Shown here: positions 1 to 64,000 of the stretch, one piece after another
Numbering within the stretch: the first letter of the stretch is position 1
How the letters are laid out: each line of letters opens with the position of its first letter
NCBI GenBank assembly: GCA_946410555.1
Contig: CAMKAT010000003.1
Coordinates: 5,007 to 69,006, forward strand
Source of the DNA: an uncultured Bacillales bacterium
Lineage (GTDB): Bacteria; Bacillota_I; Bacilli_A; RF39; UBA660
Length of the DNA: 64,000 nt
Reading direction: 5' to 3'
Notes under the pieces: generated by a model
Databases searched by the model: none
Told to the model about the DNA's origin: nothing
What the model saw: only the letters and a program-made list of their open reading frames with translations
Position numbers and translations under genes: made by a program

Positions 1-934
1 TTAATTCGTCATAATGAGGAAATATATTAATATGAGTTAATCCTAAACCTTGATAGTATTTATTATATTTTTTATCTAATACTTCTTCCTCATATTCAGG
101 TGGTGAATATACATTTTCTGCTGAATTCATAGAACCTGCAGAAACACCAATAATAAATGCATCTGTTTTTCTTATTAATTCTCTTAAATTAATATTATTA
201 AAGAACTCATTTTGTGTTGGTACATGTCCTCCGCTTAAAAGAATAAGATCAGCATTCTTAATTAACTCTTCTGCTTTAGATTCTGTTCTTGAATCTAATA
301 ATTGATAGCTTTTAAATGGCAGTGTTAATTCAAAAGAATCAAATACTACCTTAGCATACTTATCATTTATTTCGTTTTCATATTCAGTGCTAGCTATATA
401 TAGGAAGTTATCATACTTTTTAACATACTTCTTTATAATATCTAATTTATGATTCTTATTATCAAATACCTTGGATACTTTATTACCAAATTCATCTTTA
501 TCAGATAAGTCTAGTGTACTTGCTAACATACATTTTATATCTTCATATACAAAAGAAAATTCTACATTAAACTCTAAACTATCAAATGTTTTTTTATCTT
601 CAGGACTAGAATATATCATGTCAGGATTATTTATTTCAACTTCTAATTTATATAGGTTATCACTTAATCTAGTTAATTCTACTTTATCTTTTGTTATATC
701 AAAAGTATATGACATTTCATCATCTTTAAAAGAAATATCCCAATAAATATGATTAATTAAATTAATCTTTTCATTTATATTTATACTTCTTGGATCAAAG
801 TCATCATTAATTGTTAAACTAATAAATCTATTATCTTTAAAATAAACATCAATTGATGTATTAGATTCATTCTTTCTTTTAATAAATGATGCTTCAGTTC
901 TAGATACTATTAAGTCTGTATTATTAAAATGCAT
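1..934 (-). CDS. Peptidase S51 (PepE/cyanophycinase-like) domain protein with a ~190-aa N-terminal extension; 3' end runs off the window
   Basis: Not in the ORF track because it is edge-truncated. Hand translation from ATG 934..932 (GGTGG SD at 941-945) stays open to nt 1: MHFNNTDLIVSRTEASF...LILLSGGHVPTQNEFF...AFIIGVSAGSMNSAENVY. The SGG...GxSAG pattern is the S51 nucleophile region. Confidence 0.55.
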   Translation of the reverse strand, partial: MHFNNTDLIVSRTEASFIKRKNESNTSIDVYFKDNRFISLTINDDFDPRSININEKINLINHIYWDISFKDDEMSYTFDITKDKVELTRLSDNLYKLEVEINNPDMIYSSPEDKKTFDSLEFNVEFSFVYEDIKCMLASTLDLSDKDEFGNKVSKVFDNKNHKLDIIKKYVKKYDNFLYIASTEYENEINDKYAKVVFDSFELTLPFKSYQLLDSRTESKAEELIKNADLILLSGGHVPTQNEFFNNINLRELIRKTDAFIIGVSAGSMNSAENVYSPPEYEEEVLDKKYNKYYQGLGLTHINIFPHYDEL

Positions 935-945
935 AAATATCCACC

Positions 946-1845
946 TTATCTAAATAATTTTTTATTTCTTTTCTTCACTTCTTCAAAAGAAGATATTAAA
1001 TTTTGATTATTAAATACTTCGATTCCATCATGAATTAAGTTAATATCAAAATTAATGTCTCTATATTTTTCTCCATCAATATTAATATCAATTGGCTCAT
1101 TTGATGAGATAAATATATTATCAGTAGTTATCTTTCTAACCCCATCACGAGTTTCGTGTTTACCATTTTTCATACTTAATATGGTACTAACCATATCAAG
1201 TTTTTTCATTTCCTCTACAAGATATACTTCCATCATGGAATCATTAAGAATACTAGATGGGGAAACCTTTATTCCTGATCCATAGTATCTCGCATTACAT
1301 ACTACGACTGTAGTAAATTTTTTTTCAATTTCTTTATCATCAAAAGATATATTTAATTCCTTAGGATTATAATTTAGAAAATGATTAGGAACTCCAATTA
1401 TATATCTTAATTTCTTTGGAATTTTAGTATTATGTACATATGTGTCATCATTTGCTATTTCTGCATCAACACCAAAACAAGCAATATTAATACAATATTT
1501 ATTATTAATCTTAATGACATCTACTTTATTTAATCCATCTCTCATTTTAGTTTCTTTAACAGTACGTGCAAAATCATTACCTGTTCCATTAGGAAGAAAA
1601 CTAAGAATATTATTAGTACCTTTAATACCATTTAATACTCTATTAATCATTCCATCTCCACCAACAGGTACAATAATACTCCTTGAAGCTTTATATTTAT
1701 TTAATATATCTTCAGTAGAATAAGAATCTGAATTAACTTCAATTGAATGATCAATATTTAATTCATAAGAGATTTGATCAATCATTTGATATAGTTCATT
1801 AATATAATTATTTCCAAATGAATTTAATACATATACATATTTCAT
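946..1845 (-). CDS. Diacylglycerol/lipid kinase family protein (DAGK catalytic domain, YegS/BmrU-like)
   Basis: 299-aa ORF with IVPVGGDGMINRVLNGI and LSFLPNGTGNDFAR, the nucleotide-binding motifs of the DAGK_cat family. Confidence 0.8.
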   Translation of the reverse strand: MKYVYVLNSFGNNYINELYQMIDQISYELNIDHSIEVNSDSYSTEDILNKYKASRSIIVPVGGDGMINRVLNGIKGTNNILSFLPNGTGNDFARTVKETKMRDGLNKVDVIKINNKYCINIACFGVDAEIANDDTYVHNTKIPKKLRYIIGVPNHFLNYNPKELNISFDDKEIEKKFTTVVVCNARYYGSGIKVSPSSILNDSMMEVYLVEEMKKLDMVSTILSMKNGKHETRDGVRKITTDNIFISSNEPIDINIDGEKYRDINFDINLIHDGIEVFNNQNLISSFEEVKKRNKKLFR

Positions 1846-1862
1846 AATTCCACTCTTCTTTA

Positions 1863-2444
1863 TTAACGGTGTAGACCGTAGTCTCTTACTAAACTTTTTA
1901 CTAAGTTAGAATCTCTTTTAAATTTTTCTCTTATTAAGTATTCACTAAATTCTTCATTTTTAATTTCTTCATAATATTCATTAGCTAAACATAAGACTAA
2001 TATTTCATATTCACTTAATGAATTAAATGATTTTCTCTTAGAATTAATAAACTCCTTTAATAATTCTTTACTATTTAATTTATCAATCTCACTATAAGCA
2101 TTTAATCTTTCTTCTTTAGTAAATCTAGATAGAATAAAGTCTTTTAAAGAATTATTCTTAAAGAAATTTTTAACTATATCATATTCTTCATCTGTACATT
2201 TTTCATCTTTATATTTTGGTAATATAGCATATATGTGTAATTGATTTCTTATCTTACTATATTTAGATATATAATCATCAGTAAGATCTTCGACTTTCAT
2301 ATTATTTAAATTATTAATTAATTCTTTTTCTTCTTTAGTTAAATATGAAGTAAACTTTATCCACATTTTAAGTGGATCATTTATTACATCAAATGAATCT
2401 GTAGGAATTGAATAAATTTTAGGATTACTTAATTTAATTCTCAT
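1863..2444 (-). CDS. Hypothetical protein (193 aa)
   Basis: Long ORF, ATG preceded by an AAGGTGAG SD, co-directional and tightly packed. No recognisable motif. Confidence 0.55.
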   Translation of the reverse strand: MRIKLSNPKIYSIPTDSFDVINDPLKMWIKFTSYLTKEEKELINNLNNMKVEDLTDDYISKYSKIRNQLHIYAILPKYKDEKCTDEEYDIVKNFFKNNSLKDFILSRFTKEERLNAYSEIDKLNSKELLKEFINSKRKSFNSLSEYEILVLCLANEYYEEIKNEEFSEYLIREKFKRDSNLVKSLVRDYGLHR

Positions 2445-2454
2445 AAACTCACCT

Positions 2455-3501
2455 TTATTTTTTAAAAATTCTAAAAGGTTTTAGAATTTTTTCTTTTTTA
2501 TTTCTTTTTTCTGGTAGTGCTTTTAAAGGAGCTTCTTCTACATCTATAGCATTATAATTTTTATCTATTAAATTAAAAATCTCTTGATTTGATTCACAAT
2601 GAAATCTTAAAAATAAACATGATGTGTGATTGAATATGTTACTACCTCTATCAGCTTCATCAAATCCAACTAAATAAGCACATAATAAATAACACAACTT
2701 GACATTATCATTATTATCTACGATATCATAAACTATTTCTCTATAATTTTGATTATTAATGGCTTGTTCATTAATCATGATTCTATATAAATATCCTCCG
2801 ATGTCAGTATCGTAATTATTAGCTAATATTTCCATGTTTTCCCTATGATATTTATCTTTCAAAGAAACTGGATTAATTGCTAAATATCCAATTGATGATT
2901 CTGGAAAAGAGTGAGTCATTTGAAGTGATGATTCTCCATATCTAATAATAGTATCTATATCTTCTTCATGATGAATACTATTAATTGAATCTTTATTACC
3001 AGCTACCATAGCTATATTTTCTTGTACTACAAAATTTCTATAATTTTCACTACAATCTATACTTACTAGTTTTTCAAAATCAATATCATGGTATGGGCTA
3101 TCAATAAATTCTTTTTTACCAATAATCCAAAGTGGATATTGAGCAGTGTTACACTTTTTTAAAGTTTCGATATCTTGAAAGTACTTTGGACTATTCAAAA
3201 ACTCTTTAGTTACTAAATAGTCAAATAAATGTTCCCATCCATCTGCATTATCTATACTTTCTATTGCTCTTAGTCTTTCTATACAATCTTCTTTATTTAA
3301 TAAATCTTTATTAATTAAAACACTTCTAAATTTTCTTCCCTTCTCAGGATCTATATCTATACTTAGAAAATTCTTCTTTTGAAGTTTGTTTAATGAATTA
3401 AACTATTCTTTTATTTCTTTATTATTTTTAAATTCAACAAATAGTTCATATTTATCTATAATTTCATCTAATTCGTATAACTTTATTGCTTCTTCTTTCA
3501 T
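2455..3501 (-). pseudogene. Hypothetical-protein gene interrupted by one in-frame TAG at 3403-3405
   Basis: ATG 3501 has a GTGAGGAT SD, an extended -10 and an upstream terminator. It reads MKEEAIKLYELDEIIDKYELFVEFKNNKEIKE, then TAG. The same frame continues without stops (FNSLNKLQKKNFLSIDIDPEKGRKF...DGWEHLFDYLVTKEF) into track ORF 2455..3198, whose TTG start is only the first start codon after the TAG. Confidence 0.5.
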
Positions 3502-3555
3502 TTTATATCCTCACTTTATTAGTCTTCCTTTTTAGCATATACTGCCTTTAGAAGT

Positions 3556-3564
3556 AGTATATCA
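3556..3564 (-). promoter_or_regulatory. Extended -10 element (TGATATACT) for the interrupted gene
   Basis: Minus strand reads TGATATACT about 55 nt upstream of ATG 3501, immediately after the terminator of the upstream gene. Confidence 0.45.
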
Positions 3565-3602
3565 TAAATAAAAGAATGTAAAATAAATAATTACATTCTT
3601 TA
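3565..3602 (-). terminator. Intrinsic terminator after the 3600..4118 gene
   Basis: 10-bp perfect stem AAGAATGTAA / TTACATTCTT (3572-3581 / 3591-3600) overlaps the stop codon and is followed on the minus strand by a T-rich run. Confidence 0.6.
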
Positions 3603-4118
3603 TTTAATTTTTATATTCTCTTCATTTTTTCTTTCAAATAAAGCTGATCTAGAAATAGATGGGTCATCTATTAGTGTATCAGTTACATTAATATGAAATT
3701 TTACTTTTAATTCATTTAATTTCTTAATTAATTCATCTATTTTTTGAATATTTTCATTAATAATTAAATCATAATTACTTCTAGATAATATCTCTTCTTG
3801 AATTATTAGATTTTCTAACTCTATGATTTTATTAGTTGAATTATTAACGAAATCGCTGTTATATGGAGTATTTGTTTTACTTACAAACTCTGCATACTTA
3901 TGTCTTTCTTCATATAGTTTTGTTAATTCTCTCTTTAATTCATTTACTTTTTCGAATAAATCTATGGAAGCTACATTATTAATATAGTCTACATTTTTAT
4001 TAACTTTGATAGATAACGTGTCAAAAGATACATTATTAATCATAGATTTATCATAATAAATTGCTTCGATAATAATTATACTTTTAAGTTCATTAATTAT
4101 TTCATTAATTGAATTCAT
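3600..4118 (-). CDS. Hypothetical coiled-coil-rich protein
   Basis: Track ORF 3600..4133 starts at a GTG lying next to the SD. ATG 4118 (MNSINEIINELKS) sits 5 nt after GAGG and is preferred. Heptad-like K/E/L/I-rich sequence, no catalytic motif. Confidence 0.55.
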   Translation of the reverse strand: MNSINEIINELKSIIIIEAIYYDKSMINNVSFDTLSIKVNKNVDYINNVASIDLFEKVNELKRELTKLYEERHKYAEFVSKTNTPYNSDFVNNSTNKIIELENLIIQEEILSRSNYDLIINENIQKIDELIKKLNELKVKFHINVTDTLIDDPSISRSALFERKNEENIKIK

Positions 4119-4135
4119 ATAAACCTCACTCACGT

Positions 4136-5920
4136 TTAATTAATTATATTATTTGTACCATCATTTCTTACTTTTACATTATTATTTGTTAAGATTATTC
4201 CTTCGGATTCTTTACCTAACCATACATTACCATTATTAAATGTATTATTAGTAACTTTAACTCCACCCTTTGAATGAACAGACATTAAATATATTACTAA
4301 TGTTTCATCTGTTCTATTAAGAGTATTTCTATTAAATAATACATTTTCATTAGTTCCTCTGATATCTACAAAGAAGAAATCATTATTACCATAACCACAA
4401 TTAGTAAATGTATTATCTTCAGCAGTTACATTCTTAGAAGATTCTATTTGTAATCCAAATTGTTTACTTCTAATTACTGTATTCTTCTTTACTTCTACAT
4501 CTTCAGAATTTATTACTTTAATACCTCCACCGCCTTGTGTTTCTGTAACTGTATTATTATTTATATATACAGTATGTCCATTTTTTAATACTATTCCTGT
4601 AGCAAGTCTATCTATATTATTATTAGTAACAGTTACATTTTCAAATGTTGTACCACTGTCAGGATATCCACCTAAAAATATACCACCTGCATATGCTTTA
4701 TTCTTCAATGTATTTTTATTTATTATTATATTAGTATATCTACAACCTTTTCCAAAGAATGAAATTGGTTCTGAGTTTTTATGACCATCAAATGAATTGT
4801 TTTCTATAAGAATATGATCAGCATTACCTGATCCCATGAATTCAATACCACAGTCAGTTTGTCTGAATACAGAATTAATTACTTTAGTGTTACTAATATC
4901 TTTAATCATTCTTATTCCTGTATAAATATTATCTATAAAATAACAATGATCTATAGTTACGTTATTAGCACCCCAAATATCTAAAAGATGAATTCCCTCT
5001 TTATCATCATGTCCTTGATCTCTTGTGTTAACTTCACTATTACCACTTACTGCTATGTTTTTAATAGTAAGATTATTAGCATTACTAACACTTAAGATAT
5101 CACTACCTCTTTTTGTTCCAGCAGCAGCTTTAAGTAGTGATGATTCACCATCACCCATAAGAACTCCTTTAGGGCTATTAGCAGGTATTGATATTCTACT
5201 TGATATTATATATGTTCCACTAGGAATATACACATTAACATCATTAAGATTCTTAATAGCATTTGTAATAGCTGTTGTATCATCATTTGAATTATTACCT
5301 TTAGCCCCAAATTGTTTAACATTATAAGTATTATCTATTGGTATTAAAGAAGCTACTAAATCATTATTAAGTAATATATATTTACCATTATCAATAACTT
5401 GATTAGATTTAGCTTCAACTCTATAGTATCCTTCACCACCATCATTAGCACTATAATAACCATTAGTATGTATTGTTTTACCAACACTTAAATTAGATTC
5501 TTTTAACTCATCTATATTATTAACTATCTTATCTACATTCATTCTTAATTTAGTTGTAGGTTCCGTTTTTGGTACTGTTGGTTTTGTAGTAATTACTTTA
5601 GTTATAACTTCACCAGTTTCAGGATTTGTAGTAGTTGTAAGTACTTCACCTGTATCTGAATCTATAACTACAGTTATTTCTTCACCAGTTTCTTCATCTA
5701 TAATTGTAGCAATTGTATTTCCTGATTCATTAGTAATAGTCGTTCCATTTATATTAATTGAAGTTGTTTCACCATCAGTCTTAGGATTTAATTCTTTATT
5801 TCTACTTTTATAAATATTACATAATACAAAAGTAAATATAAATAAAGAAGTTAAAAATATAATGGTAGATAATATCCATTGTACATTTTTATTATTTAAA
5901 AGCCCTTTGATGTTTTTCAT
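4136..5920 (-). CDS. N-terminally membrane-anchored right-handed beta-helix protein (Pectate_lyase_3 / polysaccharide depolymerase-like)
   Basis: One N-terminal TM helix. Three [DE]TGE[EV][IL]T repeats. YNVKQFGAKGNNSNDDTTAITNAIKNL...VYIPSGTYII is the hallmark start of the Pectate_lyase_3 beta-helix domain, followed by PbH1-like N/G/T/V-rich repeats. Confidence 0.7.
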   Translation of the reverse strand: MKNIKGLLNNKNVQWILSTIIFLTSLFIFTFVLCNIYKSRNKELNPKTDGETTSININGTTITNESGNTIATIIDEETGEEITVVIDSDTGEVLTTTTNPETGEVITKVITTKPTVPKTEPTTKLRMNVDKIVNNIDELKESNLSVGKTIHTNGYYSANDGGEGYYRVEAKSNQVIDNGKYILLNNDLVASLIPIDNTYNVKQFGAKGNNSNDDTTAITNAIKNLNDVNVYIPSGTYIISSRISIPANSPKGVLMGDGESSLLKAAAGTKRGSDILSVSNANNLTIKNIAVSGNSEVNTRDQGHDDKEGIHLLDIWGANNVTIDHCYFIDNIYTGIRMIKDISNTKVINSVFRQTDCGIEFMGSGNADHILIENNSFDGHKNSEPISFFGKGCRYTNIIINKNTLKNKAYAGGIFLGGYPDSGTTFENVTVTNNNIDRLATGIVLKNGHTVYINNNTVTETQGGGGIKVINSEDVEVKKNTVIRSKQFGLQIESSKNVTAEDNTFTNCGYGNNDFFFVDIRGTNENVLFNRNTLNRTDETLVIYLMSVHSKGGVKVTNNTFNNGNVWLGKESEGIILTNNNVKVRNDGTNNIIN

Positions 5921-6012
5921 GTTATCACCATACCCTTACTATAAGTTTACTATAGATAATTATTTATATCACTAAATATGTAAAGTATAAGCTTATCTTT
6001 CGATAAGTACTT

Positions 6013-6552
6013 CTATTTATTCATAAGATTTAGCGAATCATCAATTGATTCAAAAAGAACTATATCTGCTTTATATATTCCAACATCTTTTATTGTATAA
6101 TCAAATGATTTATCTATTTTTCCTAAATACTTTTTATAAAAATTAATTGTTTTATTACCTGCTAAGCATTCAAGTTTAACTTTTTTATAACCAAAGCTTT
6201 TAAGTGTTTCAAAACCTATTTTGAAAAGGTTTTTACCTATTCCAAAACCTTGATAATCTTTTAAAACATAAATAGCTCCGATTTCGCCGTAGTCTTTGTA
6301 TGCTTCATCACTTTGTCTTTCTGCAGTCATAATTCCAACTACTTTACCATCATGTATAGCAACAAAATATTTGCCATTTATTATATCTAAATATTTTCTA
6401 GTTCTTTCTGCCCTTTCTACGTATTTATCAACTCTATTCTTTAAATAATTAATATCTATTATTTCAGAATAAGATTCTAACCAACTTTGAGCAGATACAT
6501 AACTTATCCCAATAGCATCTTCATGTGTTGCTTCTTTATATATTATATTCAT
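6013..6552 (-). CDS. GNAT family N-acetyltransferase
   Basis: 179 aa with the acetyl-CoA motif A YVLKDYQGFGIGKNLF (Q/RxxGxG). Confidence 0.8.
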   Translation of the reverse strand: MNIIYKEATHEDAIGISYVSAQSWLESYSEIIDINYLKNRVDKYVERAERTRKYLDIINGKYFVAIHDGKVVGIMTAERQSDEAYKDYGEIGAIYVLKDYQGFGIGKNLFKIGFETLKSFGYKKVKLECLAGNKTINFYKKYLGKIDKSFDYTIKDVGIYKADIVLFESIDDSLNLMNK

Positions 6553-6561
6553 AGTGTACTC

Positions 6562-7230
6562 CTAACGTCCTTTTGCTTTTCTTACTAAACTTAATACTAA
6601 AGCACTTTTTTCAAACTTTTCTTCGTTTTCAAAGTCAGGATACACTAACTCATGTTTAGCTGCAAACATTAATTGATTATAATCTAAAGTATTGATTAAA
6701 TCTAAATTCATCATTTTGAAAAAGTCTTCATTGTAATCCCATTCAGTTAAATATTCTAAATTCAATAGTTCTTTTGATAATAAAGGTTGAAGATTAGAGA
6801 GTTCTCCATCAAGTAAGATGTTATCATCTGTTACATATTGATTATGACGTCTATAATGACCTCCGGTTAAAAGATAAGTATAGTCTGTATTATCTAGTTT
6901 AGTGTGAAACGCTTTATCTACTCCCGGATTTCCAAAGATATAAAAAGGTCTTACATCATCATATTTACCTTTAAGATAATTTTCTATTACTTCTTTATTA
7001 TTAGTTAATTCTATATAACTATATTTTTCTTTTTCTTCATCGAAGTGATCAATAGCATTGAATTTTATATGAGTACCATTTAAATATTCTTCGATTTGTT
7101 CATCGTTAGTATGTATAATAGCAGTTCTTATATTTTCCATTCTATCTTCTTTAAATTTTCTTAATGCATCTTGATCAAATGAAGTTTTATATACTTTAAT
7201 TTTATTATTTACTTTATCATATAAAAACAT
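6562..7230 (-). CDS. Hypothetical protein (222 aa)
   Basis: Long ORF with a GAAAGGAT SD. No recognisable motif. Confidence 0.55.
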   Translation of the reverse strand: MFLYDKVNNKIKVYKTSFDQDALRKFKEDRMENIRTAIIHTNDEQIEEYLNGTHIKFNAIDHFDEEKEKYSYIELTNNKEVIENYLKGKYDDVRPFYIFGNPGVDKAFHTKLDNTDYTYLLTGGHYRRHNQYVTDDNILLDGELSNLQPLLSKELLNLEYLTEWDYNEDFFKMMNLDLINTLDYNQLMFAAKHELVYPDFENEEKFEKSALVLSLVRKAKGR

Positions 7231-7294
7231 AATAATTATCCTTTCTTTAAGTTCCTTTTCTTTATTCCAATTAATTTATTATTACTCTCGTTAC

Positions 7295-7360
7295 TTAAAA
7301 CTTTTTTTCTTCTTCAGTTGCTCCTAACCAACCTACTGTAACCCATAATTCTAATGTCAT
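7295..7360 (-). CDS. Candidate small ORF (21 aa, MTLELWVTVGWLGATEEEKKF)
   Basis: Below the ORF-track size cutoff. GGAGGG SD (7367-7372) lies 6 nt upstream of ATG 7360. An extended -10 (7383-7391) lies just upstream. It would be the first cistron ahead of gene 6562..7230. Confidence 0.3.
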   Translation of the reverse strand: MTLELWVTVGWLGATEEEKKF

Positions 7361-7382
7361 AAACAACCCTCCATCTTTATTT

Positions 7383-7391
7383 AGTATAACA
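7383..7391 (-). promoter_or_regulatory. Extended -10 element (TGTTATACT)
   Basis: Minus strand reads TGTTATACT directly after the 7393-7419 hairpin and about 20 nt upstream of the small-ORF start. Confidence 0.4.
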
Positions 7392-7392
7392 T

Positions 7393-7419
7393 AAAAGACG
7401 GAATTATTTTCCGTCTTTT
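7393..7419 (-). terminator. Strong hairpin flanked by an A-run and a T-run (bidirectional-type terminator)
   Basis: 11-bp perfect stem AAAAGACGGAA / TTCCGTCTTTT with a 5-nt loop. It is a second hairpin downstream of the XRE gene terminator. Confidence 0.5.
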
Positions 7420-7511
7420 TTATATAATTTATTAATATCATTATTTAATCAATTTAATATACACATATTACCATCCATTAAATAAATATTATATATTAAA
7501 TGAATTAATAA

Positions 7512-7543
7512 TAAAAGAAAAAAGAAGAGTTACTTACTCTTCT
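7512..7543 (-). terminator. Intrinsic terminator of the XRE-family gene
   Basis: 8-bp stem AGAAGAGT / ACTCTTCT overlaps the stop codon (7534-7536). The minus strand then reads TTTTTTCTTTT. Confidence 0.6.
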
Positions 7544-8610
7544 ATTACTCTGTCTAAAGATTTAAAGCTATTTACTATTTTTGTAACTTCATCCATAGAT
7601 AAAACATTTTCAAAATCAACTATTCTTATAACATAAGTATTATTAAAAGTCTTTTCTTGATTAACTACTTTATTAATTTGCTTTTGTTCATATTCACCAT
7701 GTATTTCTATTATTTTCCTATCAGGATTTTTATAATTATATACGTTATATATACTGTTGTTAATGGTACCGTTTACTATATGTGATTCTATTGAAGCAGC
7801 ACCACTGTCAGGATATATAGCAAAATTATCAGTTAGTAATCTAAATAATCTTATATCGTATAATTTAGAGAATATATTTATATTTTTTATTTCAAGATAT
7901 TGTTTTTCTAATCTATAATAATTAGCATTTTTATCTTTATAATTAAAATCTTCATCTGGTAATACAAGTTGTTCAAACTCTTCATCATTAGTACATACTT
8001 TTATATAAGCATCATTATCACGTTTATCTCTATAGTTCTTAATAAATAATCTACATCCATTTTCAACAATATCAGATTTAGTTATATCATTTTCTACTTT
8101 AAAATCATTTGGAATATAAACCATAAAGTCGTCTAGAATGTTTTGATTAGCTAAATTATTTTGATTAAAATCATCATAATATACTTTTCTAAAACTTAAA
8201 TCATCTTTTCTTATTTCAATATTGTCTATTGAATAATATCTATAAAAATTAACTACTTTAAAAACAATTGGAACTATAATAGCTAATACTATAATAATTA
8301 TCATAATTATTTTTAATAACTTTTTATTATTATTCTTAACTTTATAATTAATACTTTTAATTACATTCTCTTCAAGTTTCTTTTGATAAGTTTTTTCATC
8401 TAATGCTTCACCTGATAAGAACTCATTAATAGTGATATCCAATTCATTACATAAATCATTAATTAAAGCGTAGTCAGGTAGACATACACCATTTTCCCAT
8501 TTACTTATAGTTCGGTTGCTTACTCTAAGGCGAGTTGCCAATTCTTCTTGAGTAAGATCTTTTTCTTTTCTTTTTTCTTTAATAAATTTTCCTATTTTTT
8601 CTTGATTCAT
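7534..8610 (-). CDS. Membrane-anchored XRE-family (Cro/C1-type HTH) transcriptional regulator
   Basis: N-terminus KDLTQEELATRLRVSNRTISKWENGVCLPD is a classic HTH_3 motif. One TM helix (LLKIIMIIIIVLAIIVPIVF) follows, then a ~240-aa extracytoplasmic domain. Confidence 0.8.
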   Translation of the reverse strand: MNQEKIGKFIKEKRKEKDLTQEELATRLRVSNRTISKWENGVCLPDYALINDLCNELDITINEFLSGEALDEKTYQKKLEENVIKSINYKVKNNNKKLLKIIMIIIIVLAIIVPIVFKVVNFYRYYSIDNIEIRKDDLSFRKVYYDDFNQNNLANQNILDDFMVYIPNDFKVENDITKSDIVENGCRLFIKNYRDKRDNDAYIKVCTNDEEFEQLVLPDEDFNYKDKNANYYRLEKQYLEIKNINIFSKLYDIRLFRLLTDNFAIYPDSGAASIESHIVNGTINNSIYNVYNYKNPDRKIIEIHGEYEQKQINKVVNQEKTFNNTYVIRIVDFENVLSMDEVTKIVNSFKSLDRVIEE

Positions 8611-8680
8611 TTTACCTCTTCCTTCTTATTGCTAGCATAAATAAAATTTATCAAATTTATATTATTTTTAACACGAACTA

Positions 8681-8715
8681 AAAAGAGAATTTAACAAAAT
8701 TGTAAATTCTCTTTT
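8681..8715 (-). terminator. Intrinsic terminator after gene 8724..9416
   Basis: 12-bp stem AAAAGAGAATTT / AAATTCTCTTTT with an 11-nt loop. The T-run is partly within the stem. Confidence 0.5.
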
Positions 8716-8723
8716 TTAGAGAT

Positions 8724-9416
8724 TTATCTTCTTTTAGATTGCAATAAATCATACATTAAAATTGAACTATCAACAAATAATTCATGTGAAGGATCATGTT
8801 CTTGAGCTTCAATCATTCTTTGTTTTATTTCATCATATGGAGGAACATATACGCCTTGATATTCAGCAATCTCTCTTATTTTGCTTTCTAAGTTAGGATG
8901 TGCAAATATCCATTTTGCATAATGAAAAGCATCATAAGTTTTGTGTTCGTTATATACATAATTTTTTAGTTTATCTACCAAATCAGAATCATCTTCTGGA
9001 ATATAATTTGGTCTATCTGGATAATAGTAAATATTTATATAACCATATTCCTCAAGTTCATTTAACTTTTCATAAAGATTAGGTATGTATTCCTCATAGG
9101 CTACATCTACGCTTTCTTTAGATACGACTTCATTAAACCCAGTATGAATGTCTTTGAAAGACTCGCTAGGCAATGTGTAGATTGATGCATCATTTGCATA
9201 CATTTTATCTAATGCATTAGGAATTCTTTCTACTAAATCATAGTGCCCGTTTCCATCTCCACTTAATGTATATGTAATGTCACTACCACAACATTTAGAC
9301 ATAAGTATAGCAACAATTTTATTTGGAGTTGCATATAAGTAATTACCGTGTGTTGATTCATGTGGTTTAAGTGTTTTTAAATTATGTATTTTACTTCCAT
9401 GATAAACATATTCCAT
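8724..9416 (-). CDS. Hypothetical protein (230 aa)
   Basis: ATG with an AGAGGTGAG SD. N-terminus MEYVYHGSKIHNLKTLKP...NYLYATPNKIVAI (see findings). No confident family call. Confidence 0.55.
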   Translation of the reverse strand: MEYVYHGSKIHNLKTLKPHESTHGNYLYATPNKIVAILMSKCCGSDITYTLSGDGNGHYDLVERIPNALDKMYANDASIYTLPSESFKDIHTGFNEVVSKESVDVAYEEYIPNLYEKLNELEEYGYINIYYYPDRPNYIPEDDSDLVDKLKNYVYNEHKTYDAFHYAKWIFAHPNLESKIREIAEYQGVYVPPYDEIKQRMIEAQEHDPSHELFVDSSILMYDLLQSKRR

Positions 9417-9444
9417 ATTCTCACCTCTTGATTATTATAACATG

Positions 9445-9474
9445 AAATAAAAAGAACTAATAAAAATTAGTTCT
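9445..9474 (-). terminator. Intrinsic terminator after GH5 copy 1
   Basis: Stem AGAACTAAT / ATTAGTTCT (9453-9461 / 9466-9474) overlaps the TAG stop and is followed on the minus strand by TTTTATTT. Confidence 0.65.
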
Positions 9475-9586
9475 AAATATTTGTTTTAAACTTATCTTTA
9501 TTTTTTAATTCATGAATAACTAAGCTACTCATTAGAATAATTATTAAAGCTATTAAGATACAATTTTGAACTCCAGTTTTTGGATT
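9473..9586 (-). other. Cell-wall sorting signal (NPKTG motif, hydrophobic helix, basic tail)
   Basis: NPKTGVQNCILIALIIILMSSLVIHELKNKDKFKTNI has the tripartite architecture of a sortase substrate. NPKTG is a class B sortase-type motif. Confidence 0.6.
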
Positions 9587-11332
9587 CATAACTGGTTCTT
9601 TATTATTTATATCATCTTCAGTACTATTATTGATTTCTTCAGCTGCATATTCTGGTTTTAAGCTTAACAATTTTGGAATGTCATATTCCCATTGATTTGC
9701 TCTTCTGTTTGCTACAGTTGGTGTTATTCCATTTATATAAGCACCAAATCCATTATCTGATGGATATTCACTCATTCTATGCCAAATCCAATTTAAATGA
9801 TATTTAGTAGCTAAATCATAGAAGTCATCTGTATATGTTCTATCGTTTGAATAATTATTTACATAATAAGCAATTAAACAGAACTCACCATAGTATAAAG
9901 GACTTCCATAACGAGCTGATACTTCATCTAAGTATTTGAAGTAATCTTCAAGTTTATCTCTACCTTGTACTAAAGCATAACCATTAGCATTAGGTTTTAC
10001 CCTTACTGTATTAAGTTCATATGTTATTCTACTTTCAGAATTGTATCCTGTAAGATCAACATTAAATTCAATTCTTACTTTTTTACCTTTAGTAATACCT
10101 ATTTTTAAATTACTAAGTGGATCCCAGAATAATTGAGAAGTTTTAGAATTACTTAATGTATAAGTATTAAATAAATCAGATATTTTAAAATATTCAAGTT
10201 TTTCTGCCGGATCAGTTGCACTTGCTTCAAATGCTAAGTGTTCAGTATTGTCTTCATCAATTTGATAAATTTTTAATGTATTAATTTTAACAGTACCATC
10301 ATCATTGAATTTAACGAAGTCAGTAACAAACCATGCGAATCTACAGTCGTTTGTAGGATCAACACATTCTACTGTTTGACTTAAATTCATGTTATCAGTA
10401 AATGAAGTATAGTTACTAATTCCTGGGGAATTATATCCTCTGTAATTACCCTTTTCAACTTCAATGCCTTTGGCAGCAGTCATATTAATAACTCTATATT
10501 CTTGACTATAAATTAAATTATTATATTCATGTCTTGAGTCGAATAAGAAGTTTCCACCTGTTACATTTGGATAAATCGAAATCTCAGGATCTACATATGG
10601 GTAGAATGATGTATCACTATATTTTCTATAATTGTGAACTGGTTGGAAAGAAATTATAGTATCAGGGTCTATTGCTCTGATTTTATTTACAGTTGTTTGT
10701 AATAAATTACTATAGTAATCTAACGCTTCTGTTTGCTCATTTCTATAACAAACTTGTGGCTCATTTAATAATTCATATCCAAGAAGAGAACCATAATCTT
10801 TAACTGTTTCTGCTAATTTTTCCCAAACTGCAAAGAATTCGCTTGTCCATGGATGTCCACCATCCGCATTAACAAAACAAAATTCATTTCCAGCTGAATT
10901 AGTAAATTGATTTGGTAAACTATCTTTTACAGCATGCATATCAAGTATTATATAAATGCCAGCATCTTCAGCGTTTTGCATTAACGTTCTTAAAGCTTCT
11001 AGATTACTCTCTTTAAATGCATGAGTTGAGTAATTATAAAATAATTCTGAAGTAACTTGGAATCTAATACTATTAAATCCTGCTTCTTTTAGAAGAGTGA
11101 ATGTTTCTAAACTCATTCTTTCAGGTTTAATGTATTCTGAACCAAATACTTGAGCAATGGCAATACCATTCATTACGAATTCATTACCATCTGAATCTAA
11201 TATCTTTCTATTTTCTACGTGTAGTTTTTCATGTCCTACATCAATATACTTATAATCATAAGCTTTAACAGGATTAATAAATGATAAAGCACAAATAATT
11301 ATAAGAAAAAAACACATGTAGTTTCTTTTCAT
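9473..11332 (-). CDS. Secreted glycoside hydrolase family 5 (cellulase/mannanase-type TIM barrel) with an internal inserted domain and a C-terminal NPKTG cell-wall sorting signal
   Basis: Signal peptide. GH5 motifs FNSIRF, IYIILDMH, YELLNEP (acid/base Glu), DSRHEY (H-x-Y) and YYGEF (nucleophile Glu). C-terminus is NPKTG + 19 hydrophobic residues + a K-rich tail. Confidence 0.75.
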   Translation of the reverse strand: MKRNYMCFFLIIICALSFINPVKAYDYKYIDVGHEKLHVENRKILDSDGNEFVMNGIAIAQVFGSEYIKPERMSLETFTLLKEAGFNSIRFQVTSELFYNYSTHAFKESNLEALRTLMQNAEDAGIYIILDMHAVKDSLPNQFTNSAGNEFCFVNADGGHPWTSEFFAVWEKLAETVKDYGSLLGYELLNEPQVCYRNEQTEALDYYSNLLQTTVNKIRAIDPDTIISFQPVHNYRKYSDTSFYPYVDPEISIYPNVTGGNFLFDSRHEYNNLIYSQEYRVINMTAAKGIEVEKGNYRGYNSPGISNYTSFTDNMNLSQTVECVDPTNDCRFAWFVTDFVKFNDDGTVKINTLKIYQIDEDNTEHLAFEASATDPAEKLEYFKISDLFNTYTLSNSKTSQLFWDPLSNLKIGITKGKKVRIEFNVDLTGYNSESRITYELNTVRVKPNANGYALVQGRDKLEDYFKYLDEVSARYGSPLYYGEFCLIAYYVNNYSNDRTYTDDFYDLATKYHLNWIWHRMSEYPSDNGFGAYINGITPTVANRRANQWEYDIPKLLSLKPEYAAEEINNSTEDDINNKEPVMNPKTGVQNCILIALIIILMSSLVIHELKNKDKFKTNI

Positions 11333-11356
11333 TTAAATCATCCCTATTCTTTTTAT

Positions 11357-11365
11357 ATTATATCA
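11357..11365 (-). promoter_or_regulatory. Extended -10 element (TGATATAAT) of GH5 copy 1
   Basis: Lies in a 28-nt block (11341-11368) that is nearly identical (2 mismatches) to the block upstream of GH5 copy 2 (19500-19527). AGGGA SD downstream. Confidence 0.55.
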
Positions 11366-11412
11366 TAAGATGATTTAAAATAAACTTTCATGTGTAAATA
11401 ATTGTATTAAAA

Positions 11413-12117
11413 TTAACCAATTAAATGATTGGCATAGAAGTAATTTATTATATCTTGTTGAGATGGTTTAACACATGTAAAATTAGGGTTTTCACCACTC
11501 GTTGTTGGAGCTTCTGGATTTCCAATTGATTTGTATAATAATTCAAATGTTTTACCATCAAACATATTCCAATCATTTCTATAACAATTTCCATTAGTTA
11601 ATCCTTGTGCTGTAGCAGCACCCTTCTTTGTTGCAAAATATTTAAATATTGAAAATTCAGGTGTCATACTAACAATATCTGATACTGTAATATCTCTATT
11701 TTGAGGAGTTACATGGTCATAATCAAATCCTTTATTAATAAAAAAATCGTCTGAATATAGAGTCATAAAATAGCTATAATTATCAACCTCGCCGCTTACT
11801 GAAGGATCAGTTGACCAATTGAAGTATCCTATAGAACCTTTAATATTATTTTGACCAATATTCAAGTCTTCATTTATGTCATAATATATCATTATATAGC
11901 CATCATAATCAGCAAATCGTTCACCTTGTTTATCTAAATCTTCGATATATTTCTTTTCAGCTGCTTGAATAGCTAAATTTGCTACTTCTATAATAGTATT
12001 CTTTTTAGAAGTATTAATTATATTAAGTACATTAGGTATAGCTATTACAAGTAATATTCCTAAGATTACTATTACTGCAAGTAACTCTACTAATGTAAAT
12101 CCTTTGTTCTTTTTCAT
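11413..12117 (-). CDS. Prepilin-type N-terminal cleavage/methylation domain protein (type IV pilin / pseudopilin-like)
   Basis: MKKNKG|FTLVELLAVIVILGILLVIAIP is the canonical G-FTLxE prepilin leader plus hydrophobic helix. No pilus assembly genes are in the window. Confidence 0.75.
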   Translation of the reverse strand: MKKNKGFTLVELLAVIVILGILLVIAIPNVLNIINTSKKNTIIEVANLAIQAAEKKYIEDLDKQGERFADYDGYIMIYYDINEDLNIGQNNIKGSIGYFNWSTDPSVSGEVDNYSYFMTLYSDDFFINKGFDYDHVTPQNRDITVSDIVSMTPEFSIFKYFATKKGAATAQGLTNGNCYRNDWNMFDGKTFELLYKSIGNPEAPTTSGENPNFTCVKPSQQDIINYFYANHLIG

Positions 12118-12153
12118 ATCTTCTCACCTACTATAAGTATATCATAGATAGAA

Positions 12154-12186
12154 ATAAAAAAAGATTATAATAATAAATTATAATCT
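12154..12186 (-). terminator. Intrinsic terminator after gene 12217..13332
   Basis: Stem AGATTATAA / TTATAATCT with a 7-nt loop, followed on the minus strand by TTTTTTTATTT. Confidence 0.6.
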
Positions 12187-12216
12187 AAGTATACATTTTT
12201 TTGATAAGATTATTCT

Positions 12217-13332
12217 TTATCTATGTATCTCATGTAACTCTTCTTTAGTATGCAAATTAATTTCATATATTTCTTTTAATAATTTATTTTTACAATCTTC
12301 ATATTCACTTATATTAATATGTGTATTTTCATCTAATTCATGTGGATATGAATAAATGTTAATATTGTTAAAGTTATACTCTATTCTTCTTACATTTCTT
12401 AAAAGTTTATCAGATAAATTTCTTTGAATTTCTTCATGCTGATCTTTTAAAGTTAAAATCATGTTATCTAGATTATCTTCAGTGTATCCTTTATTCTTTA
12501 ATATGTTTCTTTTAACTTCAAAACTAATCTCTTTAGCATTAAATCTAACTGGCAAGAAGGTTGGTACAATTACTTCTTTTACATTTATGTTTTCTAAATT
12601 TGAAAACAATATTGAAAGAGCTACCAATGCTCCTGGATTAATTCCTGTTAGATTTTCTGGATATTCTATATTATCGATATTATCTTCTTTTTCAAAAGAA
12701 TCATTTACCTTGAATAATTTTCTTTTTATTTTCTTTTCGAATGATGAAGGTTCTTTTTTATTGTTCATTTGTTGTACTGCATAAATATATGCTTTATTAT
12801 CACTAATACCAAATCTTACAACAGGTAGATCATATCTTGATTCGCCATTTATACATACCGAATGAAGTGCATATGGTGTTTCTTCATAGATTGGTTCTTT
12901 TTCAATACTTGATTCAATATTACATTCTAAGATTTCACTATATTTACTATTATTGATTTCTAACTTGTTGTCTAAAAAATCTATATATCTTTTTATATAT
13001 TTATTTGGATTCTTAAAATCTTCAGAAGTTGCATTATTCCATAAAAGAGTAAGTACAGCTTTATCATAATTTATATCTTCATCTAAAGTACCATTATAAA
13101 AGACAGATGCTTTATTGTAATACTCTATTAATAGATTGTTGAACTCTTCAAGATTATTTATTTCTAAACAAGGAATAAACAAATCATTATTATTTTTCAT
13201 ATTATCTGATGCTTTATATAAATATTTACCATTTACTTTAGTTTCAAATAATACGTTATACATCATAACTGCATCTACACGACCTATGGATGCTTCTTTT
13301 AAAATTTCATCAAAGAATAAATCTATTATCAT
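12217..13332 (-). CDS. Hypothetical protein (371 aa)
   Basis: Long ORF, AGGTGAT SD, own extended -10 (TGTTATAAT) and terminators on both sides. No recognisable motif. Confidence 0.55.
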   Translation of the reverse strand: MIIDLFFDEILKEASIGRVDAVMMYNVLFETKVNGKYLYKASDNMKNNNDLFIPCLEINNLEEFNNLLIEYYNKASVFYNGTLDEDINYDKAVLTLLWNNATSEDFKNPNKYIKRYIDFLDNKLEINNSKYSEILECNIESSIEKEPIYEETPYALHSVCINGESRYDLPVVRFGISDNKAYIYAVQQMNNKKEPSSFEKKIKRKLFKVNDSFEKEDNIDNIEYPENLTGINPGALVALSILFSNLENINVKEVIVPTFLPVRFNAKEISFEVKRNILKNKGYTEDNLDNMILTLKDQHEEIQRNLSDKLLRNVRRIEYNFNNINIYSYPHELDENTHINISEYEDCKNKLLKEIYEINLHTKEELHEIHR

Positions 13333-13363
13333 TTATATCACCTATTCATTAGTTATTATAACA

Positions 13364-13393
13364 TAAAAAAGATGTAAGTTTTTACTTACATCT
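13364..13393 (-). terminator. Intrinsic terminator after the HAD-like gene
   Basis: 10-bp stem AGATGTAAGT / ACTTACATCT with a 4-nt loop, followed on the minus strand by TTTTTTATG. Confidence 0.7.
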
Positions 13394-13398
13394 ATTAG

Positions 13399-14214
13399 TT
13401 AACATCTTCTACTTAATGTTTTTTGATCAACTTCTTTTTTTACTATATTTAAATAACATAATAGATTTATTAAATCTTCATAAGTGTAGAATGTACCTCT
13501 TTTATCACCTTCGATTTTATCAGCAAGATGGAAGATAACACTCTTTTTATCAAAAGTTAATTGAATATTTAAAACAAAGTCTTCAGTTCTTAAGAATAAA
13601 CCTTTTATACCACCATCAATAAAACTAAATTCAGAATATTTAATTTTCTTATATAATTCATTTTCTTCCATTTCTTCAGGTGTATAGTTTTCCCTTGGTT
13701 TTAATTTATATTGAACATCTTCAATGTGATGAGGAAGAATTCCTCCATGTCCTAACCCATCTTCATCAAAACTAGTTTCAATTAAATGATTATTTAAAGT
13801 ATTTAAGTCTTGAAACTCATGATCATCAAATATAACATAATCTGTTACTTCAGGGTGTTCAATTAAATATGCTTGAATATCGTATTCTTTCCACATCTTT
13901 TGACCAAATGGAAAGTTTGGATTTGGTACACATGGTGTTGTACCTATGTAAGGAATGTCATATTTTTTAAAGACTTCTATCACTCTATCTATTACTGTTT
14001 CTTCTCCAAGGACTTCATAATATTCAAGTCCATATTTCCATGAGGATGATATTACGACCTTTAAATCATATTTATCTACGATTTTCTTCAAAGTAACAAA
14101 TTTATCTTCTAACATAAATAATTGATTATTATTTTCATGACGATGTTTATATTCATAATTAATTAAATAATCATCAGTCATTACTCCGTCCATATCTAAA
14201 AATACTACTTTCAT
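13399..14214 (-). CDS. HAD-superfamily-like protein with a C-terminal extension
   Basis: MKVVFLDMDGVM (DxD motif I), VVISSSWK and VIFDDHEF motifs. ATG 14214 (AGGTGAG SD 5 nt upstream) is preferred over track start 14232, which abuts a TATAAT box. Confidence 0.6.
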   Translation of the reverse strand: MKVVFLDMDGVMTDDYLINYEYKHRHENNNQLFMLEDKFVTLKKIVDKYDLKVVISSSWKYGLEYYEVLGEETVIDRVIEVFKKYDIPYIGTTPCVPNPNFPFGQKMWKEYDIQAYLIEHPEVTDYVIFDDHEFQDLNTLNNHLIETSFDEDGLGHGGILPHHIEDVQYKLKPRENYTPEEMEENELYKKIKYSEFSFIDGGIKGLFLRTEDFVLNIQLTFDKKSVIFHLADKIEGDKRGTFYTYEDLINLLCYLNIVKKEVDQKTLSRRC

Positions 14215-14316
14215 AAACTCACCTACTTTCATTTATATTATAAGATTTATATTAAAAATATACAAATCAATTTCTTTAGGGACTGCCTATTATATTACTA
14301 TTTTATTAAAAGTCAA

Positions 14317-14342
14317 TGAAAAAGATATCCTAAGATATCTTT
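14317..14342 (-). terminator. Intrinsic terminator ending the GH5-Tim44-like operon
   Basis: Stem AAAGATATC / GATATCTTT overlaps the stop codon, followed on the minus strand by TTTTTCATT. Confidence 0.55.
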
Positions 14343-14868
14343 ATTCAATATTAGTTAATATATAATCAAAATCTTCAGTATTAAAACGAGTACCACAATA
14401 AGGACATACTCCATAAGCATTAACATTTGCTGGGCTACCACATGCTGGACAATGCATACTCACCTTTATATCTTTAGCGTCTACTCTTTTTTCTAAAGTT
14501 AGAGTTAAAGTATGTTCTTCACGAGTATCATCATTACCACTTTTAAATTTTAAAGTAGTTTTATCTACTAAGTAATTCATATATCTACATATAAGCATTA
14601 CTTTAACTATAATTTTATCTTCAGTTTTAGTAATATTTGTAATACTTGATGTTTTAACATTTAATTCATCATACATTTGTCTAACATTTTTACTATTATT
14701 CTCATCTAAGATTTCTTTATACTTTTCAAATAATTCAGGAGTCATTTTATGTTTAACTCTATTTAAATCATCAAACATTATTCCTGTATATAAAAGTATA
14801 AATATATTATCTACTTTAGATAAGAACATACTATTATTGATCGTTGAATCATAATTATTAATATTCAT
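14341..14868 (-). CDS. Tim44-like domain protein with a C-terminal zinc ribbon (short, cytoplasmic form)
   Basis: ATG 14868 (AGGTGG SD 5 nt upstream, overlapping the previous stop) is preferred over track GTG 14877. C-terminus is CPACGSPANVNAYGVCPYCG (CxxC...CxxC). The body resembles the C-terminal halves of the two upstream paralogues. Confidence 0.55.
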   Translation of the reverse strand: MNINNYDSTINNSMFLSKVDNIFILLYTGIMFDDLNRVKHKMTPELFEKYKEILDENNSKNVRQMYDELNVKTSSITNITKTEDKIIVKVMLICRYMNYLVDKTTLKFKSGNDDTREEHTLTLTLEKRVDAKDIKVSMHCPACGSPANVNAYGVCPYCGTRFNTEDFDYILTNIE

Positions 14869-14878
14869 AAAACCCACC

Positions 14879-16261
14879 TTACCTTTGTTTTATTATTTTC
14901 TTTTTTATGATAATAAATCTATTTGTTGAATCAATTAAGTTAGCTCCACATGATGCACATGTTTTACTTGCTGAATCAATTACTTCAGCACCACAGTTAG
15001 GACAATTTTTAACTACTTTGTTAACACCCTTTTCTACATATAATTCATAAGAACATGAGTGTGTAATTTCATCACCTTGAGTGATTTTACCTTTTTCATT
15101 AACTATGTAATCAACTTGTTCTACATTAAGAATAACAATCATTGAAAGTATATTATTATGGACTTCAATATTGTTTATCTTGCCACTTATAAGTTCTATA
15201 TCTTTCATTATATTTTGTTCTTTTTTAAGTTTAAGTGTCTCTAATTGATATTTATAACTATTATATAATTCATCAGATACTAGTTTACGCATTTCCTCAT
15301 AATCAAAGTTACTCCATGCATATTGAAGTGATTCATAAGTCTTATAAACTTCATTAATAATATTATCTTTTGTTAGTGTTGGATCTAACTTTAATATTTC
15401 ATCAAAATCTATTGGAACTGAAGTGCTTCTAAACTCATTATTAATATTATAATCTACTTCTTTAGTATTAAATATAATTGATTCATCATCTAAGTTTAAA
15501 TCTAGTCCTAAAGAATATACTATAAACATAGGTTTAAGAGTTCCTTCTGTAATCTTAGATTCACCATCTACATAGTAGTTCTTTTCAATAGATGTAAGTG
15601 ATACATCAAAGATAGCTATATTGTCTATTAAATTAACTCTTTTAATTTTTACATTTTCTACCGTTACATCATCAATTACTTGATAGTTATTATTCTTATT
15701 GAATTCATTTATTCTACCTTCAAGGAAAATATAGAAATTATCAGATGTAATACTTCTTAAAGTAGTTAAATCTCTTTTAGTATATGCCTTTTGTAATTTT
15801 TTATACGCATCTCCAATTAAAGAAACAATGTATTCTTTAGTATATTTAGAATCTTTTTCTTTAATAGCATTAAGAATATTATTAATTACTTCAGCATCTA
15901 TATGATTATCTATATATTTTGTATCACTAGCAGCAGTATATATTTTAATACCATTGTTAGGTTTACCCATCAATATTGTAAGCATTATCATTCCACCTAC
16001 GAATAGCATAAATACTAAAAGCATTCCTAATTCAAATTCAGGAGAAGTATTAGAAGTGCTAGTTCCACCACCATATGAATATGAATAGTCATGGGATGAG
16101 TAATCAGAACCCCAAGATGAATATCCACCATAGTCACTGCTTGAATAACTACCACCATAACTATAGTCAAATCCTGAATCAGCTAGACTAATCTTAGGAA
16201 TAACTATAACCATAGCAATTAAAAATACTATTAATACTTTAGATATATTTTTTATTTTCAT
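14879..16261 (-). CDS. Membrane protein: signal peptide, Gly/Ser/Tyr-rich segment, TM helix, Tim44-like domains, C-terminal zinc ribbon
   Basis: SLADSGFDYSYGGSYSSSDYGGYSSWGSDYSS low-complexity region. TM GMLLVFMLFVGGMIMLTILM. Tim44-type motif YESLQYAWSNFDYEEMRKLVSDELY. CPNCGAEV...CASCGANL ribbon. Confidence 0.6.
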   Translation of the reverse strand: MKIKNISKVLIVFLIAMVIVIPKISLADSGFDYSYGGSYSSSDYGGYSSWGSDYSSHDYSYSYGGGTSTSNTSPEFELGMLLVFMLFVGGMIMLTILMGKPNNGIKIYTAASDTKYIDNHIDAEVINNILNAIKEKDSKYTKEYIVSLIGDAYKKLQKAYTKRDLTTLRSITSDNFYIFLEGRINEFNKNNNYQVIDDVTVENVKIKRVNLIDNIAIFDVSLTSIEKNYYVDGESKITEGTLKPMFIVYSLGLDLNLDDESIIFNTKEVDYNINNEFRSTSVPIDFDEILKLDPTLTKDNIINEVYKTYESLQYAWSNFDYEEMRKLVSDELYNSYKYQLETLKLKKEQNIMKDIELISGKINNIEVHNNILSMIVILNVEQVDYIVNEKGKITQGDEITHSCSYELYVEKGVNKVVKNCPNCGAEVIDSASKTCASCGANLIDSTNRFIIIKKKIIKQR

Positions 16262-16273
16262 AGCTATCCCTTT

Positions 16274-17662
16274 CTATTGTCTAATTATTTCTTTCTTAAC
16301 AATTATAAAATCTTTACTTACATCCACAATGTCTGCACCACAGGATATACATTTTTGACTTGCTGAATCATTAAGTGGAGCACCACAGTTTGGACATTTA
16401 TCTAACTTTTTATCATCAATACCTTTTTCTAAATATAATCTATAAGAAACCATATTTTCTTCTTTGTTTCCTCTGACCACTTTATTCTTATCAGTATTAA
16501 TAATGTAATCTCTTTGAGTAACAATAAGTTCTAAACTTATATATAATTTCTTGTTATTTATAGAATAATCACGGATAGTACCACCAATGTATTTAATGTC
16601 TTCCATTACATTTCTTTGATTTTTAATTTTTAATGTATCTAATTGTAATTTATAGTTATTATATAATTCATCAGATACAAGCTTACGCATTTCTTCATAA
16701 TCAAAGTTACTCCATGCATATTGAAGATTCTCATAAACCTCAAATGCTTTATTAATAATATTTTCTTTAGTTAAGTTTTCATCTATTGATAAAAGATCTT
16801 CAATAAAGATTTCATGATTATTAGTATTTTTATAATCTACAAGTTTAGTATTAAACTTAACTTCTTCAGTATCTATATTAACATCTAATCCTAAGAAATA
16901 TGAGTAAAGTTTATAATTTGAATCACCAGAAATAATATATTTCTTGTCATCAATATAATAACTAGTTTCTTTAGCAGTTAAAGAAACATCCATATTAATA
17001 TTTCTATCAATTAAATTAATTGAATTTATATAAACACTTTTAACTTCATCGACACTAATAATATGGTATTCTTTTTTAGTGTCAAAAGAATGAAATCTTA
17101 ATTTATAAAATTCATATAAATTGTCAGAGGTGATCTTTCTAATTTCATCTAAATTATGATTTGAATAACACTTTTGTAATTTGATATATGCTTCCTTTAT
17201 TAAACTAATAAGTTTTCTTCTATCAAGAGAGCTATTTAACTCAGCGATTTTTTCAAATGTTCCTTCGATTTTTTCCCTTTTTATTCTTTCTTGAGCAAGT
17301 ACTCTACTTTGTTCTCTTCTTTCTGATTCAATACGTTTTTTATTTTTCATCAAATATTTGATTTCATCCATTTTTCTTTCCATAGCATTAAGAACAGGCA
17401 TCATTAGCACAGTAAGAACTATTACTAATATCATTACAAAAGTCATAGTTGCATCAAAGTGAGGATCATAATAAGTGGAACCTGAGCTTGACCCAGATGA
17501 GCTATATGATGAACCACCTGAATAACTACTAGAACCTCCAGAAGAACCGCCGCTATAACTATAATCAAAACCAGAATCAGCTAAACTGACTCTGGTAATT
17601 ACTACAGTTAATACTAGTACAAAAATAATTAAAGTTTTTGAAATTATTTTTAGTCTATTCAT
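16274..17662 (-). CDS. Paralogue of 14879..16261 (Gly/Ser/Tyr-rich, TM, Tim44-like domains, zinc ribbon)
   Basis: Same architecture: SLADSGFDYSYSGGSSGGSSSYSGG; YENLQYAWSNFDYEEMRKLVSDELY; CPNCGAPL...CISCGADI. Start lies 8 nt after the GH5 copy 2 stop. Confidence 0.6.
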   Translation of the reverse strand: MNRLKIISKTLIIFVLVLTVVITRVSLADSGFDYSYSGGSSGGSSSYSGGSSYSSSGSSSGSTYYDPHFDATMTFVMILVIVLTVLMMPVLNAMERKMDEIKYLMKNKKRIESERREQSRVLAQERIKREKIEGTFEKIAELNSSLDRRKLISLIKEAYIKLQKCYSNHNLDEIRKITSDNLYEFYKLRFHSFDTKKEYHIISVDEVKSVYINSINLIDRNINMDVSLTAKETSYYIDDKKYIISGDSNYKLYSYFLGLDVNIDTEEVKFNTKLVDYKNTNNHEIFIEDLLSIDENLTKENIINKAFEVYENLQYAWSNFDYEEMRKLVSDELYNNYKLQLDTLKIKNQRNVMEDIKYIGGTIRDYSINNKKLYISLELIVTQRDYIINTDKNKVVRGNKEENMVSYRLYLEKGIDDKKLDKCPNCGAPLNDSASQKCISCGADIVDVSKDFIIVKKEIIRQ

Positions 17663-17670
17663 ATTAATCC

Positions 17671-17784
17671 CTACATGTTATTTTTAAATTTATCTATTCG
17701 TTTAATTAAATAAATGACTCCGGCTATTAAAGTTATTAATAAAAGACATATAAGTAAATTACTTGTTATTCCTGTCTTTGGATT
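17671..17784 (-). other. Cell-wall sorting signal (NPKTG)
   Basis: NPKTG + 22 hydrophobic residues + KRIDKFKNNM basic tail. Confidence 0.6.
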
Positions 17785-19491
17785 CATTATTTTGTTTGCC
17801 ACTTTTTCTTCAGCATTTGTTGGATCATCAACTTGTGTATCTTCAGTTGATGCTGCATATTCACCTGGTTGTGTTAACATTGTTGGAATTACATATTCCC
17901 ACATAGAAGATCTTCTGTTTGCTACAGTTGGTGTAATACCATTTACATATGCACCATAACCATTATCTACAGGATATTCACTCATTCTATGCCACATCCA
18001 GCTAACATGATATTGAGAAGACACTCTTAAGAATTCGTCAGTATAGTTTTTATAACCACTATAATCATTAAACATTTGTGACATCATACAATATTCACCA
18101 ATAAATATTGGACTACCATATCTTTTAGCTATCGAATCAAGGTTTTGAATAGTTTTTTCAAACTTATTATTACCTGTCATAATAGTGTTTCCAACTTCAT
18201 TAGCTTGAGTTACTTCTCTTACGTTATATCTTAAGTAATATCTACTATTACTTTCAAATTCAGATACATGTACATCCATTTCAACTTGAATAGTTTCACC
18301 AGCATACATACCTAAAACTAAACTTTGAAATTCAGAACCAACTATATCTTTTCCATGAGACATTGTTATTTCATCGAACATACTCTTAATATTGTACATT
18401 TTAAGTTTTTCTGGATCATCATTTTTATTTGCTTCTAGAGCAAGTACTTTTTCGCCATTTACCATTTTGTAAATTCTTAATTCATTTACCTGTAATGTAC
18501 CACTATTAAAGTTTTGTATTTGAACTGCTAACCATGGAATTGTGCAATCTTTTGTACATGAAATTTCAGTAGAAATTGTAAAATCATTTGATGTAACATT
18601 AACATAATCATCTGCATGATAATGTTGATTTGTTTTAGCACCAGTTGCAATACCTACATAAACAATATCTTGGAAAGATTCTTTTTGAGGGCGCGGATAT
18701 ATATGTTTAACATCTAATAAAAAGTTTGAACCTGTTACATCAGGATAAGGATCAATATTCATTGTTTGATAATTATAATTTTCATCTGATTTTCTAATAC
18801 TATTGATTGGTTGAAATGAAATGATAGTTTCTGAATCTATAGCTCTAATTCTTTCAATTGCAGTTTGAAGTAATCCATTATAATAATTTCTTACTCCTGT
18901 TTGAGTTTCAGAACCCTTAATACAAGCAGTTGGTTCATTAACTAACTCATAAGCAAGTACAGATTTATAATCTTTAGATACTGTTGCTAATTTTTCCCAA
19001 AGAAGGAAGAAATCTTCTTCATATGGACTACCATCAGTACTTACTAAACAGAATTGGTTTTCACCTTCAATTTTAACACTGTGAACATTACCATCTTTTA
19101 AACTATGTAAATCTACGATTATATACATACCTACTTCTTCAGCACGTCTTAAATAATCAGTGAATACATCTATATTTGATTGAATAAATTCTTTAGTTTC
19201 AAAATTATAGAATAAATCTCCTCTTAATTGGAATCTAATTGTATTAAATCCAGTTTCTTTAAGAAGTGTTAAAGTTTCAGTTGAAATTCTTTCTTCATTA
19301 AATGTCCCAGCTTGGAATACATTAACTACTGCCATTCCTTTCATAACAAACTCGTTGGAATCACTGTCTACCATTTTTCTATTAACAACTTTAATTTTTT
19401 CTTTACCAACATTTATGTATTGGTATTCTTGAGCATTTACACAAAAAGGCATTAATGTAAAAACTAATAAAGTAAAAATTAATCTTTTCAT
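17671..19491 (-). CDS. Secreted GH5 glycoside hydrolase, paralogue of 9473..11332, with an NPKTG sorting signal
   Basis: Motifs FNTIRFQ, MYIIVDLH, YELVNEP, DVKHIY and FIGEY. C-terminus NPKTGITSNLLICLLLITLIAGVIYLIKRIDKFKNNM. Confidence 0.75.
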   Translation of the reverse strand: MKRLIFTLLVFTLMPFCVNAQEYQYINVGKEKIKVVNRKMVDSDSNEFVMKGMAVVNVFQAGTFNEERISTETLTLLKETGFNTIRFQLRGDLFYNFETKEFIQSNIDVFTDYLRRAEEVGMYIIVDLHSLKDGNVHSVKIEGENQFCLVSTDGSPYEEDFFLLWEKLATVSKDYKSVLAYELVNEPTACIKGSETQTGVRNYYNGLLQTAIERIRAIDSETIISFQPINSIRKSDENYNYQTMNIDPYPDVTGSNFLLDVKHIYPRPQKESFQDIVYVGIATGAKTNQHYHADDYVNVTSNDFTISTEISCTKDCTIPWLAVQIQNFNSGTLQVNELRIYKMVNGEKVLALEANKNDDPEKLKMYNIKSMFDEITMSHGKDIVGSEFQSLVLGMYAGETIQVEMDVHVSEFESNSRYYLRYNVREVTQANEVGNTIMTGNNKFEKTIQNLDSIAKRYGSPIFIGEYCMMSQMFNDYSGYKNYTDEFLRVSSQYHVSWMWHRMSEYPVDNGYGAYVNGITPTVANRRSSMWEYVIPTMLTQPGEYAASTEDTQVDDPTNAEEKVANKIMNPKTGITSNLLICLLLITLIAGVIYLIKRIDKFKNNM

Positions 19492-19515
19492 ATATACTCT
19501 CCCTATTCTTTTAAA

Positions 19516-19524
19516 ATTATATCA
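19516..19524 (-). promoter_or_regulatory. Extended -10 element (TGATATAAT) of the GH5 copy 2 / Tim44-like operon
   Basis: Lies within the duplicated 28-nt promoter/5'UTR block. GGGAG SD 7 nt upstream of ATG 19491. Confidence 0.55.
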
Positions 19525-19552
19525 TAAATAAAAGAATTATTCTTGTTACTTA

Positions 19553-19585
19553 AATAAAAAAAGAAAATAATTTTTAATTATTCTC
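19553..19585 (-). terminator. Intrinsic terminator ending the RR-HK-GT4 unit
   Basis: 10-bp stem (one G-U pair in the minus-strand RNA) overlaps the GT4 stop codon, followed by TTTTTTTATTT on the minus strand. Confidence 0.6.
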
Positions 19586-20749
19586 CTTCTCATATTTATC
19601 AATCAATTCTAAATAATATTCATAAGTATTTTTTGAAATTTCATCCCAAGTTTTACCTAACATTTTATGGGCATTTTTACTAACTTCTTTATGTTTTTTT
19701 TCATGCTCAAGCACTTCTTTGATTTTATCTTTAAAAATTACATTATCAAGTTCACATGTGTAACCGCTTACATTATTGTCTACAGTATCTGCGGTAACAG
19801 AGTCTTCAATAAATAATCCTGGAGTTTCATTAACTGCTGCTTCTATTTGTACTAAGCTTGATGCATCAAATAATGATGGAAACAAAAATAAATCTGCCAT
19901 TTTATAATAAGCTGATAATTCTTTTCTATCTTTTATTTCACCAGTTAGAATTACTCTATCTTCTAGATTATACTCTTTAACTTTACTTTCTAACTTTTTA
20001 AAGTCAGAGCCTGTACCTACATAAAACATTTTAAAGTTATAATTGTCTTCTTTAAGTAGTTTAATAGAATCAAGGATAAAGAATATATTTTTTACTGAAG
20101 TTATTCTTCCAACGAATAAAAGAATCTTTTCATTAGTTAAATTATATTTTTTCTTTAAAGAATTAACTAAAGAAAGATCATCAAGTGGTTTAAGATCAGT
20201 TCCGTTATAAATAATTCTTGGAGTTTTTTTATAACCATAATCTTTAAATACTTTAATCATCTTAGAGTTAATAGCAATTCCTGCATAACACTTATTAAAT
20301 GTCTTTATTATTTTCTTAATAATAAGTTTATTAATAGTTTCATTCTTTGTTACTTTTCTAATTTCAAAATCAAATCTAGTATGCATAGTACATACTGATG
20401 GTATATTTAAGTCTTTAGCTAAATCAGTTCCTAATTTACCTATAGTAAATGGAGAATGAATATGAATAATATCAAACTTTTCATCAAGAAGTTTTTTATA
20501 TTCTTTTGAATGTTTAAGTGATGGTATACCTAACCTATAGTCAGAAAAAGGTACATCAATACTTTTAATTCTAATTATTTTATATGGTTTATTTTTATCT
20601 TCATCGATAGTATTAGTATAAGGAACTACTAAAACTACATCATTAGTTTTAGATAATTCTTTACATAAGTTATCTATTACTAGTACTACTCCATCAATTG
20701 CAGGATAATAACTATCCATAAATATTCCTATTTTAAGTCTTTTCTTCAT
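19574..20749 (-). CDS. Glycosyltransferase family 4 (GT-B, retaining; glycolipid/teichoic-type)
   Basis: 391 aa. N-terminus KIGIFMDSYYPAIDGVV, then FVGRITSVKNI and FLFPSLFDASSLVQIEAAVNETP, the typical GT4 C-terminal domain pattern. Confidence 0.8.
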   Translation of the reverse strand: MKKRLKIGIFMDSYYPAIDGVVLVIDNLCKELSKTNDVVLVVPYTNTIDEDKNKPYKIIRIKSIDVPFSDYRLGIPSLKHSKEYKKLLDEKFDIIHIHSPFTIGKLGTDLAKDLNIPSVCTMHTRFDFEIRKVTKNETINKLIIKKIIKTFNKCYAGIAINSKMIKVFKDYGYKKTPRIIYNGTDLKPLDDLSLVNSLKKKYNLTNEKILLFVGRITSVKNIFFILDSIKLLKEDNYNFKMFYVGTGSDFKKLESKVKEYNLEDRVILTGEIKDRKELSAYYKMADLFLFPSLFDASSLVQIEAAVNETPGLFIEDSVTADTVDNNVSGYTCELDNVIFKDKIKEVLEHEKKHKEVSKNAHKMLGKTWDEISKNTYEYYLELIDKYEKENN

Positions 20750-20758
20750 ATAATCACC

Positions 20759-21961
20759 TTACATCTTAAAATACTTAATTATAAACTTTGTAACATCATC
20801 ACTAGATTCAACACTAATAGTACCATTATTCTTTTCGATAATAGTCTTAGCTAAAGGTAAACCTATTCCTATTGAATCTTTATTAGAGTTTTTGCTCTTA
20901 TAGAATCTTTCAAAGATATGTTTTATATCTTTAGGATCAATTGTTTCTCCATAATTAATAACAGTTATACTTGAATAAACATTATTTTCATCAAAGATGA
21001 TATCTACTTTTGAGTCTTCTTTAGAATGCTCAATTGCATTCTTAACAATGTTAGTTATTGCTTCTTTTTGCCATAAAGGATCTATATTAATATCCTCTTT
21101 AAATAAACCCTCTACTTTGATAGATACATTCTTTAAGTCACTAATTAACTCTACATTTTTAATAGATGAGTTAACTAATTCTTTAAGACTTGTATTCTTA
21201 TTATTAAATTCAATAGTATTAGATTCAAACTTAGATAGTTTTAGTATGTTTTGAACTAAGAAATTAATATTCATAGTTTCTTTTTTAATATCACCAATAA
21301 ATTCTTGTTTTGTTTCTTCATCCATCTCTCTATTATCTATGATATTATCTAGCATAATTAATATACTAGTAAGTGGAGTCTTAAGTTGATGTGAAATATC
21401 TTCAAGTGAATTTTTAAGTTCTCTCCTTGCATGATCACTATTCTCTGACTCTTCTTTTAAATATATCATTGTCTTATAAATTTCATTCTTTAGAATAGAC
21501 AATTCATCTTCAGTTAAATCATCAATCTTTAAATCATAATTCTTTTTATTTATTTCTTTAATTATATTTATTACTCCATTTATTTCTTTTTCTTTTCTAT
21601 AGTTATAAATAGTAAATATAATAAATAATAAACATAATGGAGATATAAATAGTAATACAGTAACAATTATATTAGTATTAAACTTTTTATTATTAATATT
21701 TATGTATGAATTAGTTCTTGAAGTATATTTTTTAAGTACGCTATCATTATTATCTTTTAAAAGATTACTAACTAAATCTTCTTCATTTACTTCAGGATAT
21801 AATTCTTTTACATTAGAAATTACATCATCAATTTTTTCATTATAATAATAACTATATGTTTTATATGAATATATATTAAAAATAATAAATGATATTAGGC
21901 AAATAATACTTACAATAACACTTATTATTAAATACTTTTTATAGAAAATATTATTCTTCAT
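20759..21961 (-). CDS. Sensor histidine kinase (two TM helices, ~63-aa extracytoplasmic loop)
   Basis: H-box ISHQLKTPLTSI, N-box VKNAIEHS, G2 box GIGLPLAKTIIEKNNG. Overlaps the RR gene by 11 nt. Confidence 0.85.
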   Translation of the reverse strand: MKNNIFYKKYLIISVIVSIICLISFIIFNIYSYKTYSYYYNEKIDDVISNVKELYPEVNEEDLVSNLLKDNNDSVLKKYTSRTNSYININNKKFNTNIIVTVLLFISPLCLLFIIFTIYNYRKEKEINGVINIIKEINKKNYDLKIDDLTEDELSILKNEIYKTMIYLKEESENSDHARRELKNSLEDISHQLKTPLTSILIMLDNIIDNREMDEETKQEFIGDIKKETMNINFLVQNILKLSKFESNTIEFNNKNTSLKELVNSSIKNVELISDLKNVSIKVEGLFKEDINIDPLWQKEAITNIVKNAIEHSKEDSKVDIIFDENNVYSSITVINYGETIDPKDIKHIFERFYKSKNSNKDSIGIGLPLAKTIIEKNNGTISVESSDDVTKFIIKYFKM

Positions 21962-22607
21962 TTAATCTATAACCTATTCCTTTGACTGTTTTAATTGATG
22001 TTTCTCCAAGTTTTTCTCTGATTCTTTTTAAATAAACAGTAACTGTATGATCATCAATATAATTACCCGTCCATTCAAATACTTTGTCGAGAATGTTATC
22101 CCTGGAAACAACTGAGCCTTTATTTAAAAATAGTAAGTTAACTATTTTCAATTCTAATGGAGATAGTTCGACTTCTTTATCATCTTTAAGAAGTTTCATT
22201 GATTCAATATCATATTTTAAATTATTTATAGTTATTATTGTTTTCTTTTTATTTCTGAGTAGTATTTTATTTATTCTTGCAAGTAGTTCTTTAGTACTAA
22301 ATGGTTTAGTAATATAATCTTCAGCACCAAGATCTAAACCCTTAACAACATTGTTTTCATCATCTAAGGCAGTTAAGAATATAACAGGTATATCTTTATC
22401 CTTTAATGAATTATTAAAGAAATCAAAACCATTACCATCAGGAAGTGTTACATCTAGAACTATTAAATCAATATTTGAGTTATTTAATAAATAATTCTTA
22501 GCATCTAAGATACTAGATTTATAACTTAAATTATAATTAGTATTTTTAAATGCATATATAAGTCCTTTGATAATCATTTCATTATCTTCGATAAGTAAAA
22601 TATTCAT
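21951..22607 (-). CDS. OmpR/PhoB-family response regulator
   Basis: Receiver domain (MNILLIEDN, LIVLDVTLPDGNGF, ITKPF) plus a winged-helix C-terminus (VTVYLKRIREKLG...IKTVKGIGYRL). Confidence 0.9.
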   Translation of the reverse strand: MNILLIEDNEMIIKGLIYAFKNTNYNLSYKSSILDAKNYLLNNSNIDLIVLDVTLPDGNGFDFFNNSLKDKDIPVIFLTALDDENNVVKGLDLGAEDYITKPFSTKELLARINKILLRNKKKTIITINNLKYDIESMKLLKDDKEVELSPLELKIVNLLFLNKGSVVSRDNILDKVFEWTGNYIDDHTVTVYLKRIREKLGETSIKTVKGIGYRLNEE

Positions 22608-22622
22608 ACTACCACCTTTTAA

Positions 22623-22631
22623 ATTATATCA
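22623..22631 (-). promoter_or_regulatory. Extended -10 element (TGATATAAT) of the RR-HK-GT4 unit
   Basis: Minus strand reads ATATGATATAATTTAAAAGGTGGTAGTATG, an extended -10 followed by a GGTGG SD and the RR start. Confidence 0.5.
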
Positions 22632-22647
22632 TATATTTTAATAAGCA

Positions 22648-22674
22648 AATAAAAAGACAACACTAAGTGTTGTC
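22648..22674 (-). terminator. Intrinsic terminator ending the giant-paralogue operon
   Basis: 8-bp stem GACAACAC / GTGTTGTC with a 3-nt loop, 4 nt after the stop at 22678, followed on the minus strand by TTTTTATTTG. Confidence 0.7.
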
Positions 22675-22677
22675 AAT

Positions 22678-22866
22678 TTATAAAGATTTAGTTTTACCTT
22701 TATAGTAATTATATAATTTAGATACATCACTTAAATTAACTGAACTAGAATTATTAACTTTTGCAGCTTTTAAGTAATTACCAGTTAAAGTAGTTTTACC
22801 TTTATAGTAGTTATATATCTTAGATACATCACTTAAGTTAATATAACCATCTCCAGTTACATCTCC
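22678..22866 (-). other. Dockerin-like C-terminal module of copy A (62 aa)
   Basis: GDVTGDGYINLSDVSKIYNYYKGK / TTLTGNYLKAAK / VNNSSSVNLSDVSKLYNYYKGK is a duplicated 22-24-aa segment. The first loop fits the D.N.DG..N..D Ca-binding pattern; the second is degenerate. Confidence 0.55.
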
Positions 22867-25800
22867 GATAAGTACAAGTTTATATTCTGCGTTTCCAACT
22901 TTAACTGTAGTATCAGTACCAATAGCTATATTAGTGGTAATTTCAGTTCCGTTTTTAATAACTTTTATTTGATCTGTTGCTGTAATATTATTAACAAAAT
23001 CATTTCTTAAAAGCGTTTTAACAACTGGACTTACTTTAATAGTAGTAGTATCAATTGTATACTTGTTTGATGTTACTGGTGATACCTCACTATTAATACT
23101 ATTCTTAAGATGATCTACGATCATACTAGCTATTTTAACAAATCCATAATCACCAGGGTGACCCGCAATTCCATCGTTTGTTACATATAAAGTTGATCTA
23201 TTAACGTCATAGTATTTAGCTCCCATGAATGAATTTTCTCTAGCACTACTTTTGTTATATTGAATTACTTCAATATTATTGTTATCTGCAACTTCTTGCA
23301 TCTCACCAATTGTGTATACATTAACTTTAGTGTTATACATAACATAAATCTTTGCTTCCGGATATGCTTTAATAAATTCTTTTAAGAAGTAGTCAAAGTC
23401 AGATTTGAATGTTGCTCTTCGATCTTCAAAACTTCCAACATTTTCTCCAAGTTGAAGGAATACTGTTTTAGTTGGAAGATTAGGATCGATAAGTCCGTTA
23501 AACTCATCAATTATTTCTTGAGTTTTTTCTTTTCTTAACTCTGGAGTGACTGCAGATTCCCAACGGTTAACTGTAGTTCTTACAGGTTTAATATTTGGAT
23601 TTAAACTCTTTAAGTATTGAGTAACATAATAATAGTAGTCATACTCTATGTCAGTTGCAGCCATACCTTGAGAACCAAATCCTTTAGTATAAGAGTTTCC
23701 TAAGACAATTACATTTTGAGCTTCGATTGCTTTAGAGTCTTTGTTAGTATTAAATCCAAGAAGTTTAACATCCATCTTAGCATCACTAACTGTATGATTA
23801 GTAATATCAATACTAACTCCATCCATTAGGAATTCTCTTTTATATTTATCTACGAATCTATATTTAGCACCTGTGATTACATTATCACTATTACTTAATG
23901 TTTTAACTTCATAAGAACCACTATCACCATAATGAAGTTCATCAAATAATACTATATAATTTTTACCATCACCTTGGATTAAAGGTCTATAGTTTTTTAG
24001 TGGTATATAATATAGATTAGCTCCATAAGTACTCTTCATATTTTCAATAATAGATTCAAATGAAGATGGACCAAATAATTGGAATCCAACTGGACTTACA
24101 GTAGTAATAACTGTTACATCTGTTGGTAATGTAAATGATTCATTTGGAATTACTAATTTATTAAAGTTAGGTAAATCTTTAAGAGCTCCAATTTCTGCGG
24201 TAGTAATATTAGCACCTAAGACAACTGACTCAAGATACTTACAGTTCTTTAAAACAATTTCACTAAGTTTTGTAACCTTAGATGGAAATACTATAACTCT
24301 AAGTCTTGGGTTACTCATGAATGCACCAGTATTAATATTCTCTACTGATTCAGGAATATTAATAGCATCTATATATGTATAAGAAAGTGCATATGAATCA
24401 ATCGTAGTAACTAAATCACCTTCGAATGTAATGGATGTAAAGTAAGGAGATCCTCCTAACCAATTTGATGGATTAGAGAAATTGTAAGGAATCTTTGTTA
24501 CTTTAGGACCTATATAAAGTTTAATTCCTGTAGACTTCTTACCTACCATATAAAGACTCATGTTATTTGTTTTTAAACTTTTTAAACTCTTAGCATTAAA
24601 ATGGAATTCTTGTACATAGAATAAATTTGTAAATGCATAAGTACCTATATAAGTAACATTTTCATCTATAACTACTTTACTTATGTAACCCTTATATTGA
24701 TTCCAAGGAGTTTCAGATGCAGCATTATAATCTGCCATATCTCCAGACCCTGAGATTGTAAGAGTTCTTTTACTCAAATTAATTGTATAAGTAGCATTTC
24801 CTGTTGTTCCTGTAACTGTATTAGTAGGATTACTACTTGAATCATCATAAATTACAAACTCATTATCTTTTAACATTCCTTCGTTATATTTAAGTTGTTT
24901 ATTATAATCAAATAAAATCTTTTGAGTATCGTTTGAATAAATATATCCAAACAATCTACCGTTATAATTATAGAATTTATTATTTCTAATGATTGGTAAT
25001 GATTCAGCATTACTTGCGGATATATGTAACATGACTGGACCAACATATGTAGTATCATCTGGTTTTAAATTAACATTTGTTGTATCAAATATATTATTCT
25101 CAATAATATATTCTCCATTATGTTCAACCACGTTCTTTGTTTCACTAGAAACATCCCAAGCTTTTATTAATGCTTCAGTATGTCTTGGTCTTGTTTCTGT
25201 ATAACCATATCCTGAAGTTCTTAAGATATTATTTTTGATATACATTTGATTTATATATGTTTGATTAGTATATTTTGTTTCACTTGTTTCTCTAGTTTCA
25301 TTCCAATACTCAATTGCATAAGCACAATTTTCAATAACATTACCATCGAATGTCGCTTTTTCAACCTTTGATGCATGACCAGCATCAGCCGTATATTGGA
25401 AAGTTAATCCTGCATCATATATTTCATAAACATAATTGTTTTTAAGTACAAATCCATCTTTAACTGGATAACCAGTACGACTCTTTACTTCTCCATAGAT
25501 TTCTACTCCATTACCTAACCTTGTAGGTCTTCCATCATCATTATAGTATTGTTTCATACCTCCGATATAAGCAATTTCACAATTACTAATAGTTAGATTA
25601 GCAACAGTACCACCATTGATACCATGATGACCATAGAATTTAACTTCTAGATTATCTATCACAATATCAGTATAATTACCAAATGCTATACCACTATTAC
25701 CTGGAGCTATTTCTATATCGTCAAATCTTTCACCAGGGTTACCTACAGAATATAAATATAAATTTTTACCTGTTTTTTCAGCATTTGAAGCATGACCAGA

Positions 25801-26484
25801 ATGATAAAAATCTAAGTCATTAGTTAATAATTCGAAAATATTTTCATCTGTATCTTCGAATGTTTTATAAGGAATTTTCTTATCACCAAAACTATATTTA
25901 GTTTTTCCGTCAGTTGTAGTTCTTGAACAATTGTTATTACCTTTATTACAGAAGAACCAAATAGCTCCGATATCACTTGTAATAACTGCATCTTTGCCAT
26001 TTTGTTGGTACTTCCAAATATTAGGAGAAACTTCTACCCAAAGACTTGCATTTGCAGAGTTTTGAGATGGACCATAAATCTTAGGTTTACCCTTTTTAAT
26101 ATCTCCGTATGATCCTAATGTTAAACCATAAACTTGTAGTGATAAACTACCTCTGAATGTATCTCCATCATTAAATAGGATTGCATCTCCATTTTTAAAT
26201 GTTTTTGCATACATCATGTTCATTACTTTGCTTAATGATTTTATTGGTCTTTCTTTAGATAATCCATCATTTGCATCGCTACCACTTGCAGATACATAAT
26301 AAATATTACCTGTGATTTTAGTAATATCTGTATTACCATTATTTTTTATTTCATTAATTCTTGTAACTGCTAATTCCTTTATTGCCTCAGGAGTAATACT
26401 ATAAGTACTAGTCACTGAAACGATAAAAGTGGTGATAGTAAACACCAATAATGCGATAAATAATTTAAGTTTCTTTTCTCTCAT
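22678..26484 (-). CDS. Giant secreted multidomain protein, copy A: beta-helix + BspA-type LRR + SGNH-like esterase + C-terminal dockerin-like module
   Basis: ATG 26484 (GAGGTG SD 9 nt upstream) is preferred over track GTG 26496. Signal peptide; IYYVSASGSDANDG...GDAILFNDGDTFRG; YEIYDAGLTFQY; ISGSGDMADY..PW...VTYIGTYAF; LGNS / QLGEN / GHPGDYG; tail GDVTGDGYINLSD. Confidence 0.8.
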   Translation of the reverse strand: MREKKLKLFIALLVFTITTFIVSVTSTYSITPEAIKELAVTRINEIKNNGNTDITKITGNIYYVSASGSDANDGLSKERPIKSLSKVMNMMYAKTFKNGDAILFNDGDTFRGSLSLQVYGLTLGSYGDIKKGKPKIYGPSQNSANASLWVEVSPNIWKYQQNGKDAVITSDIGAIWFFCNKGNNNCSRTTTDGKTKYSFGDKKIPYKTFEDTDENIFELLTNDLDFYHSGHASNAEKTGKNLYLYSVGNPGERFDDIEIAPGNSGIAFGNYTDIVIDNLEVKFYGHHGINGGTVANLTISNCEIAYIGGMKQYYNDDGRPTRLGNGVEIYGEVKSRTGYPVKDGFVLKNNYVYEIYDAGLTFQYTADAGHASKVEKATFDGNVIENCAYAIEYWNETRETSETKYTNQTYINQMYIKNNILRTSGYGYTETRPRHTEALIKAWDVSSETKNVVEHNGEYIIENNIFDTTNVNLKPDDTTYVGPVMLHISASNAESLPIIRNNKFYNYNGRLFGYIYSNDTQKILFDYNKQLKYNEGMLKDNEFVIYDDSSSNPTNTVTGTTGNATYTINLSKRTLTISGSGDMADYNAASETPWNQYKGYISKVVIDENVTYIGTYAFTNLFYVQEFHFNAKSLKSLKTNNMSLYMVGKKSTGIKLYIGPKVTKIPYNFSNPSNWLGGSPYFTSITFEGDLVTTIDSYALSYTYIDAINIPESVENINTGAFMSNPRLRVIVFPSKVTKLSEIVLKNCKYLESVVLGANITTAEIGALKDLPNFNKLVIPNESFTLPTDVTVITTVSPVGFQLFGPSSFESIIENMKSTYGANLYYIPLKNYRPLIQGDGKNYIVLFDELHYGDSGSYEVKTLSNSDNVITGAKYRFVDKYKREFLMDGVSIDITNHTVSDAKMDVKLLGFNTNKDSKAIEAQNVIVLGNSYTKGFGSQGMAATDIEYDYYYYVTQYLKSLNPNIKPVRTTVNRWESAVTPELRKEKTQEIIDEFNGLIDPNLPTKTVFLQLGENVGSFEDRRATFKSDFDYFLKEFIKAYPEAKIYVMYNTKVNVYTIGEMQEVADNNNIEVIQYNKSSARENSFMGAKYYDVNRSTLYVTNDGIAGHPGDYGFVKIASMIVDHLKNSINSEVSPVTSNKYTIDTTTIKVSPVVKTLLRNDFVNNITATDQIKVIKNGTEITTNIAIGTDTTVKVGNAEYKLVLIGDVTGDGYINLSDVSKIYNYYKGKTTLTGNYLKAAKVNNSSSVNLSDVSKLYNYYKGKTKSL

Positions 26485-26503
26485 AACTATCACCACCTCT
26501 TTT

Positions 26504-26692
26504 CTATATGTTGTTTATTTTACCTTTATAAAAATTATAAAGCTTTGAAACATCTCCAAGCACTACTGATGATGATTCAGTAATCCTTCCTGCTTCTAAA
26601 TAATCTCCTGTTAAAGTTGTTTTCTTTTTATAGGAATTATAAAGTTTTGAAACATCACTTAGATTAATAATTCCATCACCAGTTACGTCTCC
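26504..26692 (-). other. Dockerin-like C-terminal module of copy B (62 aa)
   Basis: GDVTGDGIINLSDVSKLYNSYKKK...ITESSSVVLGDVSKLYNFYKGK. Confidence 0.55.
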
Positions 26693-29600
26693 TCTTACTA
26701 TAACTTTATACTCTATATCTTTAACCTTTACTTTAGAACCGGTACCAACATATGTATTAGTATCAAGTTTTACTCCACCAACATAAATATCATAATCATA
26801 ATCTGATGTAATATTATTTTTAAGTTCATTTCTCATGTAATTCTTAGAAGTTGGTTTTGCAATGATTGTTTTATTTTGAATTTTATACTTAGTAGATTTA
26901 ATTTCTATTGTTTTAGTATCTAAATTACTCTTTAAATAATCTATTGCCATATTAGCTAAGTTTAAGCTTCCATAATCATTTGGATGGCAGGCTACTCCTT
27001 CATTTGTAACATATGCAGCCTTATTAGATGCATTATAATATTTAGCACCAATAAATGTTTCATATCTTTTAGATGCACCTTTATATCCTCCATATAATGT
27101 AGCATCTACATTATATTTACTTGCTACATTTAAAAGTGGAGTCTTTATATTACTTGGTAACCAATGAGGATAAAGAATAATTATTTTTGCATTTGGATAT
27201 GCTTTTTGGAATTCTGAAATCATATAATCAAATGATGATTCAACATTTACTTGTCTTTCAGGAAAGCTTGCATTAGCTAAGTTTTCACCAAGTTGAATAA
27301 AGAATAAATCTACATTATTTGGATCATCAATCTTTGCATTATATTGACTGATTAAATTTTGAACTTCAGCATTTCTATCTACTGGTATATAAGTTGTAGG
27401 TGTCGTAGAATAGTCTCCTTTTCTTACTTCTTCCCAATGATTAATTGCTAATCTATATGATTTAACATTTGGACTTAAACTCTTTAAATATTGATTCATG
27501 TAATGATAATAATCAGTATCAACATCGGTTGATCCCATAGAATGTGTTGCCCAACCAATTAAAAATGAGTTACCTAAATATAATACATTCTTAGCATCAA
27601 GTATCTTATTATCTTTATTATAAATATTTCCGGTTAATTCAACATCCATATAAATATTACTTAAAGTATTACTATTTAAATCAATGTTTGGTCCATCAAA
27701 TAAATATTTGTGTTTAAACCTATCAATATATCTATATTTCGCTCCCGTTATATTAACTGATGCATTAGCAAGTGCTTTTACTTCATAAGTAGTAGATTCA
27801 CCATAATGGAAATCATCATATAATGCATAGAATGTTTTACTATCTCCCCAAATCATTGGTCTATAGTAAGTATCTAGAGAAACATAATAAGCATTTACTC
27901 CGATTGACTTAAGTGAATTTACTACAGTTTCAATACTTTGAGGTCCAAAGAATTGAATACCAGTTGATTCAAATGGAACTTTATAAGTTGTTACATTATT
28001 TTCAGTTGTAGTTGTAATACCAAATACATTAGCTGATGGATCGAAATTAAAGTTAGGATTTGTAATTACAAGTCTTTCTAAATGTTTAAGATTACTTAAC
28101 GAATTAGCATTTAATGTTGTTAAATTTTTACCTAAGATAACAACTTCTAGATTATAGCAACTACCAATTACATTTCCATTAAGTGTAGTAAGATTATCTG
28201 GTAGTTTTGCAACTTTTAAACCTCGGTTATAGAAGAATGCACCATATCCAATACTTGTAACACTTTCAGGTAATAATAAAAATTCAAATGATAAATATGC
28301 AAATGAATATTTACCTATCGTTGTTACTTTATTACCTTTGAATTCGTATTCAGTAATATTAGGTGTAAAATCTTTAGTGGACTTTTTAAGCTTCTCTTTT
28401 TCTTCTTGAGTTAGTGATACTGGAAATAATAAATAATCAGGAATCATAGTAACATTTGCTCCAATTATAATCTTAGTTCCAGCAGTAGATCTACCTACTC
28501 TAGAGAAAGCATAGTTTTTATTTGCAAGATTGCTTGCAGTCTTTGCATTATAATTTATAATTTTAACATACTCTAATCCTTCGAAAGCATAATTTCCTAT
28601 CTTAGTTACATTCTCATCAATTGTAATAGTCTTAATATATTCTTTATATTGATGCCATGGTGCTACACTTGATTCAGTATAGTCTGCCATTGCACCACTA
28701 CCAGATATTTTAAGTTCTAATGTTTTAAAGTTTAATGTCCATGTTGCACTTCCGGTAGTACCTGAGATTTTATCAGTTCTTCTTGAAGGTTCATCAAATA
28801 TATAGAATTCATTACCTTCGAAATATCCTTCGGTATTTTTTACCATACTATTGTAAGGAATAAATGCTCTAACATTATCTGATGATCCAATTTGACCTAA
28901 ATTTCTATTACTATAATTATAGAATTTATTATTTTTAAATACTGGCAATGACTCTATATTAGTTGTATCAATATGAAGCATCCAAATTCCAGTTAATACT
29001 CCATATTTATCTTTAAGTTGTCCTGTTGTATCAAATATATTATTTTCAATAATAAATTCGTTTTTGACTCTATTCCAAGATTCTGAACCACCATCCCAAG
29101 CTTTGATTAATGCTTCGTAACCATGTTCTGGTCTTACTTCAGTGAATCCCATACCAGCATATCTTAAAATATTATTAGTAAAATAAATGTTACCTAAATA
29201 TGTTTCTTTAATTAATTCTTGATTAGTTGCTTCATTAGTACCATTCCAATATTCTATGTTGTAACTACAATATTCTACGACATTATTATCATAAGTTAGT
29301 CTTTCAACTCTGTTTTTCTTGCCCTCTGCTGCAGTATATTGGAAAGTTAATCCAGCATCATATATCTCATATATGTAATTATTTCTTGCAACATATCCAT
29401 CTTTTACAGTATATCCATTAATATTATCAATTGCTCCATAAGATTGAATACCATTACCTAATCTTAATCCCCAATGACCATCTGCATCATATTTTTGAGT
29501 CATTCCACCAATATAACTAATTTCACAATTAGTAACAGTAACATTAGCTACATTATTAATAGCTATGGCATGTCTTCCAAAGAAACTTATTTCTAAGTTA

Positions 29601-30433
29601 TCAATAATAGTATCTGAATAATTTCCTACTTTAATTCCGTTATCACCAAGAGATATTTCAATATCATCAAATCTAGTACTTGGATTACTAGTAGAATAAA
29701 GATATAAAACACCACCAGTAGTTGATGATTCACAAGCATGACCCATATGATAGAACTGTAAGTCTTTAGTTAATTGAGAAACTGCAAATGATTCTGATTC
29801 AGTTACATTATCATTAGACATTCTCTTATCACCAAAACTATATTTAGTTTTTCCATCAGTTGTAGTTCTTGTACAATTATTATTACCACTCTTACAGAAG
29901 AACCAAATAGCTCCAACATCTTTAGGGAATTTTTTATCTTTTCCATCTACTTGGTATTTCCATACATTACCTGATACTTTTACCCAAGAACCTGTCGTAG
30001 CAGCATTTGCTTCAGATCCATGAATCTTAGGTTTTCCTTTAGATATTGTTCCATATGAACCGAATAAAATATTATGATCTTTAAGTGTTAAATTACTACC
30101 TTTGAATGTATCACCATCTCTAAATAGAACTGCATCACCTTTTTTAATTGTTTTATTACCAAGTAATTCATTTACTTTTGCTGTAGTTTTTAGTGGTTTA
30201 CTTTGTGATTTTCCATCATTTGAATCATTACCATCATTAGATACATAATAAATAGTACCTGTTACTTTAGATACATCTGTATTTTGTGTAGATCTAATCT
30301 CGTTTATTCTTGTCTTTACTAAAGAAGTAATTGAACTATTATCTGTGATAGAAAGTGAATTACTTCCAGACAATAAAAAAAGAGATAAAGAAAATACTAG
30401 TAAACATACCATTACCTTGTATTTCTTCTTCAT
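26504..30433 (-). CDS. Giant secreted multidomain protein, copy B (same architecture)
   Basis: ATG 30433 (GAGGTG SD 6 nt upstream) is preferred over track GTG 30442. IYYVSNDGNDSNDG; YEIYDAGLTFQY; ISGSGAMADY..PW; LGNS / QLGEN / CHPNDYG; tail GDVTGDGIINLSD. Confidence 0.8.
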   Translation of the reverse strand: MKKKYKVMVCLLVFSLSLFLLSGSNSLSITDNSSITSLVKTRINEIRSTQNTDVSKVTGTIYYVSNDGNDSNDGKSQSKPLKTTAKVNELLGNKTIKKGDAVLFRDGDTFKGSNLTLKDHNILFGSYGTISKGKPKIHGSEANAATTGSWVKVSGNVWKYQVDGKDKKFPKDVGAIWFFCKSGNNNCTRTTTDGKTKYSFGDKRMSNDNVTESESFAVSQLTKDLQFYHMGHACESSTTGGVLYLYSTSNPSTRFDDIEISLGDNGIKVGNYSDTIIDNLEISFFGRHAIAINNVANVTVTNCEISYIGGMTQKYDADGHWGLRLGNGIQSYGAIDNINGYTVKDGYVARNNYIYEIYDAGLTFQYTAAEGKKNRVERLTYDNNVVEYCSYNIEYWNGTNEATNQELIKETYLGNIYFTNNILRYAGMGFTEVRPEHGYEALIKAWDGGSESWNRVKNEFIIENNIFDTTGQLKDKYGVLTGIWMLHIDTTNIESLPVFKNNKFYNYSNRNLGQIGSSDNVRAFIPYNSMVKNTEGYFEGNEFYIFDEPSRRTDKISGTTGSATWTLNFKTLELKISGSGAMADYTESSVAPWHQYKEYIKTITIDENVTKIGNYAFEGLEYVKIINYNAKTASNLANKNYAFSRVGRSTAGTKIIIGANVTMIPDYLLFPVSLTQEEKEKLKKSTKDFTPNITEYEFKGNKVTTIGKYSFAYLSFEFLLLPESVTSIGYGAFFYNRGLKVAKLPDNLTTLNGNVIGSCYNLEVVILGKNLTTLNANSLSNLKHLERLVITNPNFNFDPSANVFGITTTTENNVTTYKVPFESTGIQFFGPQSIETVVNSLKSIGVNAYYVSLDTYYRPMIWGDSKTFYALYDDFHYGESTTYEVKALANASVNITGAKYRYIDRFKHKYLFDGPNIDLNSNTLSNIYMDVELTGNIYNKDNKILDAKNVLYLGNSFLIGWATHSMGSTDVDTDYYHYMNQYLKSLSPNVKSYRLAINHWEEVRKGDYSTTPTTYIPVDRNAEVQNLISQYNAKIDDPNNVDLFFIQLGENLANASFPERQVNVESSFDYMISEFQKAYPNAKIIILYPHWLPSNIKTPLLNVASKYNVDATLYGGYKGASKRYETFIGAKYYNASNKAAYVTNEGVACHPNDYGSLNLANMAIDYLKSNLDTKTIEIKSTKYKIQNKTIIAKPTSKNYMRNELKNNITSDYDYDIYVGGVKLDTNTYVGTGSKVKVKDIEYKVIVRGDVTGDGIINLSDVSKLYNSYKKKTTLTGDYLEAGRITESSSVVLGDVSKLYNFYKGKINNI

Positions 30434-30457
30434 CTCTTTCACCTCAATTCTAAGTTG

Positions 30458-31459
30458 TTATTTTTTAATTACTACAATTAAAAGATAAGCTAAACCAATC
30501 ATTCCAGCTACGCTTCCAACAATTTTAGCAACTTTAATAATTGTTGCTTTAGTATCAGCTTTAGCCTTTTTATTAATGTTTAATTTGTAAGTAGTAGATT
30601 CACCTTCATAAGTTACTACTACTTCAATTTTATTCATTCCTTCAACTAATTTATCAGAACTAATTTTTACTGTTGCATTTTCTTTATATGGTTTATAACT
30701 AAATTCTAAATTTGTAATATCTGAAGTTATTTCAATGTTATATTCAGTTTTATCACTATTAAAATCAAATTTAACACCTTTGATTGTTAATGATGCAAGT
30801 TTTGTATTTGAATCAGTTCTTGGGCTTGGTGCTAAAGTTGTAGTTTCATCTGTTACTGGTTCAGTAGCTTCTGTTGTAGGTTCTTCGGTTGGAGTACCAG
30901 TTGTTGGTTCTTCTCTAGGATTTTGAGCTTGAGTTGTACCTTGAGTTGGTTGTGTACCAGCTGGAGCTGTAGTTCCTTGAGTTGGTCTTTGAGTTGCTTG
31001 TGTTGGTTTAGTAGTCGCTTGAGTTGGATTACTAACTGCAATATTCTTTGATATTGTACCAGCATTAACTGTGTTATATTGACCACTTGAATTTATAGAA
31101 ACAAATTTAGCATCATTAACTTTAAAAGTCATTGTTCCTGCTTGAGTTGCTTTAATAACATAAGTTACAAATGTAACTCCATTAGGATCTTCTTCGTTTA
31201 TACATGTAAATTCACTATTAGTAACTGCCCCAGTTCCTAATTGAATACAAGATCCTACTGTAAAACTTTGAACTGTACCATTGTCAACATGAATTTTCCC
31301 TTCGCCACCACCAATTTTATTAGCTGAAGCTTTAACAGAGCATTTTGTTGTACCTCCAACTGTTAACGAATAAGATGTACAACTGATATCCATAGAATCA
31401 GCTTTTGCACTAATTGGAATAAGTATAAGTGCTAGTATAATAAGTATTTTTTTCTTCAT
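30458..31459 (-). CDS. Membrane-anchored surface protein: signal peptide, cohesin-like beta-sandwich, Thr/Pro/Gln linker, cadherin-like beta-sandwich, C-terminal TM anchor
   Basis: 333 aa. YSLTVGGTTKCSVKASANKIGGGEGKIHVDNGTVQSFTVGS...VTYVIKATQAGTMTFKVN; PTQATTKPTQATQRPTQGTT linker; KLASLTIKGVKFDFNSDKTEYNIEI...GMNKIEVVVTYEGESTTYKLNI; C-terminus IVGSVAGMIGLAYLLIVVIKK. Its GGAGA SD overlaps the stop of copy C. Confidence 0.7.
   Translation of the reverse strand: MKKKILIILALILIPISAKADSMDISCTSYSLTVGGTTKCSVKASANKIGGGEGKIHVDNGTVQSFTVGSCIQLGTGAVTNSEFTCINEEDPNGVTFVTYVIKATQAGTMTFKVNDAKFVSINSSGQYNTVNAGTISKNIAVSNPTQATTKPTQATQRPTQGTTAPAGTQPTQGTTQAQNPREEPTTGTPTEEPTTEATEPVTDETTTLAPSPRTDSNTKLASLTIKGVKFDFNSDKTEYNIEITSDITNLEFSYKPYKENATVKISSDKLVEGMNKIEVVVTYEGESTTYKLNINKKAKADTKATIIKVAKIVGSVAGMIGLAYLLIVVIKK
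30845..31033 (-). repeat. Low-complexity Thr/Pro/Gln-rich linker (imperfect PTQ[AG]T repeats)
   Basis: PTQATTKPTQATQRPTQGTTAPAGTQPTQGTTQAQNPREEPTTGTPTEEPTTEATEP. It also creates two spurious overlapping track ORFs. Confidence 0.7.
31040..31396 (-). other. Cohesin-like domain (residues ~22-140)
   Basis: This is a pattern-level resemblance only to type I cohesins: an N-terminal VGxT..V.V strand, I.G..G.I.(Y/V)D mid motif, and an alternating beta pattern ending in a T(F/I)KV strand. No profile search was run. Confidence 0.35.
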
Positions 31460-31469
31460 AATGTTCTCC

Positions 31470-31661
31470 TTAATCTAAATTAGTTGTTTTTCCTTTGTAA
31501 TAATTATATAATCTCGACACATCACCGAGAGTTACTGAACTAGATCCCGTTATTTTTGCAGCTTCTAGTTGTTCAACATTAAGTGTTGTTTTCTTTTTGT
31601 AGTAGTTATAAACCTTAGAAACATCACTTAAATTAATAACTCCATCGCTTGTTACATCACC
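31470..31661 (-). other. Dockerin-like C-terminal module of copy C (63 aa)
   Basis: GDVTSDGVINLSDVSKVYNYYKKK...ITGSSSVTLGDVSRLYNYYKGK. Confidence 0.55.
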
Positions 31662-34600
31662 TTTTAGAATAATCTTCAAAGCGTACGATCCACTCTTAAG
31701 AGTATAACCTGTTCCTATGTACACGTTCGATGTTACCTCGTTATTATTTAAATTATACAACAAAATTGAGTTAGATGAAACAATATTATTCAATAATGTA
31801 TCTCTATTTAGCATTTTACTTGTTGGTTTTGCCTTAATATATTTGCTTGTCACTTGGTATTTAGTTGATTTTATAGAATCTAGATTACCATAATCATGTT
31901 CTTTTAAATACGAAACAACTTTATCTGCGATAGCTATAAATCCATAGTTACCAGGATGTGTCTCTCCACCACCAGCTTGAAGTATTTTTCTCATTCCAAC
32001 ATTTGTAATATATTTATCTCCAACGAATGAAGTATTTCTATTACATGAACTTGGTGTTACTCCTCTGAAAGGTTTCTTAGTAACTCCTCTATAAACACCT
32101 GAGTAATCAATTAACTCAATTCCAGTTGCTTCAGTAGCAGCTTGAATAGCAGCAATATTTTGTGAGTAATTATACCAACCAAATAAATAATATATTTTTG
32201 TTTCAGGGAATTCTTCTTTTACTCTATTAATTAAATAGGTAATATCAGTTTGGAATGTTATTCTTCTAGCAGCTGAATTAACATTATCTCCAAGTTCCAA
32301 GAATATTGTTTTAACTGGATTTGGTCCTTTATTATTCTTAATAGCATTAATAAACTTTTCAGCTTCAGCATTTCTTTCTTCAGAAGTTTCATATCCTTCC
32401 CAAGGGTTAGCTGTATATTTAACTGTTGTTAAATTAGGATTCATACTCTTTAAGTATTGCATTACATAATAGTAATAATCATCTTGAGTTGTTGTTGATG
32501 CCATACCATGTGTATCAAAACCTCTTAATAATGAATTTCCTAAGAATACAACTGTTTGATCATCAATCGAACGATGTGCATCATCAGATACTGTTCCTTC
32601 GAGTTCAACATCTAACATAATATTTGATATTGTATTACCACTCATATTAACACCATCTACTAAATGATAATGTTTTTGTGCATCCATATATCTATATTTA
32701 GCACCAGTAACAGTTACACTACTTGCATTAGATAACGATTTAACTTGATATGTAGTATTTTCATTAATATAAGCTTCATCATGAAGTGCATAGAATGTTT
32801 TATGATCACCATATACTACTGGTCTATAATAAATCAAATCTACATATTTTATTATCTCACTACCAACTTGTTCATTAGCAGCATCAACGAATGCTTTAAT
32901 TGAAGATGGTCCAAATATTCTCAATTGATATAAACCATTGAAATTATTAATTGGATTATTCGTAGAATCAAATGCGAAATCTACATTTTGTATTACTAAA
33001 CATTCTAATCTTGTACTATTGTATAAAGCTTCAACTCCTAGAGATACCGTTTTTTCTCCTAGGATAACTGTTTCAAGATGAGTACATCCTCTTAACATCT
33101 TATTAGGTACATTTACTACATTATTTGATAATACAAATAATTTCATTACCTTACAATTAGCAAATGCAGCTTCTCCGATAGTTTCAACACTATCAGGTAT
33201 AACCATATCAGTCATTAAAAGGAAAGTGAATGCATAACTTCCAATTGTTTTAACTTTATTTCCTTTGAACACTACTTTCTTAATGTTTGGTGCACTTGTA
33301 GAAGACGATGTTGCATTTCCTAAATATCCAGGAATATTTGTAACTTCAGGTCCAAATGTTAATGTAGCACCTGTTGCCCAAACACCTGCATTTCTAAATG
33401 CAGCGTTTCCACCAGTCATATTCTTTAAATTTTTAGAATTAATTACTATATCATTAATGTATTTAAGATCATTAAATGCATACTTACCAATCTTAGTAAC
33501 ATCTTCTCCGATTACTATCTTATGAATATAATTTGAATAACTACTCCATGGTGGAAGTGAATCTACTGTATAATCAGCCATATCACCAGAACCTGAGATT
33601 GTAAGTGTATGATTATTTAAGTTCAGTGACCAAGATGTACTTCCTGATGTACCACTCTTAGTACCAGTCGGATCACTTAAACCATCATATGCATAGAATT
33701 CATTATCTTTTAACCAATTCGTATCATATTTAAGTTGTGTACTATAAGGAATAGCTCCAACTGTCCAGTTAGTTGCTTCAGATGAACTTATTCTTCCTAA
33801 GTTTCTTGAAGTATAATTATAGAATCTATTATTTCTTACTGTTGGTATTGATTCTTCATAACCTGCAGTTAAATGTAACATCCAAATACCAACATCATTA
33901 CCTTTATTATCTTTTAATACTCCGGTAGTATCAAAAATATTATTTTCAATTAAGAATTCACCATTCATTGCAAGTTTATTATGGGCTGTTTCATGTCCAC
34001 CATCCCAAGCTTTTATTAATGCTTCATAACCATGTTCAGGTCTTGTTTCGGTGAATCCCATACCTGCGAATCTCATTATGTTATTTCTAAAATAAATTTT
34101 ATTTAAATATGTTCTATCTATACTTTTTAACCATTCACTTGTTATGGTTTCTGGTTTATTAACATCATTCCAATATTCAATGTTATAACTTGCATATTCA
34201 ATTACGTTATTATTAAAATCTACCTTTTCAACTGCTGAACTACCATCAGCTGCTGCAGTATATTGAAAAGTTAATCCAGCATCATATACTTCATAGATAT
34301 ATGAGTTTTCTACAACATAGCCTTCATCAACACTATAGTTATTTTTTGATGTAACACTTCCATATATTTCAACCGCATTACCTAATCTTAATGCCCAGTG
34401 ACCTTCAGCGTCATATTTTTGCACCATACCACCAATGTAAGACAATTCACAGTTTGATACTTTTAAGTTAGCAGTAGTTCCTGAATTAACACCATGACGA
34501 CCAGCATGTCTTATATCCAAGTTATCTACAACTAAATTAGTAATGCCTGCAGCATATATTCCACTGGTACCAACATTAAATTCAATTTCATCAAATCTAC

Positions 34601-35366
34601 TTGCTGGATTAGTGGCAGAATATACATATAAAGCACCACCAGTAGCAGAATTACCATTAGGATGTCCATAATGCATAAACTCTAAATCATGTTTTAAATA
34701 ATTACTAATATCCGCTTCTGTCTCTACGATATCATCATTAATTAATTTTTTTTGAGATATTTTATATTTTCTATCTCCCATGGTAGTAGTTCTATCACAA
34801 TTATTATTACCAGATTTACAGAAAAACCAAATTTCTCCGATATCTTTCTTAAATACTTGATCACTACCATCAACTGTATATTTCCAAATATTATTTTTAA
34901 CTTTTACCCATTCGCCAGTTTTTGTTCCATCATATGTTGACACATTAATGATTGGCTTAGCTTTTTTAGTATCACCATAAGAACCTAATGTTATGTTATT
35001 TTTTGAAACTGTTAATTGACCTCTGAATTCATCTCCCCTACGGAATAGAATAGTATCGCCTGCTGCTAAACCAGTTCCATTTATCAATTTTTGAACTCTA
35101 GAAAGTGTTTTAAAAGGTTTGTCTTCTGATTTACCATTATTAGTATCATCACCATCAGCTGATACATAGAAAACTTGACCAGTTCTTTTAGATATATCAG
35201 TATTACCTGTTGCTCTTATTTCTTTAATTCTTTGTTTAGTTAGATTAGTAACTTCAGTTTGAAGTGCAGTTTCCGAAAAAGTGTAACCAATAAAGAATGA
35301 GAGACTAAAAGCTATAATTGCACACACCATTACAATTAATACTTTTTTGTTTCTCATATATCTCAT
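31470..35366 (-). CDS. Giant secreted multidomain protein, copy C (same architecture)
   Basis: ATG 35366 (AGGAAG SD 11 nt upstream) is preferred over track GTG 35375, which is 2 nt from the SD. VFYVSADGDDTNNG; YEVYDAGLTFQY; ISGSGDMADY..PW; LGNS / ELGDN / THPGNYG; tail GDVTSDGVINLSD. Confidence 0.8.
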   Translation of the reverse strand: MRYMRNKKVLIVMVCAIIAFSLSFFIGYTFSETALQTEVTNLTKQRIKEIRATGNTDISKRTGQVFYVSADGDDTNNGKSEDKPFKTLSRVQKLINGTGLAAGDTILFRRGDEFRGQLTVSKNNITLGSYGDTKKAKPIINVSTYDGTKTGEWVKVKNNIWKYTVDGSDQVFKKDIGEIWFFCKSGNNNCDRTTTMGDRKYKISQKKLINDDIVETEADISNYLKHDLEFMHYGHPNGNSATGGALYVYSATNPASRFDEIEFNVGTSGIYAAGITNLVVDNLDIRHAGRHGVNSGTTANLKVSNCELSYIGGMVQKYDAEGHWALRLGNAVEIYGSVTSKNNYSVDEGYVVENSYIYEVYDAGLTFQYTAAADGSSAVEKVDFNNNVIEYASYNIEYWNDVNKPETITSEWLKSIDRTYLNKIYFRNNIMRFAGMGFTETRPEHGYEALIKAWDGGHETAHNKLAMNGEFLIENNIFDTTGVLKDNKGNDVGIWMLHLTAGYEESIPTVRNNRFYNYTSRNLGRISSSEATNWTVGAIPYSTQLKYDTNWLKDNEFYAYDGLSDPTGTKSGTSGSTSWSLNLNNHTLTISGSGDMADYTVDSLPPWSSYSNYIHKIVIGEDVTKIGKYAFNDLKYINDIVINSKNLKNMTGGNAAFRNAGVWATGATLTFGPEVTNIPGYLGNATSSSTSAPNIKKVVFKGNKVKTIGSYAFTFLLMTDMVIPDSVETIGEAAFANCKVMKLFVLSNNVVNVPNKMLRGCTHLETVILGEKTVSLGVEALYNSTRLECLVIQNVDFAFDSTNNPINNFNGLYQLRIFGPSSIKAFVDAANEQVGSEIIKYVDLIYYRPVVYGDHKTFYALHDEAYINENTTYQVKSLSNASSVTVTGAKYRYMDAQKHYHLVDGVNMSGNTISNIMLDVELEGTVSDDAHRSIDDQTVVFLGNSLLRGFDTHGMASTTTQDDYYYYVMQYLKSMNPNLTTVKYTANPWEGYETSEERNAEAEKFINAIKNNKGPNPVKTIFLELGDNVNSAARRITFQTDITYLINRVKEEFPETKIYYLFGWYNYSQNIAAIQAATEATGIELIDYSGVYRGVTKKPFRGVTPSSCNRNTSFVGDKYITNVGMRKILQAGGGETHPGNYGFIAIADKVVSYLKEHDYGNLDSIKSTKYQVTSKYIKAKPTSKMLNRDTLLNNIVSSNSILLYNLNNNEVTSNVYIGTGYTLKSGSYALKIILKGDVTSDGVINLSDVSKVYNYYKKKTTLNVEQLEAAKITGSSSVTLGDVSRLYNYYKGKTTNLD

Positions 35367-35395
35367 CTTGATCACTACTTCCTATTGTTAATTAA

Positions 35396-35404
35396 AGTAT
35401 AACA
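35396..35404 (-). promoter_or_regulatory. Extended -10 element (TGTTATACT) of the giant-paralogue operon
   Basis: Minus strand reads TTTTTGTTATACT immediately after the ABC-operon terminator T-run and about 30 nt upstream of ATG 35366. Confidence 0.45.
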
Positions 35405-35438
35405 AAAAACAATAAAAAATGGAACTATAAAGTTCCAT
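35403..35438 (-). terminator. Intrinsic terminator after the FtsX-type permease gene
   Basis: Stem ATGGAAC / GTTCCAT (35419-35425 / 35432-35438) abuts the stop codon and is followed on the minus strand by TTTTTTATTGTTTTTT. Confidence 0.7.
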
Positions 35439-38071
35439 TAAATATTATCATTTCTAATTGTTTCTATGATATTTTGATTTTTACACTTATTAACCGAGTA
35501 ATTCATTATTATAGAAATAAGCAAAAATACTCCGATTGAAGATATAATTATAGGCTTAACAGGAATTGAATAAGTTATTATTCCTTGGTTAAATGATTTA
35601 TATACTATATATGAAAGTCCAATACCTAAAGGTATACCAAATAATAATGATTTAATACCAATAAATAAACTTTCTAAACGAATCATATTATTGAATTCTT
35701 TCTTAGTCATACCAATTGACTTTAACATTGCAAATTCTTGTCTTCTTAAATTTATGTTAGAAGTAATTGTATTAAAGATATTAGTAATACCAATTAATGT
35801 AATTACAGTAATAAATCCATAAAGGAATATACCAATAAGTAATACTACATTTTGCATTTCTCTTACATTTTCATCTTTATTACTTAAAGTAAATTCTTCA
35901 CCCTTAAGAATATTTTCTAATTCATCTTGAGTTTTGATAGCATCACTTGATTGAATATTTATATTGATTGAAGTACTTCTAATGTTTTCATCTTTAAATA
36001 ATTCTTTCTTAAAGATATTCTTTTCAGCAGTTTTATTAATAAACATATAGTTTGTTCCTACTTCACTACCAACAAATCCAAATGGAAGTGTTTCTGTGAT
36101 TGTACCAATTTTTAAATCTACAACTTTACCTTTGATAGTATCTCCAGCTTTATAGTTAAAGGTATCTATTTTCTTTTTATTATTAGTAGTTTTACTATAG
36201 TTATAACACATTACTTTATTAACAAATACTCCAGCTTTATCATAATCTTTTGAAGATTCACCAAGACTATTCAAATAATCATTAAATGATTCGTCATCTA
36301 AAACTATTACATCAATATATGGTTCATAATATTGGTAATCATCACCTTTGAATTTTTTAAATTCTTCATTTACTTTTCCTTTTACAATATCAGTATCAAC
36401 ATCAAAATATACTGTATATTCTAGAGATAACTTTTCTACTCCAGTTACATTTTTTAAATCTAAATATTTTTTATATGTTTCATCAGTAGGATTAGTAATT
36501 GAAACATCAATATTATGATCACTTGCATTTACTTCTTCTTTAACAGAATCAATAGCTATCCCCATGAAGTATGATAATGCAATAAATACTGAAGTTGAAA
36601 TAACTATAGAAACAACTGTAGTTCTAAATTTTCTTTTATTTCTCTTCATGTTTTTAAAACTGATTTCTCCACCAATTTTAAAGATTTTAGAAATAATCTT
36701 AGGGCATTTAAGACTTCTTTTCTTTATCTTAATGTTACCACTGTTTCTTATTGATTCGATTGGAGATACCCTGGATGCTTTAAATGCACTTTTTAGAGCT
36801 GATAAATAAATAGTTATCATTCCTAAAATAATAGAAACCAATATTGCTAACCAAGATATAGAGAATCTTAATACTAAATCTTCACTATAAGAATTAGATA
36901 GTAATTTATTTGAAATAATCATTAAAATAAATGATGCAAATAATCCTAAGAATACTCCTAATGGAATACCAATGATTCCTAAGATTGATGCTTCATATAA
37001 TACATTCTTTCTTATTTGTCTCTTAGTAGATCCAATACTTCTTAACATACCATATTGTTTTATTTTTTCTGTAATAGAAATATCAAAACTATTCTTAATA
37101 CAGAATACAGAACATACAACAATTATTATTAATACAATAGCTACAACTCTTGAAAGGTCTCCCATAGCAGATCCTTGGATTGGATTTTTTTGAAGTCCAA
37201 TTAAATATTGATTAATATCAAATTTTGTATATTTCATGTTAGATTCTACTCTATCAAATATTTTTTCTGCTTCTTCAGTAGATATATCCGAAAATTTTCC
37301 ATTAATATATCTATCGAAGTCTTTTCTATCTACACCTTCAATATCAGCAAAGATATTGTAAGCATCTTTCATTTTATCTCTTTTAATAGTTAAATAAGCT
37401 GTTACTGAATCATTCTCATTAAATTCTTTTTTATAAGTAATAAAAGTATAACCAGGAGCTGAGTATGGCTCTATTGATGAAGATACTCTTCCTCCGATAC
37501 CAACAATTGTGTATTCTTTTTTTACTGTATCAACTAGTTCTTCACCTTCATGATCATATGGGTTGTTTTGGGTTAATTCTTCTGAGCCAGCCATTCTTTT
37601 ACCAACATTTAAAGTTATTTTATCTCCGATGTTTAATGACACTCTTCCGTTTGTACGAAGATGAGTTGGAATTACGACTTCAGAATCATTTTCTGGAAGT
37701 CTTCCTTCTTTAAGTTTAATTGGAAGTGTATTAAGTGCATCTTTATTAAGTGCAGTAATCGCAGCATATGGTTTATCTTTATTTTGAGATTTAATATCTG
37801 CATAACCGATAAGTTTTGATTCACTTACTTTTTCAACTGATTCATTTAGTTTCATTCTATCTATATCTGATTTAGTTACATCTCTAAATAAATAGTGATA
37901 GTTACCTGTTATTTTTATTTCATAATCTTCGATGGATTTTAAACCACTCATGTAAACTGTAGATACTGCAGTTAAAAGAGCAATAGATAAAATAATACCA
38001 ATGATAGTTACAATAGTTCTTTTCTTATTCAGTTTAAGATTTTTAATAGTTAATTTATTAAGTAAGTCCAT
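35438..38071 (-). CDS. ABC transporter permease with tandem FtsX/MacB-type modules (8 TM, two large extracytoplasmic domains)
   Basis: 877 aa. Two repeats of TM + ~250-aa loop + 3 TM. FtsX-type segments GMLRSIGSTKRQI and AMLKSIGMTKKEF. Confidence 0.8.
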   Translation of the reverse strand: MDLLNKLTIKNLKLNKKRTIVTIIGIILSIALLTAVSTVYMSGLKSIEDYEIKITGNYHYLFRDVTKSDIDRMKLNESVEKVSESKLIGYADIKSQNKDKPYAAITALNKDALNTLPIKLKEGRLPENDSEVVIPTHLRTNGRVSLNIGDKITLNVGKRMAGSEELTQNNPYDHEGEELVDTVKKEYTIVGIGGRVSSSIEPYSAPGYTFITYKKEFNENDSVTAYLTIKRDKMKDAYNIFADIEGVDRKDFDRYINGKFSDISTEEAEKIFDRVESNMKYTKFDINQYLIGLQKNPIQGSAMGDLSRVVAIVLIIIVVCSVFCIKNSFDISITEKIKQYGMLRSIGSTKRQIRKNVLYEASILGIIGIPLGVFLGLFASFILMIISNKLLSNSYSEDLVLRFSISWLAILVSIILGMITIYLSALKSAFKASRVSPIESIRNSGNIKIKKRSLKCPKIISKIFKIGGEISFKNMKRNKRKFRTTVVSIVISTSVFIALSYFMGIAIDSVKEEVNASDHNIDVSITNPTDETYKKYLDLKNVTGVEKLSLEYTVYFDVDTDIVKGKVNEEFKKFKGDDYQYYEPYIDVIVLDDESFNDYLNSLGESSKDYDKAGVFVNKVMCYNYSKTTNNKKKIDTFNYKAGDTIKGKVVDLKIGTITETLPFGFVGSEVGTNYMFINKTAEKNIFKKELFKDENIRSTSININIQSSDAIKTQDELENILKGEEFTLSNKDENVREMQNVVLLIGIFLYGFITVITLIGITNIFNTITSNINLRRQEFAMLKSIGMTKKEFNNMIRLESLFIGIKSLLFGIPLGIGLSYIVYKSFNQGIITYSIPVKPIIISSIGVFLLISIIMNYSVNKCKNQNIIETIRNDNI

Positions 38072-38073
38072 AA

Positions 38074-38745
38074 TTAAACCTCCTTAACAATATGTCCATC
38101 TTCGATTTTTATTATTCTATCTGCAACTTTAGCAATTTCCATATTATGAGTAATCATAATAATTGTTTGTTTGTAATCTTTGTTAGATTTTTTAAGTAAA
38201 GCTACAATTTCATCACTAGATTTAGAATCTAGGTTACCAGTTGGTTCATCTGCAAGTACGATTGTTGGATGAGTAATAAGTGCTCTACCTATTGAAACTC
38301 TTTGTTGTTGTCCACCAGATAATTCATTTGGTAAATGTTTCTTTCTTCTTTCTAAACCTAGAAGTTTAATTAAATCTTCAAGTTCTTCTTTATCTACTTT
38401 TCTATTATCTAATGATAATGGTAAAGTAATGTTTTCTTCAGCATTAAGAATAGGAATTAAATTATAAAATTGATAAATTAATCCTACTTGTCTTCTTCTG
38501 AAAATTGCTAATTTTTCATCATTTAAATTAAATATATCTTCACCATTAATATATACTTTTCCAGAAGTAGGTCTATCTACTCCTCCAAGAATATGAAGTA
38601 ATGTTGATTTACCAGAACCAGATGCACCAACAATTGCAACAAACTCTCCTTTATTTACCTTAAAACTGACATCATCAAGTGCTCTTACTTCAGTTGATCC
38701 TTTTCCATAAACTTTAGTTAAATTTTCTACCTTTAATATTTCCAT
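38074..38745 (-). CDS. ABC transporter ATP-binding protein (MacB/LolD-type)
   Basis: Walker A GASGSGKSTLL, Q-loop, signature LSGGQQQRVSIGRAL, Walker B VLADEPTGNLD. Confidence 0.9.
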   Translation of the reverse strand: MEILKVENLTKVYGKGSTEVRALDDVSFKVNKGEFVAIVGASGSGKSTLLHILGGVDRPTSGKVYINGEDIFNLNDEKLAIFRRRQVGLIYQFYNLIPILNAEENITLPLSLDNRKVDKEELEDLIKLLGLERRKKHLPNELSGGQQQRVSIGRALITHPTIVLADEPTGNLDSKSSDEIVALLKKSNKDYKQTIIMITHNMEIAKVADRIIKIEDGHIVKEV

Positions 38746-38764
38746 AATTATTCACCTTTCATTA

Positions 38765-38902
38765 TTATATATTAGTTTCCATAATATTTATATCATTATT
38801 AATATCTTTAGCTGCCTCTTTTTCTAAAACTACATAAAGACCTGCTAAAGATGAGAACACCATAACACATACTGCTGTATAAGTGATTATAAACTTTTTC
38901 AT
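38765..38902 (-). CDS. Candidate small ORF (45 aa, hydrophobic N-terminus)
   Basis: Below the track cutoff. GGAGGA SD 6 nt upstream of ATG 38902. MKKFIITYTAVCVMVFSSLAGLYVVLEKEAAKDINNDINIMETNI. It is the first cistron between the direct-repeat promoter and the ABC ATPase gene. Confidence 0.4.
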   Translation of the reverse strand: MKKFIITYTAVCVMVFSSLAGLYVVLEKEAAKDINNDINIMETNI

Positions 38903-38927
38903 ACTTTTTCCTCCTTTTTACAACTCC

Positions 38928-38960
38928 ATTATATGAATCTAAAGTTACAAGTAAGTTACA
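38928..38960 (-). promoter_or_regulatory. Candidate response-regulator-dependent promoter: direct repeat TGTAACTT x2 (11-bp phasing) plus a TATAAT -10
   Basis: Minus strand reads TGTAACTTACT TGTAACTTTAGATTCA TATAAT. Repeats are at 38953-38960 and 38942-38949, the -10 is at 38928-38933, and there is no good -35 hexamer. Confidence 0.45.
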
Positions 38961-38962
38961 AA

Positions 38963-38998
38963 ATAAAAAAAGTTGTAAATTTTTAATATTTACAACTT
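38963..38998 (-). terminator. Intrinsic terminator ending the ABC-2/HAD-like/propeller-like operon
   Basis: 11-bp perfect stem AAGTTGTAAAT / ATTTACAACTT overlaps the stop at 38990 and is followed on the minus strand by TTTTTTTATTTT. Confidence 0.7.
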
Positions 38999-39913
38999 AT
39001 TTATATATTCATCTATTTTTTCATCTAAATTTTCAATTAAGAGATCACCTGAATGTTTTGTTCCACTGAAGTACTTTTCAGCATTTGATTCATAAGCACT
39101 ATAAAGTTTATTATCTTTATTCATATAGATTTGTTCTAACATGTTAGGCATTTCAAAATTTAAACATTTTTCATTTCTATAATCTTTAATATTTGGATCA
39201 TACTTAACCAGTTTCATATTAGATTTAAATTTATTACCAATTGATGATGATACAAACATATAAGTGCTACCATTATAATCATAAAAAGATAAACCTTGAA
39301 CTAATCCATAGAAGTAACTCTTTTCGTATTCATCTGGATTAATAGATCCATTATCTAATACTTTAAATTTCTTCATGGTTGAAAAAGCTTCAGCTGTATA
39401 ATCACCTAAGAATAAATAACCATCATGATATGCTATGTAAGCAACTGATGTATTTCCATAAACGTTAACTAATCCCTTAGATACATCTAATCTATAGAAT
39501 TTAGGATTAATTACATCATTAACCATAAATTCATCTTTATTATAACCACTGATTGTTCCTTGGATATCTGTAATCCATACTATTTGATTAATTGGATCAT
39601 ATGTAATACCACCAACATGACTGTTATTATTTAGTAATACTTCTTTTACATAATTCATATCTAAATCATAAATTATTACTTTACTCGATTTACTAATTGA
39701 ATCATTATAGGCAGTAACAAATAAATAATCATCTACTTCACATATACCTTGGATAACATATGTATCACTATCTATATCTAATTCTTTTTGAATCATATTC
39801 TTATCAAAAGGAACTTTTTCATTAATTACTCCTTTAGAACCACTTGAGTTTAAAGTAGTCATAAAGACTAATCCTAAGAGTGTTAGTTTCTTTTTAAATT
39901 TAGTATATTTCAT
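38990..39913 (-). CDS. Secreted or membrane-anchored hypothetical protein (beta-rich)
   Basis: ATG 39913 (MKYTKFKKKLTLLGLVFMTTL, signal-like) is preferred over track GTG 39922, which lies inside the SD. Repetitive Y/G/D-rich beta-strand pattern. No family call. Confidence 0.55.
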   Translation of the reverse strand: MKYTKFKKKLTLLGLVFMTTLNSSGSKGVINEKVPFDKNMIQKELDIDSDTYVIQGICEVDDYLFVTAYNDSISKSSKVIIYDLDMNYVKEVLLNNNSHVGGITYDPINQIVWITDIQGTISGYNKDEFMVNDVINPKFYRLDVSKGLVNVYGNTSVAYIAYHDGYLFLGDYTAEAFSTMKKFKVLDNGSINPDEYEKSYFYGLVQGLSFYDYNGSTYMFVSSSIGNKFKSNMKLVKYDPNIKDYRNEKCLNFEMPNMLEQIYMNKDNKLYSAYESNAEKYFSGTKHSGDLLIENLDEKIDEYINKL

Positions 39914-39945
39914 AACCTTCACCAGTTTGTTATTATAACAAACCC

Positions 39946-40872
39946 TTACCTTTTAATTCTACTTAATAGACACTTCTTTACATCCTGAATGTGTTCATCA
40001 CTCCACCAAGGAGCGGGGAATGTAAATAAGTCATCATAATCTAGCGATGCAAAGTTGAAATTACTTAAATGTATATTCTTATTATCTAAAATTAAATAAT
40101 CATACTTATCTTTATTCTTCATATATGTATCTAACAGTGTGAATCCAAATCTAGAATTATTATTTTCATTAATATCTCTTACATATATTGGTTTTAAATA
40201 AAGAAGTCTTAAACCATCAATTACAAACTCATGTTTTTCAAGTGTTAAATCATCAGCGAATCTTATACACTCACCATCATCTTCAGTCTTAGGGTTACCA
40301 TTCAATAAAAGATATCCATACCTATATTCTTCTTCATGGAAAATACCATAATTATTAGATACACGTTTAAAGTTTGGACCAAAGTCCTCATACCAATCAC
40401 AGTCATCATATATTATATGTTTTCTTATCTCAGGATGTTCACTTAAATATTTTCTTATAGCTTCCCTTTTATCTAGTCCTGGCTTAGTAGTATCTACTAC
40501 ATAATCTTCCATATCATACACTTTAAAATATCCTTTAAGAAATTCAAATGGATGATTATCTTTCCAATCACTAGATATTACTATGTTAGAACCTGTAACA
40601 TAAAGGAGTTCTTTTAAATAACCAATAGCCATTGGCCTCCAGTCATAGTAAACTGCTCCAATATCGTAATCATACATATTTAAGTATCTTTCATCATGAT
40701 ACTTTTCATATAAATATTTTTTTAATAATTCATTATCATGATCATGCCTTATTTGACCATTTTGAAGAACTCCATAAATATCTAGGAAAATTGTTCTATG
40801 TTCTTCTTTTATTCTTTTAATCTTTTCTAAATCATAATAATTACTTTTATAGAAATCAAAACTCTTATGCAT
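39946..40872 (-). CDS. HAD-like protein, distant paralogue of 13399..14214, with an altered motif I
   Basis: IFLDIYGVLQ (the second Asp of DxD is replaced by Tyr), IVISSDWK and IIYDDCDW parallel the motifs of the other copy. Confidence 0.5.
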   Translation of the reverse strand: MHKSFDFYKSNYYDLEKIKRIKEEHRTIFLDIYGVLQNGQIRHDHDNELLKKYLYEKYHDERYLNMYDYDIGAVYYDWRPMAIGYLKELLYVTGSNIVISSDWKDNHPFEFLKGYFKVYDMEDYVVDTTKPGLDKREAIRKYLSEHPEIRKHIIYDDCDWYEDFGPNFKRVSNNYGIFHEEEYRYGYLLLNGNPKTEDDGECIRFADDLTLEKHEFVIDGLRLLYLKPIYVRDINENNNSRFGFTLLDTYMKNKDKYDYLILDNKNIHLSNFNFASLDYDDLFTFPAPWWSDEHIQDVKKCLLSRIKR

Positions 40873-40896
40873 AACTCACCTATACAACTAATTTTC

Positions 40897-42504
40897 CTAT
40901 ACAACTAATTTTTCAAAATCTTTAGTTCCTTTTACTTTTGCATATAAATATAAAAGATAAGCGATAATCGCAAATATTAATGTTGCTATTAAAACAACTA
41001 AATTAGCATTAACTAATTCTTTTAATTTAAATACCAATCCAATTGATACAAAAGTTAAGAACATTCCTACCATCACAGATATAAATGAAGACATACTTTG
41101 TTTGACTACTTCAGTATCATCTTTAGCATCTAATTTAGGGAATTTAAGATTAACAATAATTCCTATAAGTCCCGAGATTAATGGTAGAATTACTGCACAT
41201 ATAATAAGCAATAATCCAATGAATATATTTATTTTAAAGTTAATAAAACTTACTATTAATCCAATAATCATTATTGGAACTTCCACTGTTAAAGTAGTAT
41301 TTACTTTATACATAATTATATCTATTGGTCTTATTGGTAAACTTTTAAGTATATTAATAGATTTACCTTCCAAAGAAATCATACAACAAGTAAGATTGGT
41401 TAATAATGAGGTAGCTACTACTATTAATAATAATACTATAGGTATATTACCTGTGATATCAAATAGAACTTCTCCATTTTGTGTTGTAAGCATATCCTTA
41501 AACATATCTATTTTAAAGTTAATCATTGCGATTGCAATAATATATATTACAAGTCCAAAACAAGAATTTAATATATATACTGGAGTATTAACAAGTCTTT
41601 TAAGCTCTTTTTTAATAAATGCTTTCCCCCTAGATGTAACTTTAATATTTAAAGAAGTATCTTTATTATGACTACCTATTTTCTTAACTATTTTAATCTT
41701 AGAATTAATACTAAAGTATACATTTTTTAAACTAATAATAAGAATTATAAATGGAATAACATGAAGAAGTATAAAGATTATTAAATCAAGCACTTTAAAA
41801 TTAGTAATTAAATTAACATAAAGACCCGCAGGATAATAAACCTTTATAATAATATCATTAATACTCTTAGCGTTTTCTAGAAGATTATCAAAAAGAGTAC
41901 CCATATTGGACCAAACTATTAAAAGAATTCCAATAAATATAAACGAAATATAAGTTTGCATAATATTTTTATTTTTAAACATTGAAGATAAAAATGCTAT
42001 TACTATTCCTACGATCGTAGAAAGAACAATTGGAATAATTGGTAGTAATAATAAACTTAAAACAGAAATTAAATAATAACTCACCTCTGGATGCACATGC
42101 ACTGCGTAACATGCTAATGCAGGTAATAAGAATAAACTATTAAATATAAGTTCAAATACATAGAACTTTAATACTCTTATAAAGAAAACTGTGCTTCTTT
42201 TAATTGGTAAAGTAAGTAATAAATCATCGTCTTTACAATTAAATAAAAGACCACTACTCTTATAGATACCTTCCATAAATGTCATTATAGTTGTACCTAA
42301 GATAAACATAGTAACTATTACATATTGAAGATTAACTTCATCTAAGACGCTCATTAATTGATCTGCATTTATATAAAATGAAGACATTATTAATAATGCA
42401 AGTATAAATGGTAAGTACTTATATTTGGAAGCATTACCCTTTAATTTAAAGATAGACATATTATCTTTAAGACAAACTTTGATTAAAGTAATTAACTTTT
42501 TCAT
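40897..42504 (-). CDS. Multi-pass ABC exporter permease (ABC-2 / putative-ABC-exporter type)
   Basis: 535 aa with about 12 hydrophobic helices. Its start is adjacent (1 nt) to the stop of the ATPase gene. Confidence 0.55.
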   Translation of the reverse strand: MKKLITLIKVCLKDNMSIFKLKGNASKYKYLPFILALLIMSSFYINADQLMSVLDEVNLQYVIVTMFILGTTIMTFMEGIYKSSGLLFNCKDDDLLLTLPIKRSTVFFIRVLKFYVFELIFNSLFLLPALACYAVHVHPEVSYYLISVLSLLLLPIIPIVLSTIVGIVIAFLSSMFKNKNIMQTYISFIFIGILLIVWSNMGTLFDNLLENAKSINDIIIKVYYPAGLYVNLITNFKVLDLIIFILLHVIPFIILIISLKNVYFSINSKIKIVKKIGSHNKDTSLNIKVTSRGKAFIKKELKRLVNTPVYILNSCFGLVIYIIAIAMINFKIDMFKDMLTTQNGEVLFDITGNIPIVLLLIVVATSLLTNLTCCMISLEGKSINILKSLPIRPIDIIMYKVNTTLTVEVPIMIIGLIVSFINFKINIFIGLLLIICAVILPLISGLIGIIVNLKFPKLDAKDDTEVVKQSMSSFISVMVGMFLTFVSIGLVFKLKELVNANLVVLIATLIFAIIAYLLYLYAKVKGTKDFEKLVV

Positions 42505-42505
42505 A

Positions 42506-43210
42506 TTAATCCTCTAGTTCTAAGAAGACACTCTCTAAAGATTTATCTCCTTTGACTTCTTTCATAGTTCCAACACTTACAAGTTCGCCTTTTTTAATTA
42601 TTCCTACCCTTGAACATAGTTTTTCTGCAACTTCTAGAATATGAGTTGAAAAGAAAATTGTAGTTCCTTTTTTAGTTAATTTTTTCATTATTTCTTTAAC
42701 ATCAAATACTGCTTTTGGATCTAATCCTACGAATGGTTCATCCATAATAAGAACCTTAGGTTCATGTACTAAAGCACATATAAGTGCTATCTTTTGTTTC
42801 ATACCATGAGAGTAAGACTCAATAATATCATTAAGTTTATCATCCATTTCAAATAATTTAGAATATTTAATTATTCTTTCAGTTCTATCACTTTCTGACA
42901 CTTCATACATATCACAAATAAAGTTAATATAATCAATTGCTTTCATTTGCTCATAAAGTTCAGGATTATCTGGAACAAATGCCATTTCTTTTTTACATTC
43001 TACTGGATTTTTCTTTATTGATTTACCATTAATAAGAATACTCCCTGAATCAAATTCTTGAATACCAGTGATACATTTAATTAAAGTTGTTTTACCTGCA
43101 CCATTGTGTCCTATGAATGCAAATATTTCTCCATCACCAACTTTAAACGAAACATTATTAACCGCTATATTATTTCCATATTTTTTAGTTACTTTCTTTA
43201 TCTCTATCAT
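42506..43210 (-). CDS. ABC transporter ATP-binding protein (ABC-2 type)
   Basis: Walker A GHNGAGKTTL, signature YSHGMKQKIALICAL, Walker B LIMDEPFVGLD. Confidence 0.9.
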   Translation of the reverse strand: MIEIKKVTKKYGNNIAVNNVSFKVGDGEIFAFIGHNGAGKTTLIKCITGIQEFDSGSILINGKSIKKNPVECKKEMAFVPDNPELYEQMKAIDYINFICDMYEVSESDRTERIIKYSKLFEMDDKLNDIIESYSHGMKQKIALICALVHEPKVLIMDEPFVGLDPKAVFDVKEIMKKLTKKGTTIFFSTHILEVAEKLCSRVGIIKKGELVSVGTMKEVKGDKSLESVFLELED

Positions 43211-43249
43211 TTCTACACCATCCTATGATAATTATACACTAAATTTTAC

Positions 43250-43283
43250 TAATAATAAAAGGAGGATTATTTATCCTCCTTTT
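43250..43283 (-). terminator. Intrinsic terminator after gene 43267..44532
   Basis: 11-bp stem AAAAGGAGGAT / ATCCTCCTTTT with a 5-nt loop overlaps the stop codon. T-rich sequence downstream on the minus strand. Confidence 0.6.
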
Positions 43284-44532
43284 TATCCTTCTTTACAACT
43301 TTAATTGATTGAGTTTTTTCTAATTCTTCATTAATTTCATCAAGTGTTGTTTTCTTATTCTTTTTATCTAAAAGAATTATTGTAGAAAATGCTAGGACTG
43401 CAACTGAAACTGCAACTACAACTGCAATGATAGCCATTTGTTTTTTATCTATTTTAACAGTTTTAACTTTTTCTTCCTCTTCAACTTCAGTTGTTGGTTC
43501 AGTATCATCATCACCTTCGATATCAGTGTATGGAGCTACTAATTCATCTTCTTCTAAGAATTCAGAAGTCATAGTTGTTACTCTTACCCAACCCAATTTA
43601 TTGTTAAAGAATACTAATACATCAATTGTATCTGTATCACTTGCTCCCATTAGTTCATATACTAAGTTAACTGTAGAAAGTTTAGTTCCTGATGGAATTG
43701 TTTCTAATACTTCAGAACCTTTCATTGTAGAATACATCTTAGTATCTTTTTTAAATAAAATATTAAATTGTCTTTCTTTAAAACTAGTTCCAGGTTTCTT
43801 ACCTTCATTAATTAAATTATATGAATCATTATCATCTAATGTAATCATTTCATTATTTACTTTTATAATTGGAACTGTTGTAATCCATGGATTAGCCCAA
43901 TAATAAATAGTTTCTACAGTATTAGCTTTAATAAGAGTACCATTTAATGTTATATCTTTAGTAATAATTGCTTTTAAAGTTGTAGCATTGACTTCTCTTA
44001 CATTGAAGTGATCATTTTCACCACCATTACCAATGTAGATCCAACCTTTAAGTTCATCTTCTTGGATATAGAAGTAATCACTATAACTTTCTGATTTAGC
44101 AGCATAAAATGCAGTTACTTGTTCACCCTTTGAAATGTGACCAACTTTTTCATAAACACTTGCAGGTCCTGCATAAACATCTAACTTTTCTACAACTACT
44201 TCAAATTCTCTAGTTTTATCTAATTTAAAGATATTCTTATCATTAGGATTTACTGATTGAGTTTTTGGTTTAATAGCTACGATATCTTCACTCTTTAAAT
44301 CATAATAGTTATTCTTATAAACTATTTGATAACTAGTTCCAGAACCAGTTACTACGACAGTATCTCCTTTTTTAAATTTAACAGTTTTATTATTGTAATC
44401 TTTAACAGTTAATCCTGTTTCTGCAATTACTTCAGCTTCAAATTCTCTTATCATAGGTGCTCCTAGATCAGCATGAGCAATCATTGGAACAAACATTGCC
44501 ATAATTAATAATACTTTAATAAAATTTTTCAT
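43267..44532 (-). CDS. Surface protein: signal peptide, repeated beta (SH3-like?) modules, acidic segment, C-terminal TM anchor
   Basis: MKNFIKVLLIMAMFVPMIAHA signal; acidic DIEGDDDTEPTTEVEEEEK; TM MAIIAVVVAVSVAVLAFSTIILL; K-rich tail. Confidence 0.6.
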   Translation of the reverse strand: MKNFIKVLLIMAMFVPMIAHADLGAPMIREFEAEVIAETGLTVKDYNNKTVKFKKGDTVVVTGSGTSYQIVYKNNYYDLKSEDIVAIKPKTQSVNPNDKNIFKLDKTREFEVVVEKLDVYAGPASVYEKVGHISKGEQVTAFYAAKSESYSDYFYIQEDELKGWIYIGNGGENDHFNVREVNATTLKAIITKDITLNGTLIKANTVETIYYWANPWITTVPIIKVNNEMITLDDNDSYNLINEGKKPGTSFKERQFNILFKKDTKMYSTMKGSEVLETIPSGTKLSTVNLVYELMGASDTDTIDVLVFFNNKLGWVRVTTMTSEFLEEDELVAPYTDIEGDDDTEPTTEVEEEEKVKTVKIDKKQMAIIAVVVAVSVAVLAFSTIILLDKKNKKTTLDEINEELEKTQSIKVVKKDKKEDK

Positions 44533-44591
44533 CTTTCATCTTCCTTCTTTATTATTATATTTTACCTTTTAGTATTTTTTCAATAATATTT

Positions 44592-44942
44592 TTATATATT
44601 AAATATTAATCCTATTCCATAAGACACAGCATTAAGTATTAAAGATAAAACAAATGGATTTAGTTTTCTATATTTCAATGTTTTTAAATAAACTAATCCT
44701 TCAAGTATGACTGCTAATACTTCTAGGATATATATTGAATAACGATATACACTATAATTAAATACTATATATAAAAGTATTGGTAATGTTACTACGATTG
44801 GATTAGTCATTATATTAACAAGTATTATATTTAGAAAATCTCGTTTTTTCCTTACTCCAAAGATAAAAGCTAAACTTACTTCGATTAATATAGTTAGTGT
44901 TAAACATATAATCATTACTAAATATTCATTATTTAGATCCAT
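44592..44942 (-). CDS. Small integral membrane protein (116 aa, ~4 TM)
   Basis: Hydrophobic ORF with an ATG start. Overlapped by the upstream small-ORF candidate. Confidence 0.55.
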   Translation of the reverse strand: MDLNNEYLVMIICLTLTILIEVSLAFIFGVRKKRDFLNIILVNIMTNPIVVTLPILLYIVFNYSVYRYSIYILEVLAVILEGLVYLKTLKYRKLNPFVLSLILNAVSYGIGLIFNI

Positions 44943-45018
44943 TTCTTACCTCTTTAATAACTAAATATGTAGTTATTCCAATAATTGCTAAAGTAATAAG
45001 AATAGTTATTATAAACAA
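44929..45018 (-). CDS. Candidate small ORF (29 aa, single TM; TTG start)
   Basis: AAAGGAG SD 9 nt upstream of TTG 45018. (M)FIITILITLAIIGITTYLVIKEVRNGSK. Its stop overlaps the start of 44592..44942 by 14 nt. The weak start codon keeps confidence low. Confidence 0.25.
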   Translation of the reverse strand: MFIITILITLAIIGITTYLVIKEVRNGSK

Positions 45019-45062
45019 TGTTTCATTCTCCTTTATAAATAAGGGATTAAATATATATTTCA

Positions 45063-46094
45063 TTATTTTTCTCCTTTCAGAATACTTCCTAGAAGTATTG
45101 ATGAAATAATTGAGAATACTATTATCATTATTACATTATATATAAATGTTAGTTTAATAAAGAATATAGGTACTGTTCCTAAGAATAAACCTATTGTTGT
45201 AATACCAAAAGAAAGCCCAGGTTTACTCTTTAATACTGAAAGAATAATACCTAAAGTAATAGACATAGTCATAGAAAATAAACATATACCAAAAAGAGAT
45301 ACTAACATAAGTTTATCTCCACAACAAAGGAATGGTATTGATAAAAGTGTACTTAAAATAGCAACTTTTCTTATTCCAAACTTATCACTTAGTATTCCTC
45401 CGAGTGCTTTGCCTATTCCCATCGTAGTAAATAAAAGAATCATTTCTTGTGTAGTTTTATTCCATGATGTAGGTATTCCATAACCCATATAGCCTCTGAT
45501 AATAACTACAAAGAAAGCAATTAATATAGCTATATATGAATTAACATTCTTCTTTAAAAATGAATACTTAGTATATCCAGTTAGATTCTTCGTTTCTTCA
45601 TGAGTAAGTATTATTAAAGGAATCATTGATACAAGTGGAACAAAAAGAATACTTCCAAAAGTAAGTGAATCTGAAAGAAGTCTACCCACCATTACTCCGA
45701 ATGACCCTCCAGCAACAAAGATTGCAGTGTTGGATAACTTACCGTTTCCGTATTTAATGGTAGCTTCTGCCCCACTTACATGTAAGCATGCATTACCTAA
45801 ACAAATTATAAATAAAGGTATTAATACACTGACATCTATATATAAGAAGAATATATATCCTATAAAGAATAAAAGTATTCCAATTAATCCTATATTAATA
45901 TCTTTTCTTAAATCACTAATGTATCCAATCAAAGCTTGAGGTACAAAAGCAAAAGAATCATATATTAATGGTATAAGCCAAACTATTCCACTTTTATAGT
46001 TACTATAAAGAAAGTAAAAAGATAGAACTTCTACTACAAAATGTATATAAAAATATATAATTCCTATTTTGTTATTATCTATTTTTTTAATCAT
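45063..46094 (-). CDS. Multi-pass membrane protein (transporter-like, ~10 TM)
   Basis: 343 aa, almost entirely hydrophobic helices. No diagnostic motif recognised. Confidence 0.5.
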   Translation of the reverse strand: MIKKIDNNKIGIIYFYIHFVVEVLSFYFLYSNYKSGIVWLIPLIYDSFAFVPQALIGYISDLRKDINIGLIGILLFFIGYIFFLYIDVSVLIPLFIICLGNACLHVSGAEATIKYGNGKLSNTAIFVAGGSFGVMVGRLLSDSLTFGSILFVPLVSMIPLIILTHEETKNLTGYTKYSFLKKNVNSYIAILIAFFVVIIRGYMGYGIPTSWNKTTQEMILLFTTMGIGKALGGILSDKFGIRKVAILSTLLSIPFLCCGDKLMLVSLFGICLFSMTMSITLGIILSVLKSKPGLSFGITTIGLFLGTVPIFFIKLTFIYNVIMIIVFSIISSILLGSILKGEK

Positions 46095-46168
46095 TAATTA
46101 TCAACTCTCATACACTAAAATTATAGCATAAACTTTTAGCAAATATACTAGAGTTTTACATATATCAT

Positions 46169-46177
46169 TGGTATAAT
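46169..46177 (+). promoter_or_regulatory. Extended -10 element (TGGTATAAT) for the only plus-strand gene
   Basis: TGGTATAAT ends 6 nt before GTG 46184 and 15 nt before ATG 46193. No SD is visible. Confidence 0.45.
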
Positions 46178-46183
46178 TAATAC

Positions 46184-47503
46184 GTGAGTATTATGAATAA
46201 AAAAACTGAAAGAAAAACTAAATATAACAAAGTTAAAAGATTAAAAAAACTTAGAATGCTACTTTTAAAGAAAAAACATCAGAAGCTTAAACTCGCAAGA
46301 CTATTTAGTGTAATGAATGCTACTTTCTTAGTACTATTTATTATATCTTGTAATAGTTCTTACCTCTTTAATAAAGTATTCAAATGGATTTTCTTTATAG
46401 CCTTCGTAGCAAGTTTTATTGCATTTATATATTCAATCGTTGGTTATGTGTCTATTGATAGTGATTTAAAACTACCAGTTAAAAGATGGATAATAAATTC
46501 AATTACTATTATCTATATCACAGGATGTGTAATATTTATTAATCTACTTTATGGTCCTTTTCCTAAATTTAGAGAATGGTTAATAACTACTGCGATGGAA
46601 ACTATGAATCATCAGTACTTATGTAGAATATTCTATAATGATACATATATAAATAATTTACTTAGTTCAAACTATATTCTAGAACCTAACGAAGTTATGG
46701 ATACAGATTTAGTTAAAACTAATAAGAACTTATTTGAATATGATGAAAATAATGAATATGAAGTAAAGATGTTCAAGAATCATACTGAAGATGAAATATA
46801 TAGACTTATAAGATTTAAAGTAAATGGTCAAAATGCATATCTTGCTGTAGTATATGATCCAGCCTATTGTGAATTCTTAGCAAGTAAGAATGTACATGTA
46901 AGTGGTGAATATATCGTAGACATGGCAAAAAGAACAAATGCATTAATCGCTGTTAATGGTGGTAGATTTATTGATCCTACCAATAAGAGCAACGGAAACA
47001 ATCCTGCGGGTGTAACAATTCAAAAGCGTAAAATAATAACAGACCATCCTATTGAAAATGGTATGGGTGTTATTGGATTTAATAAAGATAATATATTAGT
47101 ACTTTACAAAAATAAAAATGCTCAAGAACTTCTAGATTTAGGAGTTAGAGATTGTGTTACTTCTATTCCATTCCTAATAGTTAATGGAGTTGCTTCATTT
47201 ACTAAAGGAAGCGGTGGTTATGGCTATGCTGCTAGAACTGCGATTGGACAAAGAAAAGATGGAGTTACATTAATACTTGTAGTTGATTCCAATGAAACTA
47301 GAACTAATGGTGCAAGTATGAAAGACTTAACTGATATAATGCTTAACTATGGTGCTATTAATGCTGCAGCTTTAGATGGTGGTACTTCTACTGTAATGGT
47401 AGAAAAAGGAATTACTATTTCTAGACCTATAAATGCATCTTTAAGAAATGTTACTAGACCAGTTGCTACTGGACTTGTAGTAAATCCAGAAAAATTAAAT
47501 TAA
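46184..47503 (+). CDS. Membrane-anchored phosphodiester glycosidase family protein (NAGPA/DUF2233-like)
   Basis: N-terminal basic region plus 3-4 TM helices. C-terminal domain has LIAVNGGRF, AARTAIGQRKDG and INAAALDGGTSTVM, typical of the phosphodiester glycosidase family. Alternative start at ATG 46193. Confidence 0.7.
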   Translation: MSIMNKKTERKTKYNKVKRLKKLRMLLLKKKHQKLKLARLFSVMNATFLVLFIISCNSSYLFNKVFKWIFFIAFVASFIAFIYSIVGYVSIDSDLKLPVKRWIINSITIIYITGCVIFINLLYGPFPKFREWLITTAMETMNHQYLCRIFYNDTYINNLLSSNYILEPNEVMDTDLVKTNKNLFEYDENNEYEVKMFKNHTEDEIYRLIRFKVNGQNAYLAVVYDPAYCEFLASKNVHVSGEYIVDMAKRTNALIAVNGGRFIDPTNKSNGNNPAGVTIQKRKIITDHPIENGMGVIGFNKDNILVLYKNKNAQELLDLGVRDCVTSIPFLIVNGVASFTKGSGGYGYAARTAIGQRKDGVTLILVVDSNETRTNGASMKDLTDIMLNYGAINAAALDGGTSTVMVEKGITISRPINASLRNVTRPVATGLVVNPEKLN

Positions 47504-47531
47504 TACATTCTTAATTGAATGTATTTTTTTA
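47503..47531 (+). terminator. Intrinsic terminator of the plus-strand gene
   Basis: Stem ATACATTC / GAATGTAT with a 6-nt loop begins at the stop codon and is followed by TTTTTTT. Confidence 0.75.
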
Positions 47532-47535
47532 TGTA

Positions 47536-47562
47536 ATAAAAAAGGATGACTTTTGTCATCCT
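47536..47562 (-). terminator. Intrinsic terminator of gene 47568..49697 (convergent with the previous one)
   Basis: Stem AGGATGAC / GTCATCCT with loop TTTT, followed on the minus strand by TTTTTTATTAC. Confidence 0.75.
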
Positions 47563-47567
47563 AAAAT

Positions 47568-49697
47568 CTATACCCAGAATTCAAATATTTGTCTTATTTG
47601 ATAATAGAACATATATCTAGTAAGTGTTGTATCTGTAAGTAAGAAACAAATACTTGAAAGAATAATAGATATAAATATTATTCTTAATACAGATAATCTT
47701 AATTTACTCTTAGTTAATTCAGGTTCAAATTTAAATGTAGCTATGATTGTAGCAAAGTAAATCATGAAGCCAAAGTCTAATATATATCTAGGTAGGATAC
47801 CTGCCATTTCAGTATCAACTATTGCAATTATTAGTGAGAATACTAAGTACATAATACTTAATATGTATGGTAGTTTATTTCTAAATCTATTTTTAATCTT
47901 ATATAAGAATAAACTTAATATACATAATGCATTTGACCAGAAGAATCCAGCAGGCATTGTTTCATAAATAGTAGTTCCTATGTAATTAATAACTACATCT
48001 TTTCTTAAGATAAATGGGAACTTAACAGATAAAAGTGGTGCATTAACAAAGTAATAGAAAATACCACTTGGAATTCTACCCATTACCCATCCTCTCTTAG
48101 TCATATCATTTGTAGTTAAGTTATAGTTAGCTCCAAAGTCTGTTACTGAACCAAATCTTAAATAGTTATAAGCCATTAATAGTCCAGCTACTACTAAGTA
48201 AGGAAGTACAAATGCAAATACTTTCTTTAGATTCTCTTTCTTCATTAATTCTTTAACTTTATCCCAGAAGATTGGAATTGCTAAGAATGAAGTAAGTAGA
48301 AGTTGTGGTCTACATGCAGCAACTAATGCCATACATAAACTACCAAGTAGATAATATCTAGTTTTATTTGTTTCACGTGCTTTTAACCAAGCAATTAAAC
48401 CATATAAGCTAAACATTACTCCCATTAATATTGGTAAATAATAATGATCTGGTCTTCCATAAGTATGTAAGATTCCACATCCATTAACGAAACTTAAGAA
48501 TAGTATTATAAATAATCCTAAGTTAACATCATTCTTAAACCACATTTTAACTATACGTTTCATAAGCAAGAAGACTGCTAATGTACAAAGTAAACCAGTT
48601 ATAAATATACATGTACTTGTTTTAATATGTGTTTTAAATATTAAGTAATGAGGTAAATAATAGAAGATTACTGGAGCTACTCCAAAATAAACATAATACT
48701 TTCCTTTATAATAAGCACAATCCCAAAGATATTCTTCATCACTATCTTTGAAGATTGAATCTCTCTTATTAGTGTCATATGGATTCTTCATATTCTTTAG
48801 AAGTTCACTTGGTTCTTCTTCAAGATAAAGGTGTCCATGAGAAAAACTTTCAGCAAGGAACTTATATTGATCTCTTTGTCCTGTTTGAATACCAAAGTTT
48901 TCTTTAACAAAGTATCCATTTAAACTAAATGCAAATATAAATAATGCAAGTTGAGCTACTAACATACCAATTAAGTATTTCTTAGATTCTTTATCCCCTA
49001 GTTTAAGTTTCCAAATCTTTGCTTTAGGTCCAAATACAATCCATAATAAGAATACAAAATAAATGCTTAACATTCTAATTATAGAGAAATTAAAGTTATA
49101 TTTCTTATTAATTACAATCTTATTAATTGCAAAGTATTGATCATCTCCACCATTAAAGTAAATTCTTAATTTAGATGATTTACCAGCAAGATTAAAGTGC
49201 ATTATATCTCCAGTATCTTTAGATGCTAAGATAGATCTTGATTGAGTATATTTATACTTACTATTAGCAGCATCAGTATAACCAAAAGATACCCAGATAA
49301 CTTGATTCTTTAATTGATCACCTTTATATGTTCTTGAATCTAAATCAATATATACATCTTTGATTTCTTCATTCAAATCAATAACTTCAATACAATTTCT
49401 TGTTCCTTGAGCAATATTAATTGTACCTTCATCATCAATGTCTAATCCTTCACATAAAGTATAATCTTTATTAGTTATTACATGTTCTTCATAATTCATA
49501 GATTCATAGAATCTAAAATTAAATAAAGATGATTCTAATACTATTAGAACTATCCATACAATTAAACTATATTTTATAAATTTATTCTTTTTAAATCTAA
49601 CGTATAAGCATATATGAGTTAATAATATAATTAATGACACAATAATAGATATTATGTTCATAGGTAATCCAACCATAATTACACTACTCCTTTTCAT
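47568..49697 (-). CDS. Large polytopic membrane protein, GT-C-like glycosyltransferase candidate
   Basis: 709 aa. Two N-terminal TM helices, a ~150-aa extracytoplasmic beta domain, then about 12 TM helices with large loops. The topology resembles ArnT/PMT/YfhO-type enzymes, but no motif was verified. Confidence 0.35.
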   Translation of the reverse strand: MKRSSVIMVGLPMNIISIIVSLIILLTHICLYVRFKKNKFIKYSLIVWIVLIVLESSLFNFRFYESMNYEEHVITNKDYTLCEGLDIDDEGTINIAQGTRNCIEVIDLNEEIKDVYIDLDSRTYKGDQLKNQVIWVSFGYTDAANSKYKYTQSRSILASKDTGDIMHFNLAGKSSKLRIYFNGGDDQYFAINKIVINKKYNFNFSIIRMLSIYFVFLLWIVFGPKAKIWKLKLGDKESKKYLIGMLVAQLALFIFAFSLNGYFVKENFGIQTGQRDQYKFLAESFSHGHLYLEEEPSELLKNMKNPYDTNKRDSIFKDSDEEYLWDCAYYKGKYYVYFGVAPVIFYYLPHYLIFKTHIKTSTCIFITGLLCTLAVFLLMKRIVKMWFKNDVNLGLFIILFLSFVNGCGILHTYGRPDHYYLPILMGVMFSLYGLIAWLKARETNKTRYYLLGSLCMALVAACRPQLLLTSFLAIPIFWDKVKELMKKENLKKVFAFVLPYLVVAGLLMAYNYLRFGSVTDFGANYNLTTNDMTKRGWVMGRIPSGIFYYFVNAPLLSVKFPFILRKDVVINYIGTTIYETMPAGFFWSNALCILSLFLYKIKNRFRNKLPYILSIMYLVFSLIIAIVDTEMAGILPRYILDFGFMIYFATIIATFKFEPELTKSKLRLSVLRIIFISIILSSICFLLTDTTLTRYMFYYQIRQIFEFWV

Positions 49698-49735
49698 TTA
49701 AATTTTATCACTTAAACCTCACGTAAACAATTACT

Positions 49736-50560
49736 TTACATTGCATCTATTAAAATACCAAATAATACACCTGTTAAGTAAATGATAGAAATAATTGTTA
49801 AATTTTCTTTTAAATTCTTATTTTGTTTAAATAAAAGTAATATACCAATACCTGCCCCTGGAAGTAATCCAGCAAGTAAAGTTCCTATAGTAATTAAATT
49901 AGATAAATATACTTGAGTAAGAATTACAGATGCAGCACAGTTAGGAATAAGTCCAAATAAAGAAGCAACTAAATACTTAAATATATTTTTACCTAATAGC
50001 ATATTAGTTAATGCTGTTTCACCTATATAATCAATAAGTAAATTAATAGCAAAATTAGCACTAAGAATAAATAAAGTGATTTTTAAAGTATGAATTAAAC
50101 TAGACATTACTATTCCATGATGTTCACAATCACAATGGTCATGTTCACATAACTCATGTACATGTAACTTTTCTTTCTTAGGTTTAATGATTAAATCTAC
50201 AAGTAAACCTATAACTATGGCAATAACTAGTTTAAATAAAAGAATCATTCCTAATTCTTTAAAAGCAGTATGTTCGGATAACATAATTGGAAGCATCTCA
50301 TCACTTGTAGATAAGAAAACTGCAATTATAGTACCCATAGTAATTACTCTTGATGAATAAAGATTAGAAGCTACTGCACTAAATCCACATTGAGGAAATA
50401 CTCCTAAGAATGCTCCTAAGATTGGTCCAAACTTTTTATTTTCTGTTTTTTTATTCTTATTTACTTTATGTTCTATTAACTCTAGTAATATAAAAGTAAC
50501 AAATAAGAATGGTACTATATGTAATGTATCAATTATTGCATCTTTTAGACAATCTAACAT
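49736..50560 (-). CDS. Polytopic permease with a Cys/His-rich loop (ArsP_2-like putative metal transporter)
   Basis: ATG 50560 (GAGGTG SD 6 nt upstream) is preferred over track GTG 50569. Central HELCEHDHCDCEHHG loop between two hydrophobic halves. Confidence 0.45.
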   Translation of the reverse strand: MLDCLKDAIIDTLHIVPFLFVTFILLELIEHKVNKNKKTENKKFGPILGAFLGVFPQCGFSAVASNLYSSRVITMGTIIAVFLSTSDEMLPIMLSEHTAFKELGMILLFKLVIAIVIGLLVDLIIKPKKEKLHVHELCEHDHCDCEHHGIVMSSLIHTLKITLFILSANFAINLLIDYIGETALTNMLLGKNIFKYLVASLFGLIPNCAASVILTQVYLSNLITIGTLLAGLLPGAGIGILLLFKQNKNLKENLTIISIIYLTGVLFGILIDAM

Positions 50561-50617
50561 AAAAATCACCTCAAAACATATCGTTAAGATTATATAATAA
50601 AATACTCAAATACTCAA

Positions 50618-50645
50618 TAAAAAAAGGACACTAGAATTAGTGCCC
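50618..50645 (-). terminator. Intrinsic terminator after gene 50637..51356
   Basis: Imperfect stem GGACACTA / TAGTGCCC overlaps the stop and is followed on the minus strand by TTTTTTTATT. Confidence 0.6.
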
Positions 50646-51356
50646 ATAGTAATCTTTAGTAATAATTAAATCACAGCTTCTCTTTCTTATATCTTTAATA
50701 AGAGTCTTTTTTCTTTTAGATTCAGATTCATAATATTCAATAAAATCTGTTAAAGATTCACTATTATATAAACAATTTGCTAATTCAGTATCATAAGTTG
50801 CTATTTTATCAATTAGTCTTACTCCATATACTGAGCTTTTAATTATTTTTTTTATAAATCTTATATTATCTCTATATAATTCATCGCTTTCTTTATTATC
50901 TAAGAATGCTCCATTATCTAAATCTATTAATTTAAATCCGAGTTTTTCATTATACAGAATATTTCTATAATTATCATCTCTTAATATATACTTTTCTTCA
51001 CTAATCTTGTAAGTATCTTCTTCAAGTCTTTTTAAATCATCTATGAATTTAGAAGCGTTCACTCTTAAACTTAATCTATTTACATTTTTAGCTTTAATAT
51101 AATCCATACCATATCCAGCTAAGAAACCTCTATCATCAGTTATTTTAAACTTTGGTGTCACATATGAATTTAAGTTAATTCTTGATAAACGCTCTAATTG
51201 ATAGTCTATATCCATAGTATTAAATATTGCTGTCATTGTATTATTACATTTATATATCTTATAGGCATTCTTTTTATCATGATAAACATATGCTTGAGTT
51301 CCTTGATGAAAAAAAAGAGACAATCTTTTAATTTCACTTGATTTTATTGATTCCAT
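50637..51356 (-). CDS. Hypothetical protein with a protein-kinase-like motif pattern
   Basis: ATG 51356 (AGGTGA SD 5 nt upstream) is preferred over track GTG 51365. AYKIYK (beta3 Lys?), LRDDNYRNILYN (catalytic-loop-like D..N) and KLIDLDNG (DFG-like). Weak, pattern-level only. Confidence 0.4.
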   Translation of the reverse strand: MESIKSSEIKRLSLFFHQGTQAYVYHDKKNAYKIYKCNNTMTAIFNTMDIDYQLERLSRINLNSYVTPKFKITDDRGFLAGYGMDYIKAKNVNRLSLRVNASKFIDDLKRLEEDTYKISEEKYILRDDNYRNILYNEKLGFKLIDLDNGAFLDNKESDELYRDNIRFIKKIIKSSVYGVRLIDKIATYDTELANCLYNSESLTDFIEYYESESKRKKTLIKDIRKRSCDLIITKDYYGH

Positions 51357-51377
51357 ATAAATCACCTGGGTAATATT

Positions 51378-51414
51378 ATAAAAAAATAAGAATAAAAGTC
51401 AATTTATTCTTATT
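51378..51414 (-). terminator. Intrinsic terminator after lepB
   Basis: 12-bp perfect stem AATAAGAATAAA / TTTATTCTTATT overlaps the stop and is followed on the minus strand by TTTTTTTATAAT (also the -10 of the next gene). Confidence 0.7.
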
Positions 51415-52066
51415 TTACTGATCCAAATCTATTAAATGGTAATATTACGAATGAAGTAATTCCTTTGATATCCTTTTTACTAATAGTACCAATCATTCTT
51501 GAGTCTTTAGAGACTCCTCTATTATCACCCATTACATAATATTCGCCTTCTGGTACTGTTATTTCTTCTTCACATATATCAGTATTATCATACTTGCATG
51601 TGTTTATTCTAGCAGTATCAGTTATGAATTTTTCTTCAATTTCTTTACCATTAATTAATAAGTGAGCTACTCTTGAAGAACCATTGTCTTCAATCTTATA
51701 TTGAATTTTTTCTCCAGGTAAAGCAATTACTCTTTTAATAAGTTTACCTTCATCTGTATCAATAACTACGATATCAAATCTTTTAATTCCAACTGTTTTA
51801 AGTCTCAATTTATATAAAAGCATAATATCTTTATTATGTAATGTTGGATACATACTTTCTCCACTTACATCTACTGGAGTCATAATAAATGTTCTAATAA
51901 GTACAACAAATACAATAATAATTATATAAGGTACTAACTCTTTAAACATTTCTTTTTTAGCACTCTTAGTAGCTGCATCAATTTCTTCTTGAGTATACTT
52001 CTTTTTTTCAGGTATTTCTATTTTTTCTGTAGTTTCTTTTTCTACAGTTTTCTTCTTGTTTGCCAT
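51410..52066 (-). CDS. lepB: Signal peptidase I
   Basis: SGESMYPTL (catalytic Ser), KRVIALPGE (catalytic Lys), GDNRGVSKDSR. ATG 52066 (GGTGAT SD) is preferred because track ATG 52078 lies only 4 nt downstream of the -10 box. Confidence 0.9.
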   Translation of the reverse strand: MANKKKTVEKETTEKIEIPEKKKYTQEEIDAATKSAKKEMFKELVPYIIIIVFVVLIRTFIMTPVDVSGESMYPTLHNKDIMLLYKLRLKTVGIKRFDIVVIDTDEGKLIKRVIALPGEKIQYKIEDNGSSRVAHLLINGKEIEEKFITDTARINTCKYDNTDICEEEITVPEGEYYVMGDNRGVSKDSRMIGTISKKDIKGITSFVILPFNRFGSVK

Positions 52067-52082
52067 TTTAATCACCATTAAA

Positions 52083-52091
52083 ATTATATCA
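52083..52091 (-). promoter_or_regulatory. Extended -10 element (TGATATAAT) of lepB
   Basis: Minus strand reads TATGATATAATTTTAATGGTGATTAAAATG. Confidence 0.5.
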
Positions 52092-52159
52092 TAAAATAAA
52101 TATGCAATAAATATAATTATCGTTTATAAAACCCACAGCTTTTATATAAAAATAACTAA

Positions 52160-52187
52160 TAAAAAAAAGAAACTAATCTTAGTTTCT
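52160..52187 (-). terminator. Intrinsic terminator after rplS
   Basis: Stem GAAACTA / TAGTTTC overlaps the stop codon and is followed on the minus strand by TTTTTTTTATT. Confidence 0.7.
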
Positions 52188-52517
52188 TTCTTTAACTTTG
52201 TATTCCCCAGACATCTTATCAATGAAGTTAAGTTTAGCTCTTCTAACATGTCCTTTTCTAGTTACAGTAATTTTGTCAACTAATGGTGAATTAACTTTGA
52301 AAATTCTCTTAACCCAAACGCTACCAGATTTTTTTCTTACAGTTACAGTAGCTCCGATTGATCCACCTTTCATTGATACTACTAATCCTTCGAAAGCTTG
52401 GATTCTTTCCTTGTTACCTTCTTTGATTTTGTAGTCTACTCTTACAGTATCTCCAACACGAAATTCAGGAATATCAGTTCTTACAGATTTAGCGTTTACT
52501 TTATCTACTAAATTCAT
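52179..52517 (-). CDS. rplS: 50S ribosomal protein L19
   Basis: 112 aa. FRVGDTVRVDYKIKEGNKERIQAFEGLVV...RRAKL is an unmistakable L19 sequence. Confidence 0.95.
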   Translation of the reverse strand: MNLVDKVNAKSVRTDIPEFRVGDTVRVDYKIKEGNKERIQAFEGLVVSMKGGSIGATVTVRKKSGSVWVKRIFKVNSPLVDKITVTRKGHVRRAKLNFIDKMSGEYKVKERN

Positions 52518-52608
52518 CTTAAAACCAATCCTTTCTAATAATATACACCCACAGAATCATAAGCATTTGCTCAGCGGATTAAGTTTAGCTTTTTCACAAA
52601 GCAAAAAT

Positions 52609-52637
52609 AGTATACCATGTATACTATCCTTTTGCAA
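52609..52637 (-). promoter_or_regulatory. Sigma-A-type promoter of rplS (TTGCAA - 17 nt - TATACT) with a ~90-nt 5' UTR
   Basis: -35 at 52632-52637 and -10 at 52609-52614 with a 17-nt spacer. The UTR occupies the position where the L19 leader element is known in Firmicutes, but I could not verify that structure. Confidence 0.5.
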
Positions 52638-52644
52638 GTCATAA

Positions 52645-53022
52645 TTATTTAGTTAACTTTTTAACGTGTTTATCAGCGTTATTTAAATCATTTTCTATAT
52701 GATATAGTTCTTCTCTTTTTTCAGGTAAATCCATTTCTATATCAGTTGCTTCATAAGCATTTTTTAATAGTCTTAAAGCACCACCGACAACACCAAATGC
52801 TAATGGAGGAGCCATTAGACTCATAGTTTCATCACTAAATTTTGAAATAGCACCAAGACAGATAACTCCGATTGAAGTAACCATAATTGCACCATCAATT
52901 ATGCATCTTTTTTCACAATCGTGTAGGTCTTTTTCATCACTTATAATTTCATTTTTCTTTAATACTTTTCTAAATAATGCATTATTTTTAAGTTTCATTG
53001 ATTCATTATATTCTTTATTCAT
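52645..53022 (-). CDS. Small membrane protein (125 aa)
   Basis: ATG start. Two central hydrophobic helices (IIDGAIMVTSIGVICLGAI; LMAPPLAFGVVGGALRLL). Confidence 0.55.
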   Translation of the reverse strand: MNKEYNESMKLKNNALFRKVLKKNEIISDEKDLHDCEKRCIIDGAIMVTSIGVICLGAISKFSDETMSLMAPPLAFGVVGGALRLLKNAYEATDIEMDLPEKREELYHIENDLNNADKHVKKLTK

Positions 53023-53053
53023 AATTTTAACCTCTTTTCCGAAAGCAAATAAA

Positions 53054-53082
53054 ATAATACCATAAAATCATTATTTTATCAA
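53054..53082 (-). promoter_or_regulatory. Sigma-A-type promoter (TTGATA - 17 nt - TGgTATTAT)
   Basis: -35 TTGATA at 53077-53082, 17-nt spacer, -10 TATTAT at 53054-53059 with an upstream TG. About 30 nt upstream of ATG 53022. Confidence 0.5.
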
Positions 53083-53096
53083 ATTAAAGAAAGTGA

Positions 53097-54643
<1,547 letters not shown>

Positions 54644-54669
54644 AAACTTAAACCTCACTTATTTACTTA

Positions 54670-55698
54670 TTAATCTATGATTAACATTGCATCTCCAAAG
54701 GAGAAAAATCTAAACTTATTATCTACAGCATATTTATATGCATTCATAATATTTTCTTTACCTGCAAGTGCAGATACTAACATTACTAATGTACTCTTTG
54801 GTAAATGAAAATTAGTAATTAAATTATCTATTCCTTTGAATTCAAAACCAGGATAAATAAATATACTAGTTTCTGATACTTCTGGAGTAAATTCATCAAA
54901 TTTAGATCTATTAGTTTCAAGTACTCTTGTTGAAGTTGTTCCTACAGCAAATATCTTCCCACCATTTGCTCTTATTTTATTTAATTTCTCACAAGAATCT
55001 TTAGATAGTACATAAGACTCAGTATGCATTACATGTTTAGATACATCATCAACTTGAACTGGTCTAAATGTCCCTAACCCTACATTTAATGTAACTGGAA
55101 TAATTTCTATTCCTTTAGCTCTAACTTTATCTAGTAATTCTTCAGTAAAATGTAATCCAGCAGTTGGAGCAGCAGCAGATCCATAATTCTTAGCATAAAC
55201 TGTTTGATACATATCTTGATTATCTAGTTTTTCATGAATATATGGAGGAAGTGGCATTGTTCCAAGTCTTTCAAGGATTTCCATAAGAATTCCTTTATAT
55301 AAAAGTTTAACATGAGTAATACCATCAGGTAAGATTTCTGTTACTTCAGCTTTTAGCGATCCATCACCAAATGTAACAATAGTACCTATATGTAATCTCT
55401 TTTGTGGTTTAGATAAACATTCCCATTCATCTTTACCTAACTCTTTTAAAAGTAATAATTCTATTACTGCATGAGTATCAACTTTCTCACCAATTATTCT
55501 TGCTGGAATAACCTTAGTATCATTAATAACTAATGCATCTCCAGGATTTAAATAATCTATAATATCTGAGAATACTTTTTCTTCAATTTCACCAGTTTTT
55601 TTATGTAATACAAGTAGTCTTGCTTGGTCACGTTCTAAAAGAGGACTTTGGGCAATTAACTCTTCTGGTAAATAATAATCGAAATCATTAGTTCTCAT
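54670..55698 (-). CDS. queA: S-adenosylmethionine:tRNA ribosyltransferase-isomerase
   Basis: [20 protein letters not shown] is the canonical QueA N-terminus. ATG 55698 has a GAGGTG SD, so the track start at 55755 is an upstream in-frame extension. Confidence 0.95.
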
Positions 55699-55799
55699 GT
55701 ATTTCACCTCTTTTTTCATCGTGTATAGTATACAATAGTTGCCCGTTTTAATCAAATATGTTTAAGGAAAAATAAAAAGGAAATTTAATTCCTTTTTGC

Positions 55800-56801
55800 T
55801 TAAAATAATCTATTATCACTTATACCAATATGTTTATAAGCTTTTTCTGTAGCTACTCTACCTCTAGGTGTTCTTTTTATGAATCCTTCTTGCATTAAGA
55901 ATGGTTCTACTACTTCTTCAAGTGTAGATATTTCTTCTCCGATTGCGCTTGAAATAGTTTCGACTCCGACTGGACCTCCATTGAATTTTTCGATAAGCGT
56001 AGAAAGGTATTCAATGTCTATTCTATCAAGTCCATATTCATCTACTTTTAATCTATTTAAACTCTTTTTAGTTACTTCATCATTTATTTCATCTAAACCA
56101 TCAACAAGAGCAAAGTCTCTTACTCTTTTGAATAACCTATTAGCTATTCTTGGTGTTTTTCTAGATCTTTTAGCTAGTTCTAAAGCTGCTGAATCAGTTA
56201 TTGGCATATCAAGTACTCTACTTGTTCTTTTAACAATACTACTTAATTCTTCATCAGTATAATATTCAAGTTTATTTACTATTCCAAATCTATCTCTTAA
56301 AGGACTTGAAACATCACCAGCACGAGTTGTTGCACCAACCAAAGTGAATGGTGGTAAATCTATTTTTATACTTCTTGATGAAGAATCAGAACCTACAACT
56401 ATATCAAGTTCAAAGTCTTCCATCGCAGGATAAAGCATTTCTTCAATAAACTTAGGAAGTCTATGTATTTCATCAATGAATAAGACATCCCCAGGTTCTA
56501 GAGTTGAAAGAACTGCTGCTAAGTCACCACTCTTTTCGATTGATGGGCCACTTGCTGTTTTAAAGTTAGCACCTAATTCATTTGCGATAATATGAGCAAG
56601 TGTTGTTTTACCTAATCCAGGAGGACCATATAATAAAACATGATCTAGAGATTCATCTCTCATCTTAGCAGCTTCAATAAAAACTCTTAGATTCTCTTTA
56701 ACTTCTTTTTGTCCAACATATTCATCTAATATTTGAGGTCTTATGTTAGATTCAAATATTTCATCATTTCTTTTAGTGTCATAAAGTTCATTGGATTTCA
56801 T
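55800..56801 (-). CDS. ruvB: Holliday junction branch migration helicase RuvB
   Basis: [12 protein letters not shown], Walker [12 protein letters not shown], Walker [10 protein letters not shown], sensor GATTRAG. Confidence 0.95.
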
Positions 56802-56812
56802 ATAACACCTCC

Positions 56813-57367
56813 TTATTTAAGCATTAATCTTAAAGCATCTTTTATTTGTTCTTCTAAACTCTTAGTGTAATCAATGTTAGGTAAAACTTTCTTAATTTCT
56901 GGCTTCTTATATCCTAAGTTATCTAATACTTCAACAAGTTCATTAGAACCAACTGATGCACTTTCATTACCAGAAACAGCAAGTTTACCTTTTAAGTCTA
57001 AGATAATTTGTCTTGCTAGTTTATCTCCTACCTTAGGGAACTTAGTTAAATATAAAACATTTTCTCTATCAATTGCATCTATGATTCCATCAGGTGAACC
57101 TGTTGCAAACATAGGAAGTGCAATCTTAGGACCTAATCCTTTAACATTAATAAGTTTTAAGAATAACTCTTTTTCTTCTTCAGTTTTAAAACCGAATAAA
57201 GCTTGTGAGTTTTCAGTTATATGATGATATAAATATACTTTATATTCTTTACCTATCTCAAAAGCATATGGATTTGATACATAAACATCATATCCAATAC
57301 CATTATTATCTACTACTATTAAAGCAGATGTTTGATCTACTATTGTACCTTTTATGTAATTATACAT
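56813..57367 (-). CDS. ruvA: Holliday junction DNA-binding protein RuvA
   Basis: [10 protein letters not shown]...[11 protein letters not shown]-fold start and the HhH region [13 protein letters not shown]. Immediately upstream of ruvB. Confidence 0.9.
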
Positions 57368-57387
57368 ATAATCACCATCCTGAAATA

Positions 57388-57411
57388 ATTATATCATACA
57401 TTCGTACGAAT
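57388..57411 (-). promoter_or_regulatory. ruvA promoter: extended -10 (TGATATAAT) with the 12-bp perfect palindrome ATTCGTACGAAT over the spacer/-35 region
   Basis: -10 at 57388-57393 with TG at 57395-57396. Palindrome at 57400-57411. Confidence 0.45.
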
Positions 57412-57433
57412 ATATCTATTAATTTATTATTTT

Positions 57434-57465
57434 TCAAAAAAAATACTTGATAAAATCAAGTATTT
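57434..57465 (-). terminator. Intrinsic terminator after the three small membrane-protein genes
   Basis: 11-bp perfect stem AAATACTTGAT / ATCAAGTATTT with a 3-nt loop, followed on the minus strand by TTTTTTTTGAAAAA. Confidence 0.75.
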
Positions 57466-57483
57466 TATATTTAAAGAAAAAAT

Positions 57484-58116
57484 CTATTCTTCCGTATAAT
57501 AAACCATTGCATGAATATCATCAGGAGACCATAAATGCCATTCACCACCATGTCTGGTTAGAGTATCATTTTCAGGATTATATGTATAAACCAATTTATT
57601 ATTAATAACCTTTTTAGTTTGTTTAGTTATTGTAGTACTACTGGCATTTTTCATTTCTAATATATCTCTTACTTCAATATCAGATTTAATAGTAATAACG
57701 TTATCCACTTCAGTGTATGAACAATTATTACCAATATAAAAATAATAAATACCCCGTTTAGTTTCATAATCTTGTAAATATACTCCTGAAAAATCTTTAA
57801 AATTTAAATAACACCAACCATTATCACCAAAAGTTATTTTACCAGATTTATAATTTGTAGTTTTTACAATTATAAATTCTTTATTTAAATATTTTCTTTG
57901 TTTTTTAGTTGTTGTCTCAGTGGTTTCAGTTGTACTTTCAGGATTAATACTAATGCGATTATTTTCTCTTTTATCAAAAGTTAATACTAATAATATTATT
58001 ATAATAAAAACAATTAATAAGCACTTAATAATTTTTTGAGAATTAAAATTATTACTATTTTTTATTTTTTTCTTAGTAGTCTTTTTAATATTCTTTTTAG
58101 TTTTCTTTTTAGTCAT
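57484..58116 (-). CDS. Type-II membrane-anchored hypothetical protein (210 aa)
   Basis: Lys-rich N-terminus, one TM (IIKCLLIVFIIIILLVLTF), a Thr/Glu-rich linker and an extracytoplasmic beta-rich domain. Overlaps the upstream gene by 8 nt. Confidence 0.6.
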   Translation of the reverse strand: MTKKKTKKNIKKTTKKKIKNSNNFNSQKIIKCLLIVFIIIILLVLTFDKRENNRISINPESTTETTETTTKKQRKYLNKEFIIVKTTNYKSGKITFGDNGWCYLNFKDFSGVYLQDYETKRGIYYFYIGNNCSYTEVDNVITIKSDIEVRDILEMKNASSTTITKQTKKVINNKLVYTYNPENDTLTRHGGEWHLWSPDDIHAMVYYTEE

Positions 58117-58501
58117 TATTTTTCTCCTTTGTAAAACATTTAAAGGAAGAATTTAATTCATCATCTACTGTAACTTCACCATTTTCTACAATCTTCATTC
58201 TTTCCGCAATTATATAATAATCATAGTATCTAAAAGTTGTTTCAATTTCTGTAATATAGCCATTATTATTTCCGCTAATAGTACATAATATCTCGTTTCC
58301 TAATTTATATGTGCAATCGCTCTTTCTTATAGAATCAAATTTTTCAGAAATACACGCTTTATAGTCATATGGTAGATTTTTATTAAAAAACATATCATAA
58401 ACAACTATAGCTAAAAGTATAATAACGATAACTAGTAAAATAGATGATATAGGTAGTATATACTTATAAAGATTAAACTTCTTTTTATTCACTTTTTTCA
58501 T
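58109..58501 (-). CDS. Type-II membrane-anchored small protein (130 aa), paralogue of 58520..58906
   Basis: Basic N-terminus and one TM. Shares the pattern DY[KI].C[IL]S.KF...(D/G)(C/S)...I(L/I)C with the upstream gene. Confidence 0.6.
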   Translation of the reverse strand: MKKVNKKKFNLYKYILPISSILLVIVIILLAIVVYDMFFNKNLPYDYKACISEKFDSIRKSDCTYKLGNEILCTISGNNNGYITEIETTFRYYDYYIIAERMKIVENGEVTVDDELNSSFKCFTKEKNND

Positions 58502-58519
58502 TTGACCTGATCACCAATA

Positions 58520-58906
58520 TTAATCACATAATACTTTCTCATTATAATAATATTCTTTATAAAGCACATCATTTATATATACTTCTAATTTTTCATATGC
58601 AATACCATTACCTACTGTTGTTTGAAATTTATTTCTATATCTTGTATTACCTGATACTCTTTCACAAATAATTATACCACCTGATTTACTACAGGATCCT
58701 AAATCCGACATCTTAAATTTACTCAAACATTTTATATAATCTGTAGAATTATCATCCGAATTAATTCCCATATGTAAAATACAAGGAATAGCAATGATAA
58801 AAATGATGCCACTTATAATTATACCAGTTAATTGCACGCCCAAATTATTGTTATTTTCACTGCTGTCATTTTGTTTTTTGGCGGTTTTTTTCTTCCCTTT
58901 ACTCAT
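58520..58906 (-). CDS. Type-II membrane-anchored small protein (128 aa)
   Basis: GGAGAG SD 9 nt upstream of ATG 58906. Basic N-terminus, one TM (LTGIIISGIIFIIAIPCIL) and a Cys-containing ectodomain. Confidence 0.6.
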   Translation of the reverse strand: MSKGKKKTAKKQNDSSENNNNLGVQLTGIIISGIIFIIAIPCILHMGINSDDNSTDYIKCLSKFKMSDLGSCSKSGGIIICERVSGNTRYRNKFQTTVGNGIAYEKLEVYINDVLYKEYYYNEKVLCD

Positions 58907-58928
58907 ATAAACACACTCTCCTAGTTGA

Positions 58929-58967
58929 ATAATAATACGACCCCCCCCTCTGTCAACTTTGTTGACA
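58929..58967 (-). promoter_or_regulatory. Candidate promoter (TTGACA - 16 nt spacer containing G8 - TATTAT) with the inverted repeat TGTCAAC-TTT-GTTGACA over the -35
   Basis: Minus strand reads TTGTCAACAAAGTTGACAGAGGGGGGGGTCGTATTATTATTCAACTAGGAGAG..ATG. The -35 is perfect (58951-58956) and the -10 candidate is 58929-58934. Confidence 0.45.
58941..58948. repeat. Homopolymeric C8/G8 tract
   Basis: cccccccc at 58941-58948 in a genome that is otherwise extremely AT-rich. I noticed no other G/C run of comparable length while reading the window. Confidence 0.9.
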
Positions 58968-58989
58968 ACTTTTCATTTGTGTTTACACA

Positions 58990-59021
58990 CAAAACAAAAA
59001 AGTTGCTAAATTAGCAACTTT
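58990..59021 (-). terminator. Intrinsic terminator after polC
   Basis: 9-bp stem AAAGTTGCT / AGCAACTTT with a 5-nt loop directly after the stop, followed on the minus strand by TTTTGTTTTG. Confidence 0.7.
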
Positions 59022-62000
59022 TAAAATAACGATAATTGATTTGATTCACTTAAGTTTTGGAATACTCCTAAATCCTTAAGTTTTTCCATTGCACTTGTTG
59101 GACATTTACCTCTATTATGTAAATCTTCTTGAGATATAAATGGCATCTTTTTACGTTCTTCAATAATCTTCATTGCAACGTTTTCACCTAATCCATCAAT
59201 TGCACAGAAAGGAATAATAAGACCTTTACCATCTTCAGTTATAACGAAATCTTTTGCTTCACTCTTTTCAATATCAATATTCTTGAAATAGAATCCTCTA
59301 GCACACATCTCTAAACATAAAAGAAGTGTATCTTTTTTGTCTTTATCTACATCTGATAAGTTTGGAGTTAAATCCATTTCATCTATTTTATCTCTGATTC
59401 CTTTTTCACCTTGGATCATTGATGCTACATCAAATTTATCTCTTCTTATTGAAAGGTATGCACAATAATACCAAATTGGATGATGTACTTTAAACCATGC
59501 AATTCTAAATGCACTTGTTACATATGCTGTGGCATGCGCTTTAGGAAACATGTATTTAATCTTTCTACATGAATCAATATACCATTCAGGAATATTATGT
59601 TCTCTCATGTATTCAGCATGTTCTTTCCATGTTGCTGGATCTTTACTTGCTTTACCTTTACGTACAAATTCCATTATCTTGAAGGCTTTACCTGCAGGCA
59701 ATCCCCAAGCTATTAAGTTAACCATGATATCATCACGACAACCAATTACATTTTTAAATGGTACTTGAATTACTCCTTCTTCATTTGGAGTACATAAATC
59801 TTTAGCATTTCCAAGCCATACATCAGTACCATGAGATAGACCTGAGATTTTTATAAGTTCACCAAATGTTGTTGGTTTAGTATCTTCAAGCATTCCTAAT
59901 GTAAATGGTGTACCAAACTCTGGGATACCTAGAGTTCCAGTTGGACAATATTTAACTCCATCTTTAATAAGACCCCTTAGTTTAGTTGGTTCTAAATCAA
60001 TTGGATTTCCATCTGCTGTATATTTTCCAAGTATCTTAGGGCTTGTGAAAATAGACATTGTATCTAAGTCTCCTAAGTCGATATCATTTACATCTATTCC
60101 AGATAACTCACCTAGTTTTCTTAATACTGTTGGGTCATCGTGACCTAGTATATCAAGTTTAAGAAGGTCTGCTTCAATCTTATGATAATCGAAGTGTGTT
60201 GTTCTCCATTCAGCAGTAGGATCATCTGCTGGATATTGGAATGGTGTGAAATCCCAAACATCTTTATAACCCGGAACTACTACGATACCACCTGGGTGTT
60301 GCCCTGTAGTTCTTTTAACTCCAGTACATCCAATTGCTTGTCTTTCAACTTCAACATCTCTAATATCACATTTAATTAATTTTTTCTTCTTTAAGTCATC
60401 TTTAGAAGCAACTTTTATACCATACATCTTAGCTTCTTGAACTAAATCATTATATTCTTGATCTTCATAGAATCCTTGAACATAACCAAATGCTGTTTTA
60501 TCTGCAACTGTACCAATAGTACCTGCTCTATAAACATTATCAGTACCAAATAATACTTTAGTATAAGCATGTGCTGATGCTTGGTTTAATCCTGAAAAGT
60601 TAAGGTCGATATCTGGTACCTTTTCTCCAGCAAATCCTAGGAATGTTGCAAATGGCATGTCATTTCCTTGGTGAATCATAAGTGTTCCACATTCAGGACA
60701 ATTTTTGTTTGGTAAGTCATATCCACTTGCATATTTTTCAGCATAAGCATGTCCTTCTGAATCAACAAATTCATTATGACAACACTTAGGGCAATAATAA
60801 TGTGCAGGTAATCCATTACATTCAGTAATACCCATCATTGATGCTACAAACGATGAACCTACGGAACCACGGGAACCTACTAAGAATCCATCATCATTTG
60901 AGTGTTTAACTAGCTTTTGAGCAATAAGATAAATAACGTCGAAACCTCCACCAATAATTCCTGTAAGTTTTAGTTTGGCTTTTTCTATTGCTTCTTCTTC
61001 ACTTAATTCTGGTTCTTCTTTTTTGATTTCTTCAGTTTTAAGTTTAACTACTCCATCATATCCTGACATAATTACATCATGAAGATAACTTGAGAACATA
61101 TTATCTCTTTCTTCTTCAGACATATTTGGATATTCTTCTTCCATATGAGCTTTAACTAAATCAGTTATTTTATCTCCATAGAATTCTTGAGCAATACGCT
61201 CTTCGATATTTCTTGGAAGTGGATCTCCATACATTGAATGAGCTTTATTAAATACTAAATCTCTACATATTTCTTGTGAATGTTCAATGATTGGAGAATA
61301 AGGTTTTTCTGGATAATCTATAACTTCAATTTCTTCAAGTTCAGAGATTATCTTATTAGGGTTTTCTATAACCATTTCATGTATTAACTTATCATCTTTT
61401 AAGAATGCAAATGCATCTAACATTTCTTTAGTAGTTCTAAAGAATTGATTTGGAATTGATCCATGTTGTGTAACACCAGTATTACTAAACTTAGCTAGTA
61501 ATTTAAATGTTCCAGTTGATGGATCTATAGTAATAATATTTGCTATTTGAAGTTTTCTTAGAGACTTCTCAATAGCGCTTTTCTTATCATCTTCATTTTT
61601 TATTTGTTCTAGTTCATCGCTAGATTTTAACTCTTTTGGAGTTGAATAAATACTTAGGATATTCATTGCACTAATTGGAATAGATTTAAATCCATTAAGT
61701 ACATAAATGTATTTTAAAATCTTTTTATCAAAATCTGATAAACTTACTCCATTTCTTTCAGCTTTCTTAATAGCTTCTTCAAGATTTGTTTTATTAACTG
61801 GAGTCTTTGGTTTAGACTTTAAGCATCTTGCTAATACATGTCTTCCTTTACCAGGTACATTTTGATTAACAATTATCTCTCTTGATAAAACGTCTTCTGG
61901 ATTTAAGTTATGTACATCACCAGATGCAATTAACATCTTACCTGTTTCTTTAGCACACTTAATAATCTTTTTAACAAGTTTTACTAAATGATCCATATTA

Positions 62001-64000
62001 TTAATATCATGTGAATCAATTAAATATTTATAATTATCAAGTGGTTGAACTTCTATATAATCATAGAATTCCATAGCGCGCTTTAACTCTTCTTCTCCAC
62101 GAGTAAGTGCAATATTAAATATTTCACCATTAAGACAAGCAGAACCTACAAAACAATTTTCTCTTAATTCATTAACTAGTCTTCTTGGAATTCTTGCATT
62201 TCTACTTAAAAAATTAGTATTAGCAAAACTAATAATCTTAAATAGATTTTTAAGACCAGCATGATTCTTAGCAATTATAGTTATATGTTTAACTGAATCA
62301 TAATCATTAGCTATGTTTTCAGTGAAAGTTTCCGCTGGAATATTTTCATACATTTGAAGGTTATCTTTATGACACCAATCAAACTTCCATGAATATCCTT
62401 CCACTCCATAATCCTCGAAAGGATTTTCTGGATTAGTATCACTATCCATCTTTATCTTAATATAGTTTTTATATGAAACCATATCTTGAATATTCTTCAT
62501 ATATCTTGGATTATTTTTAATAGATATACTTTCTAATAAACCTAAATCATTAAGTTCATTAAGTGTTTTAATGCCATCGATTTGTTTAAGCATACTATTA
62601 AAGATTAATGCAGTATTTTCAGAGTCGACATCTGCACCATGGTGTTGACCAACATAAATAGAATAATCTATTTTGTATTCTTGTAATCCGTTTGTAATAA
62701 CAATTGGAATGTTGTTTTCAGCTGGATTAAGTTTAATCTTTCCAGTTTGAGATACAACGCTAAAGTCATCATTATTAAGGGTTACTTCAAAAGTAATATA
62801 TTCAGTTTTAGAACCAATATATTTCTTGATTAAACTGTATTCTTTTTTATAACCTTTAACTACAGTTTCAGTTGAAACATCTCTGATATCTTTTTCAGTT
62901 GTAGTTATATTTAAAATAGATTCACCATCTAGTTTTACATCTTGGATAATAGCTCCAGCTTCTTCTGGAACATCAAAAGTAGCGTTATCTCCATTATCTT
63001 CATCGTCATCAGCGTCTCCCTCGCCTGTATCAACTCCATAGTTTTTACCTAAGGCAGCAAGTGAATGACGTTTTAAATCTCTATTAATAACTCTAGATAA
63101 ATTTAAAGTATCTATGATTGGATTCTTTAGGGGACCTAAATCATATTTTAGATAAGCCATATCAAGCATATTTTTATCGAATTTAGCATTATGAGCAACT
63201 AATGGAAGATCTTCAATCCATTCTTTAAATCTCTTAGTTACGTTTTCCTCATTATCTGCATCTTTAACATCATCATCACTAATGTTTGTAACTCTAGTGA
63301 TTGCTTCATCAATGTGATGCCCAGGATTAATAAGTTCATCAAAACGATCAACAACTTCACCATGTTTAATCTTAACTCCACCGATTTCAATCATAGAGTC
63401 ACCTAAACCTGGGTTGAAACCTGTTGTTTCAGTATCGAATACTACGAATGTTTGATCTTTAAGAGGTCTTTCATCTGCATTGAAACAAACATTAAGGTAA
63501 GAATCAAACATATCAAGTTCTACACCATAAGCTGCTTTAAATGGTACGTAATTCTTCTTTTCATTACGTAATTCCTCGTTCATTTCTTCAAGTGCTTTTA
63601 TTCCTTCGACATTACCTGACTCTCTTAATTCTTCGATAGTTTTTTCATTTTCTTTTATCTTTTCATCAAATTCTTTTTTCTTTGATTTGTTGTATTTAGT
63701 TACTTTATCAAATACATGTGGGAATGCTTGACAACAATCGTGGTCAGTAATTGCAATACCTTTATGTCCAAATTTAATAGCAGTATCAACTAACTTTTCT
63801 TCATCAATAACTCCATCCATTTGAGACATCATAGTATGTGCATGCATCTCAACACGTTTTTCAGGATAATCATCTTTTCTTGAAACAATCGGAGAATCAA
63901 TACCTTCATAAGTTCTCATATTGAATACTAAGTCATGAGCATATTGATCATCTCTTACTTGTCCTGTGAAATGATACCAATTACCCTTCTTAAGTTCTTT
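59021..64000 (-). CDS. polC: DNA polymerase III alpha subunit, PolC type (5' end beyond the window)
   Basis: PHP HAHTMMSQMDG; exonuclease motifs FVVFDTETTGF, AHNAKFDKNML, HHGADVDSENTALIF; zinc module CPKCCHNEF...CPECG; polymerase core to the C-terminus. The frame stays open upstream of track Met 63919 to nt 64000 (KELKKGNWYHFTGQVRDDQYAHDLVFN, the end of the OB domain). Confidence 0.95.
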   Translation of the reverse strand, partial: KELKKGNWYHFTGQVRDDQYAHDLVFNMRTYEGIDSPIVSRKDDYPEKRVEMHAHTMMSQMDGVIDEEKLVDTAIKFGHKGIAITDHDCCQAFPHVFDKVTKYNKSKKKEFDEKIKENEKTIEELRESGNVEGIKALEEMNEELRNEKKNYVPFKAAYGVELDMFDSYLNVCFNADERPLKDQTFVVFDTETTGFNPGLGDSMIEIGGVKIKHGEVVDRFDELINPGHHIDEAITRVTNISDDDVKDADNEENVTKRFKEWIEDLPLVAHNAKFDKNMLDMAYLKYDLGPLKNPIIDTLNLSRVINRDLKRHSLAALGKNYGVDTGEGDADDDEDNGDNATFDVPEEAGAIIQDVKLDGESILNITTTEKDIRDVSTETVVKGYKKEYSLIKKYIGSKTEYITFEVTLNNDDFSVVSQTGKIKLNPAENNIPIVITNGLQEYKIDYSIYVGQHHGADVDSENTALIFNSMLKQIDGIKTLNELNDLGLLESISIKNNPRYMKNIQDMVSYKNYIKIKMDSDTNPENPFEDYGVEGYSWKFDWCHKDNLQMYENIPAETFTENIANDYDSVKHITIIAKNHAGLKNLFKIISFANTNFLSRNARIPRRLVNELRENCFVGSACLNGEIFNIALTRGEEELKRAMEFYDYIEVQPLDNYKYLIDSHDINNMDHLVKLVKKIIKCAKETGKMLIASGDVHNLNPEDVLSREIIVNQNVPGKGRHVLARCLKSKPKTPVNKTNLEEAIKKAERNGVSLSDFDKKILKYIYVLNGFKSIPISAMNILSIYSTPKELKSSDELEQIKNEDDKKSAIEKSLRKLQIANIITIDPSTGTFKLLAKFSNTGVTQHGSIPNQFFRTTKEMLDAFAFLKDDKLIHEMVIENPNKIISELEEIEVIDYPEKPYSPIIEHSQEICRDLVFNKAHSMYGDPLPRNIEERIAQEFYGDKITDLVKAHMEEEYPNMSEEERDNMFSSYLHDVIMSGYDGVVKLKTEEIKKEEPELSEEEAIEKAKLKLTGIIGGGFDVIYLIAQKLVKHSNDDGFLVGSRGSVGSSFVASMMGITECNGLPAHYYCPKCCHNEFVDSEGHAYAEKYASGYDLPNKNCPECGTLMIHQGNDMPFATFLGFAGEKVPDIDLNFSGLNQASAHAYTKVLFGTDNVYRAGTIGTVADKTAFGYVQGFYEDQEYNDLVQEAKMYGIKVASKDDLKKKKLIKCDIRDVEVERQAIGCTGVKRTTGQHPGGIVVVPGYKDVWDFTPFQYPADDPTAEWRTTHFDYHKIEADLLKLDILGHDDPTVLRKLGELSGIDVNDIDLGDLDTMSIFTSPKILGKYTADGNPIDLEPTKLRGLIKDGVKYCPTGTLGIPEFGTPFTLGMLEDTKPTTFGELIKISGLSHGTDVWLGNAKDLCTPNEEGVIQVPFKNVIGCRDDIMVNLIAWGLPAGKAFKIMEFVRKGKASKDPATWKEHAEYMREHNIPEWYIDSCRKIKYMFPKAHATAYVTSAFRIAWFKVHHPIWYYCAYLSIRRDKFDVASMIQGEKGIRDKIDEMDLTPNLSDVDKDKKDTLLLCLEMCARGFYFKNIDIEKSEAKDFVITEDGKGLIIPFCAIDGLGENVAMKIIEERKKMPFISQEDLHNRGKCPTSAMEKLKDLGVFQNLSESNQLSLF

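Follow-up and report, generated by a model that had tools for sequence, protein, structure and literature searches.

A predicted transmembrane-anchored mono-cohesin protein encoded among X-dockerin genes in an uncultured bacterium with a small genome

Cohesin-dockerin pairing outside cellulosomes occurs in Archaeoglobus fulgidus and Clostridium perfringens, and the C. perfringens cohesins sit inside secreted glycoside hydrolases, where they join enzymes to each other. The Clostridium thermocellum proteins OlpA and OlpC (3ul4, 4dh2) each carry a single type I cohesin, to which the dockerins of enzymes bind at the cell surface with no polyvalent scaffoldin in between, and are anchored through SLH repeats. 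In Ruminococcus flavefaciens, the single cohesin of ScaE sits on a surface anchor and has ScaB and CttA as its X-module+dockerin partners. ScaE, a mono-cohesin anchoring scaffoldin, is covalently linked to the wall via an LPXTG sortase signal (PMC12484212). Single-cohesin proteins anchored by a transmembrane (TM) helix have been predicted in Ruminococcus spp. HUN007, JE7B6, zg921, and zg924 (PMC13463774) and in Lachnoclostridium sp. MSJ-17, H. luporum, and C. cibarium (PMC11557425). In both papers, the TM-anchored mono-cohesins are predictions and are not known to have been tested experimentally; in Ruminococcus, many of the cohesins are detectable by structure prediction only, and standard annotation is argued to miss them (PMC13463774).

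Here, we analyzed a window of 64,000 nucleotides (the whole stretch of DNA presented) from the genome of an uncultured, walled bacterium. The genome is 1.36 Mb in size with roughly 27% GC, its PolC type marks it as belonging to the Bacillota, and samples of sheep rumen yielded its close relatives. The gene at 30458..31459 on the minus strand (ORF listing; stop codon 30458-30460) encodes a 333-aa protein that is a probable further member of the already known kind of TM-anchored mono-cohesin proteins, so that it would represent an established display system in compact form and introduce no new principle. It resembles the proteins of PMC13463774 and PMC11557425 in having a single cohesin together with a C-terminal TM helix as a proposed bilayer anchor of neither the SLH nor the sortase type. 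However, the present protein comes from another lineage with a much smaller genome, its cohesin is from a family of its own that Pfam does not see and in which a Cys pair is invariant, it has a Thr/Pro linker and a cadherin-like stalk, and the X-module+dockerin units of its predicted partners have one degenerate Ca loop and are often N-terminal.

The putative signal peptide, read from the sequence as a second Kyte-Doolittle peak (residues 4-23) with an AKA motif after it, comprises residues 1-21 (MKKKILIILALILIPISAKA/DS; 31397..31459, minus strand). Residues 22-145 (124 aa; 31025..31396, minus strand) were assigned as a divergent cohesin domain from the predicted fold and a profile-profile match. 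A Thr/Pro/Gln-rich linker (residues 146-216; 30812..31024, minus strand) was delimited by composition and by low pLDDT (26-37 in the full-length model), which indicates disorder. The compositional run covers residues 144-216 (T 33%, P 16%, Q 11%), so that the T/P/Q richness given in the first-pass annotation holds, with a length of 73 aa in place of about 60 aa. Next comes a cadherin-like beta-sandwich domain as the membrane-proximal stalk module (residues 217-299; 30563..30811, minus strand), which had been assigned earlier from sequence style and was confirmed by a PF12733 match above cutoff at residues 221-297 (30.8 bits vs 24.2, E 4e-7). Pfam detected at least one cadherin-like copy in 58 of 100 members of the N-terminal-domain family. 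The C-terminal end of the protein is IVGSVAGMIGLAYLLIVVIKK in the ORF listing, with a basic juxtamembrane segment (residues 300-312) before a TM helix and KK tail (residues 313-333; 30461..30562 with the basic segment, minus strand). The 19-residue Kyte-Doolittle maximum of 2.55 at residues 313-331 and the KK end bear out the TM helix and short basic tail proposed before, and the helix contains the small-residue spacing G315xxxG319xxG322.

The structure predicted for the N-terminal domain alone (pLDDT 96.3, pTM 0.88) has a flattened beta-jelly-roll fold superposable on solved cohesins. Foldseek comparison of this model with the PDB placed cohesins of types I, II, and III and non-cellulosomal cohesins at all of ranks 1-18 (TMq 0.56-0.69), cohesins accounted for 37 of the top 50 matches, and the full-length model agreed. 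Among the best matches were 2xdh (A. fulgidus, non-cellulosomal), 2vo8 (C. perfringens GH33), 4ums (type I), and 5n5p (type III), with TMq 0.58-0.69, and both 3ul4 and 4dh2 were also among the fold matches. The non-cellulosomal cohesins of A. fulgidus (2xdh) and C. perfringens (2vo8, 2jh2, 2w1n) matched best (TMq 0.63-0.69); in contrast to the C. perfringens arrangement, the cohesin here is predicted to sit on a dedicated membrane anchor. The TM-scores of 0.6-0.7 with 4-6 Å rmsd against cohesins speak for a shared fold but do not imply that the binding face is identical.

The domain was also compared with cohesins at the profile level. Alignment by hhalign of a profile of 43 family domains with one built from 30 cohesins of this bacterial family that pass Pfam gave a probability of 97.8% (E 7.7e-13, 119 of 122 columns), whereas the same family profile against cadherin-like domains, the negative control, gave 1%. 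These deeper profiles on both sides superseded an early run with five close homologues against the genome's four sub-threshold cohesin-like domains, which had given 59%. PF00963 matched neither the 333-aa protein nor its 99 relatives (100 family members, E<=0.01), phmmer and two profile searches of PDB sequences found no cohesin, and NCBIfam gave no cohesin signature in the 333-aa protein. The link to cohesins is one of fold and profile-profile evidence only. This evidence supports the assignment of the 124-aa domain as a highly divergent cohesin, in agreement with the first-pass annotation and with a predicted cohesin fold in place of a generic Ig/Big fold.

Two cysteines, C27 and C40, are invariant across the wider family, and a second pair, C71/C86, is specific to the subfamily. 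Among the Pfam-passing cohesins used for comparison, the C27/C40 pair lacked this invariance, which was seen only in the alignments of this domain family. A lipoprotein reading of C27 was rejected, because the D-I-S-C leading up to it departs from the lipobox pattern and because this Cys belongs to strand 1 of a domain with a high-confidence fold.

A search among 5.8 billion proteins found six relatives of the 333-aa protein, of which five were full-length and one was a fragment without its N-terminus. All five full-length relatives have the same layout of a signal peptide, exactly one cohesin-like domain, and a C-terminal TM helix, and the fragment keeps the stalk and the TM helix. The earlier question of whether orthologues always keep the anchor and a single cohesin-like domain was thus answered positively, with the anchor in 6/6 relatives and the single domain in 5/5. 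The TM helix with its KK tail is the best-conserved region (76-86% identical to orthologues, vs 32-61% for the cohesin domain). The full-length alignment gave only a cadherin-like match in species-representative genomes, and a single-sequence search of 101 genomes of the same bacterial family gave only two relatives. Because these scans returned so few relatives, presence/absence co-occurrence with dockerins is uninformative, and gene adjacency was used instead.

An X-dockerin-ending gene was directly adjacent at all eight informative loci of the N-terminal-domain family, across 20-60% sequence identity. These loci, for which neighboring DNA was available, were the window, L004/L005, L007, G096 (L018), L049, L050, L051, and L052. 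Across the wider bacterial family, an X-dockerin match lay on the same strand and within 5 kb for 13 of 33 Pfam-passing cohesin matches; in 9 of those 13, the dockerin ended 90-161 nt before the start of the cohesin domain, and the corresponding distance at the studied locus is 77 nt. Bona fide cohesin genes occupy this same position beside X-dockerin genes in related genomes. Among the 101 genomes sampled, the X-dockerin unit was found in 72 and a Pfam cohesin in only 27, which suggests that standard annotation misses many cohesin sockets.

The three genes flanking the anchor gene encode large paralogues, named A, B, and C, which are mutually 44-48% identical (47-48% for B against A and C). 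Paralogue A, on the upstream side (1301 aa; 31470..35375, minus strand), has beta-helix, BspA-type LRR, and SGNH-like regions (Pfam: LRR_5 75.6, Dockerin_1 22.6, and Beta_helix 21.2 bits), and its C-terminal X-module+dockerin at 31473-31892 was assigned with Pfam and the X-dockerin alignment and model. Downstream paralogue B (1312 aa; 26504..30442, minus strand; LRR_5 69.9 bits) carries the unit at 26507-26926, where the dockerin-subtype model scored 109 bits. Downstream paralogue C (1272 aa; 22678..26496, minus strand) carries it at 22681-23100, as assigned by Pfam (Dockerin_1 28.4, LRR_5 63.2, and GDSL_2 21.5 bits, the last below cutoff). Terminator-like hairpins of the minus strand were found by consensus scan at 35418..35439, upstream of gene A and after a MacB/FtsX permease gene, and at 22656..22674 after gene C, where consensus scan and ORF coordinates agree that it closes the four-gene unit. 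Only six terminator-like sites were present in the 17.5 kb scanned. Bounded in this way and with intergenic gaps of 10, 15, and 7 nt, the four genes probably form an operon.

The dockerin modules of A, B, and C align over the whole module length. By hmmscan against PF00404, gene C passed (28.4 bits), A fell just short (22.6 vs a cutoff of 22.9), and B had no match, and the genome scan gave 34.1 bits for C and 27.5 bits for A. The dockerin-subtype model built here, whose training set includes these three tails, gave 107-110 bits for them. The first loop is canonical (DVTGDGxINLSD). However, the second is degenerate (K/R-[IV]-[TN]-x-S-S-S-V-x-L-[GS]-D, also noted as K-V-T-N-N-S-S-V-x-L-x-D), with Asp at position 1 changed to Lys/Arg and Asp at position 5 to Ser, and these dockerins do not have two EF-hand-like Ca-binding loops. 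The predicted dockerin binding may therefore be atypical. In the dockerin of the G096 relative, both loops are canonical.

In total, 13 proteins of the genome carry an X-dockerin of one tight subtype (175-212 bits). In the ten outside the window, which are GH5 cellulase-family enzymes, beta-helix proteins, and a fourth paralogue, the module is N-terminal, and cohesin-like neighbors of their ten genes were not found. The first-pass annotation had counted three candidate ligands; the three flanking genes do share the dockerin-like tail, but the genome holds 13 carriers of the subtype. No second member of the cohesin subfamily of the 333-aa protein was found in the genome. With 13 X-dockerin proteins and this sole subfamily cohesin, the competition for one site suggested earlier would amount to a shared pool of anchors.

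No LPXTG/NPXTG-like or [LNS]PxT[GNAD]-type motif was found near the C-terminus of the 333-aa protein, nor did NCBIfam give a C-terminal sorting-signal match in it, and SLH domains were absent from both this protein and the whole genome, which does have four sortase matches and two PBP transpeptidase matches. The motif scan, NCBIfam, and the genome-wide SLH search thus all upheld the earlier statement that LPXTG/NPKTG motifs and SLH repeats are lacking, and the plain reading of the sequence is direct membrane anchoring. In this respect, the protein differs from ScaE in having no LPXTG motif and a conserved TM helix, and from OlpA and OlpC, whose anchoring domain type is missing from its genome. 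The TM route had been presented as a departure from the usual one. This is right in comparison with textbook cellulosomes, but most Pfam-passing cohesin proteins of this bacterial family have a TM segment downstream of the cohesin, so that the architecture is common there. The extracellular juxtamembrane segment is very basic, and charge alone therefore does not fix the topology.

Taken together, we consider it likely from sequence and model that the 333-aa protein is a single-pass, membrane-anchored mono-cohesin anchoring protein that binds secreted proteins through their X-module+dockerin units. Once exported by the Sec route and freed of its signal peptide, it would be retained in the membrane by its C-terminal helix (residues 313-331), with the KK tail on the cytoplasmic side. 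The 73-aa Thr/Pro-rich linker and the cadherin-like domain would together make a stalk of sufficient length to span the wall, and the N-terminal 124-aa cohesin would bind the X-module+dockerin units. We infer as likely ligands the three co-operonic beta-helix/LRR/SGNH-like paralogues with their C-terminal unit, and further about ten dispersed proteins in which this dockerin subtype is N-terminal. Since each anchor would hold one protein, the anchors would be a shared pool of surface attachment points.

The fold could instead belong to a stand-alone surface adhesin or a carbohydrate-binding stalk, co-expressed with the large proteins and not binding them. The lack of a sequence-level cohesin signature, the Cys pair peculiar to this family, and the non-cohesin beta-sandwiches that appear from Foldseek rank 19 on (CLIPPER adhesin domain, BslA, Als adhesins) are in line with this. 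However, the strong hhalign match to real cohesins with its near-zero control, the X-dockerin-ending neighbor at every informative locus, and the bona fide cohesins at the same gene position in related genomes argue for a dockerin receptor and make the non-binding role unlikely. Still less probable, indeed very unlikely, is that the hydrophobic segment and KK are a degenerate or non-canonical sorting signal, the cleavage of which would leave the mature protein wall-linked or shed. In line with it, the genome has the four sortase matches, NPxTG-type motifs stand just before the equivalent hydrophobic tail in 38 of 150 family relatives, and the closest outgroup, P0009, has NPKTD at the aligned place. 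However, neither the 333-aa protein nor its six close relatives has a Pro-containing motif there, the NCBIfam sorting domain was not found, and the high conservation of the helix and KK tail would be unexpected for a discarded signal.

The range of partners could also be narrower, with the protein binding only the three co-operonic paralogues and the ten dispersed proteins using another receptor. The genome encodes four other cohesin-like TM-anchored proteins, including a 264-aa one on contig C1 and two on contig C2 (750 and 561 aa) that could serve, as well as one of 568 aa on contig C12, and overall identity between X-dockerins of the C-terminal group and those of the N-terminal group is no more than about 40-45%. 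However, the dockerin helices are near-identical in both groups (GDVTGDGxIxLSDVSKLYNxYK ... LGDVSKLYNxYKGK), and the other cohesin-like proteins adjoin clearly different dockerin types, so we regard such a division as rather unlikely. As for the anchor itself, the unusual conservation of the TM helix and the G315xxxG319xxG322 spacing, which is able to pack helices, allow a more speculative reading in which anchors packed through their helices would form oligomers in the membrane plane, a multivalent platform loaded from the 13 X-dockerin proteins through a single Ca site. We think this distinctly unlikely. If true, it would give a functional polyvalent scaffoldin from a single-cohesin gene and a distinct, membrane-assembled route to a cellulosome-like complex in a 1.4-Mb genome.

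The mono-cohesin anchoring protein favored here has a parallel in the same genome. On contig C12, a gene for a dockerin-tagged wall hydrolase is followed by one for a signal peptide-cohesin-cadherin-like-TM protein, the same order of a dockerin-ending gene and an anchor gene as at the studied locus. In contrast to that pair, the anchor studied here has GH5 enzymes and the three large beta-helix/LRR/SGNH-like paralogues as candidate partners, which suggests substrate-directed enzymes and not an autolysin, and one anchor is predicted to serve 13 partners. Besides its own set, this small genome contains at least two further cohesin-dockerin sets that appear to be orthogonal.

With one 124-aa cohesin and 13 natural candidate partners, the system is potentially a small test system for specificity studies and designer scaffolds, and its single-Ca-loop dockerins would allow a direct test of whether one working Ca loop suffices for binding. 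The domain family defined here, of roughly 170 clusters, could extend cohesin models. Cohesin-dockerin display would extend to a large family of Bacillota that comprises uncultured gut and rumen bacteria with genomes of roughly 1 Mb.

The 333-aa protein encoded at 30458-31459 (minus strand) begins with a signal peptide (MKKKILIILALILIPISAKA/DS), which is followed by an all-beta domain of 124 aa (residues 22-145), a linker of 73 aa (33% Thr, 16% Pro, 11% Gln), a Cadherin-like domain (PF12733, residues 221-297; Pfam 30.8 bits, cutoff 24.2), a Lys-rich juxtamembrane stretch, and a single strongly hydrophobic helix (residues 313-331; Kyte-Doolittle 2.55) with KK after it. A motif scan and Pfam found neither an LPXTG/NPXTG-like motif nor an SLH repeat in this protein, and no C-terminal sorting domain was found with NCBIfam. 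This layout agrees with the first-pass annotation, except that the linker had been put at about 60 aa. That annotation had also proposed structure prediction and comparison with known cohesins. The AlphaFold model of the full-length protein gave two folded domains with a disordered linker between them.

The N-terminal domain was not matched in Pfam, NCBIfam or PDB-sequence searches with the 333-aa protein, nor in PDB searches with profiles of 5 or of 43 relatives, and none of 100 relatives matched the Pfam cohesin model PF00963. The domain was also compared by structure and by profile. The model built from the 43-sequence alignment (pLDDT 96.3, pTM 0.88) retrieved only cohesins at Foldseek ranks 1-18 against the PDB (TMq 0.56-0.69; 2xdh, 2vo8, 4ums, 4dh2, 5n5p, 2jh2, 1qzn, 6kgc and others), 37 of the top 50 matches were cohesins, and the full-length model agreed. 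In hhalign, the alignment of the 43-member profile with 30 cohesin domains above the Pfam cutoff, all taken from the same bacterial family, covered 119 of 122 columns (97.8% probability, E 7.7e-13), while a control against 193 cadherin-like domains of the same proteins gave 1% probability. Because the structural and profile-profile tests were positive, although the sequence models were negative, we concluded from model and profiles that this is a genuine, strongly diverged cohesin; homology to cohesins is highly probable. The single cohesin-like module noticed at first pass in a TM-anchored protein was thus borne out.

The genome carrying the window (G000; 1.36 Mb, 93.7% complete) contained 4 sortase and 2 PBP transpeptidase matches and, over the whole genome, no SLH domain; judged by gene content, the organism is walled and has a sortase route at its disposal. 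The TM helix with KK was the best-conserved stretch of the 333-aa protein (76-86% identity to orthologues versus 32-61% for the cohesin domain), which speaks for a membrane segment that is kept and functional, and the lower conservation of the cohesin domain fits fast co-evolution of a binding domain. The 333-aa protein and six close relatives had the TM helix only, with no NPxTG-type sortase motif. Among 1.84 billion cluster representatives, 169 proteins of the wider family were matched in a profile search (E<=1e-3). The domain nearly always lay directly after the signal peptide, the Cys pair C27 and C40 was invariant in the alignments, and cadherin-like domains were present in 58 of 100 relatives. 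Since 103 of 150 relatives had a hydrophobic C-terminal segment, preceded in 38 of the 150 by an NPxTG-type motif, the family appears to use both sortase-type and TM anchoring.

The gene of this putative anchor lies in a four-gene unit on the minus strand, between gene A (31470-35375) and genes B (26504-30442) and C (22678-26496), with gaps of 10, 15 and 7 nt and with terminator-like hairpins at its borders (35439-35418 and 22674-22656, minus strand). Genes A, B and C encode paralogues of about 1300 aa (mutually 44-48% identical). In each, BspA-type LRRs are matched solidly, a right-handed beta-helix and GDSL/SGNH are matched weakly, and a dockerin stands at the C-terminus. A conserved module of about 75 aa (S-x-x-Y-x-I...IxAxPT...Y-x-I-V) precedes the dockerin in all three; therefore the dockerin-like tails seen at first pass are units of X-module plus dockerin (X-dockerin) of about 140 aa. 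Their first Ca loop, DVTGDGxINLSD, is canonical; in the second, position 1 is Lys/Arg and position 5 is Ser. Symmetrical type I dockerins have a dual binding mode; in the light of established dockerin biology, the degenerate second loop suggests a single mode here. No in-frame CGG occurred in the four genes (22678-35375), so the translations used do not depend on how CGG is read. In G000, in-frame CGG was nearly missing, with 1 occurrence in 284,054 codons (ORFs >=300 aa), compared with 29 for CGC, 83 for CGA and 319 for GGG; the CGG trinucleotide count was 2,713 for the two strands together.

On one side of the unit is a MacB/FtsX-type ABC exporter (877-aa permease plus ATPase; 35438-38745), on the other a response regulator of the OmpR type paired with a histidine kinase (20759-22607), an order also present in the relatives' loci L004 and L049 and conserved though the anchors in orthologous loci are only about 37-49% identical to the 333-aa protein. 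In orthologous metagenome loci, two of them from sheep-rumen samples, the ABC permease came first, then the small protein with large protein(s) before and after it, and the response regulator last. Every large paralogue in them ended in the same X-dockerin, with one per locus in L049, two in L004, and three in L007 and the window. In G096, a genome of another genus, a 31%-identical relative, which has a TM helix and three copies of the cadherin-like domain, came directly after an LRR protein of 1506 aa; both loops of that LRR protein's X-dockerin are canonical. Distant family members, two with NPETG sortase signals, also came directly after an X-dockerin-ending gene wherever the upstream DNA was informative; such a gene adjoined the cohesin-like gene at 8 of 8 informative loci.

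Independently of these loci, among 101 sampled genomes of the bacterial family, 72 contained an X-dockerin unit and 27 a Pfam-passing cohesin. A same-strand X-dockerin lay within 5 kb of 13 of the 33 Pfam-passing cohesin matches, and in 9 of these 13 pairs the distance from dockerin end to cohesin-domain start was 90-161 nt, the spacing expected for a stop codon, a short gap and a signal peptide; it was 77 nt in the window. In most Pfam-passing cohesin proteins of the family, the cohesin was followed by a TM segment, which lay near the C-terminus in the thirteen complete proteins of 420-640 aa. Because adjacency, short spacing and TM segment recur across these genomes, an X-dockerin-ending protein followed by a signal peptide-cohesin-stalk-TM protein is a standard module of the lineage, and the 333-aa protein fills its cohesin slot. 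At G064:C5:14736-15809 (plus strand), in one related genome, an X-dockerin shares a 2873-aa open frame with a Pfam-passing cohesin; this frame may encode an adaptor-type or self-associating protein.

The first-pass annotation had counted three candidate ligands, which proved too few: in G000, 13 complete X-dockerin units fall into one tight subtype (175-212 bits; best in other genomes, 90 bits). Three, all in the window, are C-terminal. The remaining ten are N-terminal, directly after the signal peptide, a placement uncommon in enzyme dockerins, and are found in GH5 enzymes (Pfam Cellulase 122 bits) that also contain DUF285-type repeats, in beta-helix proteins and in a fourth A-C paralogue. 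Their genes lie on contigs C15, C9, C47, C1 and C14, with two GH5-DUF285 enzymes in tandem on C9. No cohesin-like neighbour was found beside these dispersed genes in G000, and the 333-aa protein is the sole member of its cohesin subfamily there; the simplest reading is that all 13 proteins would share one anchor type. Two further GH5 genes in the window (9473-11332 and 17671-19491, minus strand; Pfam Cellulase 77-79 bits) lack an X-dockerin, which means that some GH5 enzymes of the organism are not docked.

G000 encodes four more TM-anchored proteins of cohesin-like type, one on C1 with no dockerin gene directly alongside, two on C2 and one on C12. On C12 (minus strand), a 646-aa protein with SH3_3, cadherin-like and canonical dockerin domains (61 bits; 3391-5331) comes immediately before one of 568 aa (1673-3379), and the two form a second cohesin-dockerin pair. 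The 568-aa protein has a signal peptide, cohesin-like and cadherin-like domains, a TM helix and a highly charged cytoplasmic tail of about 150 aa. On C2 (7061-39515, minus strand), two TM proteins of 750 and 561 aa, encoded in tandem and both cohesin-like and cadherin-like (PF00963 22.7 and 20.1 bits), stand among giant dockerin proteins of 2400-3800 aa (3770, 2912 and 2372 aa on either side of the pair). Because these dockerins are clearly different, G000 probably has three or more cohesin-dockerin sets that are orthogonal to one another. Contigs C17, C22, C28, C29 and C35 of this 1.36-Mb genome also hold several open frames of 3,500-4,900 aa packed with cadherin-like repeats.

Taken as a whole, a membrane-anchored, stalk-borne cohesin that displays X-dockerin proteins is a likely arrangement. 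The C-terminal TM helix would hold the 333-aa protein in the membrane, the stalk may span the wall, and the cohesin domain would bind X-dockerins specifically. The review literature gives sortase and SLH as the routes of anchoring (PMC12484212). The architecture is nonetheless of a known kind, since two recent genomic surveys already report single-cohesin proteins with C-terminal TM helices, as well as many ruminococcal cohesins visible to structure prediction only (PMC11557425; PMC13463774). What is new is a Pfam-invisible cohesin family with a Cys pair and a stalk, an X-dockerin placed N- or C-terminally with a single-Ca-loop dockerin subtype, and the scale, with 13 candidate partners per one anchor in a 1.36-Mb genome.

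What the first reader, a model, noticed from the sequence alone, without database searches (positions are those of the whole stretch)
58929..58967. G8/C8 homopolymer inside the spacer of a TTGACA promoter: a candidate slipped-strand phase-variation switch for three small surface proteins
Seen in sequence: the intergenic region between polC and the first of three co-transcribed type-II membrane-protein genes (58906 down to 57484) reads on the coding strand TTGTCAAC-AAA-GTTGACA-GA-GGGGGGGG-TCG-TATTAT-TATTCAACTAGGAGAG-N9-ATG.

It contains a perfect -35 (TTGACA, 58951-58956). A G8 run (58941-58948) lies in the spacer. The -10-like TATTAT sits at a 16-nt spacing, so one extra G would give the optimal 17 nt.

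An 8-nt G/C run is highly conspicuous in DNA this AT-rich.

Established knowledge: length changes of homopolymers between the -35 and -10 switch expression of surface proteins in Neisseria, Haemophilus and Mycoplasma.

The -35 is also embedded in a 7-bp inverted repeat (TGTCAAC/GTTGACA). That repeat could be an operator.
Basis: partly seen in the sequence, partly recalled or inferred. Interest (0 to 1): 0.6.

Follow-up and report, generated by a model that had tools for sequence, protein, structure and literature searches.

The report
Poly-G tract inside an operon promoter
A run of eight G's sits between the two recognition boxes of the only promoter for three small membrane-protein genes in an uncultured gut bacterium. 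The same design recurs across its family with varying G counts, so it is probably a slippage-prone expression dial of a classical kind, although all four available assemblies of this species carry eight G's.

Summary
On the minus strand the sequence reads TTGACA (58956-58951), GA, G8 (58948-58941), TCGTAT, TATTAT (58934-58929; 16-nt spacer), SD, ATG 58906. Terminators on both sides make this the only promoter for three orphan type-II membrane-protein genes, which lie in a variable polC-ruvA slot.

The G8 is the only G/C run of 7 or more in the 1.36-Mb, 27%-GC genome.

Across 301 genomes of the same family of small-genome gut Bacilli:
- TTGACA followed within 6 nt by G7 or longer occurs in 38 genomes (3 for the reversed control).
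- The geometry is the same as here, and the genes downstream encode secreted or membrane proteins.
- Some genomes carry 40-69 G8+ tracts.
- Tract length differs among paralogous copies with identical flanks.
- It also differs between strains at two of five orthologous loci. One of these has almost the same promoter as here (TTGACA-GA-Gn-TC, G8 vs G9).

Verdict: a new member of the porA-type promoter-spacer homopolymer class. Slippage-driven dialling is likely (about 0.55) but unproven.

The parts
59021..64000 (-). 3' part of polC (runs off the window); the conserved upstream neighbour
   Evidence: ORF list. The 3' end is 70-92% identical in genus relatives, and similarity stops at the stop codon.
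58998..59022 (-). Intrinsic terminator of polC (11-bp stem, 3-nt loop, T run)
   Evidence: Terminator scan; RNA fold.
58976..58993 (-). Small hairpin TTTGTGT-GTAA-ACACAAA between terminator and promoter; role unknown
   Evidence: Sequence; fold.
58951..58967 (-). Inverted repeat TGTCAAC-AAA-GTTGACA whose right arm holds the -35; role unknown
   Evidence: It is the only such repeat in the genome.
58951..58956 (-). -35 hexamer TTGACA (perfect consensus)
58941..58948 (-). G8 homopolymer in the spacer, 2 nt after the -35 and 6 nt before the -10
   Evidence: Only G/C run of 7 or more in the genome. G8 in 4 of 4 assemblies.
58929..58934 (-). -10 hexamer TATTAT at a 16-nt spacing. It is part of a TATTATTATT stretch that also offers a hexamer at 13 nt.
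   Evidence: 11/12 match. In this genome, spacers between TTGACA and a -10 peak at 17 nt and then 16 nt.
58916..58922 (-). Shine-Dalgarno AGGAGAG. The predicted start of transcription is about 58922 +/- 2, giving a leader of about 16 nt (inferred).
   Evidence: Sequence. Related poly-G promoters also have short tract-to-ATG distances: 33-46 nt at 19 of the 25 loci where an ORF was called, against 34 here.
58520..58906 (-). Gene 1: 128-aa type-II membrane protein (6 K/R in the N-terminus, one TM span, 77-aa Cys-containing ectodomain); orphan
   Evidence: no Pfam family. It is found only in this species.
58109..58501 (-). Gene 2: 130-aa type-II membrane protein; weak similarity to gene 1 (33% over 45 aa, E 0.23)
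57484..58116 (-). Gene 3: 210-aa type-II membrane protein (11 K/R in the N-terminus, T/E-rich linker, 140-aa ectodomain); near-orphan
   Evidence: Only 3 weak relatives among 1.84 billion representatives.
57436..57465 (-). AT-rich terminator hairpin (perfect 11-bp stem AAATACTTGAT/ATCAAGTATTT, loop TTT, T run) that closes the three-gene unit before ruvA
   Evidence: Read from the sequence. The scan does not list it because the stem has only 2 G-C pairs.

Best explanation
The segment is the sigma-A-type promoter of a terminator-bounded three-gene operon for small type-II membrane proteins. It belongs to a family-wide class of promoters whose -35/-10 spacer is largely a poly-G tract.

Proposed mechanism: slipped-strand mispairing in the G run during replication adds or removes a G. 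That changes the spacer length: G7 gives 15 nt, G8 gives 16, G9 gives 17, G10 gives 18. Changing the spacer changes how well RNA polymerase can contact both hexamers, so the tract works as a heritable, reversible expression dial (a contingency locus).

The present G8 state gives 16 nt, an ON but sub-optimal spacing. One more G should give maximal expression and one fewer should give weak expression.

Shown here: the anatomy, the uniqueness of the tract in the genome, the recurrence of the design in the family, and tract-length differences between paralogues and between strains at other loci.

Inferred: promoter activity, the dependence of expression on tract length, and any appreciable switching rate at this particular locus.
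For: 1. The promoter scores 11/12 and is the best site in a 114-nt intergenic region. It lies between the polC terminator and gene 1, and a second terminator follows gene 3.
2. In this genome, TTGACA paired with a near-consensus -10 peaks at a 17-nt spacer (25 sites), then 16 nt (13 sites), over a background of about 5. So +/-1 G moves the promoter across the optimum.
3. This is the only G/C run of 7 or more in 1.36 Mb. The chance that a random run lands in such a spacer is about 5e-4.
4. In the genus there are only three G8+ tracts in 12 genomes. Two lie 2 nt after a perfect TTGACA, upstream of small single-pass membrane proteins (this window, and G011 with TTGACA-TC-G9). The third is an intragenic frameshift site.
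5. In the family, TTGACA-N0-6-G7+ occurs in 38 of 301 genomes, against 3 for the reversed control.
6. The geometry is uniform: the tract ends 5-9 nt before a -10 at 24 of the 28 distinct loci where one was called, and the ATG lies 33-46 nt after the tract at 19 of the 25 loci with a called ORF. The products carry signal peptides, TM anchors, pilin-like or TasA/camelysin-like leaders.
7. Of the 301 genomes, 200 have at least one G8+ run and some have 40-69. About 0.26 per genome is expected by chance.
8. Paralogous copies with near-identical flanks differ in tract length: G9 vs G13 in G075, G8-G11 in G245, G8/G9 in G022.
9. At an orthologous promoter of almost the same sequence (TTGACA-GA-Gn-TCATTA-TATACT), five assemblies have G9 and five have G8. 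At a second locus the lengths are G7 vs G8, among only 4 differences in 1.67 kb.
10. The mechanism is established for the N. meningitidis porA promoter, where 11G gives high expression and 10G and 9G give reduced expression (PMC3639595).
Against: - All four assemblies of this species carry G8, although they differ by 1-4 SNPs over 1.4-2.4 kb.
- G011's tract is G9 in all three assemblies that span it. A third species keeps G8 in four assemblies, including one diverged allele. Tracts are therefore not wildly unstable.
- Where length does vary, it tracks allele lineage rather than sample.
- MutS is present, and eight is the short end for high-rate slippage.
- The genome has no other such tract, so there is no 'phasome' here.
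- No reads, transcripts or reporter data exist.
- Promoter-like sites as a class are not enriched in this AT-rich region (17 found, 16.6 expected). The promoter call rests on the quality of this one site and on its context.
Confidence: 0.55

Rival explanations
1. It is a fixed promoter with a frozen tract. The segment is the operon's promoter, but in this species the G8 is effectively stable. It may be a relic inherited with the three-gene cassette from a tract-rich relative, or a structural spacer kept at 16 nt by selection. Expression would then be constitutive or regulated by other means.
For: - G8 in 4 of 4 assemblies that differ by SNPs.
- MutS is present.
- It is the only tract in the genome, and the genus has 0-1 per genome.
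- G8 is also conserved in a diverged allele of another species.
- The cassette sits in a variable polC-ruvA slot and could have arrived by transfer.
Against: - The design is 10- to 30-fold enriched over the control in the family, and its tracts do change length between paralogues and strains.
- Even for porA, thousands of isolates mostly share one tract length (PMC3639595). Four consensus sequences therefore cannot show stability.
Confidence: 0.32
2. It is a protein-binding element. The G run and/or the 7-bp inverted repeat over the -35 would be an operator for a regulator, and the homopolymer matters through its sequence rather than its length.
For: - The inverted repeat TGTCAAC-AAA-GTTGACA overlaps the -35.
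- Some related poly-G promoters carry a conserved TTATCCACA-like motif just upstream of the -35. This shows that extra cis elements exist in the class.
Against: - The repeat occurs nowhere else in the genome and is absent from the related poly-G promoters.
- No regulator gene is adjacent.
- Tract length varies from G7 to G13 in the class, which does not suit a fixed binding site.
Confidence: 0.08
3. It is chance. The G run and the promoter-like hexamers coincide in AT-rich intergenic DNA without any functional link.
For: - An independent-base model expects about 0.26 G/C runs of 8 or more per genome of this size and composition, so one run is not rare in itself (arithmetic).
- Promoter-like matches are as common in shuffled sequence.
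Against: - The joint probability of a run lying inside a spacer of a site scoring 11/12 or better is about 1e-4 per genome.
- The same arrangement recurs in a sister species and across the family, with a clean reversed-pattern control.
Confidence: 0.05

Closest known systems
Neisseria meningitidis porA promoter (poly-G between -35 and -10)
   Same: A G homopolymer forms part of the -35/-10 spacer of a surface-protein promoter. One-base length changes grade expression rather than giving strict on/off (11G high, 10G about 2-fold lower, 9G much lower; PMC3639595).
   Different: porA belongs to a Gram-negative pathogen, with a 9-11 G tract and experimentally shown switching. Here the host is an AT-rich, small-genome, uncultured gut member of the Bacilli, the tract is G8, it drives a three-gene operon of orphan membrane proteins, and no length variation has yet been seen in this species.
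Mycoplasma hyorhinis vlp promoters and Mycoplasma mycoides Vmm (poly-A or TA repeats in the promoter spacer)
   Different: Those repeats are A or TA and match the AT-rich genome. Here the tract is G, against the genome's composition. Those products are lipoproteins. Here they are type-II membrane proteins, and elsewhere in the family they carry signal-peptide, pilin-like or TasA-like leaders.
Campylobacter jejuni poly-G/C contingency loci
   Same: Many G/C homopolymers of 8 or more occur in a small AT-rich genome and affect surface structures (PMC8355987, listed). The tract-rich genomes of this family (40-69 tracts) resemble that load.
   Different: Per that review's abstract, Campylobacter tracts are both intergenic and intragenic; that they are mostly intragenic and that the genus lacks MutS/MutL is my own knowledge. 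In this family nearly all of the 60 sampled tracts lie upstream of genes, and MutS is present.
Treponema pallidum tpr and Bordetella pertussis fim promoters (poly-G / poly-C tracts)
   Same: G/C homopolymers in promoter regions modulate transcription of surface antigens (from my own knowledge; PMC1891110 on Bordetella was listed).
   Different: In Bordetella the tract spaces an activator site from the -10. In this window the tract lies between plain sigma-A-type hexamers.
   Same: The -35, the 0-6-nt gap, a tract that usually ends 5-9 nt before the -10, and a short tract-to-ATG distance (33-46 nt at most loci) are the same.
   Different: The downstream genes are unrelated. Tract-rich genomes use the design on multigene families, whereas this genome has a single copy.

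Membership tests
Promoter-spacer homopolymer phase-variation locus (porA type) | A homopolymer of about 7 or more lying between the -35 and -10 of a recognisable promoter | tested here: met
   TTGACA-GA-G8-TCGTAT-TATTAT, with an 11/12 match and a 16-nt spacer.
Promoter-spacer homopolymer phase-variation locus (porA type) | A +/-1 repeat unit moves the spacer across the optimum used by the organism | tested here: met
   The genome's own TTGACA/-10 pairs peak at 17 nt, then 16 nt, over a flat background. G9 would give 17 nt and G7 would give 15.
Promoter-spacer homopolymer phase-variation locus (porA type) | Tract length differs between strains at the same locus | tested here: inconclusive
   This locus is G8 in 4 of 4 assemblies. 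That is low power: the assemblies are near-identical strains and consensus sequences. Analogous loci in other species give G8 vs G9 and G7 vs G8, but no change in two others.
Promoter-spacer homopolymer phase-variation locus (porA type) | Length heterogeneity within one population (reads or colonies) | not testable with these tools
Two metagenome pattern scans found nothing.
Promoter-spacer homopolymer phase-variation locus (porA type) | Expression changes with tract length | not testable with these tools
   This needs reporter fusions or transcript data.
Promoter-spacer homopolymer phase-variation locus (porA type) | The controlled genes encode surface-exposed or secreted products | tested here: met
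   Three proteins, each with a basic N-terminus, a single hydrophobic span and a C-terminal ectodomain. This is a prediction only.
Poly-G sigma-A promoter class of this small-genome gut Bacilli family (defined here) | TTGACA-like -35, 0-6 nt, G7-G13, usually 5-9 nt, -10 hexamer, ATG usually 33-46 nt after the tract | tested here: met
   The window has a 2-nt gap, G8, a 6-nt gap and the ATG at +34. This matches the modal values of 29 such promoters at 27 loci.
Poly-G sigma-A promoter class of this small-genome gut Bacilli family (defined here) | Sequence homology of the promoter cassette or of the downstream gene to other members | tested here: not met
   The downstream proteins are unrelated to those of G011 and others and are orphans. 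Only the short TTGACAGA-Gn-TC core is shared with G262. Membership is by design, not by descent.

The most novel reading that the evidence does not exclude
The window's G8 may be one outlying copy of an undescribed, family-wide contingency system. A large family of uncultured, small-genome (0.5-1.7 Mb) gut Bacilli places poly-G tracts in or next to sigma-A promoters of secreted, pilin-like, TasA-like and membrane-protein genes. Some genomes carry 40-69 such tracts, in multigene families whose copies differ only in tract length. That would be a Campylobacter-scale, promoter-based 'phasome' in MMR-proficient commensal Firmicutes. My literature searches found no description of it.
Probability: 0.5. 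Interest if true: 0.65.

Novelty: new member of a known kind. Interest (0 to 1): 0.45.

Why it matters
If the tract does slip, this commensal can vary, cell by cell, the level of three otherwise unknown envelope proteins. These are plausible targets of phage, immunity or competitors. Such variation is invisible in consensus MAGs.

More broadly, the comparative result points to promoter-embedded poly-G tracts as a common way for uncultured, reduced-genome gut Bacilli to diversify their surface. This matters in three ways:
- for interpreting strain variation in metagenomes;
- for assembly breaks, since many tracts lie at contig ends;
- for choosing which orphan surface genes to study first.

The mechanism itself is classical, so the gain is in its breadth and host range, not in principle.

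Tried and rejected
- **Pattern scans.** Two scans of JGI metagenome contigs for the locus with a variable tract found nothing.
- **Exact look-up of gene 1's product.** This found nothing. A 99%-identical variant led to three further assemblies, all G8.
- **Strain comparison through homologues of G011's 241-aa protein.** The well-sampled homologues (P0011, P0015) lie in other taxa behind ordinary AT-rich promoters with a divergent HTH gene and no poly-G. They were uninformative.
- **Domain and RNA searches.** Pfam found nothing significant for the three proteins. Rfam found nothing in 57300-59200.
- **Operator idea.** The inverted repeat is unique in the genome.
- **MMR-loss idea.** Rejected, because MutS is present in this genome and in 30 of 31 relatives. 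MutL was not checked.
- **Uniform-geometry idea.** Only partly true. In G245, G190 and G022 the -35/-10 assignment around the tract is unclear, and in G235 and G075 the tract abuts the -10.
- **Sequencing artefact (two-colour poly-G read tails).** Rejected for the window: four assemblies run through the tract with unique sequence on both sides.

Full report
**1. What is there**

Read on the minus strand, the 114-nt gap between polC and the next gene contains these features in order:
- the polC stop codon and a strong intrinsic terminator (59022-58998);
- a small hairpin (58993-58976);
- an inverted repeat TGTCAAC-AAA-GTTGACA (58967-58951) whose right arm holds a perfect -35, TTGACA (58956-58951);
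- GA, then G8 (58948-58941), then TCGTAT;
- TATTAT (58934-58929);
- AGGAGAG (58922-58916) and ATG at 58906.

The consensus scan ranks this pair first in the region, at 11 of 12 matches with a 16-nt spacer. That hexamer is only 13 nt from the -35. The 16-nt figure belongs to the overlapping TATTAT three bases further on.

Three ORFs follow, of 128, 130 and 210 aa, separated by an 18-nt gap and then an 8-nt overlap. Each has its own SD. They end at an AT-rich 11-bp hairpin with a T run (57465-57436, read), just before the ruvA promoter. The unit is therefore insulated on both sides, and the poly-G promoter is its only evident driver.

Each protein has a strongly basic N-terminus (5-11 K/R), one hydrophobic span and a Cys-containing C-terminal part. 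This indicates type-II topology, N-terminus in and C-terminus out. They have no Pfam family and essentially no relatives. No Rfam family matches the region.

**2. Is it more than chance?**

The assembly is 1.36 Mb in 55 contigs at 26.97% GC. The window's tract is its only G/C run of 7 or more. The five next-longest runs have six bases: two lie within SD regions, one is in a probable tRNA gene (my reading of the sequence), and two lie upstream of a gene on a small contig.

An independent-base model expects about 0.26 runs of 8 or more per genome, so the run alone is not extraordinary. Its position is. Only 0.05% of positions lie wholly inside the spacer of one of the 137 promoter-like sites scoring 11/12 or better.

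In this genome the spacing between TTGACA and a near-consensus -10 peaks at 17 nt (25 sites), then 16 nt (13 sites), over a background of about 5. One G more or less therefore moves the promoter onto or off the optimum.

**3. Surroundings**

polC and ruvA are neighbours throughout the genus, but the DNA between them differs in every species examined:
- nothing at all;
- a 629-645-aa protein;
- an ABC-type protein;
- unrelated small proteins;
- a short element that encodes a 23-aa hydrophobic peptide.

The three-gene cassette is confined to this species. By RuvB similarity the organism belongs to uncultured gut and rumen 'Bacilli bacterium', 'Tenericutes' and 'Mycoplasma sp.' MAGs. These include Candidatus Caccenecus and Candidatus Ventrenecus.

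**4. The same design elsewhere**

*Genus.* Twelve genomes hold only three G8+ tracts.
- The first is the window's.
- The second, in G011, reads TTGACA-TC-G9-TGCGA-TATTCT, with the ATG 33 nt after the tract. It lies in front of a 241-aa single-pass membrane protein with a Thr-rich linker. That gene is unrelated to the window's genes.
- The third, in G002, is intragenic. At G8 the frame stops four codons later, and G9 would give one 326-aa PAPS-reductase-like ORF.

*Family, promoter pattern.* I scanned 301 genomes for TTGACA-N0-6-G7+. It is present in 38 genomes, often many times. The same pattern read backwards hits 3 genomes.

In the loci returned, the layout is uniform:
- the tract starts 0-6 nt after the -35;
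- it ends 5-9 nt (mode 6-7) before a -10, often a TG-extended one, at 24 of the 28 distinct loci where a -10 was called;
- the ATG follows 33-46 nt after the tract at 19 of the 25 loci where an ORF was called.

The window's values are 2, 6 and 34. Spacers fall at 14-20 nt, with modes at 16 and at 19-20. Within the 16-17 group, tract length compensates for flank length (G7 with 9-10 flanking bases, up to G11-12 with 5-6). This argues that the hexamer assignment is meaningful.

The downstream products have signal peptides, N-terminal anchors, pilin-like leaders or TasA/camelysin-type leaders. One matches Peptidase_M73.

*Family, all tracts.* Of the 301 genomes, 200 hold at least one G8+ run, and several hold 40-69 (G022 69, G214 55, G271 53, G223 49). 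Fewer than 0.3 are expected by chance.

I took sixty tracts from six such genomes. Nearly all lie in conserved, multi-copy upstream cassettes of secreted-protein gene families.

The geometry is not always that of a spacer. In G235 and G075 the tract abuts TATAAT, 8-9 nt after a TTGCAA- or TTGCCA-type -35. In G245, G190 and G022 I could not assign the hexamers with confidence.

**5. Do the tracts change length?**

*Between paralogues*, copies with near-identical flanks differ in tract length:
- G9 vs G13 in G075;
- G8, G9, G10 and G11 among 13 copies in G245;
- G8/G9 in G022, G9/G10 in G235 and G248, and G10/G11 in G190.

*Between strains at the same locus*, five comparisons were possible.
1. 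This window: four assemblies with 1-4 SNPs over 1.4-2.4 kb, all G8.
2. G011: three assemblies spanning the tract, all G9 and probably one sample. A fourth contig ends inside the tract.
3. The G262 species has an almost identical promoter (TTGACA-GA-Gn-TCATTA-TATACT). Five assemblies have G9 and five have G8. The only other change in 120 nt is an A6/A7 run.
4. The G176 species: G7 vs G8, among only four differences in 1.67 kb.
5. The G071 species: G8 in four assemblies, one of which is a diverged allele.

The tracts are therefore clearly more mutable than their flanks, but they are not chaotic. Where length varies, it tracks lineage.

MutS is present in this genome and in 30 of 31 relatives.

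Many tracts lie at contig ends. This fits mixed lengths or repeated cassettes, but it proves neither.

**6. Interpretation**

The best reading is a porA-type promoter-spacer homopolymer. Slippage in the G run changes the spacer length and so the level of operon transcription. The current 16-nt state is ON but sub-optimal.

The parallel with porA is documented: a poly-G between -35 and -10, with graded expression at 11G, 10G and 9G (PMC3639595). That paper also notes that very few of 2,358 epidemic isolates had altered tracts. Four identical consensus sequences therefore do not show stability.

I put this reading at 0.55. The main rival is a promoter whose tract is effectively frozen in this species (0.32). 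The operator idea (0.08) and chance (0.05) have little support, because the inverted repeat is unique in the genome and absent from related promoters.

**7. Novelty**

The mechanism is classical. The library searches found no account of poly-G promoter tracts in this lineage.

Earlier notes of this scan report the same theme in other uncultured gut Firmicutes. They agree with my result but are not independent evidence.

As an individual locus, this is a new member of a known kind, with moderate interest. The family-wide pattern is the more interesting part.

**8. Limits**

- No reads, transcripts or experiments were available.
- The promoter and the transcription start are predictions.
- The GTDB name of the family could not be established with the tools.

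Noticed in passing
window 57367-59021, compared with L013-L022: The polC-ruvA junction is a variable slot. Each species of the genus holds different cargo there: nothing, a 629-645-aa protein, an ABC-type protein, a 174-176-aa protein, or two small proteins. The flanking genes stay syntenic.
   Followed up: partly
L017:400-700, L020:400-650, L021:350-600, L022:400-1000 (two copies): In four relatives the slot carries a conserved short element. It consists of a hairpin-rich leader, a 23-24-aa hydrophobic peptide ORF (for example MIKRTDIVVFLLIIIIILLIIFN) with a strong SD, and a conserved downstream hairpin region. This resembles a type I toxin-antitoxin module. It has no Pfam or Rfam match.
   Followed up: partly
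L026:1163-1170 (G002, same genus): An intragenic G8 splits a PAPS-reductase-like gene. The frame stops four codons after the tract, and G9 would give one 326-aa ORF. This is either an OFF-state contingency gene, a pseudogene or a homopolymer assembly error.
   Followed up: partly
L040, L041, L052, L031, L048 (other genera of the family): A DnaA-box-like motif (TTATCCACA / TTTCCACA) lies 5-8 nt upstream of the -35 in several poly-G promoters. It may be an activator site shared by these cassettes. It is absent from the window.
   Followed up: no
L163-L175 (G245): Thirteen copies of one cassette read TTGACT-N24-G8..G11-TAAAAAACCCTCTTTTTTT-SD-ATG, in front of pilin-like and signal-peptide genes. 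Here the tract is followed by a C-rich segment and a T run, a terminator-like hairpin. The tract may act in the leader rather than in the promoter spacer.
   Followed up: no
genome contig C49:2148-2194 (outside the window): Two G6 runs lie 41 nt apart upstream of a gene on a 4.8-kb contig. In C4 and C5, the G6 runs lie within the SD regions of their genes.
   Followed up: no
window 58929-58938: The -10 region is a (TAT)3T repeat. It offers -10-like hexamers in a 3-nt register (13-, 16- and a weaker 19-nt spacing), so tract changes of three G's could re-register the promoter.
   Followed up: no
L223-L231: In the G262 species the G8/G9 difference co-occurs with an A6/A7 difference 10 nt upstream of the -35. 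The downstream gene pair is replaced from about 1.1 kb onward (about 60% of aligned positions differ). This suggests a recombination breakpoint inside the first gene.
   Followed up: partly
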